From the IMG/VR virus record IMGVR_UViG_3300033141_000124, positions 32,001 through 96,000 of that record: a DNA stretch of 64,000 nucleotides; one strand, 5' to 3'. The notes below the pieces were generated by a model. It was not told the DNA's origin. It did not search any database and was given only the letters and a program-made list of their open reading frames with translations. Made by a program: the position numbers and the translations under genes. Below, piece after piece: positions 1 to 64,000 of this stretch. Numbering within the stretch: the stretch's first letter is position 1; the number at the start of each line of letters is the position of its first letter. This DNA comes from a virus.

Positions 1-2510
1 TTTATATCTACCATAGAACCATATCCTGCAGATCTAATTTCAGCTAGTAATACATCATTTCTTCTATCCTTTTCATTTTCTTCCATTTCAACTTGTAGCT
101 TCATTTGCTCTTCTTTAGCTTTAGCTTCTAATTGTTGCTGCTGCATTTGTTGAGCTTGTTGCATTTCTTGTTGACGTTGCATTTGTTGTCTTACTTCAGA
201 ATCTTTAAGTATATCTGTCACCTCTGCAATAGAATCTGCTTTAACAATGTTACCTAATTCATAGATACTTGCTCCTGTAGTATTGTTAGTAAGAGCCATT
301 TGCTTTAAGTTCTCTAAGATAGCTCTATGATTAGTTTTAGTTGTTGCAAAAATATTAAAGTCTCTCATTAATAGATCTGTACCATTAATTGTAAAATTAA
401 CTTTTTCTGCTTCTGTTGAAATATAAGAAAGTCTAATACTTGGATTATTACTTTGATAGTATTGTGCAAGATCAGTTCTCATTTGATGTACCCTAGGCAT
501 TAGTTGATCTGAATGCTGAACAAAGTACATTTCTGTTTGGGCATATGATTGTTGCATAGCCTGTACTACACCAGTTGCTGTCTGTGCTGATACAGCACCT
601 CCTAAACGTTGTGGATTAACACCAATAGCATCAAAACATTGTTGTTTAAAATAGTTTGCTAATTGGATTCTAGACATAAGTCTACTAGTCTGCTCCATGT
701 TAAGAGTCTGGTAGTGATTGAAGTTGGTTGCATTCTCAGTATTAGTAATTGAAGTATCTAACGGTAACATTTGAAAATCCTTCATTGCTACGTATGCTTT
801 GGCATAATTATTCTTACCCCAGTCCTCACCCATAGAGTGACGTGGTAAAGCATTTTGATCAAACATTATTACTGTCCCTAATTCATCTATTAGAATGTCT
901 GCAATTTGATTATTAACCATATTGTAACCAACTTGATAAGCCTTCATTAAATCTACTAATGAAGTTGACCTGGTATTTCTATCTGAGAATACTCTTCCTT
1001 CTACTGGAAGTTTACATCCATATAGTGTATTGTTTCCTTTGAATTGAAAAGGTAGTCTACCAGGTTTTGTTCTATTTATTCCTATGTATATTGGATTTAT
1101 ATTATCACCCATAGTGGATCTCCACATAGCAGGTAGGTTTGGTCCAATTTTCACACCACCCCATACTTCATTAATCCATATCCATTCAATATGTTCTCCC
1201 TGTAATAGATTCTCAGCAGTTTTATTTTTGAATATAGAAGTATCATAAATAGGTTTTTCAGTTACCTTGAATGTTTCATCTACAACTTCTTGTATAACTT
1301 CTCCATCCATTTCTATTTTTGTAAGGTGTCCAACTTTACGTTGAGTCTTCCAATAAATAGTTGATACTCTCATTAAGTTACCTTCATCTAGTGGTGTCAT
1401 ATCTTCACTCTGATCAAGGATCTCACTTATAATATCTCCTCCTACAGCTGGATCATTCCAATAATTACTTGTGTATTGTCTATATGCTAATCCAGGCATA
1501 TTAGTATTCCATGCATGAGATCTAGTAGCATCATAGTAAGCACCATCATTTTGATAACCATTTACTTGATATTGTGCAGATCTTGCTGGATAAATCTTTT
1601 GTAATGATTTAAGTTGTTTTTCATCCATCAAATATCCATACCTATCTACTACATCAGCAACAGTCATCAAATCAATCTTACCAACATAATTTGAATCTGC
1701 TATATATCTTTGGTCAGGAGATTTTTGATAGAATGTTAATACCGGATTCCACAACTCTACATCATAGTCATCTTCTAACATACGGAAATGCCAGAACTCT
1801 CTATCACATATGAGCATATCACGGAAACCTCTTTCTTCTAACTCTTGCATATGGAATCTTTCCTCATCTACATTCATTTGATGAGTAGCCCATTCTTCTA
1901 CCATACTTCTATATGACTTACTAAAAAAGTCTTCTATCTCTGGTAAAGTCTTAATATTTTCTGGAGCTAAACTTTTTTGTGCTTCTTCTGATCCAGGATC
2001 CATACCCATCTCAAGCATCTTCATCAAAAGATTTTTCTCAGCATCAGCTAATAAAGCTTGTTCTACTTGCATTCTTTTTTGTTCCAACATCTCATTGTAA
2101 GATGTATCATCTACTGCTCTGAATTGTACTTTAGAATATCTCTTTGCAAACTCACCTGTAAGAACATTAACAACATTTGGAATTATAGGATAAAACTTAA
2201 GCTCAAGTGCAGAATCATTCTCTTGAGTTAATACATCCATCAACTCTTTATAGTCATTGTCTGGTTCAACAATATAATCTGATTTATCAATAATACCTTT
2301 TGCAAGTTTATAATTCTTAAGAAGTCTTCTTGCATTTAAACGTAAGAACTCTATACCTTGTAATTCTAACCAATCTAAATTCCAGGCAGCCCAGTCATCA
2401 GTTTTTTTAGAAAAAGGTAAAAATTGAGTAGGTTGAGTTAAGCTTGAAAACGTAGGCCCACTTTCTGCTTTTGCCCCATTTTTAAGTTGCATTGCATTTA
2501 ATACTCTCAT
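1..2510 (-). CDS. Portal protein, crAss-like (3' end runs off the window; missing from the ORF track)
   Basis: ATG at 2510; manual translation gives MRVLNAMQLKNG...TQPTQFLPFSKKTDDWAAWNLDWLE...LELKFYPIIPNVVNVLTGEFAKR, and spot checks further down show the frame open toward position 1. YPII/N-V-L-GE signature and position directly downstream of TerL match crAss-like portals. Confidence 0.88.
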   Translation of the reverse strand, partial: MRVLNAMQLKNGAKAESGPTFSSLTQPTQFLPFSKKTDDWAAWNLDWLELQGIEFLRLNARRLLKNYKLAKGIIDKSDYIVEPDNDYKELMDVLTQENDSALELKFYPIIPNVVNVLTGEFAKRYSKVQFRAVDDTSYNEMLEQKRMQVEQALLADAEKNLLMKMLEMGMDPGSEEAQKSLAPENIKTLPEIEDFFSKSYRSMVEEWATHQMNVDEERFHMQELEERGFRDMLICDREFWHFRMLEDDYDVELWNPVLTFYQKSPDQRYIADSNYVGKIDLMTVADVVDRYGYLMDEKQLKSLQKIYPARSAQYQVNGYQNDGAYYDATRSHAWNTNMPGLAYRQYTSNYWNDPAVGGDIISEILDQSEDMTPLDEGNLMRVSTIYWKTQRKVGHLTKIEMDGEVIQEVVDETFKVTEKPIYDTSIFKNKTAENLLQGEHIEWIWINEVWGGVKIGPNLPAMWRSTMGDNINPIYIGINRTKPGRLPFQFKGNNTLYGCKLPVEGRVFSDRNTRSTSLVDLMKAYQVGYNMVNNQIADILIDELGTVIMFDQNALPRHSMGEDWGKNNYAKAYVAMKDFQMLPLDTSITNTENATNFNHYQTLNMEQTSRLMSRIQLANYFKQQCFDAIGVNPQRLGGAVSAQTATGVVQAMQQSYAQTEMYFVQHSDQLMPRVHQMRTDLAQYYQSNNPSIRLSYISTEAEKVNFTINGTDLLMRDFNIFATTKTNHRAILENLKQMALTNNTTGASIYELGNIVKADSIAEVTDILKDSEVRQQMQRQQEMQQAQQMQQQQLEAKAKEEQMKLQVEMEENEKDRRNDVLLAEIRSAGYGSMVDI

Positions 2511-2521
2511 TCTTTGATATT

Positions 2522-4711
2522 TTATTTATAATTCTTAAAACCAGATCTCCTAATTTTCCTTAGTTGACTGCTTTTTCCACGTCCTATATTTTTGAACGGA
2601 CTATACTTTAATTTACTTATTTTATTTGGATTAACCAAGGAATTAGACTCAGATTCACGTCTTTTAGAGTATCCTCTATTAGATTGTTGAATTTTAGCAA
2701 ATGCAATTAAAGCACCAAAGGCAACTAGTCTATCCACGTTTAGTCCTGGATAGTAAGCTAACATTTCTTTTAATAACATAGGATCTGGTATTCTTTCTAC
2801 TCCTAAAGTTTGATTCATTACATTACCACTATCATCTAAATCTTCATCAATTACTTCTCTTATAAATTCTATTGCATATGATATAAGATGACTCTTAAAC
2901 AGTGTTCCTGTATTCTTCCAACCATACTCTTGATATACAGTTCTATTAGACCCCAAATCTTTTAAAAATAATATCTGTTGTTTTGGTACAAGGTATCTTT
3001 GTTTTTTCCTTGCAATCATATGTTGTATAAATAATGATATGTTATTTTCAACAAGTGTCCATGCATTATACCATTCTATTAATAATTCTAATCTCTCATG
3101 TGTTTTATTTATATCATCAAACCTACCACACCAAGCTGCTACTATTTTATCTTTTTCTATAAACTGTTCAGTGTCACCTGCTTCTGTTGTTCTAATTACT
3201 TCTACTGCATTCTTATATACAAATATGCTACATAATGAATCTGATGTTGTTGTCTTTCCCTCTGATACAGGGTCAATAGATGCATAGTATGCACCAAATT
3301 CTGGTTTCTTACTTGCTGGTCTTTCCCATACTACAATAGTACCTGTCTTATCATGTTGCTTCTTATTTACAGGGAACTCACTAATAGGAAGTTTTTTAGT
3401 TCTCTTTGCTATAATACCTTCTTGTTCTCTCTCTAACTCAATAAGCTCATATGGGTATTCTTTTTCTTCTACCTTTTTTAGTTGCTTACTTAGTATACCT
3501 TGTGGAAATATAGATGCTTTTCTATATGCAAAAGCTTCTGAAATATTCATTGGTTTCTGAGATATCCTTAACTGATATTGCTCACCATTTAATTCTGACT
3601 TCCATCTTTCTCTTTCTTTTATTATTGCTTCTTTTGCTTCTTCAATTTGTGAATTACCATAAGCATCTATGTAGGGAGGCATTGACCATTGCTCAGGTAT
3701 AAATAAACCAGCTTTAGCAATTGTTCCGTCAGCATCCATTAAGTCTGTCTCTACAGCATATATATCATTTGATTCAGGATTTAGTATCATATCTTTTAAT
3801 GGCTTGCACTGATCTAAATCTCCCACTGATCCTGCTGCTATAAACATACCTGTAGTCATCATTCCAGATGACATTGCAGGACGTAAGTATTCATACGTCT
3901 CAGCCATTTTAGGAGCAATTCCTGCCTCTTCATGAAAGAAATAAGTACAAGGTCCACCAACTCCAGTTGTAGCGTTCTTTTCAAAGGATCCACCTTGTAT
4001 TTTAGATTTTAATCCTCTAGCTGTTTTTCTATTACCAACTTTAACTTCTATTTGTTGTTGCCATAATAAAACTTTCTCAGGGTTACTTGGTCTATACCAG
4101 GCAGTATGCTCATTTAAAAAAATTTTATATTCTTCTAAAAACTTCCAAGATCCTTTATCATTAATAAAGTCTTTTAATGATGCACCAATTTTACATGTAC
4201 TACCTTCTTCAAACCAGTATGTATTAATTATCTTAGCCATATGAAAGTATGATGATGCTATCTGACGTTTTTTAAGTATAGCAGCATGCTGATTATTTAA
4301 CTCAGCTAACCATTCATATAATGCCATATGGTATTGTGCATCTCTTACTTTTGCAAACCCATACTTTTTTTCTTCCTTATCAAATATAGGAAGAAAGTTT
4401 AACCACATATAATAATCTCTAGTTATATACCAGGTCTTGTCCTTATCAATGTATATAACACCATTTCTACATTTATCTTTTTGGTCATTCCAATATGTAG
4501 TAAAATCTTTGGATCTAAATGGACTTGTGCAGTATACTCCTTCTTTATTAAATCTTTTAGCTTCTTCATTGAATTTATAAGCCATTTCAGTAAACCCATA
4601 TTCTCCAGGTTCACTAAAGATAGACTCAATAAACTCTCTGAATTCTAAATCATTTTTAAATTCAGTGGTTGTCCATTTATTATTATCATATGTAGGTATA
4701 GTTCTACTCAT
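2522..4711 (-). CDS. terL: Terminase large subunit
   Basis: Walker A-like ILKKRQIASS, Walker B YFFHEEAG, RNase H-like nuclease YYASIDPV and terminal NVDRLVA; adjacent to the portal. Confidence 0.95.
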   Translation of the reverse strand: MSRTIPTYDNNKWTTTEFKNDLEFREFIESIFSEPGEYGFTEMAYKFNEEAKRFNKEGVYCTSPFRSKDFTTYWNDQKDKCRNGVIYIDKDKTWYITRDYYMWLNFLPIFDKEEKKYGFAKVRDAQYHMALYEWLAELNNQHAAILKKRQIASSYFHMAKIINTYWFEEGSTCKIGASLKDFINDKGSWKFLEEYKIFLNEHTAWYRPSNPEKVLLWQQQIEVKVGNRKTARGLKSKIQGGSFEKNATTGVGGPCTYFFHEEAGIAPKMAETYEYLRPAMSSGMMTTGMFIAAGSVGDLDQCKPLKDMILNPESNDIYAVETDLMDADGTIAKAGLFIPEQWSMPPYIDAYGNSQIEEAKEAIIKERERWKSELNGEQYQLRISQKPMNISEAFAYRKASIFPQGILSKQLKKVEEKEYPYELIELEREQEGIIAKRTKKLPISEFPVNKKQHDKTGTIVVWERPASKKPEFGAYYASIDPVSEGKTTTSDSLCSIFVYKNAVEVIRTTEAGDTEQFIEKDKIVAAWCGRFDDINKTHERLELLIEWYNAWTLVENNISLFIQHMIARKKQRYLVPKQQILFLKDLGSNRTVYQEYGWKNTGTLFKSHLISYAIEFIREVIDEDLDDSGNVMNQTLGVERIPDPMLLKEMLAYYPGLNVDRLVAFGALIAFAKIQQSNRGYSKRRESESNSLVNPNKISKLKYSPFKNIGRGKSSQLRKIRRSGFKNYK

Positions 4712-4979
4712 CTCTAATTATTGCAAATACATCACCAGCTTGAACTAATAAATGTTCTTCTCCTTCATGTTCCATTGGTGTTGGCATTGCATAATCAGCA
4801 TATTGAACTATATCTCCAACTTTTATTTCTTTTACTTCAGCACCTATTCCTACAACAGTTCCTTTGTATTCTTTCTTTTGTGCTATTTCAGGAATAATAA
4901 TTCCTCCTGCAGTTTTTGTTGCTTGTTTAGTTTTTTTTAATAATAGTTTATTACCTACCGGTATTACTTTTCTAGCCAT
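4704..4979 (-). CDS. groES: Co-chaperonin GroES (Cpn10)-like
   Basis: PVGNKLLLKK, mobile loop KTAGGIIIPE, GTVVGIG, IKVGDIVQY and C-terminal DVFAII; 91 aa. Confidence 0.92.
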   Translation of the reverse strand: MARKVIPVGNKLLLKKTKQATKTAGGIIIPEIAQKKEYKGTVVGIGAEVKEIKVGDIVQYADYAMPTPMEHEGEEHLLVQAGDVFAIIRDE

Positions 4980-4996
4980 ATTTGTTGATTTAATTT

Positions 4997-5515
4997 TTAT
5001 AATTGGTCATAAGCTAATCCTGCACCACCACGCACAGAGCTTTCTTGTTCTTGCTTCATATCTAAAAATGCACCTTTGTAAGATTGTCTAATTTGCTCAA
5101 ACTTAGCTGCAGCATTAATCATAGAATTCATATTACCATCTCTACCATGCTCTATTGCAGTAACCTCCATATACTTAGCTAATCTATCTAACATAGATTT
5201 AATACCTACATATGCTCTATATGTTGGTGTTTCATATAGTTTTTTACACATGTCCATAGCATATCTTATTGGTCCATCCTCTGGTGATTCTTCTAAATTT
5301 ATTTCTTCTATAATTATATCTTCCTTTTCATGTTCAGGTAAATTAAAGAATGGGTTGATGTCTGGATCAGGACATGTCATATAAAATACATATTGATATA
5401 CCTGCATATATGTATCAGGGTATTTATCCATTATCTTCTTTAAGAATGGTAATGCATAACAATGCTCTGTTACTACTAATGTTTGATTTTGTACATCAAA
5501 TAATCTTACTATCAT
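4997..5515 (-). CDS. Conserved hypothetical protein upstream of TerL (possible terminase small subunit)
   Basis: 172-aa ORF with helical C-terminus ending VRGGAGLAYDQL; function inferred from position only. Confidence 0.5.
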   Translation of the reverse strand: MIVRLFDVQNQTLVVTEHCYALPFLKKIMDKYPDTYMQVYQYVFYMTCPDPDINPFFNLPEHEKEDIIIEEINLEESPEDGPIRYAMDMCKKLYETPTYRAYVGIKSMLDRLAKYMEVTAIEHGRDGNMNSMINAAAKFEQIRQSYKGAFLDMKQEQESSVRGGAGLAYDQL

Positions 5516-5757
5516 GCTATCTCACTTTTAAATTCTTCATAACCTATTTGTAATACTATAGGTTTTTCTGCACCTTTCATTAATACTTCAGTATAGTCAT
5601 CTTGGAAAGCTTCTCTTCCATAATGAAAGTACTGTTTAAAGTATGCTACATCATTAAGATCTATAGTTACCTTAGTCATATAAAACTGAAAATCAGTTGG
5701 TATTTTTGATGTTGATGATTGTATTGGTACAGCTGCTGTAAATTCTTTTAATTTCAT
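5512..5757 (-). CDS. Hypothetical protein
   Basis: 81-aa ORF overlapping both neighbours by 4 nt. Confidence 0.7.
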   Translation of the reverse strand: MKLKEFTAAVPIQSSTSKIPTDFQFYMTKVTIDLNDVAYFKQYFHYGREAFQDDYTEVLMKGAEKPIVLQIGYEEFKSEIA

Positions 5758-6566
5758 TGGTTATCTTTTTTCCACATCATCAATGATCTTACTTCATCTT
5801 TTAGATATGGTAGTTCATACATTTTTATTTCTTCTAATACTGGTTCACCATCAACATGTTCATTAATGGGATATCCATTTTTATCTTCTCCTATTTGTTT
5901 AAACTTAACATGTTGAATAACTAGTTTACCTATCTTAAGTTTAGGGTTATGCTTTTTAATAATATACGCATAAATACTGAGTTGTAAGTTATAATGGTTT
6001 AAATTACAATCATCTAAATGGTTTACAGGTCTAAACATTTTATTTGTTATACCTTCCCAATTAGTAAATCCTTTTTCTTTTATTTCTTTATTTGTCTTAT
6101 AATCTGTAATATTTATATAGCCATTTACTATCTCTACTAAATCAGCTTGACCACATATACCTACAGATTTTAAATAAACTAAATGCTCAGGATATACTCC
6201 TTCTTCTAGTTTTTGTTTAGGTGCTATCTTTATACCATTATTATCTACTATAGGTTTTATTATAGGTACTTCTGTACCATATCTTTCTATAGTTTTAAAT
6301 TCCATCATATCAGCCTCTCTTTGATTATGATAAAAATTACCTAGGTTAATAGCTCTTTGTGTTTCACCATCCCAAGCAGCTATGATATCTTTTGGTTTCA
6401 TACCATACCACTTAGACCTTTTGTTTTTAGATGACTTTAGTGCTTGACCATCTCTATCAAACTTAGGTTTAAATTTACCTACAAGACCTGTTACACTTGT
6501 CCAAGTAATATTATCTTGGTCAATGCTCTCATAAACATGCCCTTCTTCTTTAAATACTACTGCCAT
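5754..6566 (-). CDS. PD-(D/E)xK exonuclease (RecB/Cas4-like)
   Basis: TSVT motif, GNFYH, ICGQADLV...ITDYKT and YNLQLSIY. Confidence 0.88.
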   Translation of the reverse strand: MAVVFKEEGHVYESIDQDNITWTSVTGLVGKFKPKFDRDGQALKSSKNKRSKWYGMKPKDIIAAWDGETQRAINLGNFYHNQREADMMEFKTIERYGTEVPIIKPIVDNNGIKIAPKQKLEEGVYPEHLVYLKSVGICGQADLVEIVNGYINITDYKTNKEIKEKGFTNWEGITNKMFRPVNHLDDCNLNHYNLQLSIYAYIIKKHNPKLKIGKLVIQHVKFKQIGEDKNGYPINEHVDGEPVLEEIKMYELPYLKDEVRSLMMWKKDNQ

Positions 6567-6666
6567 GACATTCAGTTATTAAATTATGTGTATCTGTTGT
6601 ACACCATATTACAACTAATTCAGCTGTAACATCTGTATCATCATTTATTAATTCTTTATTGTGCAT
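6550..6666 (-). CDS. Possible 38-aa small protein (not in ORF track)
   Basis: MHNKELINDDTDVTAELVVIWCTTDTHNLITECHGSSI fills the gap and overlaps both neighbours. Confidence 0.35.
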   Translation of the reverse strand: MHNKELINDDTDVTAELVVIWCTTDTHNLITECHGSSI

Positions 6667-6985
6667 TTTCTTCTATTTGTTGGTTTATTTTTATTTCTGT
6701 TTCCTCATCAACATAAGCTTTCCAAAAACCTTTTGGACACTCAGATGATAAAGATCTAACTTTAAAAGCTAAACTACAACCACAATCTGAACAACATGGT
6801 TGTGTTCCTGGAGCTAAACAATCTTTACCAAATGCATCAAATAATGAACAACCTATACATACTTGAAATCTATCTGTTGCTACAGCTTCAACGTGTTCCT
6901 TTTTAAAAACATTATTAGATAATCCTTCTGCAATCTGATCAAGATTTTTAAATGCTCCTAATAATTGTTTTATTTTACTTGCCAT
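6656..6985 (-). CDS. Cys-rich zinc-binding protein
   Basis: RFQVCIGC...CCSDCGC.L..K.RSLSSECPKGFW pattern. Confidence 0.75.
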   Translation of the reverse strand: MASKIKQLLGAFKNLDQIAEGLSNNVFKKEHVEAVATDRFQVCIGCSLFDAFGKDCLAPGTQPCCSDCGCSLAFKVRSLSSECPKGFWKAYVDEETEIKINQQIEENAQ

Positions 6986-7340
6986 TTTTATTTTTCTTAA
7001 ACTCCTTTTTAGTTTTAATGTTATTTTCTATTTCTTGCATAGCCTTTTCCATTTGCTCTATATTACGGTTTATATCTTCACTCTTAGCAAAACCATTATA
7101 TGTTCTTTTAGCAATGTTACCTAACATACTTTTATTTTTTTTAATAGCTTTATCTAATTTAGATTTCCTTAAAACAAATGTTCCTAGACCATCTACTTGA
7201 ACTCTAGGATATTCTAAATTAGATAACTTATTTCTAAGTTTTGCATAATAAAAAGAAATAAAATCATCTACAACAGATTGATGAACACCCACCTTTTCTG
7301 CTATACCTTCTTTAAATACCTTATGCTTCTTGGGATTCAT
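6975..7340 (-). CDS. IHF/HU-like DNA-binding protein
   Basis: IAEKVGV...VVDDFI...RVQVDGLGTF, matching the HU/IHF V-x-I-x-G-L-G-T-F strand; such genes are typical of crAss-like late regions. Confidence 0.75.
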   Translation of the reverse strand: MNPKKHKVFKEGIAEKVGVHQSVVDDFISFYYAKLRNKLSNLEYPRVQVDGLGTFVLRKSKLDKAIKKNKSMLGNIAKRTYNGFAKSEDINRNIEQMEKAMQEIENNIKTKKEFKKNKNGK

Positions 7341-7692
7341 TACCTAATATTTTATAATCTAGTAATACTAATCCTTCTACTTGTACATTAATATCAGAAC
7401 TAATAGAAATAGTCTTTTTATTTGTACCATTTTTTATAACTAATCCTTTCTTAGCAGCTTTTGTAATAGCATTACGTGCTGATTGTGGACTCTTAAAGAT
7501 ATCTTTATTAACTAGTTCTATACAAAACTTAGTTAATTCTATTCCATTTCTTTTAGAAAGTTCCATCAAAAATTTAAGATCAGAATTACTTATAATTATT
7601 TCTTTAAAAAAACAATAAGATAAAATTTGGTACATGATACATTTATCCATACCAACTTTTAATTTTAAATCTACTTTCTTAACTAATGCCAT
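7321..7692 (-). CDS. Hypothetical protein, possible winged-helix
   Basis: SPQSARNAITKAAKKGLVIK resembles a wHTH recognition helix plus wing. Confidence 0.55.
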   Translation of the reverse strand: MALVKKVDLKLKVGMDKCIMYQILSYCFFKEIIISNSDLKFLMELSKRNGIELTKFCIELVNKDIFKSPQSARNAITKAAKKGLVIKNGTNKKTISISSDINVQVEGLVLLDYKILGNESQEA

Positions 7693-7693
7693 A

Positions 7694-8626
7694 CTATAAA
7701 CTCATTATTAAATCCACTAATCCTGGATGCGGATAGCAATCCATCTTATCATTTCTAACATTAGTATGTGTAAGTAATCCTTGTACTTTACCTTGACATG
7801 CATCTTCTTGATATCCAAAACCTTTTGAAGGACCATACTTCTTGATATACTGTTTTAATCCTATTCTAACATCTATCTCATCTCTTTCTCCTACCCATCT
7901 AATCCACTTATCAATCTCTTTGAGTTGTTTATCAGAATAGTTATGCCAATATAATCTACCTTTGAATGCTTCAGGTAACTCACATATCTGATCAGCATGA
8001 CAAGTAGATCCAACATAAGTTTTTTTGTTACTATCTAAATAACCCATATTGCATATTTCTATACCTACTGAATTTCTATTCATTATACCTGATTTAGTTT
8101 TACCTAAATGCCAGCCTTGATTTCCTTCTGGAAAAGCTTGTACCATTACACCATCATATTCATCACTATTGTTTCTATGATTTTGTCCACCAAGTATAAA
8201 TTCTGTAGCAACTCTACCTCTTGTATCTCTACCCCACATATCTACACAAGCATATGGATTTGCATTACCTGCTGTATGGTGTAAAAATATCCATTTATTA
8301 TCTACAGGATTACTCTTATTTCTTTTAACATATTCTCCGTCAGGTAAATAATATTTGTGTATTATCTGATCATAAGGGGTGTTAAAATATTGACTAGATA
8401 AATCATTATCTTCATCAATTGCATCCATGTGTCTTGTTCCAAAGTTTAACATTAATGACCAAGTTTCAGATCCAACAATACCATCAGGAGTTAATCCATT
8501 TGTAAGTTGAAATCTAATAACATGCTTCTCAGTTATTGGTCCAAAATCTCCATCTGGTGTTAATCCTAATTTTTGTTGAACCTTCATTACATCAGGATTC
8601 TTATCACCTCTTTTTAAAATTCTCAT
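7694..8626 (-). CDS. Endolysin: peptidoglycan-binding domain plus N-acetylmuramoyl-L-alanine amidase (Amidase_2)
   Basis: LKRGD...DGDFGPITE...FQ...GLTPDGIVG (PG_binding_1); IFLHHTAG, GWHLG, SVGIEICN, THTNVRNDKMDCYP (Zn amidase). Confidence 0.92.
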   Translation of the reverse strand: MRILKRGDKNPDVMKVQQKLGLTPDGDFGPITEKHVIRFQLTNGLTPDGIVGSETWSLMLNFGTRHMDAIDEDNDLSSQYFNTPYDQIIHKYYLPDGEYVKRNKSNPVDNKWIFLHHTAGNANPYACVDMWGRDTRGRVATEFILGGQNHRNNSDEYDGVMVQAFPEGNQGWHLGKTKSGIMNRNSVGIEICNMGYLDSNKKTYVGSTCHADQICELPEAFKGRLYWHNYSDKQLKEIDKWIRWVGERDEIDVRIGLKQYIKKYGPSKGFGYQEDACQGKVQGLLTHTNVRNDKMDCYPHPGLVDLIMSL

Positions 8627-8944
8627 TTATTCTACTTTACTTGCAGCATTTTCCATTGCTTCTTTAAAAGCTTTTGCTTCATCAGAATTTGGGCTGACAT
8701 TATTGTTTCCTTCTTTTTGGGCTGCAAATGCTTGTGCTAAATACATTTGAGCTTGCATTCTCTTTGCTCTAGACTCTTCAATAACACATAGTAATTCTTC
8801 ATACTCTGCTTGAACAGTTAAATGTGGTATGTTGTCTTTGTAGAACTTAGTAATCTCTTCTCTACGTTCAGCCATTTCTTCTTTAGAAAGTTCTTTTTGA
8901 TTTGGATCTACGTTAGGATCCAGCTTGATAGTCTTGTTTGCCAT
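8627..8944 (-). CDS. Hypothetical helical protein
   Basis: 105-aa ORF preceded by a TATGTTTG element. Confidence 0.7.
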   Translation of the reverse strand: MANKTIKLDPNVDPNQKELSKEEMAERREEITKFYKDNIPHLTVQAEYEELLCVIEESRAKRMQAQMYLAQAFAAQKEGNNNVSPNSDEAKAFKEAMENAASKVE

Positions 8945-8975
8945 TTTAAATTGGTTTTTAAATTAATACTATTTA

Positions 8976-8983
8976 CAAACATA
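8976..8983 (-). promoter_or_regulatory. Bacteroidota primary-sigma -7 element (TAnnTTTG)
   Basis: TATGTTTG on the minus strand about 32 nt upstream of the ATG at 8944, in an intergenic gap. Confidence 0.55.
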
Positions 8984-9023
8984 CATAAATAGTTTAAATA
9001 AAAAAAGTTTAAGACTAAAATAT

Positions 9024-9338
9024 TTATTTAAATTTATATAAACTGTATTTGAGAGTGATTTCTTCACCCATTTCTATTTTACGGAGAGTTTTTAGTTTCT
9101 TGTATGTAAAATCTGCATCATCTTCTACTAATTCACAGTTAGGTTCATTATGATGATTTATAAATCCTCCTAGTGGAGTACGTATGTAATCATGTTGAAA
9201 CTCAGGATCATAGACATGAGTGATTCCCATATCTATTCCTGCAGGTATATCTTCTTTTGCAAAGATCCCAGCACCGTGTATGTCTGAAGGACCTATTGTA
9301 AGATAGTCTGGTAATGGTTTATAGGGTTTGTTTTCCAT
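9024..9338 (-). CDS. Minimal SET-domain protein (putative lysine methyltransferase)
   Basis: S-x-IHGAGIFAKEDI (GxG motif), GGFINHHNEPNC (NHSC-equivalent) and I-x-x-GEEITLKY (ELxFDY-equivalent). Confidence 0.9.
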   Translation of the reverse strand: MENKPYKPLPDYLTIGPSDIHGAGIFAKEDIPAGIDMGITHVYDPEFQHDYIRTPLGGFINHHNEPNCELVEDDADFTYKKLKTLRKIEMGEEITLKYSLYKFK

Positions 9339-9531
9339 AGGGCTTTGTTTTTTGTTTAAACTGTTCCCAAGTTTGTATTTGATCTTTGTGAGATCTGTTT
9401 CTATTATACTGATCTATGTACCATTGTTTGTCTCTTTCCATATATGTATCATCATCTATGAGAGGTGCATGCTTTATCTCATGAGCAATCCATACCCAGA
9501 GTAATATAAATACAACAATAACCCCTACCAT
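9319..9531 (-). CDS. Small protein with N-terminal transmembrane anchor
   Basis: MVGVIVVFILLWVWIAHE; 70 aa. Confidence 0.65.
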   Translation of the reverse strand: MVGVIVVFILLWVWIAHEIKHAPLIDDDTYMERDKQWYIDQYNRNRSHKDQIQTWEQFKQKTKPYGKQTL

Positions 9532-9812
9532 TTTACTTTGTGTGACCAGTATCTTGCTGAAAGTTTAGAAGGACTTGAATCTTGTGCATTATGTCTAGCA
9601 TAATATGATTTCTTTCTAGCTTTATCTTTTGCTGACTTAGGATTTTTACCAGCTCCTTTTACGCCTTGTTGTCCAAAACGTATTGTTTTTATTTTATCCC
9701 CTACTTTTGCTACTACAACATGAGATTTAGTAGGGTGACTTGGAGTACGCTTTGGTTTATTATAACCAGATACGCCTGCTCTTGCTAATCTTGGATCTTT
9801 TTTCTTTGCCAT
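9525..9812 (-). CDS. Small basic protein (DUF6321-like)
   Basis: Likely start MAKKKDPRL at 9812; NKPKRTP...IRFGQQG...ARKKSYYARH...SARYWSHKVKW. Confidence 0.7.
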   Translation of the reverse strand: MAKKKDPRLARAGVSGYNKPKRTPSHPTKSHVVVAKVGDKIKTIRFGQQGVKGAGKNPKSAKDKARKKSYYARHNAQDSSPSKLSARYWSHKVKW

Positions 9813-9814
9813 AA

Positions 9815-17533: not shown

Positions 17534-17739
17534 AACATTTTACAAACAACGGAAAAGAGTATATTAGAAAACAATATCCAAATATTTTTAATCATATGGA
17601 ATCAAATAAAAGAGAAGAAGATATAAAATACAGACAAGGAAGAAGAAAAGAACAGGTAGAAGGTCATGCTATAATGGCACTGATTAGTATAGCTGGTATA
17701 ATAGTAATGCTTGTCATAATGGGTTGGCTAGCATCATGA
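17530..17739 (+). CDS. Small protein with C-terminal transmembrane helix
   Basis: YRQGR followed by AIMALISIAGIIVMLVIMGWL. Confidence 0.6.
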   Translation: MKHFTNNGKEYIRKQYPNIFNHMESNKREEDIKYRQGRRKEQVEGHAIMALISIAGIIVMLVIMGWLAS

Positions 17740-18119
17740 AAGACCAACTATTTGTAGAAGCTCGTGTCAAGGATGGAGAGTTACACTTTCCAATCAAAGC
17801 ATTTGAGATAAAATTTAAAAACTTTTTAAAAGATCAGCCTGAGAGTGCTAGGCTGGATATATTTATTGGTGTCAATGATGGTAAGGGTAGTAACCCACAG
17901 CTAGCAAGAATACATGCTATGATCAGAGAGATAGCCAATGAGATAGGTCATACGTTTGAAGAAGTAAAGCTTCAAGTAAAACGTAGAGCAGGCCTATGTT
18001 TTATGAGAAACAATGTAGAATACTGTAAATCTTTTGCTAAGTGTGATAAAGAAGAATTAAATCTTGCAATTCAAGCAGCAATGGAAATAGGAGACTTTGG
18101 TGGTATGCAGTTAAGATAA
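17736..18119 (+). CDS. NinB/Orf-like recombination accessory protein
   Basis: SNPQLARIHAMIREIANEIGHTFEEVK...KSFAKCDKEEL resembles the NinB/DUF1367 pattern. Confidence 0.55.
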   Translation: MKDQLFVEARVKDGELHFPIKAFEIKFKNFLKDQPESARLDIFIGVNDGKGSNPQLARIHAMIREIANEIGHTFEEVKLQVKRRAGLCFMRNNVEYCKSFAKCDKEELNLAIQAAMEIGDFGGMQLR

Positions 18120-18263
18120 AAAGACTGCATACACTTTAGCTTCTCTTTTAGAACTAAGCTTAACTGTATTTATTAATCTCTTTTCTTTAACTACTGGTTC
18201 TTGTACCTCATCTTTAGGTAGGTACTTAGGATTTTTACTGTTCAGTTTCCTCTTCTTTGGCAT
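18111..18263 (-). CDS. 50-aa basic protein (not in ORF track)
   Basis: MPKKRKLNSKNPKYLPKDEVQEPVVKEKRLINTVKLSSKREAKVYAVFLS; fills the gap downstream of 18235-18675. Confidence 0.6.
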   Translation of the reverse strand: MPKKRKLNSKNPKYLPKDEVQEPVVKEKRLINTVKLSSKREAKVYAVFLS

Positions 18264-18675
18264 CAGGTATATGTGTATTAATTTTATTTGCTAATATATT
18301 TAAAGACTCATTAAGTGTACCAGCTTTCTTAGCTTCTTCAGCATACTTTTTAAGCGTGTCATTATCTACAGGTAGATCAGTTAGTATTTCTAAGTCCTGA
18401 TCTTTAGCAAATGATTTAAATAAATGTGTTAATGAGAATATAGTATATATCTCATGTTCAATTGGTGTCATGGCAGCATCTTCACCAGTTATTTTACCAT
18501 CTACAATACCGTGGAATTTGGTAAGCAAAGCACCAAGATCCTCAGGTTTTTCATAGAATTCACTTACATATCTGTAGTATACATTCTGTAAACCAGGAAT
18601 AAATGCTGTAGATACTACAATATCTTTGATAACCTTTGTGTAGTCATAACTAACAATTTGTTTATGTTCTGCCAT
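18235..18675 (-). CDS. Hypothetical protein, counter-oriented within the replication block
   Basis: Likely start MAEHKQ at 18675, preceded by TACATTTG (18694-18701). Confidence 0.75.
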   Translation of the reverse strand: MAEHKQIVSYDYTKVIKDIVVSTAFIPGLQNVYYRYVSEFYEKPEDLGALLTKFHGIVDGKITGEDAAMTPIEHEIYTIFSLTHLFKSFAKDQDLEILTDLPVDNDTLKKYAEEAKKAGTLNESLNILANKINTHIPDAKEEETEQ

Positions 18676-18711
18676 AATTTTAGATTTTAAATACAAATGT
18701 AATAATAATAT

Positions 18712-19431
18712 ATGAAAAAACTAGACATAGATATAAATAATCTCAGAGAAAAATTAATTGAGAAAATAGAACCATCAGGGTGGGAGCCAGCATTATCACC
18801 TTTTATAAATGGATTAAGCTTTGATATGATCATGAATAGCTTGGTATCACTTGTAGAATCAGGCAGGAGATTTACACCAAAGTTTAAAGACGTAATGAAT
18901 GCTTTTGTAGAGTGTCCGTATGATGATCTTAAAGTTATTGTTATTGGGCAAGACCCATACCCACAGCTAGGAGTTGCTGACGGAATAGCTTTTAGTTGTA
19001 GTAACAAAGGTAAAGCTGAAAAGTCTTTGCAATACATACTAAAACAAACCATAGGTGATTACACTAAAACAGGTAGGGCTATATATACACCAGAAGAATG
19101 TGACTTAAGACGCTGGGCTAACCAGGGTGTGCTGTTACTTAATACAGCATTTACATGTGAGGTCAACAAGATAGGATCACATTATAACTTATGGAAACCA
19201 TATGCAGAGTATTTGTTTGACTTAATAAATAAACATAAAAAAGATCTACCGGTTATAATGATGGGTAGAAAAGCAGAAGAATGGGAAAGGTATTTCTCAA
19301 ACCATACATTATTTAAAGTAAGTCACCCAGCATCAGCTGCATACAGAGGCGGAGAATGGGATTGTAAAGATGTCTTTAATAAGGTAAATGATCACCTTGA
19401 AAAGCATGGAAAAGATAGGATTGTATGGTAG
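18712..19431 (+). CDS. ung: Uracil-DNA glycosylase, family 1
   Basis: VIGQDPYP, ADGIAFS, WANQGVLLLN, SHPAS. Confidence 0.95.
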   Translation: MKKLDIDINNLREKLIEKIEPSGWEPALSPFINGLSFDMIMNSLVSLVESGRRFTPKFKDVMNAFVECPYDDLKVIVIGQDPYPQLGVADGIAFSCSNKGKAEKSLQYILKQTIGDYTKTGRAIYTPEECDLRRWANQGVLLLNTAFTCEVNKIGSHYNLWKPYAEYLFDLINKHKKDLPVIMMGRKAEEWERYFSNHTLFKVSHPASAAYRGGEWDCKDVFNKVNDHLEKHGKDRIVW

Positions 19432-19469
19432 AATTTTGTATCTTTATAATCTTTAAAAACCAATAATTT

Positions 19470-20066
19470 ATGTGGGATTTATTCCAAGTAATGTTAAGCA
19501 AAAACGTTACACCAAACCAAGTTCTTTTATTGTTTGGTATGAAGAATGGAGTTAGCACTTCAGCTGTACATACTAAAGAAGAAGATAAGCTTCACTTAGT
19601 TAAGATAGGATATTTAGATCAGAAGAATGGTGTATATTTATTAACACCTGAAGCCAAGGCATTTTGTGTTAGGCTAGATAACTATTTTATTAAGGCTAAG
19701 AAGAAGACTGATATACAACTTATGGGTAAGAAGTATGTAACATGGATAAATGATTACAGAGAGATATTCCCAAACAAGAAACTACCTAGCGGTAAACCTG
19801 CAAGAAATAATGTGAAGGCATTAGGAGAAGCATTTAGATGGTTCTTTAATACATATGATCATGACTGGGAAACAGTATTTGCTGCAACCAGAATGTATGT
19901 TAATGAATACAGAGACAAAGACTATATGTATATGCAGACAAGTCAATACTTTATTTGTAAACAAGATAAGCACAGAGTAAAACATTCTACTCTAGCGGAT
20001 TATTGTGATATGATAATAGATGGTATTGATACAGAAGAAGATCACTTTAAAGAAAACGTAGTATGA
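19470..20066 (+). CDS. Putative replication initiator or helicase loader
   Basis: wHTH-like N-terminus, then YREIFP...YVNE...YMQTSQYFI; lies immediately upstream of DnaB. Confidence 0.45.
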   Translation: MWDLFQVMLSKNVTPNQVLLLFGMKNGVSTSAVHTKEEDKLHLVKIGYLDQKNGVYLLTPEAKAFCVRLDNYFIKAKKKTDIQLMGKKYVTWINDYREIFPNKKLPSGKPARNNVKALGEAFRWFFNTYDHDWETVFAATRMYVNEYRDKDYMYMQTSQYFICKQDKHRVKHSTLADYCDMIIDGIDTEEDHFKENVV

Positions 20067-21016
20067 AAAAGAAACCATCATGGGTGGGGCAGTATGCTGC
20101 ATTTAATGAAGCACTTAAATATATGTACGCCAGATCAACTGGTGAGGAGAAATCTATATATACACCATGGCCTAAATTTAATGATGCTACTACTGATGGA
20201 TTAGAGTGGAATACATTAACTGTAATTGGTGGTAGACCTGGTTCAGGTAAGACACTAATTAAAGACCAAATCATAAGAGAATCATTTCTATTAAATCCAA
20301 ATGATAACTTCAGAGTATTGGAGTTTCAGTTTGAGATGGTAGGAAGAACCTCAGCTATTAGAGAGTTTAGTTCTATAACCGGTAAGACATACAAAGAGTT
20401 ATGTAGTGCAGGTAGTATACTTAGTACAGATACATTAAATAAGTGTCATCAGTATGCAAAAGAAAGAGTTAAATATCCAGTAGATATTGTATCTACACCT
20501 ATGACAGTAAATCAAATGCGTGATCAGATAGATCAATATATGACAGAACATAAAGGTATACCAACTATGATTACATTAGATCATAGTATGCTTGTTAAAA
20601 GAGCACCCTATCAGAATAGCACATTAGATATGTTATTTGAATTAGGTGAGTTCTTTACACAGTGTAAGAGGGACTATCCATGTTTGTTTATTTGTTTATC
20701 ACAGCTAAACCGTAACATAGATAATCCAGATAGAGCTGTAGATGGTAAGTATGGTAACTATATACTTGAATCAGATATCTTTGGTTCAGATGCTATGCTA
20801 CAACATGCTGATACTTTAATAGGTATTAACAGGCCAGCCAAGCAGAAGATTAGATATTATGGTCCAGATAGATATATAATAGAAAATGATAGAACATTAG
20901 TGTTGCACTTCTTAAAAGCCAGGAATGGTGATGCAAGGATGTCATTCTTTAAAGCAAAGTTTGAACAAATGCAAATAGAAGAAATGGCAACGCCAGCACA
21001 ACAAGAACGTAGATGA
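20063..21016 (+). CDS. dnaB: DnaB-like replicative helicase (C-terminal domain only)
   Basis: IGGRPGSGKT, FQFEM, ITLDH, LSQLNR, KARNG. Confidence 0.92.
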   Translation: MKKKPSWVGQYAAFNEALKYMYARSTGEEKSIYTPWPKFNDATTDGLEWNTLTVIGGRPGSGKTLIKDQIIRESFLLNPNDNFRVLEFQFEMVGRTSAIREFSSITGKTYKELCSAGSILSTDTLNKCHQYAKERVKYPVDIVSTPMTVNQMRDQIDQYMTEHKGIPTMITLDHSMLVKRAPYQNSTLDMLFELGEFFTQCKRDYPCLFICLSQLNRNIDNPDRAVDGKYGNYILESDIFGSDAMLQHADTLIGINRPAKQKIRYYGPDRYIIENDRTLVLHFLKARNGDARMSFFKAKFEQMQIEEMATPAQQERR

Positions 21017-21555
21017 GTTTTAATACTAAAAATATAAATAATAAATCAATGGGACTGACACCAGCGGAAAGGAAACAAAAAGTTTCAAAGCTAAGAGAAG
21101 AGCATGAAGATTACTTTCAGACAGAGGGTAAGATAAATGCACTATATATACCTAAGATGGCTTACAGGCCTACAGGTAAAGATGATCTACATGTTAGTTT
21201 CTTTCCTAGTGAACTAGAAAAAGAACAAGACATATATACAGAGTTTGTTAGTATAGACTATGACTCAGAAGATCCAAAAAGAACTTTATACCTTCATAAA
21301 TATAATCCACATTGGAAAGAAGAGTATGAACTAATTACTTCAAGCTCAGGATTTGTAAGACACATAATCCCTGTGAGTGAGCTCAAAGTAATAAATGATG
21401 TTACTAGTAGAGGTAATGCTATTGTAGACTTTGCTAACCCAAACTTACCTGATCCAGATAAGAAAGAGGTTATAGAAGACCCAGTAGTAGGAGCACTACT
21501 TGATATCAATGATACACTAAATAAATTAATAAATGTAATTAAATCAATTAAGTAA
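21013..21555 (+). CDS. Hypothetical protein
   Basis: 180-aa ORF between DnaB and the Sak4-like ATPase. Confidence 0.7.
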   Translation: MSFNTKNINNKSMGLTPAERKQKVSKLREEHEDYFQTEGKINALYIPKMAYRPTGKDDLHVSFFPSELEKEQDIYTEFVSIDYDSEDPKRTLYLHKYNPHWKEEYELITSSSGFVRHIIPVSELKVINDVTSRGNAIVDFANPNLPDPDKKEVIEDPVVGALLDINDTLNKLINVIKSIK

Positions 21556-22239
21556 ATGGCACAAAGCGTATTAGTTATTGCTGATTCAGGTACAGGGAAG
21601 TCTACCTCAATCAGAACATTAGATCCAAAAGAGACTTTCATTATAAACATTGCTAATAAACCATTGCCTTTCAAAGGTTATAAGAGTAAGTATACTCAGA
21701 TTAGTAAAGATAACCCTAAAGGTAACATTACATCAGCTGCATCAGCTGCTGGTATAATTAAAGCAATGAACCATGTGAATGATAAAATGCCACAGATCAA
21801 AACATTAGTTGTAGATGACTGGCAGTACATGAGTTCATTTGAATACTTTGAAAGAGCAAATGAAAAAGGTTATGATAAATTTACTCAGATTGCAGCTAAC
21901 TTAGCACAAGTAGCTAAGATGCCTAAAGACATGAGAGATGATTTAACTGTTATATTCTTGACTCACTCAGAGGATTCAACAGATATAAATGGTAATAGAA
22001 AAGTAAAAGCCAAAACTATTGGGAAAATGATTGACAATACGTTAACTTTGGAAGGTCTCTTTTCTATAGTCTTATTTGGTAAAGTAAATAAAAATGATGA
22101 TGGTGAACTTGAATATGGTTTTGAAACACAAAACAATGGAGAGAACACATGTAAATCACCAATGGGTATGTTTGAAGATAAATTTATCTCAAATGACCTG
22201 CAGTATGTAAAGGATTGCATACAGAAATATGAAGAATAA
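21556..22239 (+). CDS. AAA_24 / Sak4-like ATPase (single-strand annealing)
   Basis: ADSGTGKST, LVVDDWQY, GYDKFT, FLTH, CKSPMGMF. Confidence 0.85.
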   Translation: MAQSVLVIADSGTGKSTSIRTLDPKETFIINIANKPLPFKGYKSKYTQISKDNPKGNITSAASAAGIIKAMNHVNDKMPQIKTLVVDDWQYMSSFEYFERANEKGYDKFTQIAANLAQVAKMPKDMRDDLTVIFLTHSEDSTDINGNRKVKAKTIGKMIDNTLTLEGLFSIVLFGKVNKNDDGELEYGFETQNNGENTCKSPMGMFEDKFISNDLQYVKDCIQKYEE

Positions 22240-22262
22240 TTAATTAATTAAAAAGAAAAATT

Positions 22263-22937
22263 ATGTTAAGTACTAAAGATTTGTCTGTAGGATCAGGCAG
22301 TATTAAACCAGTTGCTGGTCCAGGTAATCAAAAGATTAAAATTAATTCTATTACTTTTGATCAAACACCTTATGACTCTGAGGCATATAATATTATGCTA
22401 CATGTAGAAACAGAACCAGTTGAAGGAGAGTTTCAAGGTTTCCTAAAAGACATGAATAATCCTAATGGAGAACGTTATGAAGGCCAGGTTGGTAGAGTTA
22501 GATTCTCACCATATCCATATAAAGATACTGTTTTATCAAACGGTAATGAGATCAAAAGAGACAATGAAGTATTAAAAGCTATGGTATTTCTTGCTGAGGT
22601 TGTTGGTAAGAGAAATGAACTAGATGCTATTGAAGCTGCTACTATTGAAGACTTTATGATTAAAGCTGCAAAGGTATGCTCAAACACTGGTTACATTAAT
22701 GCTTGTCTAGGTGCACGTGAATGGGAAAACAAGGAAGGTTATGTAAACAATGACTTATTCTTACCTAAGAGAACAAGAGAAGGTGTGCCGTTAGAAGCTG
22801 TTGACACAGAGAATTCTAACATACTTACTTTTGATAAGAGTAATAACCAACATTTCAGACCATTAGTTAAGAAGGAGAATGCTACTACTACTAGCTTTGA
22901 GCCTGCTGCAGCTAACGGTGATGACTTTGATTTGTAG
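22263..22937 (+). CDS. Putative single-stranded DNA-binding protein
   Basis: Directly follows the Sak4-like gene; acidic-aromatic C-terminus GDDFDL. Confidence 0.6.
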   Translation: MLSTKDLSVGSGSIKPVAGPGNQKIKINSITFDQTPYDSEAYNIMLHVETEPVEGEFQGFLKDMNNPNGERYEGQVGRVRFSPYPYKDTVLSNGNEIKRDNEVLKAMVFLAEVVGKRNELDAIEAATIEDFMIKAAKVCSNTGYINACLGAREWENKEGYVNNDLFLPKRTREGVPLEAVDTENSNILTFDKSNNQHFRPLVKKENATTTSFEPAAANGDDFDL

Positions 22938-22954
22938 TTTGAATCAGTAATGAT

Positions 22955-22987
22955 AAGGGTGGTTTTCGTGGTTGACTTACCACCCTT
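22955..22987 (+). terminator. Terminator-like hairpin
   Basis: AAGGGTGGT / ACCACCCTT perfect 9-bp stem with a 15-nt loop. Confidence 0.6.
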
Positions 22988-23009
22988 TGATTTACACAAT
23001 ACTAATTAT

Positions 23010-23057
23010 ATGGAACCAGATTATGAATGGATGTGGGAAGTAGAAAACGCTAGATAA
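23010..23057 (+). CDS. Possible 15-aa leader peptide coupled to primase
   Basis: MEPDYEWMWEVENAR; its TAA overlaps the primase ATG (TAATG). Confidence 0.4.
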   Translation: MEPDYEWMWEVENAR

Positions 23058-24031
23058 TGTTTAGTACTAAGAATTTAGTTCTACACCCATCAGACGTACC
23101 AAGCTATTGGGTATTTCAGTATTACTTAAATTTATCAGAGGCTCTTGTGGGCCAAGACATCAAGATTAAATCCATCTTTAATCCTAATGAGAGAACACCA
23201 AGCTTTTGTATTTATGTTGATAAAGCAGCAATGCAATATAAGTTTAAAGATTTCTCAACAGGTAAGAGTGGTAACAAGGTAGATCTTGTAAAGATGATGT
23301 TTAACATAGACTTTCCTATGGCATCTCAAAAGATTACTAATGATTATAATGCACATGTCAAAGCTGGAGGATTCAAATCCCAACAGCTAACACCTCAACC
23401 AAAGTGGGAAGTTCAGTTCATAAAAGATACTGAGTGGACAGAAGCAGATGCTTCATTCTGGTTGCAGTTCAATATTGGTAAGAGTATACTTGATAAGTAT
23501 AACGTTAAACCAATTGAGTATTATAACTTAGTAAAAGAAGAGAACTATAAGGTTAAGAGTCTTAAGATAGAAGGTAAGTATATGTATGGTTATTATGATA
23601 AGGATGGTGATGTATATAAAATATACCAGCCATATAGTAAACATAAGTTTCATAAAGTTAAAAGCTATCTGCAGGGATATGATCAGTTACAATATAATCA
23701 GCCGTATCTAGTGATATGTGCTTCTCTTAAAGATGCAATGTGTCTTGCTAGCATTGGTTATAATGTAGAGACTATTGCTCCTGATAGTGAGAATACTATG
23801 ATTAAACCACACATAATAGAATACTTTAAAAAGAAATACAAAAAAGTTATAACTCTTCTAGATAATGATGAGGCCGGTAAGAAAGCTATAGATAGATATA
23901 GATCTATGTATAGAATAGATGGTCTTGTATTACCTATTTGTAAAGATATATCAGATGCTGTTAAGAAGATAGGTGTAAGCCAAGTTCATCAGAATCTAAG
24001 ACCTTTACTCAAAGAAATACTAAATAAATAA
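23057..24031 (+). CDS. dnaG: DnaG-type primase (crAss-like)
   Basis: SIFNPNERTPSF..., FKDFSTG, TOPRIM region ICASLKDAMCL, APDSEN, LLDNDEAG, KDISD. Confidence 0.88.
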   Translation: MFSTKNLVLHPSDVPSYWVFQYYLNLSEALVGQDIKIKSIFNPNERTPSFCIYVDKAAMQYKFKDFSTGKSGNKVDLVKMMFNIDFPMASQKITNDYNAHVKAGGFKSQQLTPQPKWEVQFIKDTEWTEADASFWLQFNIGKSILDKYNVKPIEYYNLVKEENYKVKSLKIEGKYMYGYYDKDGDVYKIYQPYSKHKFHKVKSYLQGYDQLQYNQPYLVICASLKDAMCLASIGYNVETIAPDSENTMIKPHIIEYFKKKYKKVITLLDNDEAGKKAIDRYRSMYRIDGLVLPICKDISDAVKKIGVSQVHQNLRPLLKEILNK

Positions 24032-24033
24032 TT

Positions 24034-24423
24034 ATGATGAAACATAGATGGTTTATACCCGGTAATGTACCTAGTAGTAAGAATGGTAGAAGATGGACTG
24101 GTAAGTATTTTATTGCTAGCAAAGCTGTAATGAATTATAGAAAGGCTAGTAAAGAGTACTATGCTAAGTATGCTGAAGACTTCAGAAAAGAAGTTGATAA
24201 GCTTACTTCACCAGTTAGAATAAGTTTTGAGTTTATCAGAGGGACTAGACATAAGTTTGATTATATTAACCCTGCACAAACAGTACAGGATGATATGGTT
24301 AAGCACGGATGGATAGAAGATGATAATGCAGAGTTTATTATACCAGACTTCAAACAGTATTCTTATGACAAAGAGAACCCCGGTGTATGGATAGAATTAA
24401 TATTAGATGAAGAAGAAATCTAG
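24034..24423 (+). CDS. RusA-like Holliday junction resolvase
   Basis: IPGNVPSSKN...FDYIN...VQDDMV..GWIEDDN. Confidence 0.8.
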   Translation: MMKHRWFIPGNVPSSKNGRRWTGKYFIASKAVMNYRKASKEYYAKYAEDFRKEVDKLTSPVRISFEFIRGTRHKFDYINPAQTVQDDMVKHGWIEDDNAEFIIPDFKQYSYDKENPGVWIELILDEEEI

Positions 24424-24721
24424 AAAGATAATAACAATAGATGAGTTTTTTACTCTAAGGGATATGTTCAGTGGAAGCAAAGAAGATGCAGCTATAGCAC
24501 TAGCTATATACCAAGAACAGTATCAAGATAAAGATATATTAGACAGGTTAATGTGTAAAGCTTTGATGTTTAAAGAGAGAGTTGACTTTTCTATTGCAGT
24601 TCAGTATACATTTCAGATGGGAATGTCTGATATGGATACCAAGAACATATATGCCTATATAGATATAAATAAAATGGATGAAATATATAATGAAATACTT
24701 AATAAAATAACAGATGATTAA
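24407..24721 (+). CDS. Hypothetical protein
   Basis: 104-aa ORF. Confidence 0.65.
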   Translation: MKKKSRKIITIDEFFTLRDMFSGSKEDAAIALAIYQEQYQDKDILDRLMCKALMFKERVDFSIAVQYTFQMGMSDMDTKNIYAYIDINKMDEIYNEILNKITDD

Positions 24722-25877
24722 TATTCAAGATAGTGTTGCAAAGGCAACCAAGACTTTAATATTTTCTGAGCCCTTGTACGGGCTCTTTTTGATTGGTATC
24801 AATAAGAAATATAGCATACTTATACCTACAGCAGGTGTAAGTAAGAATAATATTGGAGTACAATTAACTATAAACCCTGAGTTCTTTACAGACTTATCAC
24901 CTGATCATAGGTTAGGTCTAATAAAGCATGAGCTATTACATATAGCATTTGGGCATTTAGTTCTTAGATCCAGATATGCAGACAAGAAACTATTTAATAT
25001 TGCTGCAGACTTAGAGATCAATCAATATATAAGAGCAGATAGATTACCAGAGGGTGGTTTATTGCTCAGTAGTTTTCCTGAATTAGACTTAGAGAAGAAG
25101 AAAGGTACTAACTATTACTATGAGAAACTGTTAGAAGCACAACAGGATGGAACGTCTCCAACATTAGATTCTTTGATGAGTCAGATGCAAGGAGAAACAC
25201 CATATTGTCACACTACATGGGATGACTTTAATGATATGTCAGAGGCTGATAAGAAACTATTACAAAAACAAATAGAACATCAGCTAAAAGAGGCAGCACA
25301 ACAGACCATAAAGAAGTGTGGTAATATACCGGGAGAGCTTAAGAATATTATAGATAGAATTTTGCATGTTGAACCACCAAAGTTTGATTGGAAAGGATAT
25401 CTAAAAAGATTTGTAGGCAACTCTAGTATAGTATATACTAAAAAGCTGAGACGTAAGTATAATAAAAGATACTCAGCTAATCCAGGTCTTAAGATTAAAT
25501 TCAAGAATCATATTCTTGTTGGTGTTGACACAAGTGGATCAGTAAATAATGATGAGCTAAAAGAATTCTTTAGTGAGCTTACGCATATGCATAAGACAGG
25601 TCATAAGATTACAGTGGCTCAGTGTGATACTAAACTACATACTGTCAAAGAGTTTAATCCAAAAAGAGATTGGGAAATACATGGTCGTGGTGGGACTAGC
25701 TTCCAACCAGTAATTGATCATTATAATGAGAAGAGGAGTAGATATACTGCTTTAATATATTTAACAGATGGTGAGGCTTATGCTCCAGAGAACTGTCCAA
25801 ACAATACGTTATGGGTACACAGTTCAAACTGTAGTATAAATGAAGAGTTACCAGGAAAGAAAATTCAACTTAATTAA
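24714..25877 (+). CDS. Metallopeptidase-like plus VWA domain protein (DUF2201 type)
   Basis: HELLH, FNIAADLEINQ, MIDAS DTSGS, GRGGTSF, YLTDG. Confidence 0.9.
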   Translation: MINIQDSVAKATKTLIFSEPLYGLFLIGINKKYSILIPTAGVSKNNIGVQLTINPEFFTDLSPDHRLGLIKHELLHIAFGHLVLRSRYADKKLFNIAADLEINQYIRADRLPEGGLLLSSFPELDLEKKKGTNYYYEKLLEAQQDGTSPTLDSLMSQMQGETPYCHTTWDDFNDMSEADKKLLQKQIEHQLKEAAQQTIKKCGNIPGELKNIIDRILHVEPPKFDWKGYLKRFVGNSSIVYTKKLRRKYNKRYSANPGLKIKFKNHILVGVDTSGSVNNDELKEFFSELTHMHKTGHKITVAQCDTKLHTVKEFNPKRDWEIHGRGGTSFQPVIDHYNEKRSRYTALIYLTDGEAYAPENCPNNTLWVHSSNCSINEELPGKKIQLN

Positions 25878-25886
25878 TAAAAGAAA

Positions 25887-27158
25887 ATGGCACAAGTAAA
25901 TTTAAATGTAACAGAACTTAAAGGATTTATTAATCACATTATTACTAACAACAGATTTTTACAGAAGGACGGTAAGAACTCTGTATCTGTTGAGGTTGTA
26001 GGTGAATCAGGTATTGGTAAAACTTCAAGTATATTAGAACTAGCAAAAGAAAATAAACTAAACTTTGTAAAACTTAATCTAGCACAGATTGAGGAGCTAG
26101 GTGATCTTGTTGGTTTCCCAGTGCGTCAATTCCAGATGTACAAAGAGAAGACTATCACTAAACCAGCAAATAACTTAGCTATGGTCACAGCTACACAAAG
26201 AGCTGCTGGAGCAAGCCTTGCTAACTTAAATACCACAACTACAACTAAGAAAGTAGGTATGTGGGTTGATGAGCTAGCAGTACAAGAGTATCTAAAGAAT
26301 GGATACAAGATGACTGGTAAGAATAGAATGTCTTATTGTGCACCAGAATGGATTGCAGATAAGAAAGAAGGTGGTATCCTACTACTAGATGACTGGAACC
26401 GTGCTGATGTAAGGTTTATTCAAGCAGTTATGGAATTAGTGGACCGTCAGAGTTATATCTCATGGACATTACCAAAAGACTGGCACATAATTTTGACAGC
26501 AAACCCAGACAACGGAGATTATATGGTTAACAGTGTTGACTCAGCACAGAAGACTAGATATGTAACCGCTAACTTGAAGTTTGATGTTAATGTATGGGCA
26601 GCATGGGCAGAGGAAGCAGGGATTGATACTAGATGTATCAACTTCCTGTTGCTTCACCCAGAGTTAGTAACTCAAGAAACAAATGCAAGATCTATTACAA
26701 CATTCTTCAATGCTATATCAAGCTTTGATAGTTTTGAAGATAATCTATCTATGATCCAAATGATTGGTGAGGGTAGTGTTGGAGATGCATTTGCTTCTAT
26801 GTTTACTACATTTATTAATAACAAATTGGACAAGCTTGTTACACCTAAAGATTTATTGACACATGATAATGAACAATATATTCTTAATGAGCTTAGATCT
26901 TGTATTGGTAAAGATGATTCATACCGTGCAGATATTGCATCTACATTAGCTACAAGACTTGGTAATTATTCTGTAGTATATTCTAAAGATAATACTATTA
27001 ACCAGAAGATTACTGATAGACTTAAAGCTCTGTGTACACTAGATTATTTTACTAATGATCTACAGTATCTTATTGTTAGAACCATCTTTAATGGTAATAA
27101 AAGTAAATTTAATAAACTAATGATGATCCCTGAGATTGTCAAAATGACTATGAAATAA
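25887..27158 (+). CDS. MoxR-like AAA+ ATPase
   Basis: GESGIGKT, EELGDLVGFP, LLLDDWNRA, LTANP; paired with the VWA gene. Confidence 0.9.
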   Translation: MAQVNLNVTELKGFINHIITNNRFLQKDGKNSVSVEVVGESGIGKTSSILELAKENKLNFVKLNLAQIEELGDLVGFPVRQFQMYKEKTITKPANNLAMVTATQRAAGASLANLNTTTTTKKVGMWVDELAVQEYLKNGYKMTGKNRMSYCAPEWIADKKEGGILLLDDWNRADVRFIQAVMELVDRQSYISWTLPKDWHIILTANPDNGDYMVNSVDSAQKTRYVTANLKFDVNVWAAWAEEAGIDTRCINFLLLHPELVTQETNARSITTFFNAISSFDSFEDNLSMIQMIGEGSVGDAFASMFTTFINNKLDKLVTPKDLLTHDNEQYILNELRSCIGKDDSYRADIASTLATRLGNYSVVYSKDNTINQKITDRLKALCTLDYFTNDLQYLIVRTIFNGNKSKFNKLMMIPEIVKMTMK

Positions 27159-27159
27159 A

Positions 27160-28209
27160 ATGGCAAAGAAGACAGTATATCAACAATTTAATACTGATGC
27201 TTTAAAACATTTTGGGCTTGATGGTGACTCTAAATACGGAGTCATCGTCAACCATAGTGTGGAAGAAGTACTAGTTACACAAGATGTAACTACATATGAA
27301 AAAATACATTCTATATTGTATAAGGATACGGTTACTGATCAGACATTACAAATGTACAAGAAAGCTTTTGTACTGCCTAACAGTGAGGTATCACTTGACA
27401 GAATTAAAGCTGCATTAAGAGAGCATAAGATTACAGTTACTAATGATTATGAGCTAGCAGATCTTATAGTTACACATGGTAGATTCTCTGGAAGACAATT
27501 ACAAAATGGTGAGAATATTCCAACTACATCTATGATGTCTAAGCTATGGAACTATGAAACTACTATAGAAGGTTCTATAAGTCAGAGTTCATCACCTATA
27601 AATAGTTTAATCCAGAACTATGATGGTCCAGTTATTATAGATGAAAAGATCACTAAAAGGATTAGATATTATGATTTAGAGACTGATGAAGCTTTGTATG
27701 ATAATTGGATGATTACAGGTCTTGCAGTTAACATAGCTCATCTTATAGATACAGGTTCATTAGATGTTGTAGACGTTGGAACAGTATTGCATAGTTCAGC
27801 AAATAGATGTATATTAGATGAAGAATTATTAAGTGATATAATTGCTCAAGTTAATTCTCATAATAATGATGATGTAGCTTTGGCAGGTAAGATTATTCCT
27901 ACCATAGATTATACTAAAAATCTGCATCTGTTCTGGGTTTTGACTCAAGAATGTTATAGAATAACCCATGCTTATAATAGAGATAAAGATATTCAGTACT
28001 GGTTGAGTCAGTCAAACTTTAGTAAGATATCTGATTTTAATGCAGAGGCTATGATATTATATCTAGAGGAGGAAGGACTATTGGATTCTAAAGCATTTAG
28101 ATATTTAGAACCAAGAGTAAGAAGTGAGATAACAATACACAATAGAGACTTGTATGTATTTAAAGTCTCTGTAAAGAAAGAATACCAAAAATATTTAAAA
28201 AATGTATAA
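27160..28209 (+). CDS. Hypothetical protein with possible BRCT-like N-terminal domain (paralog A)
   Basis: KAFVLPNSEVSLDRIK...KITVTNDYELADLIV. Confidence 0.55.
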   Translation: MAKKTVYQQFNTDALKHFGLDGDSKYGVIVNHSVEEVLVTQDVTTYEKIHSILYKDTVTDQTLQMYKKAFVLPNSEVSLDRIKAALREHKITVTNDYELADLIVTHGRFSGRQLQNGENIPTTSMMSKLWNYETTIEGSISQSSSPINSLIQNYDGPVIIDEKITKRIRYYDLETDEALYDNWMITGLAVNIAHLIDTGSLDVVDVGTVLHSSANRCILDEELLSDIIAQVNSHNNDDVALAGKIIPTIDYTKNLHLFWVLTQECYRITHAYNRDKDIQYWLSQSNFSKISDFNAEAMILYLEEEGLLDSKAFRYLEPRVRSEITIHNRDLYVFKVSVKKEYQKYLKNV

Positions 28210-29350
28210 TTATTATAAAATAAGTTTAAGCGTAAATAGCAAAGAATCATATACTTCAAATCAACTTAATGCACAGTCATTTAATTTAGATAAAGAAGGT
28301 ATATTTTTATATAACACTAGCAACTGGCATCTTACAACAGAGGATGCTAAGATGTTAGGTCTTTCAATATCCGGTGAAAAGCTAGATATACAAGGCAAAA
28401 CTATATATAGATACCCAAAGTTGTCATTACCTAGACAGAAGGTGGACTTATTAAAAGGTTCATATGATGTTAAGGTATCAAGAAATCCTGTTACTGCTGA
28501 TATTCATGTAGTATCAACAAAGTTTATTGAGAGTCTTGTTAAGTACAACTGGAATCCTGCATTCTCAAAGAGAAGAGTCTATGAGATGTTTATTAAAATG
28601 AGAGAGAAGGATTTGTTACATGAAGATCTTATGCCAAGCATACGTAAGATGTTAGAAGATACTCACAATAGTGATATGTTTGCAATTGATATACCATATG
28701 CATATAATAACACATTTCATGGTCAGAAGGCTAATCATGTCCAGGATGTAAATGATATTATATCAGAAACTAAAAAGACTGCATTACATCAGAGATGTGG
28801 TATCATAGCAGATCCAGCTAAGATTAAACTATTTAATCAGCTTACTAAGACTACAGCTAATATAGTATTAGATACAGAGATTAGTAAAAAGATTGATGAA
28901 AGTTTAGTAACTCTTGGAGAAGAAGACTATGTTAACCTTACTACACAGATAAGAAGTGATAATATAGATGATAGAAGTGTTGCATTAGAGATGATGGCTA
29001 ACTGTAATCTTGAAGAGTCATTTGATATTGTAACTATGATATATTATTTTAACTTTGAGTATTGTAAGTCAACTTCAAATTGGAATACAGTAAATGTAAA
29101 AGCAATGAAGAATAGACTTACTGAGATAGCAGGAGGATGTCAGAGAGCACAAGGATTTACTTATAATAGGCTTGTAAATTTTCTTATTAAACAAGGTAAG
29201 TTAACTCCATTTGTTATTAAAACTTGTAAGGATATGATACATAAACATGTATTGAAAGCCAATGCGTTAAATGACATATGGAAGATAGATATGGAAAGTA
29301 TATATCTTAATGAGGATTTACAAAAACATATAATAGAAAAAGATGCATAA
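28202..29350 (+). CDS. Hypothetical protein with possible BRCT-like domain (paralog B)
   Basis: KTIYRYPKLSLPRQKV...DVKVSRNPVTADIHV. Confidence 0.55.
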   Translation: MYNYYKISLSVNSKESYTSNQLNAQSFNLDKEGIFLYNTSNWHLTTEDAKMLGLSISGEKLDIQGKTIYRYPKLSLPRQKVDLLKGSYDVKVSRNPVTADIHVVSTKFIESLVKYNWNPAFSKRRVYEMFIKMREKDLLHEDLMPSIRKMLEDTHNSDMFAIDIPYAYNNTFHGQKANHVQDVNDIISETKKTALHQRCGIIADPAKIKLFNQLTKTTANIVLDTEISKKIDESLVTLGEEDYVNLTTQIRSDNIDDRSVALEMMANCNLEESFDIVTMIYYFNFEYCKSTSNWNTVNVKAMKNRLTEIAGGCQRAQGFTYNRLVNFLIKQGKLTPFVIKTCKDMIHKHVLKANALNDIWKIDMESIYLNEDLQKHIIEKDA

Positions 29351-30335
29351 AGATGAAAAGAAAGAGGAAGAGTTCTATGCAAATAAAGATTTTTGCTTTA
29401 GCTATTCCTCTTTAAATAAACTTATATTTTCTCCTTATTTATTTTATAAGGACTATATACTACAGGATCGTGAGATTAAAACAGATAAACATTTGATAGA
29501 AGGGAAGCTATTGCATTGTTTGATGTTTGAACCAGAAAGCTTTGATAAGAAGTTTGAGCTGGTTCCTGATAAACTTCCTAGTGATAACATACGTAAAGTC
29601 TTAAAAGATATGACATTCCATACAGATGCAAAGACCCTTGCTGATTGTGAAGAGTTTGTTATATTAGACTCACTCAAGTCTATGAATCTATATCAATCTT
29701 TAAAAGCTGATGAAGCTAGATTAAATAAGATTAGAACTGAAGAAGCAGAAATGTATTGGAAGTTTATAAATAATAGAGATAAAGATGTAATAGACAGAGA
29801 TACATTTGATAGAGTTGGTGTTAGTATAAATTACCTGAAGAATAATGAAGAGGTACTAGATATACTAGTAAATGATGCACCAACAGATTTTGATTTAGAT
29901 CCAGTTACATATTACAAAGAACAATATCTTAAATCAGAATTAGTTGACTGTGATTTTGGTTTACATGGTTATGTAGATTTCTATAAAGTAGATACTGATA
30001 AGAAAGAAGTTACTATAGTTGACTTGAAGACAACAGGTAAAACTGTTTCAGACTTCAAAGAGACAATTGACTTCTATAATTATTGGTTACAAGCAGCTAT
30101 ATATATGAAGTTAGTATATGATTCTCTTGGAGATGATAGAGATGAATACAAGATACAATTTAAGTTCATAGTAATAGATAAATACTATCAAGTATATGTG
30201 TTTGATGTCACTGATCAGACAATAAATGACTGGGCAGATGGCTTTGCGGGTGTATTAAATGTAGCAAAATTCCACTATAATAGCAGAAATTACTCTCTTC
30301 CAATGGATATGTTAGTAAATAAGGTTAAATTATAG
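29343..30335 (+). CDS. PD-(D/E)xK exonuclease (RecE/DUF3799-like)
   Basis: FSYSSL, GKLLHC, HGYVDF...IVDLKTT, YWLQAAIY. Confidence 0.88.
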   Translation: MHKDEKKEEEFYANKDFCFSYSSLNKLIFSPYLFYKDYILQDREIKTDKHLIEGKLLHCLMFEPESFDKKFELVPDKLPSDNIRKVLKDMTFHTDAKTLADCEEFVILDSLKSMNLYQSLKADEARLNKIRTEEAEMYWKFINNRDKDVIDRDTFDRVGVSINYLKNNEEVLDILVNDAPTDFDLDPVTYYKEQYLKSELVDCDFGLHGYVDFYKVDTDKKEVTIVDLKTTGKTVSDFKETIDFYNYWLQAAIYMKLVYDSLGDDRDEYKIQFKFIVIDKYYQVYVFDVTDQTINDWADGFAGVLNVAKFHYNSRNYSLPMDMLVNKVKL

Positions 30336-30336
30336 T

Positions 30337-30909
30337 ATGGGAGTATATACAGAATATTTTCAGAAGAGTAAGGTCTTCTTGTATCCTTTATTAAAGTTTA
30401 GGAAGGGACTGAAATATGTTCCTTCTCAAACTTATATTGGGTGGAGTGACGTTTATGAGACTGAAGATATGATGTTTCTATGTTTATATAATACAAAGTT
30501 AACAGACTCTTTTAATGTATTTGCAAAGAGGCATCTAATACCCCATCCTATGTACAGAGCTTTTACTTCTTTATCAGAGAAAGAACAGCTGTTTATGTTT
30601 GACTTTAGTAGATTCAAAAATGATTGGAAAAGATTTATAGATGGTAAATACTCTCAGTTTAGTTTATCAACCAAAGTAACTATATTAGATTACTTTGATG
30701 ATAAGAAAACTGTAAATTATATACAAGGGTTTTTATCTCCAGAAGATGTACATGAAGAATATGCTAATAAACTTAATGTTAAACTAGATATACTACAAAA
30801 AGTACATGAGGTATGTACTGCACCAGACTTGGAAAAAGAAATTTTAGTTGATAATAATTATGTTTTGTATCAATTATTAAAAGAAAGTTCCATATCTTTG
30901 ACAAAATAA
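30337..30909 (+). CDS. Hypothetical protein
   Basis: 190 aa; FLYPLL...FIDGKYSQFS. Confidence 0.75.
   Translation: MGVYTEYFQKSKVFLYPLLKFRKGLKYVPSQTYIGWSDVYETEDMMFLCLYNTKLTDSFNVFAKRHLIPHPMYRAFTSLSEKEQLFMFDFSRFKNDWKRFIDGKYSQFSLSTKVTILDYFDDKKTVNYIQGFLSPEDVHEEYANKLNVKLDILQKVHEVCTAPDLEKEILVDNNYVLYQLLKESSISLTK
30893..30900 (+). promoter_or_regulatory. Bacteroidota -7 element TATCTTTG
   Basis: 19 nt upstream of the ATG at 30920. Confidence 0.45.
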
Positions 30910-30919
30910 ATAAACCAAT

Positions 30920-31336
30920 ATGGCACAAATAGGTCAGAATATGATGTTAGTTCATTCCACATTTAGGAATGCTAAATCATTTACATTAATTCCAGTGAGT
31001 CAAGACTCACCATATGTAGAAGCTATGTTTGATCCTGCATCAGGCATCTTAGCTGTTATCAGTAAAGTAATGAAACAATCTTATCACATGGTTCCTAAAT
31101 TAGATGATGAAGGTCAACCAATGAGATTAAAGAAACCAAACATGCAAACTGGTAAGACTGTAAAAGAAGAGAGAAGATTAGTAGATACATTCTCTGAATT
31201 TTATCTTAATGATAAAACTGATATAGAAACTTTTATTCATATGTTTGCTGTGAATGCAGATACATTTGATTATAAAGAGTACTTTGTTGATGTAAAGGAG
31301 ACTAAAACATCACCAATTATTTTACCTGGTCAATAG
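30920..31336 (+). CDS. Hypothetical protein
   Basis: 138 aa, ending SPIILPGQ. Confidence 0.75.
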   Translation: MAQIGQNMMLVHSTFRNAKSFTLIPVSQDSPYVEAMFDPASGILAVISKVMKQSYHMVPKLDDEGQPMRLKKPNMQTGKTVKEERRLVDTFSEFYLNDKTDIETFIHMFAVNADTFDYKEYFVDVKETKTSPIILPGQ

Positions 31337-31361
31337 CCTCCTATAACTCTATTGACTATAA

Positions 31362-31392
31362 AAAAAGAAGCCTATTGACGTAGGCTTTTTTT
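31362..31392 (+). terminator. Intrinsic terminator
   Basis: AAGAAGCCTA-TTGACG-TAGGCTTTTTTT. Confidence 0.75.
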
Positions 31393-31409
31393 GGCTATAA
31401 AAACTAAAA

Positions 31410-33407
31410 ATGCATATGAAACACTGGGTAATGGATTATGAAACCTTATCTAATTGTTTTACAGCCGTGTTTGAACATTACAAGACTCAGGAAACTGAAG
31501 TCTTTGTCATACATGATCTGCAAAATGATACAGATATCTTCATAGATTTCTTAAAACAAAATATACAAAACAAAGAGTGGCATATATCCTACAATGGATT
31601 GGCCTTTGATGCACAAGTCACTCATTATATATTAGATAATTATGAAAGTTGGACAGGGCTTAGTGGTTGTGATATAGCTTCTGCTATATTTAAGTATGCA
31701 CAGGTCTGCATTCAGAAAGCAAACAATAAAGAGTTTAGTGATTATGCACAATGGAAGATGAAGATAGGTCAGATAGATCTGTTTAAGATGCACCATTGGG
31801 ATAACCCTGCTAAACGGTCCAGTCTGAAGTGGATTCAGTATAGTATGGATTGGCAGAATATATTAGACATGCCTATCCATCATGATACAAAGATAGAAAC
31901 TAAAGAACAGATAGATACCATCTTAGAATATTGTATTAATGACGTGAGGTCAACAAAAGAAATATTCAACAGATCAAAATCACAGATAAAATTAAGAAAA
32001 GAACTTACTAAAACATATGGTATCAATCTCTTTAGTGCTTCAGAACCAAGGATAAGTAAAGAGGTATTTGGATATTTCTTACGTCAGATGCTGAATATAC
32101 CCAAGCGGGACCTAAGAGGTATGAGAACTTATAGAGATATAGTAAAGGTAAAAGATATTATATTACCGTACATCTCTTTCACATCTCCAGAGTTTAACAT
32201 GCTACTTGATAGGTTTAAATCTCTAGAAGTAACAGGGAATAAACTTAAAGGCAGTTTTAAATATAGTGTAAACTATAAAAATGTTAAGACTCACTTTGGT
32301 TTAGGTGGTGTCCACGGTGCACGGGACAAGGGAGTTTATGAGTCTACTGATGATATGGTTATTATGTCATCAGATGTGACTAGTTTCTATCCTAATCTTG
32401 CTATTAAGAATAAGTTTGCTCCAGGTCATTTTCCAAAAGAAGAGTTTTGCAATCAGTATGAATGGTTCTTTAATGAAAGAAAGAAGATACCTAAGAGCAA
32501 CCCTATGAACTATGTATATAAAATTATACTTAATAGTACATTTGGTTTAAGCAATGATGATAAGAGTTTCTTTTATGACCCTGAACTTTGTTTACGTATT
32601 ACTATTAATGGTCAATTGACTCTAATGATGCTGTATGAGCAGATCATGGAGAGAATACCCGGTGCTGTAGCATTGCTACATAATACAGATGGTATAGAAA
32701 CCATAATACCAAGGGATCACGTTGATAATTATATGCAAATATGTAGAGAATGGGAAGAGCAAACAAATTTACAACTAGAACATGATGAATATCAAAAGCT
32801 AGTACTTGCTGATGTCAATAATTATATTGGCGTGAATAACTTTGTAGAAGTTGACATCACAAAGTGGAGAGAAGTTAAACAAAGTCAGCCTCACTATCTA
32901 TTTAAAGTAGACAATGACAAGTTTAGCTTTGCTCCTGTAAAATTAAAGGGACGTTTTGACTTTCATAATTTGCAATTGCATAAAAATAAATCTAAATTAG
33001 TGATACCCAAGGCTATATATCAATACTTTGTACACAATGTATTACCTGAGGACTATCTAAAAGATAATAAGAATATTTTAGATTACTGTATAGGTGGTAA
33101 ATCTAAGGGTGATTGGAAGCAGGTTGCTAAGTTTGTAAAGAACGGAGAGTATCTTGAGGAAGATCTGCAAAAGATTAATAGATACTATATCTCTAATAAT
33201 GGAGTTAAGATTGTTAAAGTGAATAAGAAAGATGACCGGGAGATACAATTAGAATCTGGCAAGTGGCTGCAGACTGTATTCAATAATATGAAAGTAGAAC
33301 CTAAATGGGAAAACTATAATATAAATCAAGGATATTATCTAAGTGCTATTGAGACAGAGATTAATAATATACTTACAGTATCGTCTAACCAACTAGAATT
33401 ATTTTAA
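31410..33407 (+). CDS. polB: DNA polymerase family B (crAss-like)
   Basis: Exonuclease motifs DYET, YNGLAFD, YCINDV; polymerase motifs SSDVTSFYPN, KIILNSTFG, NTDG. Confidence 0.95.
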   Translation: MHMKHWVMDYETLSNCFTAVFEHYKTQETEVFVIHDLQNDTDIFIDFLKQNIQNKEWHISYNGLAFDAQVTHYILDNYESWTGLSGCDIASAIFKYAQVCIQKANNKEFSDYAQWKMKIGQIDLFKMHHWDNPAKRSSLKWIQYSMDWQNILDMPIHHDTKIETKEQIDTILEYCINDVRSTKEIFNRSKSQIKLRKELTKTYGINLFSASEPRISKEVFGYFLRQMLNIPKRDLRGMRTYRDIVKVKDIILPYISFTSPEFNMLLDRFKSLEVTGNKLKGSFKYSVNYKNVKTHFGLGGVHGARDKGVYESTDDMVIMSSDVTSFYPNLAIKNKFAPGHFPKEEFCNQYEWFFNERKKIPKSNPMNYVYKIILNSTFGLSNDDKSFFYDPELCLRITINGQLTLMMLYEQIMERIPGAVALLHNTDGIETIIPRDHVDNYMQICREWEEQTNLQLEHDEYQKLVLADVNNYIGVNNFVEVDITKWREVKQSQPHYLFKVDNDKFSFAPVKLKGRFDFHNLQLHKNKSKLVIPKAIYQYFVHNVLPEDYLKDNKNILDYCIGGKSKGDWKQVAKFVKNGEYLEEDLQKINRYYISNNGVKIVKVNKKDDREIQLESGKWLQTVFNNMKVEPKWENYNINQGYYLSAIETEINNILTVSSNQLELF

Positions 33408-33408
33408 A

Positions 33409-33633
33409 ATGCAATTAGGAGATTTAGAAAAAGGAAAAAAGTTCAGAATCAAAAAAAAAGAACATTATATAGGAAAACCACCAGAGAATCTATTCAGTTC
33501 AGATGGATCTGTTATAAAAGGAGAAGTCTTAACATATGAGGAGAAGGATGGTATGTACTGTATTTGTTCAGATCATGAGGGTAATAAGTTTAATTACCCA
33601 TCATGGTCTAATATTATACCAATAGATGATTAA
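33409..33633 (+). CDS. Hypothetical protein
   Basis: 74-aa ORF. Confidence 0.65.
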   Translation: MQLGDLEKGKKFRIKKKEHYIGKPPENLFSSDGSVIKGEVLTYEEKDGMYCICSDHEGNKFNYPSWSNIIPIDD

Positions 33634-34459
33634 AGTACAACAAACCAAAACTTTAGTTACAAAACCCAATAACAATAGTGCAAACTGCATAGCTCCCAAC
33701 TTAATCTATGGTTGCTTTGGTGGCTGTGTAGACACTTATTGTTATATGTCCAGGTATAATGGGCGTAGAGTATTTGTAAATAAGAATGTAGATGACATAT
33801 TTAAGTCTGTTGTTGAATGGGAAAAGACATATATCAAAGAACCAGACCAACAAGACCCTATATATACTATGGTAGATATTGCATGTAACTCAGACTTAGT
33901 TCTGATGCAGAAACATATGCCTGAATCTTTACATGACTATTTAAAGCGTTATGATGACCATCCACAACTTAACAGTACTATGGCTACAAAGTATCCAAGT
34001 CTTCTTAAACTGGATGTAAATCACTTTAACAAGGCTCCTAGAGTCAGAGTAAGCCTCATGCCCCAGGTTTACTCTAATATATTAGAACCTAAGATGCAAA
34101 AGATATCTAGTAGAATAAAAGATATTAATAGACTAAAGAACTTAGGCTGGGAAGTACACTGTAATTATAGTCCATTAGTCTTCTATCCAGGTTGGAAAGA
34201 AGAGTATAATGACCTATTTGCTGAAGTAAATGCATATGCAGGAGTAAATAAGTGTGAAGTTATAGCTTTAACTAATCATAAAAATCAAATGGCTAAGGCA
34301 ACACCAGAAGCCCAGGAACTAATGAGACGTTCTTATGAAGTAAAGAATGCGTCAGGAGTTATGAGATATCCTTTAAAACACAAAACTAGATTGCTAGCAG
34401 AGTTTAAAGAGATATATAAACAATATTTTCCATTAAATACAATAAGATATATATTTTAA
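33626..34459 (+). CDS. Spore photoproduct lyase-like radical SAM protein
   Basis: YGCFGGCVDTYCYM, DIACNSD, ATKY, RVRVSLMPQ, VHCNYSP. Confidence 0.8.
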   Translation: MIKVQQTKTLVTKPNNNSANCIAPNLIYGCFGGCVDTYCYMSRYNGRRVFVNKNVDDIFKSVVEWEKTYIKEPDQQDPIYTMVDIACNSDLVLMQKHMPESLHDYLKRYDDHPQLNSTMATKYPSLLKLDVNHFNKAPRVRVSLMPQVYSNILEPKMQKISSRIKDINRLKNLGWEVHCNYSPLVFYPGWKEEYNDLFAEVNAYAGVNKCEVIALTNHKNQMAKATPEAQELMRRSYEVKNASGVMRYPLKHKTRLLAEFKEIYKQYFPLNTIRYIF

Positions 34460-34513
34460 TTTGCTGAGTCAGCATTTTTTTATTATATTTACACTTTAAA
34501 AGTTTAAACAATT

Positions 34514-35410
34514 ATGGGACATTCAAAACCAATAGAAACAACCAGGTGGCATCTAGAAAATGCACCTTTACCTAACCACGGTAATACTTACACTGTAGTA
34601 CCACATAGTGAAGTTATAGCTAATACTTTTAAATTATTAGCTGATAGCGGATTTATGGTAACTAGAGAGATATATAGAGCTAGCAAGAATGCAAGTGTAG
34701 CTCAAGGGGTATATCATATATACCCTGAACAAACAACTGATATAGATATAGAGAATGAAAAGGAACTAGGAATGATGTTTGCCTGGACAAACTCTTATGA
34801 TAAGTCTAAAAGCTTTGTGTGTGCAATTGGTGCATATGTACAAGTTTGTTATAATGGTATGTTATGTGGAGACATGATGAACTACAAAAGAAAGCATAGA
34901 TGGTCAGCATCCAGAGATATCTATATGCATATGTCAGATCAGATTAAGAATGGTGAGAAATATTATAAGAGATTAATAAAGGATAAAGAGTCTATGAAGA
35001 ACGTTAACCTAAGCTTCAGAGAACAAGCTGAGCTTGCAGGACGTTTGTTTATACAAGAACAATTAGTCAATACTCATCAGTTAGCATGCATAAAGAGGGA
35101 ATTAGAAAAGCCGTCATATGATTATAATTGCTCTAGAGAAACTGCTTGGGCCTTTTATAATAACGTAACCCATGCACTAAAGCAAACTCACCCACGTGAG
35201 TGGCTTAATGACCAACAGAACTTTCATGATTTCTTTACAGTAGAGCTACAGGGATCACCTGCTAGCAAACAAATGTTTGAGAAACCTCAAGAGTATGAAG
35301 ACTTAGGGGATCCGTCACAGATTATTGTAGATGAGCATGCAGATATGATAGTTGAAGTCAATGAGGAGACACTACAGATGGACATAGACTTTGAAGAGAT
35401 AGAGATATGA
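34514..35410 (+). CDS. DUF932-like protein
   Basis: YTVVPH, WTNSYDKS, QVCYNG, TAWAFYNNVT. Confidence 0.75.
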   Translation: MGHSKPIETTRWHLENAPLPNHGNTYTVVPHSEVIANTFKLLADSGFMVTREIYRASKNASVAQGVYHIYPEQTTDIDIENEKELGMMFAWTNSYDKSKSFVCAIGAYVQVCYNGMLCGDMMNYKRKHRWSASRDIYMHMSDQIKNGEKYYKRLIKDKESMKNVNLSFREQAELAGRLFIQEQLVNTHQLACIKRELEKPSYDYNCSRETAWAFYNNVTHALKQTHPREWLNDQQNFHDFFTVELQGSPASKQMFEKPQEYEDLGDPSQIIVDEHADMIVEVNEETLQMDIDFEEIEI

Positions 35411-35484
35411 TTAAGATGCTAGCCCTTAGTGTATTAATGTTATTGCTTTTATATATAACCATATATGATAAATTAGATAATTAG
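35407..35484 (+). CDS. Possible 25-aa membrane peptide
   Basis: MIKMLALSVLMLLLLYITIYDKLDN; ATGA overlap with the upstream stop. Confidence 0.4.
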   Translation: MIKMLALSVLMLLLLYITIYDKLDN

Positions 35485-35532
35485 GAGAAACCAGCTGGGG
35501 TCAAGTTTTTTGCATTCTTGGCCCCACTCCTA
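35482..35532 (+). terminator. Extended hairpin
   Basis: TAGGAG...TGGGGTCAAG-loop-CTTGGCCCCA-CTCCTA. Confidence 0.5.
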
Positions 35533-35558
35533 TATTGTCCTTCTAAAAATAGAGTAAC

Positions 35559-35750
35559 ATGAGAAAATTTATTGAATTTGCATTGATATGGTACAGTCAA
35601 CAGATGGCTATACCGTTTTGGATTGTTGGTCATATCCACTTATCCGTTAATATATATAAAGATATACATGAGATAGTGATTAGCATGGGTCTTAACTTGC
35701 TCGTACTAACCGGATTCTTAATAGATTATAATAAAAATAAAGACAAATGA
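35559..35750 (+). CDS. Small membrane protein
   Basis: Two hydrophobic segments; 63 aa. Confidence 0.65.
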   Translation: MRKFIEFALIWYSQQMAIPFWIVGHIHLSVNIYKDIHEIVISMGLNLLVLTGFLIDYNKNKDK

Positions 35751-36031
35751 ACGCAAAAGAAAGAAAAGAAAGGCCAGTGTTTACTGGTGTATTGAAGTAC
35801 TTTCCTGATGCTATAATGGAAGTGGCTCGTGTATCACTTGCAGGAAACAAACAACATCATCCTGACAAGCCTCTACATTGGGATCGTAGTAAATCAACTG
35901 ATGACTATGATGCTTTAGCTAGACACCTGATAGATGCAGGAAAAATAGATGATGATGGAATTCGTCACACTGCAAAATGTGCATGGCGTGCATTAGCTTG
36001 CTTACAAAAAGAAATAGAAAATGGAAAATAA
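35747..36031 (+). CDS. DUF5664 (dATP/dGTP diphosphohydrolase-like) protein
   Basis: YFPDAIMEVARVSLAGNKQH...W...DALARHL...HTAKCAWRALACL. Confidence 0.75.
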   Translation: MNAKERKERPVFTGVLKYFPDAIMEVARVSLAGNKQHHPDKPLHWDRSKSTDDYDALARHLIDAGKIDDDGIRHTAKCAWRALACLQKEIENGK

Positions 36032-36257
36032 AAAAATAATTAAATATTGTATATGGACAGCATTATATCTAATAGTACTGTTTCATTTATTAAGTTGTAA
36101 ACCAACTGTATATAATCCAGATACGGATCCTGAAGTTTTAGATTGGTATATAGATAACAATGATACTATTATATATACTAAACAGGATTCTATTAGAGAT
36201 GAACGTGAAAGGTGGGAGTATATTAGAAGCCTTGAACATGACAGCTTGTGGGAATGA
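36021..36257 (+). CDS. Small lipoprotein
   Basis: Lipobox LLSC after a hydrophobic stretch. Confidence 0.6.
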   Translation: MENKKIIKYCIWTALYLIVLFHLLSCKPTVYNPDTDPEVLDWYIDNNDTIIYTKQDSIRDERERWEYIRSLEHDSLWE

Positions 36258-36436
36258 GATACTTTAGTGTTTGGTACATACCATATAATAAATTACTTAA
36301 TGATGATCCACAGTATTACACCAAATGGATGGCTGTAATGGCTGATAATAAAGGAGATGCTAAACAAATGGGAAGACAAGATGGTCTTGTTACCAAAGTT
36401 GAGCTATTAAATAAAAATAAAAAAACTATATTCTAA
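36254..36436 (+). CDS. Hypothetical protein
   Basis: Last plus-strand gene of the block; ATGA overlap. Confidence 0.55.
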   Translation: MRYFSVWYIPYNKLLNDDPQYYTKWMAVMADNKGDAKQMGRQDGLVTKVELLNKNKKTIF

Positions 36437-36451
36437 AGCTAGGAAATTTAT

Positions 36452-36512
36452 ATAAGGGAGGGTTGGCGTATTGCCACTAATAATAATATTAGATGTTTTT
36501 GCCCTTCCTTAT
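36452..36512. terminator. Branched stem-loop between convergent blocks (likely bidirectional terminator)
   Basis: ATAAGGGAGGGT/GCCCTTCCTTAT stem enclosing hairpins TGGCGTATTGCCA and CTAATAATAATATTAG. Confidence 0.6.
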
Positions 36513-36932
36513 TTATTTCCAGAATATACCACCTACAACATCACCTGCTCCTATTGCACCAGTATTACCATCAGCAGATCCTGTAGTTATATTCATACCT
36601 AATCCTAATTTAAATTGAAAACCAACTTCTAAAGATAGATCTAAATAACTATCTGCTGCTATACAGAAGATTGCTACAGGAATATCTGAATTAACAGGGG
36701 CTGTAGCTTTATCAAATAATCTTATAAACATATCAGAACTAGTACTATTATGAAGGTTTATAGCATATACACTACCTCCACCTTTTTTAATAAAATCCAG
36801 ATTGGTTCCAGCTGATGAAAGTACTTTATGTATTGATAGTCCTCCAAACCCATATTGATTTGGAACTGACATAGCTTTAGGATACTCAGCATTTAGACTT
36901 GATGACTCTGCGTTATTAAATTTTACTCCCAT
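36513..36932 (-). CDS. Putative virion structural protein (beta-sandwich)
   Basis: 139 aa, beta-rich; downstream of the tail fibre. Confidence 0.55.
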   Translation of the reverse strand: MGVKFNNAESSSLNAEYPKAMSVPNQYGFGGLSIHKVLSSAGTNLDFIKKGGGSVYAINLHNSTSSDMFIRLFDKATAPVNSDIPVAIFCIAADSYLDLSLEVGFQFKLGLGMNITTGSADGNTGAIGAGDVVGGIFWK

Positions 36933-36964
36933 TTTATTTATTTTTATTTATTAATTTATATATA

Positions 36965-39900
36965 CTATGCATACATAGTAACTGCTATTGCAAAAGTTTG
37001 TGTACCGTTCTGAGTAGCATTATCCTTATCTATTACTGACATTTGAAATCCTGTTGTAGTATGGTTTCTAGTTACTGCTTGAAGCATTTTACTACCCATA
37101 CTAAGCATAACAACTGGTTGAACTAAATAGTTTGCACTAGGTCTTGTTTGATTAAAAGTTACTGTATATAATCCGGTTCCTGAGTTATAAGATACTGAAT
37201 TGTTTCCAGTAAAGATAGACTGACCTTGGTTAATTATACCACTAGTACCACATGAGAAATAATCACTTGGTCCTGGGTCAGATACTACTAAGTTTTTAAC
37301 TTCAGTATATTTAACTGTATTAGAATCACTTACATCTTGGAATAATACTAAATCATTTTTATCAGGAACTAAACCTGATGCACTTGTTGCAGATTGAATA
37401 ATAGAATCTGTTCCTACGTAATCTACAGCTATATTAGTTGCATTAGCTTGTAAACCTGCTCCCGCTCCTACATTAAGTGTTAATGATCCCGTAGTTCCAC
37501 CACCTGCTTCTGAACATCCAGTTCCTGCAGTTAGACTTGTTACTACTGGTAATGCACTAATAGCTGTTCTCTTAACTGCATTAGTATCACTAGCATCATT
37601 GAATAGTACCTCATCTGATGCATCTGCAGTACCTGCTCCTGGAACTTTTATTAAGTTATCCGCTCCTGTAAACTTAACACCTATAGTAGGGTTAACTGTA
37701 CTAGATCCAGATTCTATTTCTAATGCTTCACCTGCTGTAATAGATGTAACCGTACCCGCTGGAGGTGCTGTTCCTGGAGTAATTGCTGTAATATGTCCAG
37801 TTGCGTTATATGTTATAGATGCAGGATATGCTGCTGTAGCAGCTGTAATAGAATCAGTATGGTTAATTGTAACTGTGTTAGTAGTTTGAGGTCCTGGTCC
37901 TGATGATGTCTCACTAATTACTGATGATAAACCTGTTCCACCAGCAATATCAAAATTCTCATCTGTATTTACTACAGTTGCTGATCCTGAATCTGCTTGT
38001 AATGTAAAGCCATTATAGAATCCAGGCAGTAAATAAATCTGTTGTTTCTTAAGTGTGTTAGAATCTGAAGTATCACTAACCATGACCCAGTCAGTAGTTG
38101 CCACATTTGATTCTGTTGGTTGTGTTAGTATAAGGTTATTAGTACCTACATTATCTACACCTATTGTTATAGTACTACTAGTAGCTGTATCTATAGTAAG
38201 ACCACCCTGTGCAGATGTTTTTGCAGCTACATTTAATGTACTACCTAAATTAATTACTTGTGGATTACTTGAATCTGTTACAGTAAAACTACCTGCAGCC
38301 ATAAATTCTGGTATAGTATTCTTCTTAATAGTATTAGAATCACTTGTATCACTAAACCATATGTAATCTTGATCTGTTGGAGATGCAGTACCTGCTTCTA
38401 ATATAGCATTATCAGTACCAGCGTAATCTATATTAACAGTTGGATTACTTGCTGTACCTGTTACATTTATACCTGTTCCTGCACTAACGGTAGTACTACC
38501 ACCACCTCCAGCTGGAACTTGCCATGTACCATCAGCTCTTAAGAATGTAGTTGATTGATTTGATGCTGATGAGTCTGGAACATATCCTACTACATTACCA
38601 CCACCAAACTTATTTAAACTAAGGTTAAGGTTACTTCCAGAAATACTTCCTGCAAAAGGAGTTGTATTTCCTGTAGTTAATGATAAGTTTAATGTTGTTA
38701 AATTATTAAATGGTAAACTAGATACTAATGATTTCTTTACAGTATTACTATCATTTATATCAGAGAAAAGAATAAAGTCATCAGTAGCTGGTGTGCCTGC
38801 AGTTTGCACTTCTATAAAGTTATTTGTACCGGCTATATCTAAAGCTATTGCTGCAGTATTAGGAGCACCACCTGCTACACTAAAGTCTAAACCAGCTTGT
38901 CCCACAAAGTTTATAATTTCTCCACCAGTTATTTGTTGTATTGTACCACCATCTCCTTGAATACCAAAACTATCTGATCTAAGAATATCTTGAATAAGTG
39001 CACGTTTTACTGTATTACTATCACTAACATCATTAAATGCTATACTATCTGTAGCAATATTTAATGCTGAAGAAGCTGCTTCTAATATAAAGTTATCAGC
39101 CCCAACATAATCTACAGCTACTGTAGTTGTTGGTCCTGATCCATTTGTTACTGTAATACCTGGGCCTTCTTGTATTGTAGATATTGTACCAGTTCCTGCA
39201 GCAATCCAATTAGTACCACTACCAGTAGAACTTAATACTTGTCCAGCATTACCAATGTCATTACTACTATCATAGTATCCGCCAGTTACTCTTATATTAC
39301 CATCAACATGTAATTTTTGTGTTGGTGTTACACCGTTTATACCTACACCACCAGCTTCTATTCTTATTGGTGTACTTGTTGTACCATTGATAGTTTGTAA
39401 AAATTCTAATTTAGAAGCACCTTGACCAGTACCACTTACACCAGTTTGTCTAATTTCATTTTTTATACCTGCTTGACCAACTTCATCAAAAAGCATAATT
39501 TGTGCAGTTATATCACCTGCATCATTATTGTTAGAATCAATTTTTATTACAGTTGGTCTATCTTGAGGATTTTTTATAGATAATGAAGTATGTGCTGTTG
39601 ATTGTTGAGGGAGCCCTATAGCTAAACAATCATCTGAGTTATGCCAAAATAAGTTTGCATCACTAGAGATTGTATCAGTGGCTGACCAGAAAGCAACTCT
39701 TGTTGCTACACCTGTACCTGTTACAAAACTAAGGCTTGATGCTAAGTCTCCAAGTTTAATATATTTATTACTATCAGCTGAATCATCATATATCATTAAT
39801 CTATCAGATACAGTTGCATTTGCTCCAAGGTTATCTAGAGTAAGTATGGTAGTACCAATTACTATATCACTACCTGTAGAAACTACATTTGATCCAAGTA

Positions 39901-40600
39901 AATTACCAGTAGCACTAGCCCCTATACTTTTATAACCTACACTTGTACCATCTGATATAATTAATTGACCAGCTGATCCTGGTGGTAAAGGCTGTTGTAT
40001 ATTTTGAGCATTACCTACCCAGATGTTACCAAATGGAAGAGCTACTACTGGGTCATCATCTGACCATACAACTCTACCATCAGCTAAAGATCTTAGTACT
40101 CTGTTAGCAGCACCTGCTGCTTGACCAGCAGAATCATGAATTTTATTAAACAGTGATGTAGCATTTCCTGTGTCACCTGACGTACCTAATTCAACATTTA
40201 ATTTTAATACACTATTCCTTTCAACCTGTAAGTTTTCATCAACTCTTAAGTTTCCATTGACTATTATTGAATCACCAGTGGCATTCTGGATCATGATACT
40301 ATCCTTTATAGATGTATTCAAAGTAGCACATACACCAGAAGGATCTGAGTACATAGGAATTCTGAACTTTGTTGCAGAACTATCTGGGTCTTGCATTACT
40401 ACACCAAATAATAAATCACATCTGAGGTCACCCCACTTAATAATGAATGGCTCACCTTTAGGATTATAAGCCGCTCCTGTATTGAGAAAACTATTAGAAT
40501 AGATCTTAGCAAATTCAAACCAATCTCTCTTCTTATCTAGTTTTACTTGTTTTTTATTTCTTTTTAGTAGGCCTAATACCTCTTGTAAGTAAACACTCAT
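36965..40600 (-). CDS. Long tail fibre / receptor-binding protein with internal repeats
   Basis: Gly/Ser/Thr-rich 1211 aa; six copies of a D-Y-x-G-x-D-N-x-I ... F-x-D-x-S-D-S-N-T-V-K-K unit; PTQKLHVDGNIRVTG motif. Confidence 0.85.
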   Translation of the reverse strand: MSVYLQEVLGLLKRNKKQVKLDKKRDWFEFAKIYSNSFLNTGAAYNPKGEPFIIKWGDLRCDLLFGVVMQDPDSSATKFRIPMYSDPSGVCATLNTSIKDSIMIQNATGDSIIVNGNLRVDENLQVERNSVLKLNVELGTSGDTGNATSLFNKIHDSAGQAAGAANRVLRSLADGRVVWSDDDPVVALPFGNIWVGNAQNIQQPLPPGSAGQLIISDGTSVGYKSIGASATGNLLGSNVVSTGSDIVIGTTILTLDNLGANATVSDRLMIYDDSADSNKYIKLGDLASSLSFVTGTGVATRVAFWSATDTISSDANLFWHNSDDCLAIGLPQQSTAHTSLSIKNPQDRPTVIKIDSNNNDAGDITAQIMLFDEVGQAGIKNEIRQTGVSGTGQGASKLEFLQTINGTTSTPIRIEAGGVGINGVTPTQKLHVDGNIRVTGGYYDSSNDIGNAGQVLSSTGSGTNWIAAGTGTISTIQEGPGITVTNGSGPTTTVAVDYVGADNFILEAASSALNIATDSIAFNDVSDSNTVKRALIQDILRSDSFGIQGDGGTIQQITGGEIINFVGQAGLDFSVAGGAPNTAAIALDIAGTNNFIEVQTAGTPATDDFILFSDINDSNTVKKSLVSSLPFNNLTTLNLSLTTGNTTPFAGSISGSNLNLSLNKFGGGNVVGYVPDSSASNQSTTFLRADGTWQVPAGGGGSTTVSAGTGINVTGTASNPTVNIDYAGTDNAILEAGTASPTDQDYIWFSDTSDSNTIKKNTIPEFMAAGSFTVTDSSNPQVINLGSTLNVAAKTSAQGGLTIDTATSSTITIGVDNVGTNNLILTQPTESNVATTDWVMVSDTSDSNTLKKQQIYLLPGFYNGFTLQADSGSATVVNTDENFDIAGGTGLSSVISETSSGPGPQTTNTVTINHTDSITAATAAYPASITYNATGHITAITPGTAPPAGTVTSITAGEALEIESGSSTVNPTIGVKFTGADNLIKVPGAGTADASDEVLFNDASDTNAVKRTAISALPVVTSLTAGTGCSEAGGGTTGSLTLNVGAGAGLQANATNIAVDYVGTDSIIQSATSASGLVPDKNDLVLFQDVSDSNTVKYTEVKNLVVSDPGPSDYFSCGTSGIINQGQSIFTGNNSVSYNSGTGLYTVTFNQTRPSANYLVQPVVMLSMGSKMLQAVTRNHTTTGFQMSVIDKDNATQNGTQTFAIAVTMYA

Positions 40601-40611
40601 GATTTATTTTT

Positions 40612-40956
40612 TTATAAGTAAAGTGCTGCAAGTTTTATGCTAGCTTGCACTGAACATGTTATTGTTATATTTCCATCAGCATCATTAAAAGCATCAACTT
40701 CAAATGGCCCTAAAAAGCCAATCTCTCCTGCAGCTAAACTTAATACTGCATTTTCTTTTTTTAATGTGCCCAGTAGTGGATCTACTACTGTAGTAACTAC
40801 TGGTACTACTGTAGCTGTCATGGAACCACTGCTTGTATTTTGCACCCAAAAAAATTCTTTTGCTGTATTTTTGAGTTTATCTCCTCCTGAAGCTGGTGTT
40901 ACCGTTGAAGGTTTTATTCCTGCCTGAGTTATTTGTTGTGCTGTTAATTGTGCCAT
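40612..40956 (-). CDS. Putative structural or decoration protein
   Basis: 114 aa, beta-rich. Confidence 0.55.
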   Translation of the reverse strand: MAQLTAQQITQAGIKPSTVTPASGGDKLKNTAKEFFWVQNTSSGSMTATVVPVVTTVVDPLLGTLKKENAVLSLAAGEIGFLGPFEVDAFNDADGNITITCSVQASIKLAALYL

Positions 40957-40967
40957 GATTAAATTTT

Positions 40968-41150
40968 TTAACTATTTCTATATCCATTTTTAAAAGCTGC
41001 TGACTGAACAGGTTCTTTAGCTCTTGTGTCTTTCATTTCACAAACAATACCTGCTTTTGCCAGCCTTTGTCTCTTTGCTACCTTCTTTGCATTTCTTTTT
41101 TGCAATTGCTTTTGATACATAGAGGTAGGATTAAAGTATCCGTTTTCCAT
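40968..41150 (-). CDS. Small basic protein
   Basis: 60 aa, Lys/Arg-rich. Confidence 0.6.
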   Translation of the reverse strand: MENGYFNPTSMYQKQLQKRNAKKVAKRQRLAKAGIVCEMKDTRAKEPVQSAAFKNGYRNS

Positions 41151-41155
41151 AATTT

Positions 41156-41242
41156 CTATTTATTAAGTAAATGTGAACCATCACATAATCCATCAGGATT
41201 AAGAGTGCTTCCACATGTACATTGCTGTCCTTTATTATTCAT
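41156..41242 (-). CDS. 28-aa CDGSH iron-sulfur motif peptide (not in ORF track)
   Basis: MNNKGQQCTCGSTLNPDGLCDGSHLLNK; TAATG overlap with the upstream gene; stop 5 nt before the next ATG. Confidence 0.8.
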   Translation of the reverse strand: MNNKGQQCTCGSTLNPDGLCDGSHLLNK

Positions 41243-41517
41243 TATTTTTTCATTTTTCCTAAAGTTAATGCTAGTCTAGCACGTTGTGCTGTCTTACCAC
41301 TGCCTTTTGCCTTCTCTCTCAGCCAAGATTTTTTAATTGTACCATCAGCTTTCATTGCTCCTGCTCTCTTTGCAGTAGCTTTTAAAGCACCAGGCTTTTT
41401 GATTGCACCTTTAATCCAGTTCTTACCAGATTTTTTAGCACCACCTTTTTTATAGGATACTACACTCTTAGGCATAGTTCCTTTTTTCTTAGCAGGTTTG
41501 ATTCTTTTTGCAGGCAT
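41242..41517 (-). CDS. Lys-rich basic protein
   Basis: YKKGG...NWIKGAIKKPGALK...RARLALTL. Confidence 0.75.
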   Translation of the reverse strand: MPAKRIKPAKKKGTMPKSVVSYKKGGAKKSGKNWIKGAIKKPGALKATAKRAGAMKADGTIKKSWLREKAKGSGKTAQRARLALTLGKMKK

Positions 41518-41519
41518 AA

Positions 41520-41903
41520 CTATTTCTTTTTTCTTCTTCCTTGTGCACTTGATCTATTACCAGAGTAAGACTTTCTACCCATAGCTTTCTCCATTCCTTT
41601 AGATTCTTTTCTACGTGACTTCATAGATTGTTTTTTCTTACCTCTATTTCTCATCCCCATAGACTCATCTAATCTAGCATTGTATCCTTGCTTCTTCTTC
41701 TTTTTAACTGCACCACCTTTTTTCATTTTCATTTCCTTACCTCCCATTGCGTACTCCATGACATCACTTACCATTTCCATACCCATATCTGCAAAGTAAT
41801 CTATTTGCTGACGCTGCATTGATTTAGGACTTACAAATGGATCACCATCTCCACTTGTCATTTTAGGTGCACCACCATGTCCGTATAATTTTTTTGTTCC
41901 CAT
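41520..41903 (-). CDS. Lys/Met-rich basic protein with repeated (Y/M)xxGG motifs
   Basis: YGHGG, YAMGG, MKKGG; QGYNARLDESMG. Confidence 0.75.
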   Translation of the reverse strand: MGTKKLYGHGGAPKMTSGDGDPFVSPKSMQRQQIDYFADMGMEMVSDVMEYAMGGKEMKMKKGGAVKKKKKQGYNARLDESMGMRNRGKKKQSMKSRRKESKGMEKAMGRKSYSGNRSSAQGRRKKK

Positions 41904-41918
41904 GACTTTTAATTTTAT

Positions 41919-42383
41919 TTATTTATTACTAATTGACTTGAATTTTTCAGCTCCTCGTGAACCAAAATATGCTACATAGACAGTAATCAAAAGTGACTTG
42001 AGTAAATCTACCCAGCCAGCATCTATACCAAACTCTATGTTAAAACCATCTAACAAAATAAATATAACTAATGATACAGTTAAAAATATTAATGTCATTG
42101 GTCTTGTGTTTTTACTTAAATATGAATCTGATTGCATGTCTGATGCCCATCTCTTAGACACCTCTTGCATCTCAACCATATCCATTTCTAAAAGCTTTAA
42201 TGCTTTTTCTTTATCTTCTGGTGGTAACACAGCAGGGTCTTCCTTCTCTATAAGAGATTTAACCATACCAAGTACACCAGCATCTGGAAGTAAATCTCCA
42301 GCTACACCTAACAGACTAGGAACTTTCTCAACAAGAAATTTTCCCACTCTAGTGTCTTTAAATTTTTTCTTTCCTTTGCTCAT
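41919..42383 (-). CDS. Holin (GTA 3TM-like)
   Basis: RWASDMQSDSYLSKNTRPMTLIFL...AYFGSRGAEK with transmembrane helices. Confidence 0.8.
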   Translation of the reverse strand: MSKGKKKFKDTRVGKFLVEKVPSLLGVAGDLLPDAGVLGMVKSLIEKEDPAVLPPEDKEKALKLLEMDMVEMQEVSKRWASDMQSDSYLSKNTRPMTLIFLTVSLVIFILLDGFNIEFGIDAGWVDLLKSLLITVYVAYFGSRGAEKFKSISNK

Positions 42384-42385
42384 AA

Positions 42386-42793
42386 TTATTTTTTCTTACT
42401 TGCAGTTACTTTACTTTCACCTTTAGTTACTGTAACATCTGTGTCAGTAACATCTACCTGCATTGGATCATCTTCTTTATCAGATAATTCCTTGATTAGA
42501 CTTTTAATTATTTCTAGTTCTGGCTTCTCTTCTTTTTCTACGGCTCCTACTATATGTTGTAGTATACCTATCATAGCCATTGCTGCAGTAGAAACCAAAC
42601 CAATAACAGCAGTTAAAGCACCACCCTCTAAAAACTGAGAACTGATTACACCTATAATTACTAATACTGTTATGTAATTTATAGCATGTTTACCTAAATG
42701 TTTAGATGCTATTTCTTTAGCTGTACTTTGAGCTTCAATTTTATCAATCTCAATCTTTGCTAATACCTCTTCTTTTAATTTTTCTTTACTCAT
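42386..42793 (-). CDS. Two-TM membrane protein
   Basis: YITVLVIIGVIS and ALTAVIGLVSTAAMAMIGIL. Confidence 0.7.
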   Translation of the reverse strand: MSKEKLKEEVLAKIEIDKIEAQSTAKEIASKHLGKHAINYITVLVIIGVISSQFLEGGALTAVIGLVSTAAMAMIGILQHIVGAVEKEEKPELEIIKSLIKELSDKEDDPMQVDVTDTDVTVTKGESKVTASKKK

Positions 42794-42796
42794 AAC

Positions 42797-43639
42797 TTAA
42801 GGATATATTCTTATTTCTATTCCTGTTCTTATTAATTCACTGTCAGCAAGACTACCTTGAGCTTGCACCCCTAACTGAAACTGTGCAGTAGTAGCACTAA
42901 ATACATTAACCACTACTGTTTGATTTTTTAAATTACCTAATGCAGGTGCAAAAAATACTTTGTTTACATCAGCTAGAGCTGTATCCCAAGTACCTCTATA
43001 CAGTCCTGTATTTATACGTGACCAAGTAATATTATTACCTGTTGTATTTTCTAATACTGTTGCAGTTGGTGCATTTGTTGAATTTTGATTTAACAAAGCA
43101 ACATAGCTTGTATATGGTCTACCACCCGGAGCACTCAAAGTTATTTGATTAGCACTTTGTGCTATATTAATACCTGATCCTTGTACAATACTTCTAAAGT
43201 TAAGAGTCTCTCCAACTTTATCTTTAAACAATCCAAAACCACCACCTACATTGGCTGCCGTATTGGGTTCTCCTTCTGTTGTAATTTCTATATAATTATC
43301 ATCAGAAGATGTAGCAAGAGTAAGGTTGCTGCTTAGGGACTTAAGGGATCTAAAAAATACAGTACAAGTCTCTGTTACTTCAGAAGATTCTGTCTTCTGA
43401 TATACTTGAGCTGTGCCTGCAGCTGGATCAGCTGGAGAATTTGCATGATTACAGTTCTCTGCAGCAACCTTAAAATCTCTCACTTTTATAACCTTAATGC
43501 TTTTATATGGTATTGGTGAAGCAACACCAGTCATATCTGGTTCTTCATTAGTACCTAATATAAGCACATCATCTAGTTCTGCTTTCTTTGCAAAAATAGA
43601 TCTTCTTATTAAACTTAATACGTCAGTTAAAATATTCAT
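42797..43639 (-). CDS. Short tail fibre or spike-like protein
   Basis: N-terminus ILTDVLSLIRR resembles that of the long fibre (YLQEVLGLLKR); repeated FRSL/FRSI units; ANVGGG. Confidence 0.65.
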   Translation of the reverse strand: MNILTDVLSLIRRSIFAKKAELDDVLILGTNEEPDMTGVASPIPYKSIKVIKVRDFKVAAENCNHANSPADPAAGTAQVYQKTESSEVTETCTVFFRSLKSLSSNLTLATSSDDNYIEITTEGEPNTAANVGGGFGLFKDKVGETLNFRSIVQGSGINIAQSANQITLSAPGGRPYTSYVALLNQNSTNAPTATVLENTTGNNITWSRINTGLYRGTWDTALADVNKVFFAPALGNLKNQTVVVNVFSATTAQFQLGVQAQGSLADSELIRTGIEIRIYP

Positions 43640-43824
43640 TATCCACTGTATGTATTATGGGTTCCTCCTCCAAGTTTCTTTTTCTTGCCACCCTTTTTCA
43701 TTTTTGATTTTGACTGACCAAACATTAAATTATCTAACTCTCCTCCAGACATCCTTACTAAAAGTTTTGTCTTTTGTTTAGTCATTTTCTGTTTAGGTAA
43801 ACCCATTTTTTTACTTTTTCCCAT
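43639..43824 (-). CDS. Small Lys-rich protein with xxGG motifs
   Basis: Likely start MGKSKK at 43824; RMSGG, MKKGG, KLGGG. Confidence 0.6.
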   Translation of the reverse strand: MGKSKKMGLPKQKMTKQKTKLLVRMSGGELDNLMFGQSKSKMKKGGKKKKLGGGTHNTYSG

Positions 43825-43921
43825 GGCACTTGTCTTTTTTATCACATATACCTTCTCTACACCAACCTAGGCATACAGTTCCAAAAGTAATCCATTTAAT
43901 AAATACACAAATGTTTCTCAT
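43811..43921 (-). CDS. 36-aa Cys-rich peptide (not in ORF track)
   Basis: MRNICVFIKWITFGTVCLGWCREGICDKKDKCHGKK; ATGA overlap with the upstream stop. Confidence 0.6.
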   Translation of the reverse strand: MRNICVFIKWITFGTVCLGWCREGICDKKDKCHGKK

Positions 43922-44052
43922 CTTCCTTGTCCTTTATACAATTTTTTATAGTTTCTACTACTCTTTACTTTAGATGTTCTTGTTTTAGCATGAATACCTG
44001 GCCTCTTAGCTCTCCTTGGTCTTTCATAACTAGTATTTAAAACTCTAGCCAT
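43918..44052 (-). CDS. 44-aa Arg/Lys-rich protein (not in ORF track)
   Basis: MARVLNTSYERPRRAKRPGIHAKTRTSKVKSSRNYKKLYKGQGR. Confidence 0.75.
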   Translation of the reverse strand: MARVLNTSYERPRRAKRPGIHAKTRTSKVKSSRNYKKLYKGQGR

Positions 44053-44296
44053 TCTTCTTTTTTCTTCCTCTTCTAGGTTTACCTGCTATTGCATCATCTA
44101 TATCTCCAAGTTGATTACCTACTTCTTTAATTGCTCTTCCTACATCTGCTAACTCTTCTGCTGTTAGCTTATATCTCTTTTTTATCTCCTTTAATGTAGC
44201 TACTGCTTTTTCATCTAAAGAAGTTCTTGACCATACTGCTCTCCAATAATCTTGAAGGCTATAAGTCCATAATACATTTACAATTTTTTTAAACAT
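44045..44296 (-). CDS. Hypothetical coiled-coil protein with basic tail
   Basis: 83 aa, ending GKPRRGRKKKNG. Confidence 0.7.
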   Translation of the reverse strand: MFKKIVNVLWTYSLQDYWRAVWSRTSLDEKAVATLKEIKKRYKLTAEELADVGRAIKEVGNQLGDIDDAIAGKPRRGRKKKNG

Positions 44297-44315
44297 AATA
44301 ATCTATTTTGTTATA

Positions 44316-44410
44316 CTATAATAATAATATACAAATTTTGCTGGACTCAATCAAATTTAATAGTATATTTGTTGTTTTGCTGACCCCGGCATATATAAAT
44401 AATATACAAA
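44316..44410 (-). promoter_or_regulatory. Two putative late promoters GTATATT-N5-TATA (44316-44335 and 44391-44410)
   Basis: TTTGTATATTATTATTATAG and TTTGTATATTATTTATATAT upstream of the ATG at 44296. Confidence 0.55.
44364..44371 (+). promoter_or_regulatory. Bacteroidota -7 element TATATTTG upstream of nrdB
   Basis: TAnnTTTG with an upstream TTTG at 44337-44340. Confidence 0.5.
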
Positions 44411-44453
44411 ATTTATTGTAATTAATTAACCTTTAACAGGTCAAATAAAAAAT

Positions 44454-44525
44454 ATGGAAGTATGCTTTTTACTCTTCTATTTTTTTCTTACATTATTAAT
44501 ACTTGCAGCTGCATTTCTTCTATGA
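44454..44525 (+). CDS. Possible 23-aa hydrophobic leader peptide
   Basis: MEVCFLLFYFFLTLLILAAAFLL; its stop lies inside the hairpin at 44508-44533. Confidence 0.35.
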   Translation: MEVCFLLFYFFLTLLILAAAFLL

Positions 44526-44539
44526 GGTGCGGCCTTTTT
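44508..44539 (+). terminator. Terminator-like hairpin upstream of nrdB
   Basis: GCTGCATTTC-TTCTAT-GAGGTGCGGC followed by CTTTTT. Confidence 0.5.
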
Positions 44540-44564
44540 ATACTAATAACTCAATTAAATAATT

Positions 44565-45542
44565 ATGAAAGATATATTCAGACCCAGACTAAACATTTTA
44601 CCTTATGAATATCCACAGCTCTTAGCTTATAAAGATGCCATTAGACATTCTTATTGGATAGATACAGAATTCAATTTTACAGAAGATATACAAGACTTTA
44701 AAGTAACTATCTCTGATGAAGAGCGTGATATAATTAAGAAGACTATGCTTGCAATTGCACAGATAGAAGTAAATGTAAAAACATTTTGGGCTGATATATA
44801 TAAAAGAATGTCTATAACTGAAATAGGTGATGTAGGTATGACCTTTGCAGAATCTGAAGTAAGACATAAAGATGCATATGCTAGACTCCTGAGGATCTTA
44901 GGCTTAGAAAGTGATTTTAAAAAGGTGATTGATGTACCAGCTATCAAAGGTAGAATTAATTACTTACAAAAGTATTTAGATGGATCACGTAGTAGAGATA
45001 ATAAAATGTATACTAAGTCTGTTCTATTGTTCTCTCTATTCATAGAGCATGTTAGTTTGTTTAGCCAGTTCTTAATTATGATGAGCTTTAACAAAGAAAG
45101 AAATGTACTCAAGGGTATATCTAATGTTGTTGAGGCTACCAGTAAAGAAGAAGAAATACATGGCAACTTTGGAGCAGAACTTATTAATATAATCAAGGAA
45201 GAAAACCCTAAATGGTTTGATGAAGACTTTGAAAAGTTGATTCATTCTGCATGTAAAAAAGCATATGAAGCTGAGTGTGGTATACTAGATTGGATATTTG
45301 AGAAAGGGGAATTAGAATTTTTACCAAAGAAAACTATAAAGAATTTTATAAAGAATAGATTTAACAATTCTCTTGAAAAAATTGGGATGCCTGCTTTATT
45401 TATTGTAGATTTGGAAATGCTTGAATCAACAGAGTGGTTTGATATTGAAATCACCGGTACTAAAGAGGGAGACTTCTTCTACAAGAAAAGTGTAGACTAC
45501 AATAAGAAAAGCAAAAGCATAACTGAAGATGATCTATTTTAA
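44565..45542 (+). CDS. nrdB: Ribonucleotide reductase class I beta subunit (subclass Id-like)
   Basis: QIEVNVKTFW, ESEVRHKDAY, IEHVSLFSQF, KEEEIH, DFF. Confidence 0.95.
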   Translation: MKDIFRPRLNILPYEYPQLLAYKDAIRHSYWIDTEFNFTEDIQDFKVTISDEERDIIKKTMLAIAQIEVNVKTFWADIYKRMSITEIGDVGMTFAESEVRHKDAYARLLRILGLESDFKKVIDVPAIKGRINYLQKYLDGSRSRDNKMYTKSVLLFSLFIEHVSLFSQFLIMMSFNKERNVLKGISNVVEATSKEEEIHGNFGAELINIIKEENPKWFDEDFEKLIHSACKKAYEAECGILDWIFEKGELEFLPKKTIKNFIKNRFNNSLEKIGMPALFIVDLEMLESTEWFDIEITGTKEGDFFYKKSVDYNKKSKSITEDDLF

Positions 45543-45544
45543 TT

Positions 45545-47170
45545 ATGGAATATAAAAAATACTACTGGCTTAATGAGAATAGTAGAACCTTCTTATCTAG
45601 AGGGTACATTAGTGAAGAACCAGAACAGAGAATAAAAGATATAGCTAATACTGCAGAGAAGTATTTACACATGCCTGGGTTTGCTGAGAAGTTTGAAAAC
45701 TATATGTCTAAAGGTTATTATAGTTTATCTACACCGGTATGGATAAATTTTGGAAAACAAAAAGGTTTACCTATCAGCTGTTATGGTTCTAACATAGATG
45801 ATAACTTAGATAGTATACTAAATGCAGGACGTGAGATAGGAATGATGTCTAAGTATGGCGGAGGTACAAGTTGTTTTTTAGGTAATATAAGACCTAGAGG
45901 ATCTGAGATATCTACAGGAGGCTTTGCAGATGGTCCTGTTCACTATGCTAGAATATATGACACAGTGGTTGATGTATGTAAACAGTCTGAAGCAAGACGT
46001 GGTGCATGTGCAGCATACTTACCAGTAGAGCATCCTGATATAGAAGAGTTCTTAGATATTGGAACAGAAGGTAATCCTATACAAAATCTACAGTATGGTA
46101 TTACTGTATCTGATGCATGGCTAAGATCTATGAAAGCAGGGAGTAAAGAAAAACGTAAGATCTGGGCTAAAGTAATTCAAAGAAGATCTGAGTTTGGTTA
46201 CCCTTACATAATGTTTAAAGATAACTCTAATAACAATACACCATACAAAGAAATAGGTATGGAGATAACAGCATCTAACTTATGTTCTGAAATTCAACTT
46301 CCTACAGACACATACAATTCTTTTGTGTGCTGTCTAGGATCTATAAATTTATTACACTGGGATGAGATTATAAAGACTGATGCTATAGAAACATATGTGT
46401 TCTTTTTAAATGCTGTGATGGATGAGTTTATAAGAAAATCAGAAGTTAAAGCTGGCCTCAAAAGAGCATTTAATTTTGCTAGCAAACATAGAGCTATTGG
46501 TCTAGGTGTATTAGGATATCATAGTTTGTTTCAATCAAAGCTAATTGAGTTTGAGTCTCTTAGAGCTAAGCAGCTAAACAATCATATATTTAAAACTTTA
46601 AAAGAAGTATCTGAAGAAGCTTCTAGATGGTTATATGAACACAGAGGATATAGGTCATTAAGAGAAGGGTATGCCAACACTACTCTAATGGCTATTGCTC
46701 CTACTAAATCTAGTAGTTTTATACATGGTGCTGTCTCTATGGGTATAGAACCTATCAAGTCAAATTACTTTATCAAGGATCTAGCAAAGTCTAAAACAGT
46801 TTATAAGAATCCATTCTTAGAACAGGAGTTAGATAAGTATGGGTTAAATACTAAAAAGACCTGGGACAGCATTCTTAAGAAAGATGGTTCTGTACAACAT
46901 CTTAACTTTCCAACAAAAGAAGTATTCAAATCATTTATTGAGATATCACCAAAAGAACTTGTACTACAAGCTGCACAAAGACAAAAGTATATTGATCAAT
47001 CACAGTCATTAAACTTAATGATTGACCCGTCAGTGCCAGCTAAAGATATTAATAAACTGTATTTATATGCCCATGAAGAAGGTGTAAAAACTTTATACTA
47101 TCAGTTTAGTATTAGTTCTGCTCAAGATTTTGCTAGGAATATATTAGAGTGTGCTAGTTGTGAAGGTTAA
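45545..47170 (+). CDS. nrdA: Ribonucleotide reductase class I alpha subunit (compact, no ATP cone)
   Basis: PISCY, GGGT, RRGA, SNLCSEI, IAPTKSSS, IDQSQSLN, KTLYY, C-terminal CASCEG. Confidence 0.96.
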   Translation: MEYKKYYWLNENSRTFLSRGYISEEPEQRIKDIANTAEKYLHMPGFAEKFENYMSKGYYSLSTPVWINFGKQKGLPISCYGSNIDDNLDSILNAGREIGMMSKYGGGTSCFLGNIRPRGSEISTGGFADGPVHYARIYDTVVDVCKQSEARRGACAAYLPVEHPDIEEFLDIGTEGNPIQNLQYGITVSDAWLRSMKAGSKEKRKIWAKVIQRRSEFGYPYIMFKDNSNNNTPYKEIGMEITASNLCSEIQLPTDTYNSFVCCLGSINLLHWDEIIKTDAIETYVFFLNAVMDEFIRKSEVKAGLKRAFNFASKHRAIGLGVLGYHSLFQSKLIEFESLRAKQLNNHIFKTLKEVSEEASRWLYEHRGYRSLREGYANTTLMAIAPTKSSSFIHGAVSMGIEPIKSNYFIKDLAKSKTVYKNPFLEQELDKYGLNTKKTWDSILKKDGSVQHLNFPTKEVFKSFIEISPKELVLQAAQRQKYIDQSQSLNLMIDPSVPAKDINKLYLYAHEEGVKTLYYQFSISSAQDFARNILECASCEG

Positions 47171-47577
47171 AATGCTGACTCTTCAATTACAACATTGATA
47201 GCATCTTTTAATTCAGATAATCCAACAGGACATTCTAGATCTAAGCCTGCCTTAAATGCCTTTTCTTTTGTTCCTTCTTTGAATATAATGATTGTAGGGG
47301 CCATCCTAACTCTGTACTCTTTCTTTGCTGATGGTGCTTTTGCTATATCAACTCTATAGTATTTTACACCGTCCATATCATCTATCTGTTTCCAGTCTGA
47401 AAAAGAATTGTCTTGATTAAACTCTGCCCAAAACTCTATTATTATGATATCTTGTGAATCGTCAAACCCTCCTTGCTCATTGATAATATCTTGGAAGTTA
47501 CTATCATCTATCCACTCTTGAGCAGCAAGGTTTGTCGTGAATAGTAAAAATATTATAAATAAAATTATTTTTTTCAT
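47167..47577 (-). CDS. Exported thioredoxin-fold protein lacking CxxC
   Basis: Signal peptide (LAA|QE); IIIEFWAEFN in place of WAxWCxxC; YYRVDI, YRVRMAPTIIIFKEG. Confidence 0.8.
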   Translation of the reverse strand: MKKIILFIIFLLFTTNLAAQEWIDDSNFQDIINEQGGFDDSQDIIIIEFWAEFNQDNSFSDWKQIDDMDGVKYYRVDIAKAPSAKKEYRVRMAPTIIIFKEGTKEKAFKAGLDLECPVGLSELKDAINVVIEESAF

Positions 47578-47580
47578 GGT

Positions 47581-47868
47581 CTACTTTTTAGTAAGATCAT
47601 AGATCCTCTCCTCCATTTTTTCAAACTTATCTAGGAGCATTTCTACATCTTCTTGGGTATCCATAATTGTTTGTCTAATTAACTCATCTTTGAGGTCGTA
47701 CTCAACTCTGTCAATCACTGGTGCTGGGAGTTCCATAGCTTGAGCTATATCTGCTTGTAACGTAAACCACATAGTAGATAAGGAGATTACAAATCCTACT
47801 ATTAGCCCTATTGTTTTTAAATCTAATGTTACTTTTGTTTCTTCTCCTATTTGAGGTGGTTGTGCCAT
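47581..47868 (-). CDS. Single-pass membrane protein with C-terminal coiled coil
   Basis: TIGLIVGFVISLSTMWFTL followed by heptad-like TQEDVEMLLDKFEKMEERIYDL. Confidence 0.75.
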   Translation of the reverse strand: MAQPPQIGEETKVTLDLKTIGLIVGFVISLSTMWFTLQADIAQAMELPAPVIDRVEYDLKDELIRQTIMDTQEDVEMLLDKFEKMEERIYDLTKK

Positions 47869-47872
47869 GATC

Positions 47873-48223
47873 TTAATTTTTATTTATGTTAATGGATGGT
47901 TTAGTTCCTGAGTTACCACCATTTGAATTAGTATTTGAATTGTTGTTTGGTCTAGGACTATTAGCTGGTCTATTAGGTAATACAACAGTTGGTCTAACAA
48001 CTGGTCTAGGATTCCAATACATATAGTTATTCCAATTATAATATGGTTGAGTCCTATATATAACTTCTGTTCTGTATCTAGGTCTTAGTTTATCTATATC
48101 CACAGCTACGGTATCACCAGCAGCTGTTATTGCTAATACTTTATCATACTGCACTATAGGTTGATAAGAGCTACATGCTCCTACAAATAATACTAGTATT
48201 AATATAGATATAATTTTTTTCAT
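47873..48223 (-). CDS. Lipoprotein with Pro/Asn-rich tail
   Basis: MKKIISILILVLFVGAC lipobox; RPVVRPTVVLPNRPANSPRPNNNSNTNSNGGNSG. Confidence 0.75.
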   Translation of the reverse strand: MKKIISILILVLFVGACSSYQPIVQYDKVLAITAAGDTVAVDIDKLRPRYRTEVIYRTQPYYNWNNYMYWNPRPVVRPTVVLPNRPANSPRPNNNSNTNSNGGNSGTKPSININKN

Positions 48224-49431
48224 TATTTAAATGTAAAGTTTAGTCCAAAGCTTGTTTGAAATAATTCACTATCCCACATCTTACTATATTCTCCTTCTGC
48301 AAAGATGCCAATATGTTTGCTAATCTTCCACCCAAAACTTACACCAGCAGAATAGTCTTCCCACTGCTCTAACTCAGAGTCTTGTACTAGTCCACCTTTA
48401 CCCCAGTTGTTTCTGTTTAAATAAGACAGTGCCTCATCACCTTGTATATACTTATGATATGGTAGTATATAATTAGCATATGCATGCAACCAGAACTTAC
48501 TCTTATAGTGATAGAAATCTAAACCTACAATAGGTGCAATCTCACCAAAAGCATCTAGCAAGTCCCATGCTTCTCTGTTAAATCTATTCATCAACTCAGT
48601 AAAAATAGTCTCTCTAAACTGAAGATCTGTATAAGCTACAATCTCTCCATCAGGATCTATCCAATACCAGTCAGAAGTTTCATTACCTAGCTCATCTTCT
48701 TGTGTGTAATATATATCATCATATCCATACTCAAAACCTAATTCATACCAATAGTTAACTGGATACTCTTGTCCATTTATAATCTGTGTTTCATTTAACC
48801 ATATTTCAATTGGGTTATATCCATAAGCACGGTCATGAGTACGGTAGATTGCACCAGCTGATATACTAAACTTCTCTCCTAATGGTAATCTTGCTCTTAG
48901 TTCAGCTGATTGGTAATCTAAATTTATCTTTCCAACCTCTCTACTCTCTACTTTTGCTATATGATATTTACCAGTATGTTTTAAAAAGTATCTGTGGTTG
49001 TCAAACATTTCTCCTCTCCATCTTTCTTTCTCAATGTGGAATTGATACTCTAGTCCATCTATTGCTGATGTTGGTGCAGTAAATGCTAGTTGTTGTTCTG
49101 TCCCATCATACCAGTTTCTAGGCTTTCTTTCATAGTTAAATCTTGCTAGCTTACGTATACCAAAGCCATAACGGTAATCAAAAGCATAGTCAGGAGTGTT
49201 ATCTACTACATCTGGTATAGAATATAAACCTCCATCTGGATTAGTTCTTACAAAAAATGTTTGTTCTCTGGCCTCAATAGAATTATTAATATCTCCTGCT
49301 CCATACACAGTACCGTATTTCAAGAAGTCTTGATATATAGACTTGAAGAATTTGCCTTTCTCTTCTTGATCTTGAGCTGAAACAATATTAAAAAAGAATA
49401 TACATACCAGTACACTTAAATATCTTTTCAT
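48223..49431 (-). CDS. Putative outer-membrane beta-barrel protein
   Basis: Signal peptide (VSA|QDQ); aromatic-rich alternating strands; C-terminal FQTSFGLNFTFK resembling a beta-signal. Confidence 0.72.
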   Translation of the reverse strand: MKRYLSVLVCIFFFNIVSAQDQEEKGKFFKSIYQDFLKYGTVYGAGDINNSIEAREQTFFVRTNPDGGLYSIPDVVDNTPDYAFDYRYGFGIRKLARFNYERKPRNWYDGTEQQLAFTAPTSAIDGLEYQFHIEKERWRGEMFDNHRYFLKHTGKYHIAKVESREVGKINLDYQSAELRARLPLGEKFSISAGAIYRTHDRAYGYNPIEIWLNETQIINGQEYPVNYWYELGFEYGYDDIYYTQEDELGNETSDWYWIDPDGEIVAYTDLQFRETIFTELMNRFNREAWDLLDAFGEIAPIVGLDFYHYKSKFWLHAYANYILPYHKYIQGDEALSYLNRNNWGKGGLVQDSELEQWEDYSAGVSFGWKISKHIGIFAEGEYSKMWDSELFQTSFGLNFTFK

Positions 49432-49471
49432 ATTTGAATTTAATTTAATTAATAAGATAGTAAGTTGGTTT

Positions 49472-49491
49472 GTATAATAATAATATACAAA
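49472..49491 (-). promoter_or_regulatory. Putative late promoter GTATATT-N5-TATA (copy 4)
   Basis: TTTGTATATTATTATTATAC about 40 nt upstream of the ATG at 49431. Confidence 0.55.
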
Positions 49492-49494
49492 AAA

Positions 49495-52400
49495 TTAGTT
49501 ATTTCCCAGATAGAAATTATCCATTTTTTCAAATGTAGTCCATTTTTGTAGAGTATATAATATTGGTAAGGCATCTTTCCACTGCTTATATACTTTCAAT
49601 TGTCCTTTTCTAGGTCTGTTCTGATAAACTATATCTTTATTTTGGTAAAATTCTTGGTCTGATTCTCTAGATATCCAGTTATAAGGTGTCTGTACAGAAA
49701 GCGTTAATGCTTCTGTTAGTGCTCCTAATGTTCTTGTGGATGCTATAGGACGCTCTAAGAAACCTGATGCTTCACCCATACCAAAGAATGGAACAAATAA
49801 AATTAATTCTGTATAAACTCTATCTGTTTGATACTTGCTCCAGTTCTTAAGCTTCTTTACCCATAGATCATCATCTTCATCATCATCCCAGGCTTTGTCT
49901 AACATTGAAAATAATAAAAGAGACATTATAATAAATGATGCTTCAGCCATGGTTCTATTTACATTCTTAATTTTATTATCTATTCTTTGAGCTATACTTG
50001 CTGCTCCCATTGGGCTACCATCTTCATTCATTGGCCCTTGAGGTGAGCTGTTCATGTCTGCTTTCAGTTCATCTTTATACTCACTTATAATATTACGTAA
50101 GTCTAATCTACCTTTGACTATATTCTTTTTTAAATATGCTGCCAGCTTCCAAGTACTTGCATATCTTCCTTCCATCCAACCTAAGGTACTATTAAAGTAT
50201 TCACCTTGATATCTTGCTCTTAATGCTGGTGGTAACCATTTTTTAAATTGGAATAATAGCTTACCTAACCAGAAAGATTGGACTACTGTTCTATCCATTC
50301 TAGCATAGTTACCATGCACTTCTTTATTTACATCTCTAATTTTGTTTCTTATATCTGCATATATTTTAGATCCCTGATCATTTAATGCATCATTTTCAAT
50401 TGGGACTTTGATTCCTGTTTTGTACTCAGGTATTATTGTATCCCACTTTTTGTCATAGTATATTTTTCCTGTAATAGGATTAAAGTTTGCTGCATCTATA
50501 AGATTAGAAGATTCTCCAGTCTTAGAGTCTATCACCTGAACATCTCCAAGTATACCAGTTCCTATTTTAGTTTGTACTGCATATTCAAAACCATCCTGAA
50601 ATAGATAACCTATGCTCATACCTCTTTGAAATCTATTTTGTTGGCCTCTAGTATTATCCATACCAGATTCACGTATATCTACATCTGCATCCATCATTCT
50701 CCAATACTCACCTAATCCTTCATATTTATTATTAGCTTGATCTGGTTTGTAACTACGCTCTTTAAGTTCTTTACCAGATATAAATGCTCCAGTACTACCA
50801 CCTATAGCTCCACCTACAGCAGTACCAAGTGGACCAGCAACAGCTGTTCCTATAACAGATCCTATAACACCACCTTTAATTGCACCAACTGGTGCTTCTT
50901 CACTACCAAGAAATATATCTGCAGCTTCAGTTGCCACTGCTCCAGTTCTTTTTACTATACCTGGTAATGCTTCTTTAGTATATAATGCTTCAGCTCTCAG
51001 ATAAGACCCTCTAGTTATAAATCTATTTGCTACACCTTCAATTGCGTTGTTGATTTGTGCAATTGCTAAGTTGTTTATGTTACCAAATATATTCCATGCA
51101 ACATAGGATTGAGATGACCATGTAATTAAACCCATAGCAAACTTATCCCAAAAGCCTTTGCTTATTTCATCATTATCATAGAATACCATCTTGGCCCATT
51201 TATGTGCCCTTGCTACAACATTAGCTTGATCTTTTCCTAGTCCTTGTCTACCTTTAAGATTAAATTTCTCTGGAATAATTTTATCTAAAACTCCTGTAAA
51301 CTTATTTCCTCCTGGCTCTATATATTCTCTCTTCTCTATAACTTTAATTAAAGCATTTATAGTTCCTTCTATTTCTCCTAAAGCTGCAAACTTTTCTGCC
51401 ATATCAGAGAACATAAGTAAACTTGAACCTAAATCTGTACTTACTTCACCTAGCGTAGGTTGTGATCTTTGCTTTTGTACTTTAGATTCTAACAAAGCTC
51501 TTTCTTTTGTGTACTGTGCAAGACCAATTTTTTTATTTTTATAATCTAGTTTTAGTTGTTTTATTTGATTTTCAAGCTTAGTAAGTCTTTCTTCAACTCT
51601 TGGATTACCTGTAAACATTATAGGAAGAGTGTCTACCATCCTTCCCTGCTCATCTATAATAACAGTCTTTTGTTCAGTAGTTGAAGTAAAAAGATTTTTT
51701 ATTGATCTTTGTGTCTTAGCCCATAGTCTTATAAATAAACCACCAGCAGGATCAGATTTTAAATTAGTTGCTAAGTTGTCTCTAACTACAGGTATCTTAC
51801 CTAACATTTGATTTCTTACATCTCTAGGTAATAAGTTAAGTAATGCATTTGGTCCATCAGCATACTCTTCAATAAACATATCATATACTTCTCTACGTGC
51901 TTGAGCTAATGCATCATTAACCTTGGGCTCCATAATGTCTATATACTTTTGACTTCTCATATCCATACCGTCTGCAGCTTGCTCTCTTATCTCTACAAAC
52001 TCTGGCCTTACAAATGAAAACTTAGCATCTAGTTTTACTTGTCCGGTAGGTACACCATTCTTTCTAAATGCTTTGGTGTATCTAGTATCTTCATAGTACT
52101 GAGCTCTATACATATTATAGTCAGTGTCACTTAAACCTCTACGCTTCTGCCACATCTTACCATTCCATACCTCATTCTTTGCTCTTGCTGCTTTAAACTC
52201 TTCACTATATCTATGGAAATCTCCATCAACAGGTCTTCCGTCAACAGTTTTTTCTGCTCTCATAAAGTCAGAAAACTCTCTCTTTACATCTGCAAGTTTT
52301 TTATTATACTCTATATCTTTACGTCCTTGCTCACTCTTTTGTGCTTCAACTAAATTATATACCGGAGCATAAACAAAAGGTACACCATTAGAATCTAATT

Positions 52401-55341
52401 GTTTTAGGCGTATTTCTTGTTTCATTTTTTCATACTGAGGCCCTATCTTCTTAACATATGCATCCTCTGATAAAGATCCATCCTCCTCAAAGTTAAGCAT
52501 AAAGTCATACCGTCTATTAGCTTTTACATTTGGTTGTAACTTTCTTAATTTTTCAAGAGGTTCAACTATTCTTTTTTGTCTATTTTCTCTTCTTTGTAAG
52601 TAGTCTAGCCATTTTCTTTTATAAACTTTATCTAATGTTGCTAATAATGCATCTCTACCAGAAGATACATCTCTTAAAAATCTTTCACCCATTCCAATAT
52701 CAGGTACAACTGTTAACAGTGCTTCCATATCTGCAATTGTAAATGTCATCTGAGAATGAGACTGAAGTACAGTATTTTCCCCTTCATCAAAACCACTTTG
52801 TACATTTGCTACAATTACATCAGCAACAAAGTCAAACAAAGCTCTATTTATTAAACCTTGTCTACCATTCTCTCTTTCGGATGGAGGGCCTAATAATTCA
52901 TTAACTATACCTTCAATGTTATTAATTAAATACCTTTGAGTTGCATTTAACTCTTCATAACCTGGTTCTTTTAAAATATATAATCCCTCAAAAGTTTTTA
53001 AATACTTTTCAAAATTTGAAAGATAATCTGCAAATTCTGGCTTTGCAAAATTATTAGGATCAATTATATATTCTTTATATTCTTTCATTTGTCTGAAAGC
53101 ATCCTGCAATAACTGAGTATATGCTACAGAAACATCTTGGTTGTTTTTAGGATCTGCTAATGCAAAGTTTATAATAGACAAAGTGTTATCTATTTGGCTT
53201 ATCATTCCTGGTTTTGATCTATCAATAAATATATTATTCTTAGCCTTATTAAGCATTTCTTTTTTAGATATAACTCTTGTTTTGTATTCATCTATAGCAC
53301 CTAATAAATAACTTAAAGGTTGATTCTCATATGGATCAATTTGAGTTACTTCTCCTAGATCATTATCATCAGTTCTTGCATCATAAAGTTGACCATCTAA
53401 TCCGCCTTGTTCAAACTCTTTGTCTAGTTGTTCACCGGCTAAATCATATAAATTTTCTGCAATTAATAAATCTACTAGATATTTATTCTGACTTATAGGT
53501 CTTGGAATTATATTTATTCCGTCTTGCTCTATCTTAAACGTACTTGCTTCAAGGTTATCTTCTTGCATCTCTACTTTATATCCTTGGTTTTCTACCATTC
53601 TTCTTAGTAGATTTACTTCAAGCATGTCTAATACATCCTGGCTCAGACTTGTTATGTTATTGTTTCCTAATAAAGATTCAGATGGTATCTTAACAATTTT
53701 ATTTCCATCTCCTTTATCTATAGATAGTTTAGATATTCTAATCTTACCAAACTTATCTATCATTACTAAATCAGCAATACCCGCTATCTTAGACTTAGGA
53801 TCAGAAAAAACTACATTAGTTACTAGTACATCTCCTTCTTGTCTAAGGGTTGCTATAGAGTCATTTATATTATTAAATACTTCTTCAGAAATACTTATAT
53901 CACTTTGTATATCTTGATAAGTCTGATTTAGTGCTATAGCATCTAATACTTTTCTATAATCTATACTAAGAGAGTCCTTAAATGTATCTCTATTTCCTAT
54001 TGCATCACCAGTTGATAAGTATCTTAAGTTACTATTTAGATCATAAAAACTATTATTAGAATTATTATATACTACTAAATTATTTACAAATGTGCTAGGA
54101 TTAGTACCTGCCAAAGTATCTGATTCATTTTTAGATTCTTGTACTGCTTGAAACAAATTTTTAACTACTATACGCTGTTGATCAGTAGAAGCTACAGCAT
54201 TAGCTTGATTTACTATTGCTTGTTTGCCATCAGATAAACTATATCTAACTCTTCCATTTGGTTTTCTACCTATCTCAAATCTAATACCATTGGTATTTAA
54301 CAGTTTTGCTATGTCAGACATGCTAGCATTTGGATTAATATTAGATACAGGTATTCTTCTTCCCGTTAGATATTGGTTGAAGTTTTGTATCATATTTCTA
54401 AACCACTCTAATAATCTTCCTATTACATCTTTAAATGATTGTGTAGGAGCCTCTTCATATTCTTTATTGAAGTGTCTACTCAATGCTTGAGTTACTATCT
54501 CCATTTCTCTTTCTTCAGCATTCACTCTTCTTTTAGAGTTATAAGCATCCTCTATTTGCTGTGTCATCTCAGGAAAGTTTGTCTTGGCTTCTTTTAATAA
54601 GCTTTCAAACAATGGTATATTATCAACCTTAACCGCCTCTATAAAGGGGTGTAATACTTCTTCTATTGCTGTTTCATCAGTAACTCTACCTTTGACAAGC
54701 ACTACTTCATTATTAACAAAGTAAGAGTTTATGTTGGCAAATGGAACTTTTGCTTTTTGCCACTTAGGTAAGTTATCATATTGTTTTTGTGCTTGAGTTG
54801 GTGATAAAAGTTTTACATTAACACCAGGGAATAGTCTAACTAAATGTTTAACTACATGCCTTGCTCTAGTCATGTCCCATGATCTAGATTTCTCAATCAT
54901 ATCTTTAGCAGAAAACAAAGATGCATCAACAGTAACAGCAAAAGTCTTAGGTGTCTTGTCTAGTTTTATTGAAGACTCAGGTAAATTATTTATTTCTAAA
55001 TATCTTTTCAGTCTTTTGATATTAGATTTAACTAGATCATCACTAGGTCTAATAGCATCAACTCCTTGCTCTGTATTATTAATATAGTAAGCACCTTGAA
55101 AACTATGAATAATTCTTTCTCTTCTTAGATTATTTAATAATGACTCACCAAATTCTCTTTGCTTTAAATTATGTAAAGCTCTTTTTTCTGAAGCATAGTT
55201 TCTTGCTTCTGTTACTGTTGGAATAGCCTCACTACCTGTAGCTCGTTGCCAGCTTTGAATTACGTTAGTTGTCATCAAATCTGTTTTATAAACTGCTAGT
55301 AAAGCTTTATACTTAACTGTATTTTTATTAGGACACTTCAT
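49495..55341 (-). CDS. Large internal virion (cargo/ejection) protein of crAss-like phages
   Basis: 1948 aa directly after the vRNAP gene; N-terminal CPN; degenerate zincin-like EEVLHP; VHGNY...LFQFKKWL; C-terminal hydrophobic helices. Confidence 0.8.
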   Translation of the reverse strand: MKCPNKNTVKYKALLAVYKTDLMTTNVIQSWQRATGSEAIPTVTEARNYASEKRALHNLKQREFGESLLNNLRRERIIHSFQGAYYINNTEQGVDAIRPSDDLVKSNIKRLKRYLEINNLPESSIKLDKTPKTFAVTVDASLFSAKDMIEKSRSWDMTRARHVVKHLVRLFPGVNVKLLSPTQAQKQYDNLPKWQKAKVPFANINSYFVNNEVVLVKGRVTDETAIEEVLHPFIEAVKVDNIPLFESLLKEAKTNFPEMTQQIEDAYNSKRRVNAEEREMEIVTQALSRHFNKEYEEAPTQSFKDVIGRLLEWFRNMIQNFNQYLTGRRIPVSNINPNASMSDIAKLLNTNGIRFEIGRKPNGRVRYSLSDGKQAIVNQANAVASTDQQRIVVKNLFQAVQESKNESDTLAGTNPSTFVNNLVVYNNSNNSFYDLNSNLRYLSTGDAIGNRDTFKDSLSIDYRKVLDAIALNQTYQDIQSDISISEEVFNNINDSIATLRQEGDVLVTNVVFSDPKSKIAGIADLVMIDKFGKIRISKLSIDKGDGNKIVKIPSESLLGNNNITSLSQDVLDMLEVNLLRRMVENQGYKVEMQEDNLEASTFKIEQDGINIIPRPISQNKYLVDLLIAENLYDLAGEQLDKEFEQGGLDGQLYDARTDDNDLGEVTQIDPYENQPLSYLLGAIDEYKTRVISKKEMLNKAKNNIFIDRSKPGMISQIDNTLSIINFALADPKNNQDVSVAYTQLLQDAFRQMKEYKEYIIDPNNFAKPEFADYLSNFEKYLKTFEGLYILKEPGYEELNATQRYLINNIEGIVNELLGPPSERENGRQGLINRALFDFVADVIVANVQSGFDEGENTVLQSHSQMTFTIADMEALLTVVPDIGMGERFLRDVSSGRDALLATLDKVYKRKWLDYLQRRENRQKRIVEPLEKLRKLQPNVKANRRYDFMLNFEEDGSLSEDAYVKKIGPQYEKMKQEIRLKQLDSNGVPFVYAPVYNLVEAQKSEQGRKDIEYNKKLADVKREFSDFMRAEKTVDGRPVDGDFHRYSEEFKAARAKNEVWNGKMWQKRRGLSDTDYNMYRAQYYEDTRYTKAFRKNGVPTGQVKLDAKFSFVRPEFVEIREQAADGMDMRSQKYIDIMEPKVNDALAQARREVYDMFIEEYADGPNALLNLLPRDVRNQMLGKIPVVRDNLATNLKSDPAGGLFIRLWAKTQRSIKNLFTSTTEQKTVIIDEQGRMVDTLPIMFTGNPRVEERLTKLENQIKQLKLDYKNKKIGLAQYTKERALLESKVQKQRSQPTLGEVSTDLGSSLLMFSDMAEKFAALGEIEGTINALIKVIEKREYIEPGGNKFTGVLDKIIPEKFNLKGRQGLGKDQANVVARAHKWAKMVFYDNDEISKGFWDKFAMGLITWSSQSYVAWNIFGNINNLAIAQINNAIEGVANRFITRGSYLRAEALYTKEALPGIVKRTGAVATEAADIFLGSEEAPVGAIKGGVIGSVIGTAVAGPLGTAVGGAIGGSTGAFISGKELKERSYKPDQANNKYEGLGEYWRMMDADVDIRESGMDNTRGQQNRFQRGMSIGYLFQDGFEYAVQTKIGTGILGDVQVIDSKTGESSNLIDAANFNPITGKIYYDKKWDTIIPEYKTGIKVPIENDALNDQGSKIYADIRNKIRDVNKEVHGNYARMDRTVVQSFWLGKLLFQFKKWLPPALRARYQGEYFNSTLGWMEGRYASTWKLAAYLKKNIVKGRLDLRNIISEYKDELKADMNSSPQGPMNEDGSPMGAASIAQRIDNKIKNVNRTMAEASFIIMSLLLFSMLDKAWDDDEDDDLWVKKLKNWSKYQTDRVYTELILFVPFFGMGEASGFLERPIASTRTLGALTEALTLSVQTPYNWISRESDQEFYQNKDIVYQNRPRKGQLKVYKQWKDALPILYTLQKWTTFEKMDNFYLGNN

Positions 55342-58300
55342 TATAAATTACATCTTTTAATTTGTTCTATTAGATCTTCAGGCTTTGACCAAAAAGAATT
55401 AGGATTATTTTCATACAAATCTATTAAATCTTCTAGAGTATTCACATTATTTTGCTCTTTAAATGCTTCTACTTGCATTGAAAATTCACCAGACTCAATA
55501 TTATTATCCCAGAATTCTGTTATTTCAGGATAACCAACTGCTGGATCTGTCTCACTTAATAAGTCTAATGTCAATTGTACACTTTCAGTTATAGGAGGTA
55601 CAATATTATCATCTATGATTCCAACTTCTTCTATACCTAACTCATCTGTTGCAGCTTGAAAATCTGCCTCTAAGCTAGCCAGCTTATTTACATCATCTAT
55701 ATTTACTTGCGTACCATCTGCAGTTTCAATAATTATATCTTCTCCATTATAAACTGTGTTGAAAGAAGGATTACTTAAAGCCTCTTCTTGTATATCCTGC
55801 TCAATTGCAGCATCTGCAAAGTTCTGACTCATGTCTAACCCCTCATCATTTTTAATTTGTGAATTAGACTTTCTTAAATCTTTAGTCAATGGTACATCAC
55901 CAAATATAAAACCTATAGCATTCTGAAGAGGAGAACCTTTTATGTCTACAACTTTAGCATCTGTGTAATATTCATTAGATTGTACTAATTGTTGTGCTGT
56001 CTCTATACCTTCAATATCTTCTTCTTGTAATCTTCTATAGGTAATTGATTTTCTTTCACCAGTTATAGGATCTGTAGGGCTTAATGTTTTATATACAATA
56101 GGCATATCCTCTACCCTATTGTCTTGTTTCTTTATTGCTAATAAATCTTGAGAAGAAGCTGCAGATAAATAATTTCTAATAAACTCTCCTCCTACCATTG
56201 GTATGTTATCTAGATTCTGAGGTATAGATTGTAAGTAGTCTTCTAATACATATGGGCTTAAAGCTTGTATCAAAGAACCAGGAGCTAATTGCATAGCATC
56301 TTTTACAAAAATATATGCTATAATCTTTCTAGCATCTTTTCTTGTATCTAAGTTATTATACAATTTGTTAAATGAAGTTTGTAAATCAGACATTTGAATT
56401 CTATTCAATCTTCTCCAACTATTTGATCTTACTAAATTTATACCAGCAAAGTTCTGTTTTGCTTGTGCTGGTAAAGTAGTTATAAAGTTTTCTAAAAAGA
56501 AATTTCCAGGATCTGTTTTCTTAAGCCTTTCTACTGCACTTATAATAGTATTTAATTTATTATCTGCTGAAGGATAAATTAAATTATTATTCATGCCCTC
56601 TACAGAGAATGCATCACTATCTAATTTTTGATTTATATAATTTTGTATAGTAAAGTATGCTAATATATCTTTTCTAACTTTAGATCTTAAATTAGGATTA
56701 AACTCTAGTGCCTGTTGATTTAACTCTCCAAGCAAATTAATCTCAGATACTTTAAATTTATTAGTTCTAGTTAAGAAAACGTTTGGTAATAAATCATCAT
56801 AAAGATTATCAAACATTTTACGCAACTCTCCTAAATATGTATTATTAAATATTGAACCAAACTGTAACAATGGTAATTCATCTCTTCCCTCTTCCAGCAT
56901 GTCATTTATATCAGATTTTCTCTTGTCTAATCTTAACATGTCTTTTCCTAAACCATTATTTAAACTTAGTACACTATTTAATTTAGCAGTAAAATCACTT
57001 ATCCGCATTATATTTTTAAATACACTTAAGATACCTTTCTGTTGACCAGCAGTCAAATTACTCATATTATCTACACCAGCTATTAGTATTTCTTGTGTAG
57101 GCTCTAAAGCTTTTACTTTTTCAAGCTCTGCCAGCTGATCATCTACACGTCCTTTTATACCTTTAGTAGCTATATCACTATTAGCTATTTCTGTATATTG
57201 TTGTTGGATAAACTGATTATTTAATAACAATAAAGATGTATTTAATGGTACGCCTATAGCTATCATATTAGTAAGCATACGTGTAGCATGTGAGTTTAAA
57301 CCCAACTTAGCAACAAAATATTCTTTAGCATTGTCAGTCATCATAGTAACCACAGAAGATATAATATCTTGTTTTCTAGCTCCATCTTTAGTTTTAGAAC
57401 CCTTAAATGTACTATAGAATTCCCCATCTAAATTAAATGATTGTCTATCAAGAAGAATTCCTCTTTGTACAATAAGACTTAAATACAAGTTTGGACTTAC
57501 AACAGACCCAATAGATGCACCCTTATTATTAGTGAATGCTATTGTTTGACCAGCCATGTCATCTATATTTTGTAAGTCAACTATCTCTCTTGATTTTAGA
57601 GAAGGAACAAAAGCTTCACTTGAAAGAGTTTCCCATGCTGCTTTCATAATATCTAAGTTAGCTGGACTATATGCAATCATATCACCAGATGTCATTTCCT
57701 TATTGCCTACTAACTCTCTTCTGATATCTACTATTTCATTATTTATAGGTGCATCATATGGTGCATAACCATTCTCAGCTATAAACTCATTGAATTGTTG
57801 TTTTGTTACTGGTAGACTTAATGCTTGTAAAGCACCAATTGATTCTCTACTAAACCCTGCTGTCTCAGCAGATGTATCTTCTATATCTGTTAATGAATCT
57901 TCAATTAAAGATCCTTGCAAGTTATACAGTTCTAATGCTGAGTTATATATTGTACCTACTTCTTTTACTTCTCTGTTTATATAATTTACATAATCCTCAT
58001 AGTTATTTCCATACTCTATAAACTCTTTATCTCTTACATAAAAATCTTTTCTTTGAGAATATCCAACATCAATATCAAAATCTGATCCTGCTATTTCTAC
58101 TAACTCATCTGCAAACATAGCAGAAGATCCATAGAAAGCAGGTAAAAAGTCAACCATTCTTACACCCATAGCAGAATGTTTATCCTGACTAGGTATACGT
58201 ACTGTAAACATATCACTTACTACTTTTGGAATTGATTGATCAGTGTCTTGTAAACTATAAACAGACTCAAACTGTGGAGGGTAGATACCTTCTGAATATT

Positions 58301-61300
58301 TATTTCCTGTTGCCTTACCACTATCATCATACTCTGGCATATTATATCTTAAACGGTCAAGTATTACAATCCCTTCTTTAGGAATATCTATACCTACCAA
58401 ATCTTCTGCAGTACGTGTATCAACTGGTATATTTGTTCTGTCAACCACACTTGCTCTTAAAACTTCTTGTCTTTGTGGAATACCGTTACTGTCTACACTA
58501 AACACACGTCTATAAATTTGATAACCAAAAGATGATACTAATGCAAAAGAAGTACCAGGTACTTTCTCTTGAAATACATCTTGACTAAAGTATGATAAGA
58601 ATAATTGCTCAAACTTAGCAATTGTATATGGGTTATTTAAATTATACTTTGGTTGATTAAACTTATCTAAACTAAAGAACTCAATTATATTTGAATTAAC
58701 CTGTGATGCTTTTAATGAATTGACTGCATACTTACTAAATAAAACAGGATTAAATTTATTATTCTCATCAAATGATAAATTTCTCTTATTAAAGAACTTC
58801 ATTCTTTGTCTCTGTGATATTAGATCATTATATCTTTCTATCTTTTTACTTAACCTTGGAGATTGTTCATTAGTAATTAATGTTTTCATTTGACTCAACT
58901 CAGTAATCTTTTTCTTATTAGAAGGATTTATTTGTTGAAGTCTCATAAATTGTGCAGATAAAGTTGAACTCTCCTGTGAGAAACCTGGTTCAGGCATTTT
59001 TAATTCTTGATAAGGAATTATATCTTGCTTTAACATTTTAATTGCACTTAATGGTGCCGCAATAGAAACAGTTTCAGTACCCTCTTCTAAAGCTTCTAGT
59101 CTAACTCTTAAGTTATGTAAAGAAACTGCATTAGGTTTTGCTACAAATAAGCCATCTGCATTTCTCTTTGATGTAAGTTCAGGAGTAAGTACAAAGGCTG
59201 ACATCTTTAAGAATGTTTCTCCATCAAAATAAACAAGCTTCTTAGAGTTAATCATCCCTTGTTGATCAATAAGATTTTGTATCTCAGACCATTCTAATCT
59301 TTCACCTTGTTGAACTTTGTCTAATGCTTGAGCTTGTGCATCTGATAGCATACCAAACCCAAAGAAGAAATGTCTAAATGCTTTTACAGTAATCCACATT
59401 TGTGCATCTGCATTATCAATAGATTGTCCACTTATACTTGATATAGACGTTGGTTCACTAATAGTAATTAAATTTATTTTATCTGTTGCATGATTAATAC
59501 CTTTCTGTGGATCTATAAAAGGTGTATATGCTGATAATCCAGCACCATTCTGTGCCTTAGCTCTTTTTGTTTTATCATTAAAATTCTTTAAAGTTTTTGC
59601 TTGATCTCCTAATAGTAATTCATTTAAAGATTTTACATTAATTGCATTACTTAAAAATATTTGTTTCAAGTTATACTCTTCATCATTTTGTCTTAGATTA
59701 TATAAAGCATCAACACCATTATCAATAGCATTTTCATTTAAACCAAATCTAATTCTTTTATCTATCTTTTCTCTTACATTATTAGAATCAATTAAATCTT
59801 TAAATAGTAAATATCTTTCACCTAATTTTTTTCTTAATTGATTTTTAAATTGTGTTACACTAAGACCAGAGTTTTTAAGTGCTTGTTCAAAAGATATAGG
59901 CTCACCTTTAGCTTGACCCTCTAACGCTACTTTTGTTGCAGGCTCTAGAAGGTAATCATTATTAGCAAAAGTAAATCCTCTTGGAGTTACTTCAGAATCT
60001 TCTAAATTATATCCTTGTACACTTTGTGTTAACTCATCTGCATTTCTTTCTCTAACAATTCTATTATACTCATTTTTTACAAAATCATAGAATACATCTA
60101 AAGCTTCAGAAGTTATTACATCTTTTCCTTTGACCTTTTCTATAGCTTTTATAATAGGCAATGTAGTAAGATCCCCAGTGTTTGAAGATTCTATAACTCT
60201 ATTAAGTACAGGAGATAATGCTACTTCTGTTTCTATACCAGATACCGGGTCCTTTACTAATACAAAACTACTAACGTTATCTGTAAGATAGTTTAAATTA
60301 GCTAGATAAAGATTTATATTACTTATAATAAACTCTCCTGGAGTAAATTTACCAAAGTCTGTTGTCTTAAGTGCACTACTTCTATTTGGATCAAGCTCAG
60401 TGCTTAATTGATTTAATATTTTAGTACCAGATACTCTTGATATTTTAATCTGTTGATTATCTGCCAAAGCATTAAATGCTTGAGAGTTTAGTAAATAATT
60501 ATTATTTAAGAAAGGATCTTCTTTAAGTCTATTTCTTTCCTCTACAGAATTTAATTTTTTTGTTTTAACCAAATGATAAGTAGGCTGTTGATGTGAATTT
60601 ACTAAATCTCCATTAGAGTTTTTAAATACACTAGCCCCAACAGTTTCATCTAACACAGCATTATTTAGTGCTATTGTTTTAATTCTTGAAGCTGCTCCTT
60701 CAATACCTTTATCAAAAGGATCTTGACCAGCTGCAATTAAAGATTGTAAAGCTTGTAGTTGATCATATGTAATAGGTTCTAAATTAGGATAGAAAGCTAA
60801 TTCTGTTTCTTGATTCTTAAATTTTTTGACTCTAGATTTTAATAAACTAAACCTCATATATCCTACACTCACTCTAAATCCTATTGCTTCATATAAGTCT
60901 CTTGATAAATCTTTAGCTAATTTATTTACAGTTTTATTTTGAATTTTCTCATTAGCTTGACGTAATGAGTTTTTAACTTTGGCTAAAGTCTTAAGTGCTC
61001 TAGTTTTCTTTCTAGGGTCATCTTGCCACTCTTGAAGTTTACTAGTATAAGCTTCACTCCAATTATCTACTTGTGTAGTTGCGTCATCTCTTTGAGATGC
61101 TGAATGAATTAATGTGTTACCATTATCATCTCTTTGTTGGAAATACCACTCAACTCTAAAATTAGTAAATGCTTTTACTACTTTATTAAAGAAATCAGGA
61201 TTCTTAAGTTGTAGAGGTAATTCATTTATTACTTCATCCTTTTCATTTAAAGGTATAATACCAGCATCTTCAAATATACTTGACACTACAGCAGCTGTAT

Positions 61301-64000
61301 CTGGATTTGTTTCACTAAACAGTTGCATCTTTTGTATTATTTGTAAAGGATCTGTTAATCCTTGTAAAGCTTTTAATAATCCGTTGTATACAACATTGGC
61401 TCTTACAGGACGTACAAAAGGCACACCATTACTTAACTCTATGTTTCCAAAGTAATCAGTTGCTGGCATTGTTACGGTACTTATATACTGTCTTAGTCTT
61501 GCACTTAAATTATCAAAACCTCCTGTTAAATAAGTTTCTTTACCAAACTGTGATACAGTTCTTAGTCCCCCAAGATCTTCTACAGAACTAAACTCCTGTC
61601 CGTCAGCCATAATTATCTCATTGTTACTATTCTGTTGAGCAGACTGCAGATCTATTATATCAAGAAGATTCATCACAGAATCTTTAATGTTATCACTAAA
61701 GTCTTCAAATGCTAAAGTTAACTTCTCTAACATCATTCTTTCTGGTGAATCCTGATTGTACTGAGAGTTCTCTTTGCTATCTACATCATATAGTGTAGCA
61801 AAGTCATCTATTATTGTATCTAATTCTTCTTCTAAAATAAATGTAGGTTTTTCTGAGGTTGGTACAAAACTAAATTTCTTTTCAATTAATATACCTGCCA
61901 TAGTATCTATGATAGGTTCAGCTACAATACTTGGGATATAAAGAATACCATCCTCTTTATTCTCATATTGTGCTTCATAAGGTATCAGTTTGTTTGCTTC
62001 AACACTAACACCATAGGCACCAGTAGTAAATTCATTTACGGCCATAGATGCTGATGAAAACTTACCAGCATCAATATTCTCAAATAATGTATTTAGTTCA
62101 TTTCTTCTAAATCTATTTACTAAAGCTTTAATAATTTCAATAAGTCTATTAAAGAAAGCTTTAATCTTACTATTTGTTTTGGTACCTCTTCTATCTTGTT
62201 TAAATTGTTCAAATCTGTCTGCTAAATATTCTTCAAAGTATTCTCTTTCTAATCTATCCTTAGACATTGATTTGTATGAAGGCCATGAGTTTCTTAGTTT
62301 CTGTAATTCAGATGCAAGACTTTTACCTTCTTTTCTTAGTTCAGCTAGCTTTTCTTTTCTTGCTATACTTAAATACTGATCTTGTTGAGTCTTTGTCAAT
62401 AGCATTCTATACACACCGTGGAATGCTTCATGATATCTAAATATATTATTAGCACCAGTATATACAGTACCTTTAACATCTAGACCACCTGCTATATCAG
62501 TAATGTTAATCATAAAGTTACCTACACGTTCTTGATTGCCTTTAAGATTATTACCTAGATCATTAATATCACCTATAGTTATAAACTCTGGTAAGTTTGT
62601 TTCCATCCAACCAGTAAAGACATTTATATCTTCTATATCTTTAGGAGTAAGTTTACTGTCAACTATCTTATTTGCACTTCTTAACTCATCTCTCTTCTTA
62701 TAGAGTGCTTGTAATTTTTTGTTTTCTTTTAAAGCCTGTCTCTTTTCTTTACTTGATAATGATGCTGTCTTAGCTTTTATATCTTCTTTTAATTCTTTTA
62801 TCTGTTTTAGTACAGTATCTAAGGTAACAGCTTCTTCAAGTCTAGCCTCAGATTTGACTGCTTCTATTGCTAGTGTCTGTCTATTAATCTCATCTAATAT
62901 AGTTTCCATAACAGCCAATCCTTGACCAACTACATTAAACATATCCTTTCCTGTAACTTCCTCTTCTGTTAATCCTTCTGTTGGACTAAATCTCTTATTA
63001 TATTCTAATGCAAATTTACCTGCAGACTCTGCAGCACTTTGATTAGCTAAAGATCCTTCCTCAGTTAACAGCCATGCAGAAACAAGATCAGGCATATTAG
63101 TTGGTGATAATAAATCTTTCTCCACTAACACTTGATCAATTTCTGTAGTTGCTACTGGTTCTACAAAAGAGCTTTCTATTATTGTAGGTTTATCTGCTTC
63201 AGCCTGAACATCTTTTGAATTAGCTGTAATAATTAATTTTTGTCCCTTTCTAAAATTCTGTGAATCTATAGCAGATTCTAAACCAGAAAAATAATCTGAT
63301 ACAGGAGCATCTTGTGCAATAGATACACCAAAGTTTTGTATGTTTAAAATAGGACTTTCATCTCTTGCTATGTAAGGTGCGTTAATTTTATCAATAAGCT
63401 TTTGGAATATTGCTTTTGCAGTTACTTCTACTTCACCTTTATCATCTCTACTAAAATCTTGGTTATATAAGTATTCTGTTTTACCTACTTGTACATACTT
63501 AGTAGCACCTACTATCTGAGATCCCGGTCCTTTAACTTTATCTTTTACTGATAAAGATATACTACCAAAAGGAGTTACATCTAAAAAGAACTGTCTTCCT
63601 TTTACATCAGATTTAATAAATAGTTTCTTAGATTGTTTTTTATTAAATTCTTTTGTTATGTTTTTATCTTTGACTTCTGTCTTATTACCCTCTCTAGTAA
63701 CATTAGTTTCTAAAACTTTTTGAGCTTCATTTATATATTCATTTAATATAATCTCTAAGTCTGCTGCTGGTTGAGCCTTTGGTCTAGCAGTTGCCACTGT
63801 TAGTAATCCGCTAGGCTGTCTTAGCACAACATTATATCTGTTAGTTAGTTCTTGTTGAAATTTACCATCTGCATCTAATATACCTTGCTTAATTAATTGT
63901 TTTTCAATTATCTCTTCTAGCTCGGTTTGATCTTCTAGGTTAGTTATAATAGTAGGAATAAGACTTATTTGATCTACATCTAATACTACAAAAGTACTTC
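55341..64000 (-). CDS. Giant virion RNA polymerase polyprotein with zincin-like protease domain (5' end beyond the window)
   Basis: VRIPSQ and GSDFDID (about 58068-58088) match the crAss-like vRNAP catalytic motifs; YHEAFH (about 62418-62432) plus EEYLAD. The frame stays open from 63827 to 64000. Confidence 0.92.
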   Translation of the reverse strand, partial: STFVVLDVDQISLIPTIITNLEDQTELEEIIEKQLIKQGILDADGKFQQELTNRYNVVLRQPSGLLTVATARPKAQPAADLEIILNEYINEAQKVLETNVTREGNKTEVKDKNITKEFNKKQSKKLFIKSDVKGRQFFLDVTPFGSISLSVKDKVKGPGSQIVGATKYVQVGKTEYLYNQDFSRDDKGEVEVTAKAIFQKLIDKINAPYIARDESPILNIQNFGVSIAQDAPVSDYFSGLESAIDSQNFRKGQKLIITANSKDVQAEADKPTIIESSFVEPVATTEIDQVLVEKDLLSPTNMPDLVSAWLLTEEGSLANQSAAESAGKFALEYNKRFSPTEGLTEEEVTGKDMFNVVGQGLAVMETILDEINRQTLAIEAVKSEARLEEAVTLDTVLKQIKELKEDIKAKTASLSSKEKRQALKENKKLQALYKKRDELRSANKIVDSKLTPKDIEDINVFTGWMETNLPEFITIGDINDLGNNLKGNQERVGNFMINITDIAGGLDVKGTVYTGANNIFRYHEAFHGVYRMLLTKTQQDQYLSIARKEKLAELRKEGKSLASELQKLRNSWPSYKSMSKDRLEREYFEEYLADRFEQFKQDRRGTKTNSKIKAFFNRLIEIIKALVNRFRRNELNTLFENIDAGKFSSASMAVNEFTTGAYGVSVEANKLIPYEAQYENKEDGILYIPSIVAEPIIDTMAGILIEKKFSFVPTSEKPTFILEEELDTIIDDFATLYDVDSKENSQYNQDSPERMMLEKLTLAFEDFSDNIKDSVMNLLDIIDLQSAQQNSNNEIIMADGQEFSSVEDLGGLRTVSQFGKETYLTGGFDNLSARLRQYISTVTMPATDYFGNIELSNGVPFVRPVRANVVYNGLLKALQGLTDPLQIIQKMQLFSETNPDTAAVVSSIFEDAGIIPLNEKDEVINELPLQLKNPDFFNKVVKAFTNFRVEWYFQQRDDNGNTLIHSASQRDDATTQVDNWSEAYTSKLQEWQDDPRKKTRALKTLAKVKNSLRQANEKIQNKTVNKLAKDLSRDLYEAIGFRVSVGYMRFSLLKSRVKKFKNQETELAFYPNLEPITYDQLQALQSLIAAGQDPFDKGIEGAASRIKTIALNNAVLDETVGASVFKNSNGDLVNSHQQPTYHLVKTKKLNSVEERNRLKEDPFLNNNYLLNSQAFNALADNQQIKISRVSGTKILNQLSTELDPNRSSALKTTDFGKFTPGEFIISNINLYLANLNYLTDNVSSFVLVKDPVSGIETEVALSPVLNRVIESSNTGDLTTLPIIKAIEKVKGKDVITSEALDVFYDFVKNEYNRIVRERNADELTQSVQGYNLEDSEVTPRGFTFANNDYLLEPATKVALEGQAKGEPISFEQALKNSGLSVTQFKNQLRKKLGERYLLFKDLIDSNNVREKIDKRIRFGLNENAIDNGVDALYNLRQNDEEYNLKQIFLSNAINVKSLNELLLGDQAKTLKNFNDKTKRAKAQNGAGLSAYTPFIDPQKGINHATDKINLITISEPTSISSISGQSIDNADAQMWITVKAFRHFFFGFGMLSDAQAQALDKVQQGERLEWSEIQNLIDQQGMINSKKLVYFDGETFLKMSAFVLTPELTSKRNADGLFVAKPNAVSLHNLRVRLEALEEGTETVSIAAPLSAIKMLKQDIIPYQELKMPEPGFSQESSTLSAQFMRLQQINPSNKKKITELSQMKTLITNEQSPRLSKKIERYNDLISQRQRMKFFNKRNLSFDENNKFNPVLFSKYAVNSLKASQVNSNIIEFFSLDKFNQPKYNLNNPYTIAKFEQLFLSYFSQDVFQEKVPGTSFALVSSFGYQIYRRVFSVDSNGIPQRQEVLRASVVDRTNIPVDTRTAEDLVGIDIPKEGIVILDRLRYNMPEYDDSGKATGNKYSEGIYPPQFESVYSLQDTDQSIPKVVSDMFTVRIPSQDKHSAMGVRMVDFLPAFYGSSAMFADELVEIAGSDFDIDVGYSQRKDFYVRDKEFIEYGNNYEDYVNYINREVKEVGTIYNSALELYNLQGSLIEDSLTDIEDTSAETAGFSRESIGALQALSLPVTKQQFNEFIAENGYAPYDAPINNEIVDIRRELVGNKEMTSGDMIAYSPANLDIMKAAWETLSSEAFVPSLKSREIVDLQNIDDMAGQTIAFTNNKGASIGSVVSPNLYLSLIVQRGILLDRQSFNLDGEFYSTFKGSKTKDGARKQDIISSVVTMMTDNAKEYFVAKLGLNSHATRMLTNMIAIGVPLNTSLLLLNNQFIQQQYTEIANSDIATKGIKGRVDDQLAELEKVKALEPTQEILIAGVDNMSNLTAGQQKGILSVFKNIMRISDFTAKLNSVLSLNNGLGKDMLRLDKRKSDINDMLEEGRDELPLLQFGSIFNNTYLGELRKMFDNLYDDLLPNVFLTRTNKFKVSEINLLGELNQQALEFNPNLRSKVRKDILAYFTIQNYINQKLDSDAFSVEGMNNNLIYPSADNKLNTIISAVERLKKTDPGNFFLENFITTLPAQAKQNFAGINLVRSNSWRRLNRIQMSDLQTSFNKLYNNLDTRKDARKIIAYIFVKDAMQLAPGSLIQALSPYVLEDYLQSIPQNLDNIPMVGGEFIRNYLSAASSQDLLAIKKQDNRVEDMPIVYKTLSPTDPITGERKSITYRRLQEEDIEGIETAQQLVQSNEYYTDAKVVDIKGSPLQNAIGFIFGDVPLTKDLRKSNSQIKNDEGLDMSQNFADAAIEQDIQEEALSNPSFNTVYNGEDIIIETADGTQVNIDDVNKLASLEADFQAATDELGIEEVGIIDDNIVPPITESVQLTLDLLSETDPAVGYPEITEFWDNNIESGEFSMQVEAFKEQNNVNTLEDLIDLYENNPNSFWSKPEDLIEQIKRCNL

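Follow-up and report, generated by a model that had tools for sequence, protein, structure and literature searches.

What use does a phage have for a compact set of genes addressed to the envelope of its host? The question is raised by an uncultured marine crAss-like phage of Bacteroidota, from which a stretch of 64,000 nucleotides (the window) has been analysed. The first-pass annotation had described in it a self-contained four-gene cell-envelope operon, and the four minus-strand open reading frames have been found at their coordinates with the features ascribed to them, behind a promoter-like box:

49470..49491, minus strand: promoter-like box TTTGTATATTATTATTATACAA, in the 63-nt gap between a 1948-aa ORF and the barrel gene (putative function)
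48223..49431, minus strand: 402-aa exported protein, predicted 12-stranded outer-membrane beta-barrel (AF2 model)
47873..48223, minus strand: 116-aa lipoprotein with a VGAC lipobox and a Tyr/Asn/Pro-rich tail; an accessory variable insert, not a core member
47581..47868, minus strand: 95-aa bitopic inner-membrane protein, N-in/C-out (from the alignment; single hydrophobic segment)
47167..47577, minus strand: 136-aa exported thioredoxin-fold protein (PF00085)

The ORF list bears out the tight packing of these genes (gaps of 4 nt or less): the barrel and lipoprotein genes share 1 nt (TAATG), 4 nt separate the lipoprotein gene from that of the 95-aa protein, and 3 nt lie between the latter and the thioredoxin gene, which in turn shares 4 nt with the convergent RNR alpha gene. 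Of the interpretation built on them, three envelope-addressed and co-conserved proteins (barrel, transmembrane coiled coil and Cys-less thioredoxin) have stood, whereas "four-gene" and "self-contained" have not. What marine Bacteroidota phages conserve is an envelope module of three proteins, hereafter the trio, with no homologue detectable in any cultured phage or cellular genome.

The 402-aa protein has no sequence match in Pfam, PHROG, NCBIfam or the PDB, and its 2303 clusters of unnamed homologues are all viral or from metagenomes. Its assignment as an outer-membrane barrel has been borne out by an AF2 model from a deeper alignment (pLDDT 80.6, pTM 0.73), which matches 12-stranded barrels at Z 10-12; the neighbours (VIA Z) are EstA (12.3), KdgM (12.0), NanC (11.7), NalP (11.4), OMPLA (10.4), LpxR (9.9), pOmpT (9.4) and PagL (8.6). 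With the KdgM/NanC porins, the autotransporter translocators EstA/NalP, OMPLA and LpxR it shares fold and strand number (Z 9.9-12.3, 154-200 residues aligned), a signal peptide and a C-terminal strand of the form G-[LIV]-N-[YF]-x-[FIL], which runs through the family and ends here in FGLNFTFK; a strand dyad pattern is also seen. The predicted cleavage site, read from the sequence here and in the 136-aa protein alike, has MKRYLSVLVCIFFFNIVSA before it and QDQ after it, and Gln stands at +1 in 63 of 70 barrel homologues. Unlike those barrels, the protein carries an insert of 95 residues (200-294), 22 of them acidic and 20 aromatic, its largest conserved element, which is predicted to be extracellular by counting strands of the model from the C-terminus. 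The same count would place a conserved 31-residue loop of low confidence (95-125) and a helix (26-37) on the periplasmic side. The presence of 12-stranded outer-membrane enzymes (OMPLA, LpxR, pOmpT, PagL) among the neighbours, together with the retention of His316, His326, Ser336, Asp305, Asp359, Glu128 and Glu379 in 63-70 of 70 homologues, would suit an OMPLA-, LpxR- or PagL-like lipid hydrolase that dissolves the outer membrane at lysis and is kept inactive by the other two proteins until the peptidoglycan is gone. This is a quite unlikely explanation, as non-enzymatic barrels (the EstA translocator, KdgM, NanC, NalP, Tsx) score equally high or higher, and sequence similarity to OMPLA, LpxR, pOmpT or PagL is absent.

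The other two members have simpler architectures. In the 95-aa protein, a cytoplasmic N-terminal stub with an invariant K18 precedes the single hydrophobic helix (residues 20-37), and a charged, acidic helical tail of about 58 residues, free of Cys, reaches into the periplasm, in agreement with the first description. Its PDB matches are of coiled-coil type only, and at least 574 relatives have been found in viral contigs. The 136-aa protein exceeds the Pfam cut-off for thioredoxin (PF00085, 31.7 bits against 23.5, E 1.6e-7), and its profile matches PDB thioredoxins at E 1e-10 to 1e-13. The sequence places it as a true thioredoxin homologue without CxxC, akin to redox-inactive relatives of the family: WAEFN (within EFWAEFN) stands where thioredoxin has WCGPC, the cis-Pro loop (P94-T95) is invariant, and CxxC is absent from all 19 aligned homologues. 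It differs from thioredoxins as well in its Bacteroidota-type signal peptide, with LAA before the predicted cleavage, QEW after it and Gln at +1 in 19 of 19 homologues, and in a gene that is always paired with that of the transmembrane coiled coil.

The linkage of these three genes is strict. Barrel, transmembrane coiled coil and thioredoxin occur together in about 240 fetched viral loci, and where a member is missing, the end of the contig or too short a flank explains its absence in all but two loci. In the close subfamily the two small genes accompany the barrel in 72 of 74 loci; in a subfamily only about 32% identical they do so in 63 of 80, with short flanks accounting for 15 of the 17 misses; and a reciprocal scan anchored on the transmembrane protein recovered the complete trio in 72 of 80 loci, all eight misses being contig ends. 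The thioredoxin gene directly follows that of the transmembrane protein in every case, and where the two are duplicated, they are duplicated together (L056 and L060-L065, TM-TRX-OMP-TM-TRX). The three-gene linkage therefore looks obligate.

The 116-aa lipoprotein behaves differently. Its lipobox and Pro/Asn tail are as first described, but the co-conservation that holds for the other three does not extend to it: among the fetched loci, relatives are confined to four (L009 and L024-L026), where they lie elsewhere in the cassette, after thioredoxin or endolysin genes, and a scan of viral contigs returned none. Its PHROG matches are at the level of the signal peptide only, among them one to Cor (E 0.013). 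It is thus an optional accessory of the source phage. An ordinary two-component spanin, composed of the 95-aa protein and this lipoprotein with barrel and thioredoxin as unrelated neighbours, would account for the N-terminal transmembrane coiled coil beside a Pro-rich lipoprotein in the window, and for the lipoprotein relatives just after the endolysin in L024-L026. It is nonetheless very improbable, because most trio loci carry no lipoprotein at all, the 95-aa protein is strictly linked to thioredoxin and barrel instead, and neither candidate has the periplasmic Cys typical of such spanins (PMC6139136).

If the unit is smaller than had been claimed, its context is larger. Further features of the window bear on this point:

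44045..44296, minus strand: p83, an 83-aa gene opening a downstream, putatively late block (weak HTH-type matches only)
42386..42793, minus strand: 135-aa two-TM protein adjoining the holin, with homologues within the trio in relatives
41919..42383, minus strand: 154-aa holin (phrog_3427, E 4.1e-17)
7694..8626, minus strand: 310-aa endolysin candidate with a PG-binding domain and Amidase_2, 39 kb from the trio

The GTATATT-N5-TATA motif that had been taken as the operon's own does precede the barrel gene (GTATATTATTATTATA at 49473-49488, minus strand), but in this loose form it is at chance level (11 matches against 7.6 expected). The exact 12-mer core TTTGTATATTAT has exactly three copies in the window, all intergenic and on the minus strand, one before the barrel gene and two (44324-44335 and 44399-44410) ahead of p83, the first gene of the holin-bearing block. 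The box is therefore not private to the trio and argues against a self-contained operon; close relatives keep a related box, TATATTAT..TATA.ACCAAC, ahead of their barrel genes. In the source genome the lysis genes are dispersed, with the holin 5 kb downstream of the trio behind inserted RNR genes and the amidase far off (PF01510 at 39.8 bits, over the cut-off, with several endolysin and amidase PHROGs also matching). In most relatives, the trio is contiguous and co-directional with endolysin or holin as part of a larger lysis region. One or both of these genes (phrog_3427 for the holin) lie in the fetched flank in 57 of 74, 59 of 80 and 57 of 80 loci of three samples, and they point the same way as the trio for 136 of 136 endolysin and 85 of 88 holin genes. 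In 86 of the fetched loci a homologue of the holin lies at the flank of the trio, and three unrelated endolysin families have been found beside it (M15_3 in 90 loci, phrog_33083-like in 36, Amidase_2 in 10). In one group the genes most often run TM-TRX-OMP-ENDO-HOL, a few bases apart. Moreover, p83 directly follows the thioredoxin gene in several relatives, and homologues of the two-TM protein sit between barrel and transmembrane genes in L004 and L029. Most trio cassettes with lysis genes, and every TM-TRX-OMP-ENDO-HOL cassette, have no lipoprotein candidate for an o-spanin within 2.5 kb.

A vacant role exists for such genes, since no spanin can be recognised in about 13% of phages that infect Gram-negative bacteria (PMC6139136) and annotation of lysis in flavobacterial phages is poor (PMC8776804). 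Among the functions that the first-pass annotation had listed, gene context favours an unusual outer-membrane lysis step. With a probability of about one half, we propose that the trio belongs to the lysis gene set and performs or controls the outer-membrane step in place of a spanin, a proposal drawn from gene association. The linkage of the trio, its lysis-gene neighbours, the scarcity of o-spanin candidates, the shared 12-mer, the positions of p83 and of the two-TM gene in relatives, and the provision of one component per envelope layer (outer-membrane barrel, exported thioredoxin, bitopic inner-membrane helix protein) all speak for it. The three proteins would be made late, alongside holin and endolysin. 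The 402-aa protein would leave the cytoplasm through Sec and be assembled by BAM into a 12-stranded barrel, and the 95-aa protein would be anchored in the inner membrane, its acidic helical tail reaching into the periplasm. There the redox-dead thioredoxin, its peptide-binding cis-Pro loop intact, might serve as an adaptor that joins this tail to the conserved loop and helix that the barrel is predicted to expose on the same side, so that the products may form a physical trans-envelope complex. Once the endolysin has cleared the peptidoglycan, the tethered complex would destabilise or open the outer membrane.

Several observations weigh against lysis at the outer membrane. The endolysin does not adjoin the trio in the source genome and its nearest relatives, and a periplasmic tail of about 58 Cys-free residues is short for an i-spanin. 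Another candidate for the step also exists in the window:

10541-10726: 61-aa micro-lipoprotein with a lipobox and a C-terminal TM helix (u-spanin architecture)

Relatives of this protein lie between thioredoxin and endolysin in L040, L006 and L188, although its linker is only about 25 residues and contains a Cys, whereas periplasmic Cys is found in none of 58 surveyed u-spanins (PMC6139136). Finally, in Nonlabens P12024L, a cultured flavophage, the same holin (annotated as such) and an M15 endolysin are accompanied only by an analogous small N-TM coiled-coil gene, and its lysis cassette as annotated has neither barrel nor thioredoxin.

That arrangement would also fit a sensor of lysis timing or lysis inhibition, in which the conserved extracellular domain of the barrel senses a cue outside the cell, for instance superinfecting phage or cell density, and thioredoxin and coiled coil signal to the neighbouring holin; the known system closest to this is T4 RI/RIII, which acts on holin T. 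The predicted extracellular position of the barrel insert, the holin that very often adjoins the trio, and the likeness of the 95-aa protein to small single-TM holin partners agree with such a sensor. We consider it unlikely: the searches gave no homology of trio proteins to any antiholin, the linkage of trio and holin is looser than that within the trio, and we know of no outer-membrane barrel in any lysis-inhibition system. The same domain, predicted to face outward, would fit a role at the surface, be it masking of a receptor or sensing, more readily than a bridge across the periplasm, which also counts against the proposed lysis step. Phage outer-membrane proteins and lipoproteins often exclude (lambda Lom, T5 Llp, phi80 Cor), and the barrel might block or mimic a receptor, so as to prevent injection by later phages or by released progeny that meet cell debris. 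In L010, L012-L015, L037 and L049, lipoprotein genes interrupt or adjoin the trio, and the acidic residues after their lipobox Cys (GCEKEEE, GCSKEEE) may be read as surface-export signals. Superinfection exclusion, masking or progeny protection is nevertheless improbable. Exclusion genes are usually fast-evolving morons, whereas the trio is conserved (at 50-84% identity in many lineages and still at about 25-30% in a second subfamily); masking needs no inner-membrane coiled coil or periplasmic thioredoxin, the steady placement in lysis cassettes would be left unexplained, and PADLOC gave no match.

The proposed outer-membrane step of lysis may finally be set beside known systems. Two-component spanins (lambda Rz/Rz1 type; Kongari et al., 2018, PMC6139136) resemble the trio in their N-terminal TM helix, helical periplasmic tail, and outer-membrane-anchored partner, and in being encoded within the lysis cassette in the same direction as holin and endolysin. 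They differ in that their outer-membrane partner is a small lipoprotein, not a 402-aa barrel, and in that the trio has a third obligatory component of thioredoxin fold, no conserved periplasmic Cys and a shorter tail; Pfam and PHROG searches found no sequence similarity. The unimolecular spanin (T1 gp11 type) is another solution to the same step, also in lysis cassettes, and none of the four proteins joins a lipobox with a C-terminal TM helix as it does; only the separate 61-aa gene does. Disruptin gp28 of phage phiKT, as far as its preprint describes it (bioRxiv 10.1101/515445), is likewise a non-spanin means of outer-membrane disruption in a spanin-less phage, but is a single small cationic peptide with no barrel, membrane anchor, thioredoxin fold or homology to the trio. 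Lambda Lom, phi80 Cor and T5 Llp are phage-encoded and addressed to the host outer membrane too, as single genes without inner-membrane or periplasmic partners, and the only sequence tie to them is the Cor match of the accessory lipoprotein. Placed as it is beside the lysis genes in most related phages, the trio is a candidate for an undescribed route by which marine Bacteroidota phages may pass through the outer membrane of their hosts.

The record containing the window is 110.5 kb long and rated 96% complete, with the window corresponding to its bases 32001-96000. The four closely packed minus-strand ORFs described in the first-pass annotation have all been found there, together with every sequence detail that it quoted. 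In the ORF listing they are placed as follows:

48223-49431, minus strand: outer-membrane barrel candidate (402 aa)
47873-48223, minus strand: lipoprotein (116 aa)
47581-47868, minus strand: transmembrane (TM) coiled-coil protein (95 aa)
47167-47577, minus strand: thioredoxin-fold protein (Trx, 136 aa)

Two giant ORFs, of 1948 aa and at least 2828 aa, precede these four, which are convergent on ribonucleotide reductase (RNR) genes. The giant ORFs, located directly upstream at 49495-55341 and 55341-63998 (both minus strand), may encode crAss-type ejected cargo or virion RNA polymerase proteins. The 1948-aa product has a Gly-zipper segment at residues 1485-1523 and weak tape-measure matches, and the larger one has no PHROG match at E <= 1e-5. 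The large terminase shares about 26% identity with those of Crassvirales. After the predicted signal cleavage site, glutamine comes first in 63 of the 70 barrel homologues and in all 19 Trx homologues. This pattern is the Bacteroidota Q-rule (PMC5837995), and a host from that phylum is therefore very probable. Several studies of marine sediment and hydrothermal vents have metagenomes that contain DNA of this stretch.

The conserved unit consists of three genes (barrel, TM and Trx; hereafter the trio) and not of four, as had been proposed. A barrel scan of IMG/VR recovered 78 loci with 51-84% identity, and the TM and Trx genes accompany the barrel in 72 of the 74 that hold a complete barrel ORF, the two exceptions being contig ends. 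A second barrel subfamily (about 32% identical) added 80 loci, 63 of them with the TM-Trx pair; for 15 of its 17 misses the flank is too short. In the opposite direction, a scan starting from the TM protein matched at least 574 stretches, and among the best 80 the trio is complete in 72, with all eight misses at contig ends. The co-conservation expected of these three genes is thus confirmed in IMG/VR. Viral-contig scans with the queries P0061 and P0039 gave no match, and among the Trx homologues no part of the alignment is conserved strongly enough to serve as a scan query. The Trx gene always comes directly after the TM gene, within the orders OMP-TM-TRX, TM-TRX-OMP and TM-TRX-OMP-TM-TRX (OMP being the barrel); the last of these indicates that the TM-Trx pair duplicates as a unit. 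In the loci L056 and L060-L065, a single barrel gene stands between two divergent TM-Trx pairs, followed by endolysin (ENDO) and holin (HOL) genes (TM-TRX-OMP-TM-TRX-ENDO-HOL).

The lipoprotein does not belong to this unit, since its relatives occur in four loci only (L009 and L024-L026), at other positions, and a viral-contig scan with it found no relative. The protein has a lipobox and a tail rich in Tyr, Asn and Pro. Lipobox ORFs of any kind are found near the trio in about one quarter of the first 78 loci and fall into unrelated families; most trio cassettes have none within 2.5 kb, as judged by a crude detection script. Several loci (L010, L012, L013-L015, L037 and L049) carry lipoprotein genes inserted within or beside the trio whose products are acidic after the lipobox Cys (GCEKEEE, GCSKEEE). 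Such an acidic run is similar to the signal for surface-lipoprotein export in Bacteroidota, and the genes may be exclusion morons. For the trio itself, exclusion or receptor masking is a rival explanation. When the 116-aa lipoprotein was tested for a Cor/Llp-type match extending past the signal peptide, the alignments were to phrog_1119 (E 0.013, residues 1-65) and to the Rz-like phrog_3198 (E 0.017, residues 2-28).

The 402-aa protein belongs to no curated sequence family: it has no sequence match in Pfam, NCBIfam, PHROG or PDB, and PADLOC and NCBIfam searches with the barrel, the TM protein and the lipoprotein gave no match. The claim that it is an outer-membrane barrel is supported by structure prediction. 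A first AlphaFold model, built with 35 homologues, reached a pLDDT of 69.5, and its top 50 Foldseek matches are nearly all outer-membrane or organelle beta-barrels. A second model (AF2, 70 homologues with identity down to 25%) kept the same topology with a pLDDT of 80.6 and a pTM of 0.73. The protein is thus predicted to form a closed antiparallel barrel of 12 strands, comparable to solved ones: in an exhaustive structural comparison (VIA) the model scored Z 12.3 with EstA, 12.0 with KdgM, 11.7 with NanC and 11.4 with NalP, and lower with Tsx (10.6), OMPLA (10.4) and LpxR (9.9); from EstA through to OpcA the scores span Z 12.3-10.1. One rival proposal is that the barrel is a lipid hydrolase. 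The look-alikes in the Atlas are viral clusters without names; the closest entries that do have a name are outer-membrane families (0.92-0.93), which serve as leads only. The sequence itself reads as a Sec signal peptide and a C-terminal beta-signal strand; most strands alternate a polar with a hydrophobic face, and the C-terminus conserves G-[LIV]-N-[YF]-x-[FIL], with a hydrophobic residue last or next to last. Topology was assigned by counting strands backwards from the C-terminal one, whose end must be periplasmic. On this count, the parts facing outward would be the insert at residues 200-294 (95 residues, acidic and aromatic) together with loops 50-84 and 323-358, and helix 26-37 and loop 95-125 would face the periplasm. 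The latter loop (GIRKxARFxYExK...YDGTE) is strongly conserved and has low model confidence.

The other two members of the trio would occupy the inner layers of the envelope. The 95-aa protein has a single hydrophobic segment, a TM helix at residues 20-37, followed by an acidic, charged, helical tail of about 58 residues whose PDB matches are of coiled-coil type only. Because its Lys residues are confined to the N-terminal side, it is expected to lie with the N-terminus in and the C-terminus out. An 88-aa protein with an N-terminal TM helix, a coiled coil and a C-terminal CxxC (gp13) is encoded in the cultured flavophage Nonlabens phage P12024L (L166, NC_018272.1, 4145-5309), immediately before the genes for an M15 endolysin and a phrog_3427-type holin; barrel and Trx are absent. 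It is regarded as analogous, with homology not detected, since hhalign against the TM family gave a probability of 12%. The 136-aa protein is a genuine thioredoxin homologue, with 31.7 bits against PF00085 (cut-off 23.5) and profile matches to PDB thioredoxins at E 1e-10 to 3e-13. The exported thioredoxin fold reported earlier, with WAEFN in place of CxxC, therefore stands: the redox motif is absent from all 19 aligned homologues, which have WAEFN or variants at that place. The loop P94-T95 is invariant in the alignment, and its cis-Pro conformation is presumed from the residues.

The first-pass annotation called the four genes a self-contained operon, which does not agree with the surroundings of the trio in most relatives, where endolysin or holin genes lie beside it in the same direction. 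Its neighbours include an M15_3 peptidase (PF08291; phrog_894 endolysin), an Amidase_2 (PF01510; phrog_822) or a phrog_33083-type endolysin, accompanied by a phrog_3427 holin. An endolysin or holin was found within the fetched flank in 57 of 74 loci of the close barrel subfamily, 59 of 80 of the second subfamily and 57 of 80 in the TM-anchored sample, and the strand is that of the trio for 136 of 136 endolysin genes and 85 of 88 holin genes. Many loci show the order TM-TRX-OMP-ENDO-HOL with gaps of a few bases. In the genome studied here the lysis genes are dispersed, and the genes of interest lie as follows:

41919-42383, minus strand: holin (E 4e-17), with a 2-TM protein beside it
7694-8626, minus strand: amidase (Amidase_2 match), the sole detected endolysin candidate
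44565-47170, plus strand: RNR beta and alpha genes, convergent, between the Trx gene and p83
10541-10726, minus strand: 61-aa ORF with lipobox LLSSC, a linker of about 25 aa with CC, and a C-terminal TM helix

Amidase_2 alone was detected in this genome, where the M15_3 and phrog_33083 endolysin families were not found. In L004 and L029, homologues of the 2-TM protein are encoded within the trio. The gene p83 (83 aa), first of the block that contains the 2-TM protein and the holin, follows Trx directly in L003, L032, L057, L059, L069 and L071; in the window the RNR genes intervene, and in L010 and L012 these are found on the trio's opposite flank. It therefore seems that a lysis region has been split by the RNR pair as a mobile insert. 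A further link between the two halves is an exact 12-mer, TTTGTATATTAT, present in three intergenic copies in the window:

49480-49491, minus strand: exact match, before the barrel gene
44324-44335, minus strand: exact match, before p83
44399-44410, minus strand: exact match, before p83

The 110.5-kb genome has six copies, every one on the minus strand. The element is partly palindromic (TTGTATA...TATACAA) and is probably a phage promoter or operator element. Since it precedes both the trio and the holin-bearing block, and a related box is conserved ahead of the barrel gene in close relatives, common regulation of the two is suggested. A scan for sigma-70 promoters and terminators did not rise above shuffles, and such a scan is unsuited to Bacteroidota. 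Particular to the window are thus the lipoprotein insert, the RNR interruption, the common 12-mer and the separate micro-lipoprotein.

One rival view is that the TM protein and the lipoprotein form an ordinary spanin. Like an i-spanin, the 95-aa protein has an N-terminal TM helix and a periplasmic coiled coil, although its tail is short. By contrast, an o-spanin is a small outer-membrane lipoprotein encoded with its i-spanin, whereas here the lipoprotein is variable and most cassettes have none. Two-component spanins (Rz/Rz1) also have periplasmic Cys residues for intermolecular disulfides (PMC6139136), and there are none in the periplasmic part of the 95-aa protein or in the mature lipoprotein. 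The lysis-cassette position is shared with two-component spanins in the relatives, but not in this dispersed genome. None of the four proteins combines a lipobox and a C-terminal TM helix as a unimolecular spanin does; the separate 61-aa ORF has both, and is a tiny candidate of u-spanin architecture by its sequence features. Relatives of it have a C..PSW[ED]R motif in common, and they are encoded between Trx and endolysin in L040 (7897-8106) as well as in L006, L187 and L188. A 70-aa ORF at 9319-9531 (minus strand), with an N-terminal TM helix, belongs to the gene run linking this micro-lipoprotein and the amidase endolysin, and may be a further small lysis-associated membrane protein. In a survey of phages with Gram-negative hosts, about 13% lacked a spanin (PMC6139136), and lysis in Bacteroidota phages has barely been characterised (PMC8776804).

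The most economical reading, to which we give roughly even odds, is that the trio performs the outer-membrane step of lysis or controls it: holin and endolysin are already assigned, a lipoprotein spanin candidate is absent from most cassettes, and the trio offers one component for each envelope layer. In this scheme the 95-aa tail would contact the cis-Pro groove of Trx, which in turn would contact a periplasmic loop of the barrel. A complex prediction (barrel 21-402, TM tail 36-95, Trx 21-136, with Trx as partner) gave no answer (score 0.00) and speaks neither for nor against binding. Several observations weigh against lysis. The argument is one of gene association; the endolysin is not adjacent to the trio in the nearest relatives of this phage; the main conserved domain of the barrel is predicted to face outward; Nonlabens phage P12024L has the same holin and M15 endolysin without barrel or Trx; and the u-spanin-like ORF is present in the genome, with relatives between Trx and endolysin. 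A rival explanation for the trio is a sensor of lysis timing. As an extension of the outer-membrane lysis reading, at slightly less than even odds, the trio could be a third phage machinery for breaching the outer membrane, one that differs from both spanins and disruptin and is made of a BAM-inserted 12-stranded barrel, a redox-dead Trx adaptor and an inner-membrane coiled coil, widespread in marine Bacteroidota phages without recognisable spanins.

No description of such a three-gene module was found in the literature searched. In the cultured-phage collection no barrel homologue was detected, by DNA or by protein (two barrel queries), and no DNA match to the TM-Trx stretch. Among 185,579 species genomes, a barrel homologue occurs in five MAG contigs only and in no isolate genome; the trio contigs L081-L085 have been assigned to MAGs under the labels Woesearchaeota, Maricaulis, Arcobacter and Bacteroidetes, and such contigs are probably mis-binned phage. 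The 2303 homologous barrel clusters (90% identity) are all unnamed. With this number of clusters, and with no fewer than 574 relatives of the TM gene in IMG/VR, the module is abundant. Bacteroidota are a dominant phylum in the sea and the gut. The question that the trio addresses, with a clonable candidate, is the route through the outer membrane taken by phages without recognisable spanins. It further offers an instance of a virus-encoded BAM substrate, along with a thioredoxin fold possibly reused as a non-redox adaptor. Should lysis prove to be the wrong reading, an envelope complex of three layers made by virulent phages would still be new phage-host biology.
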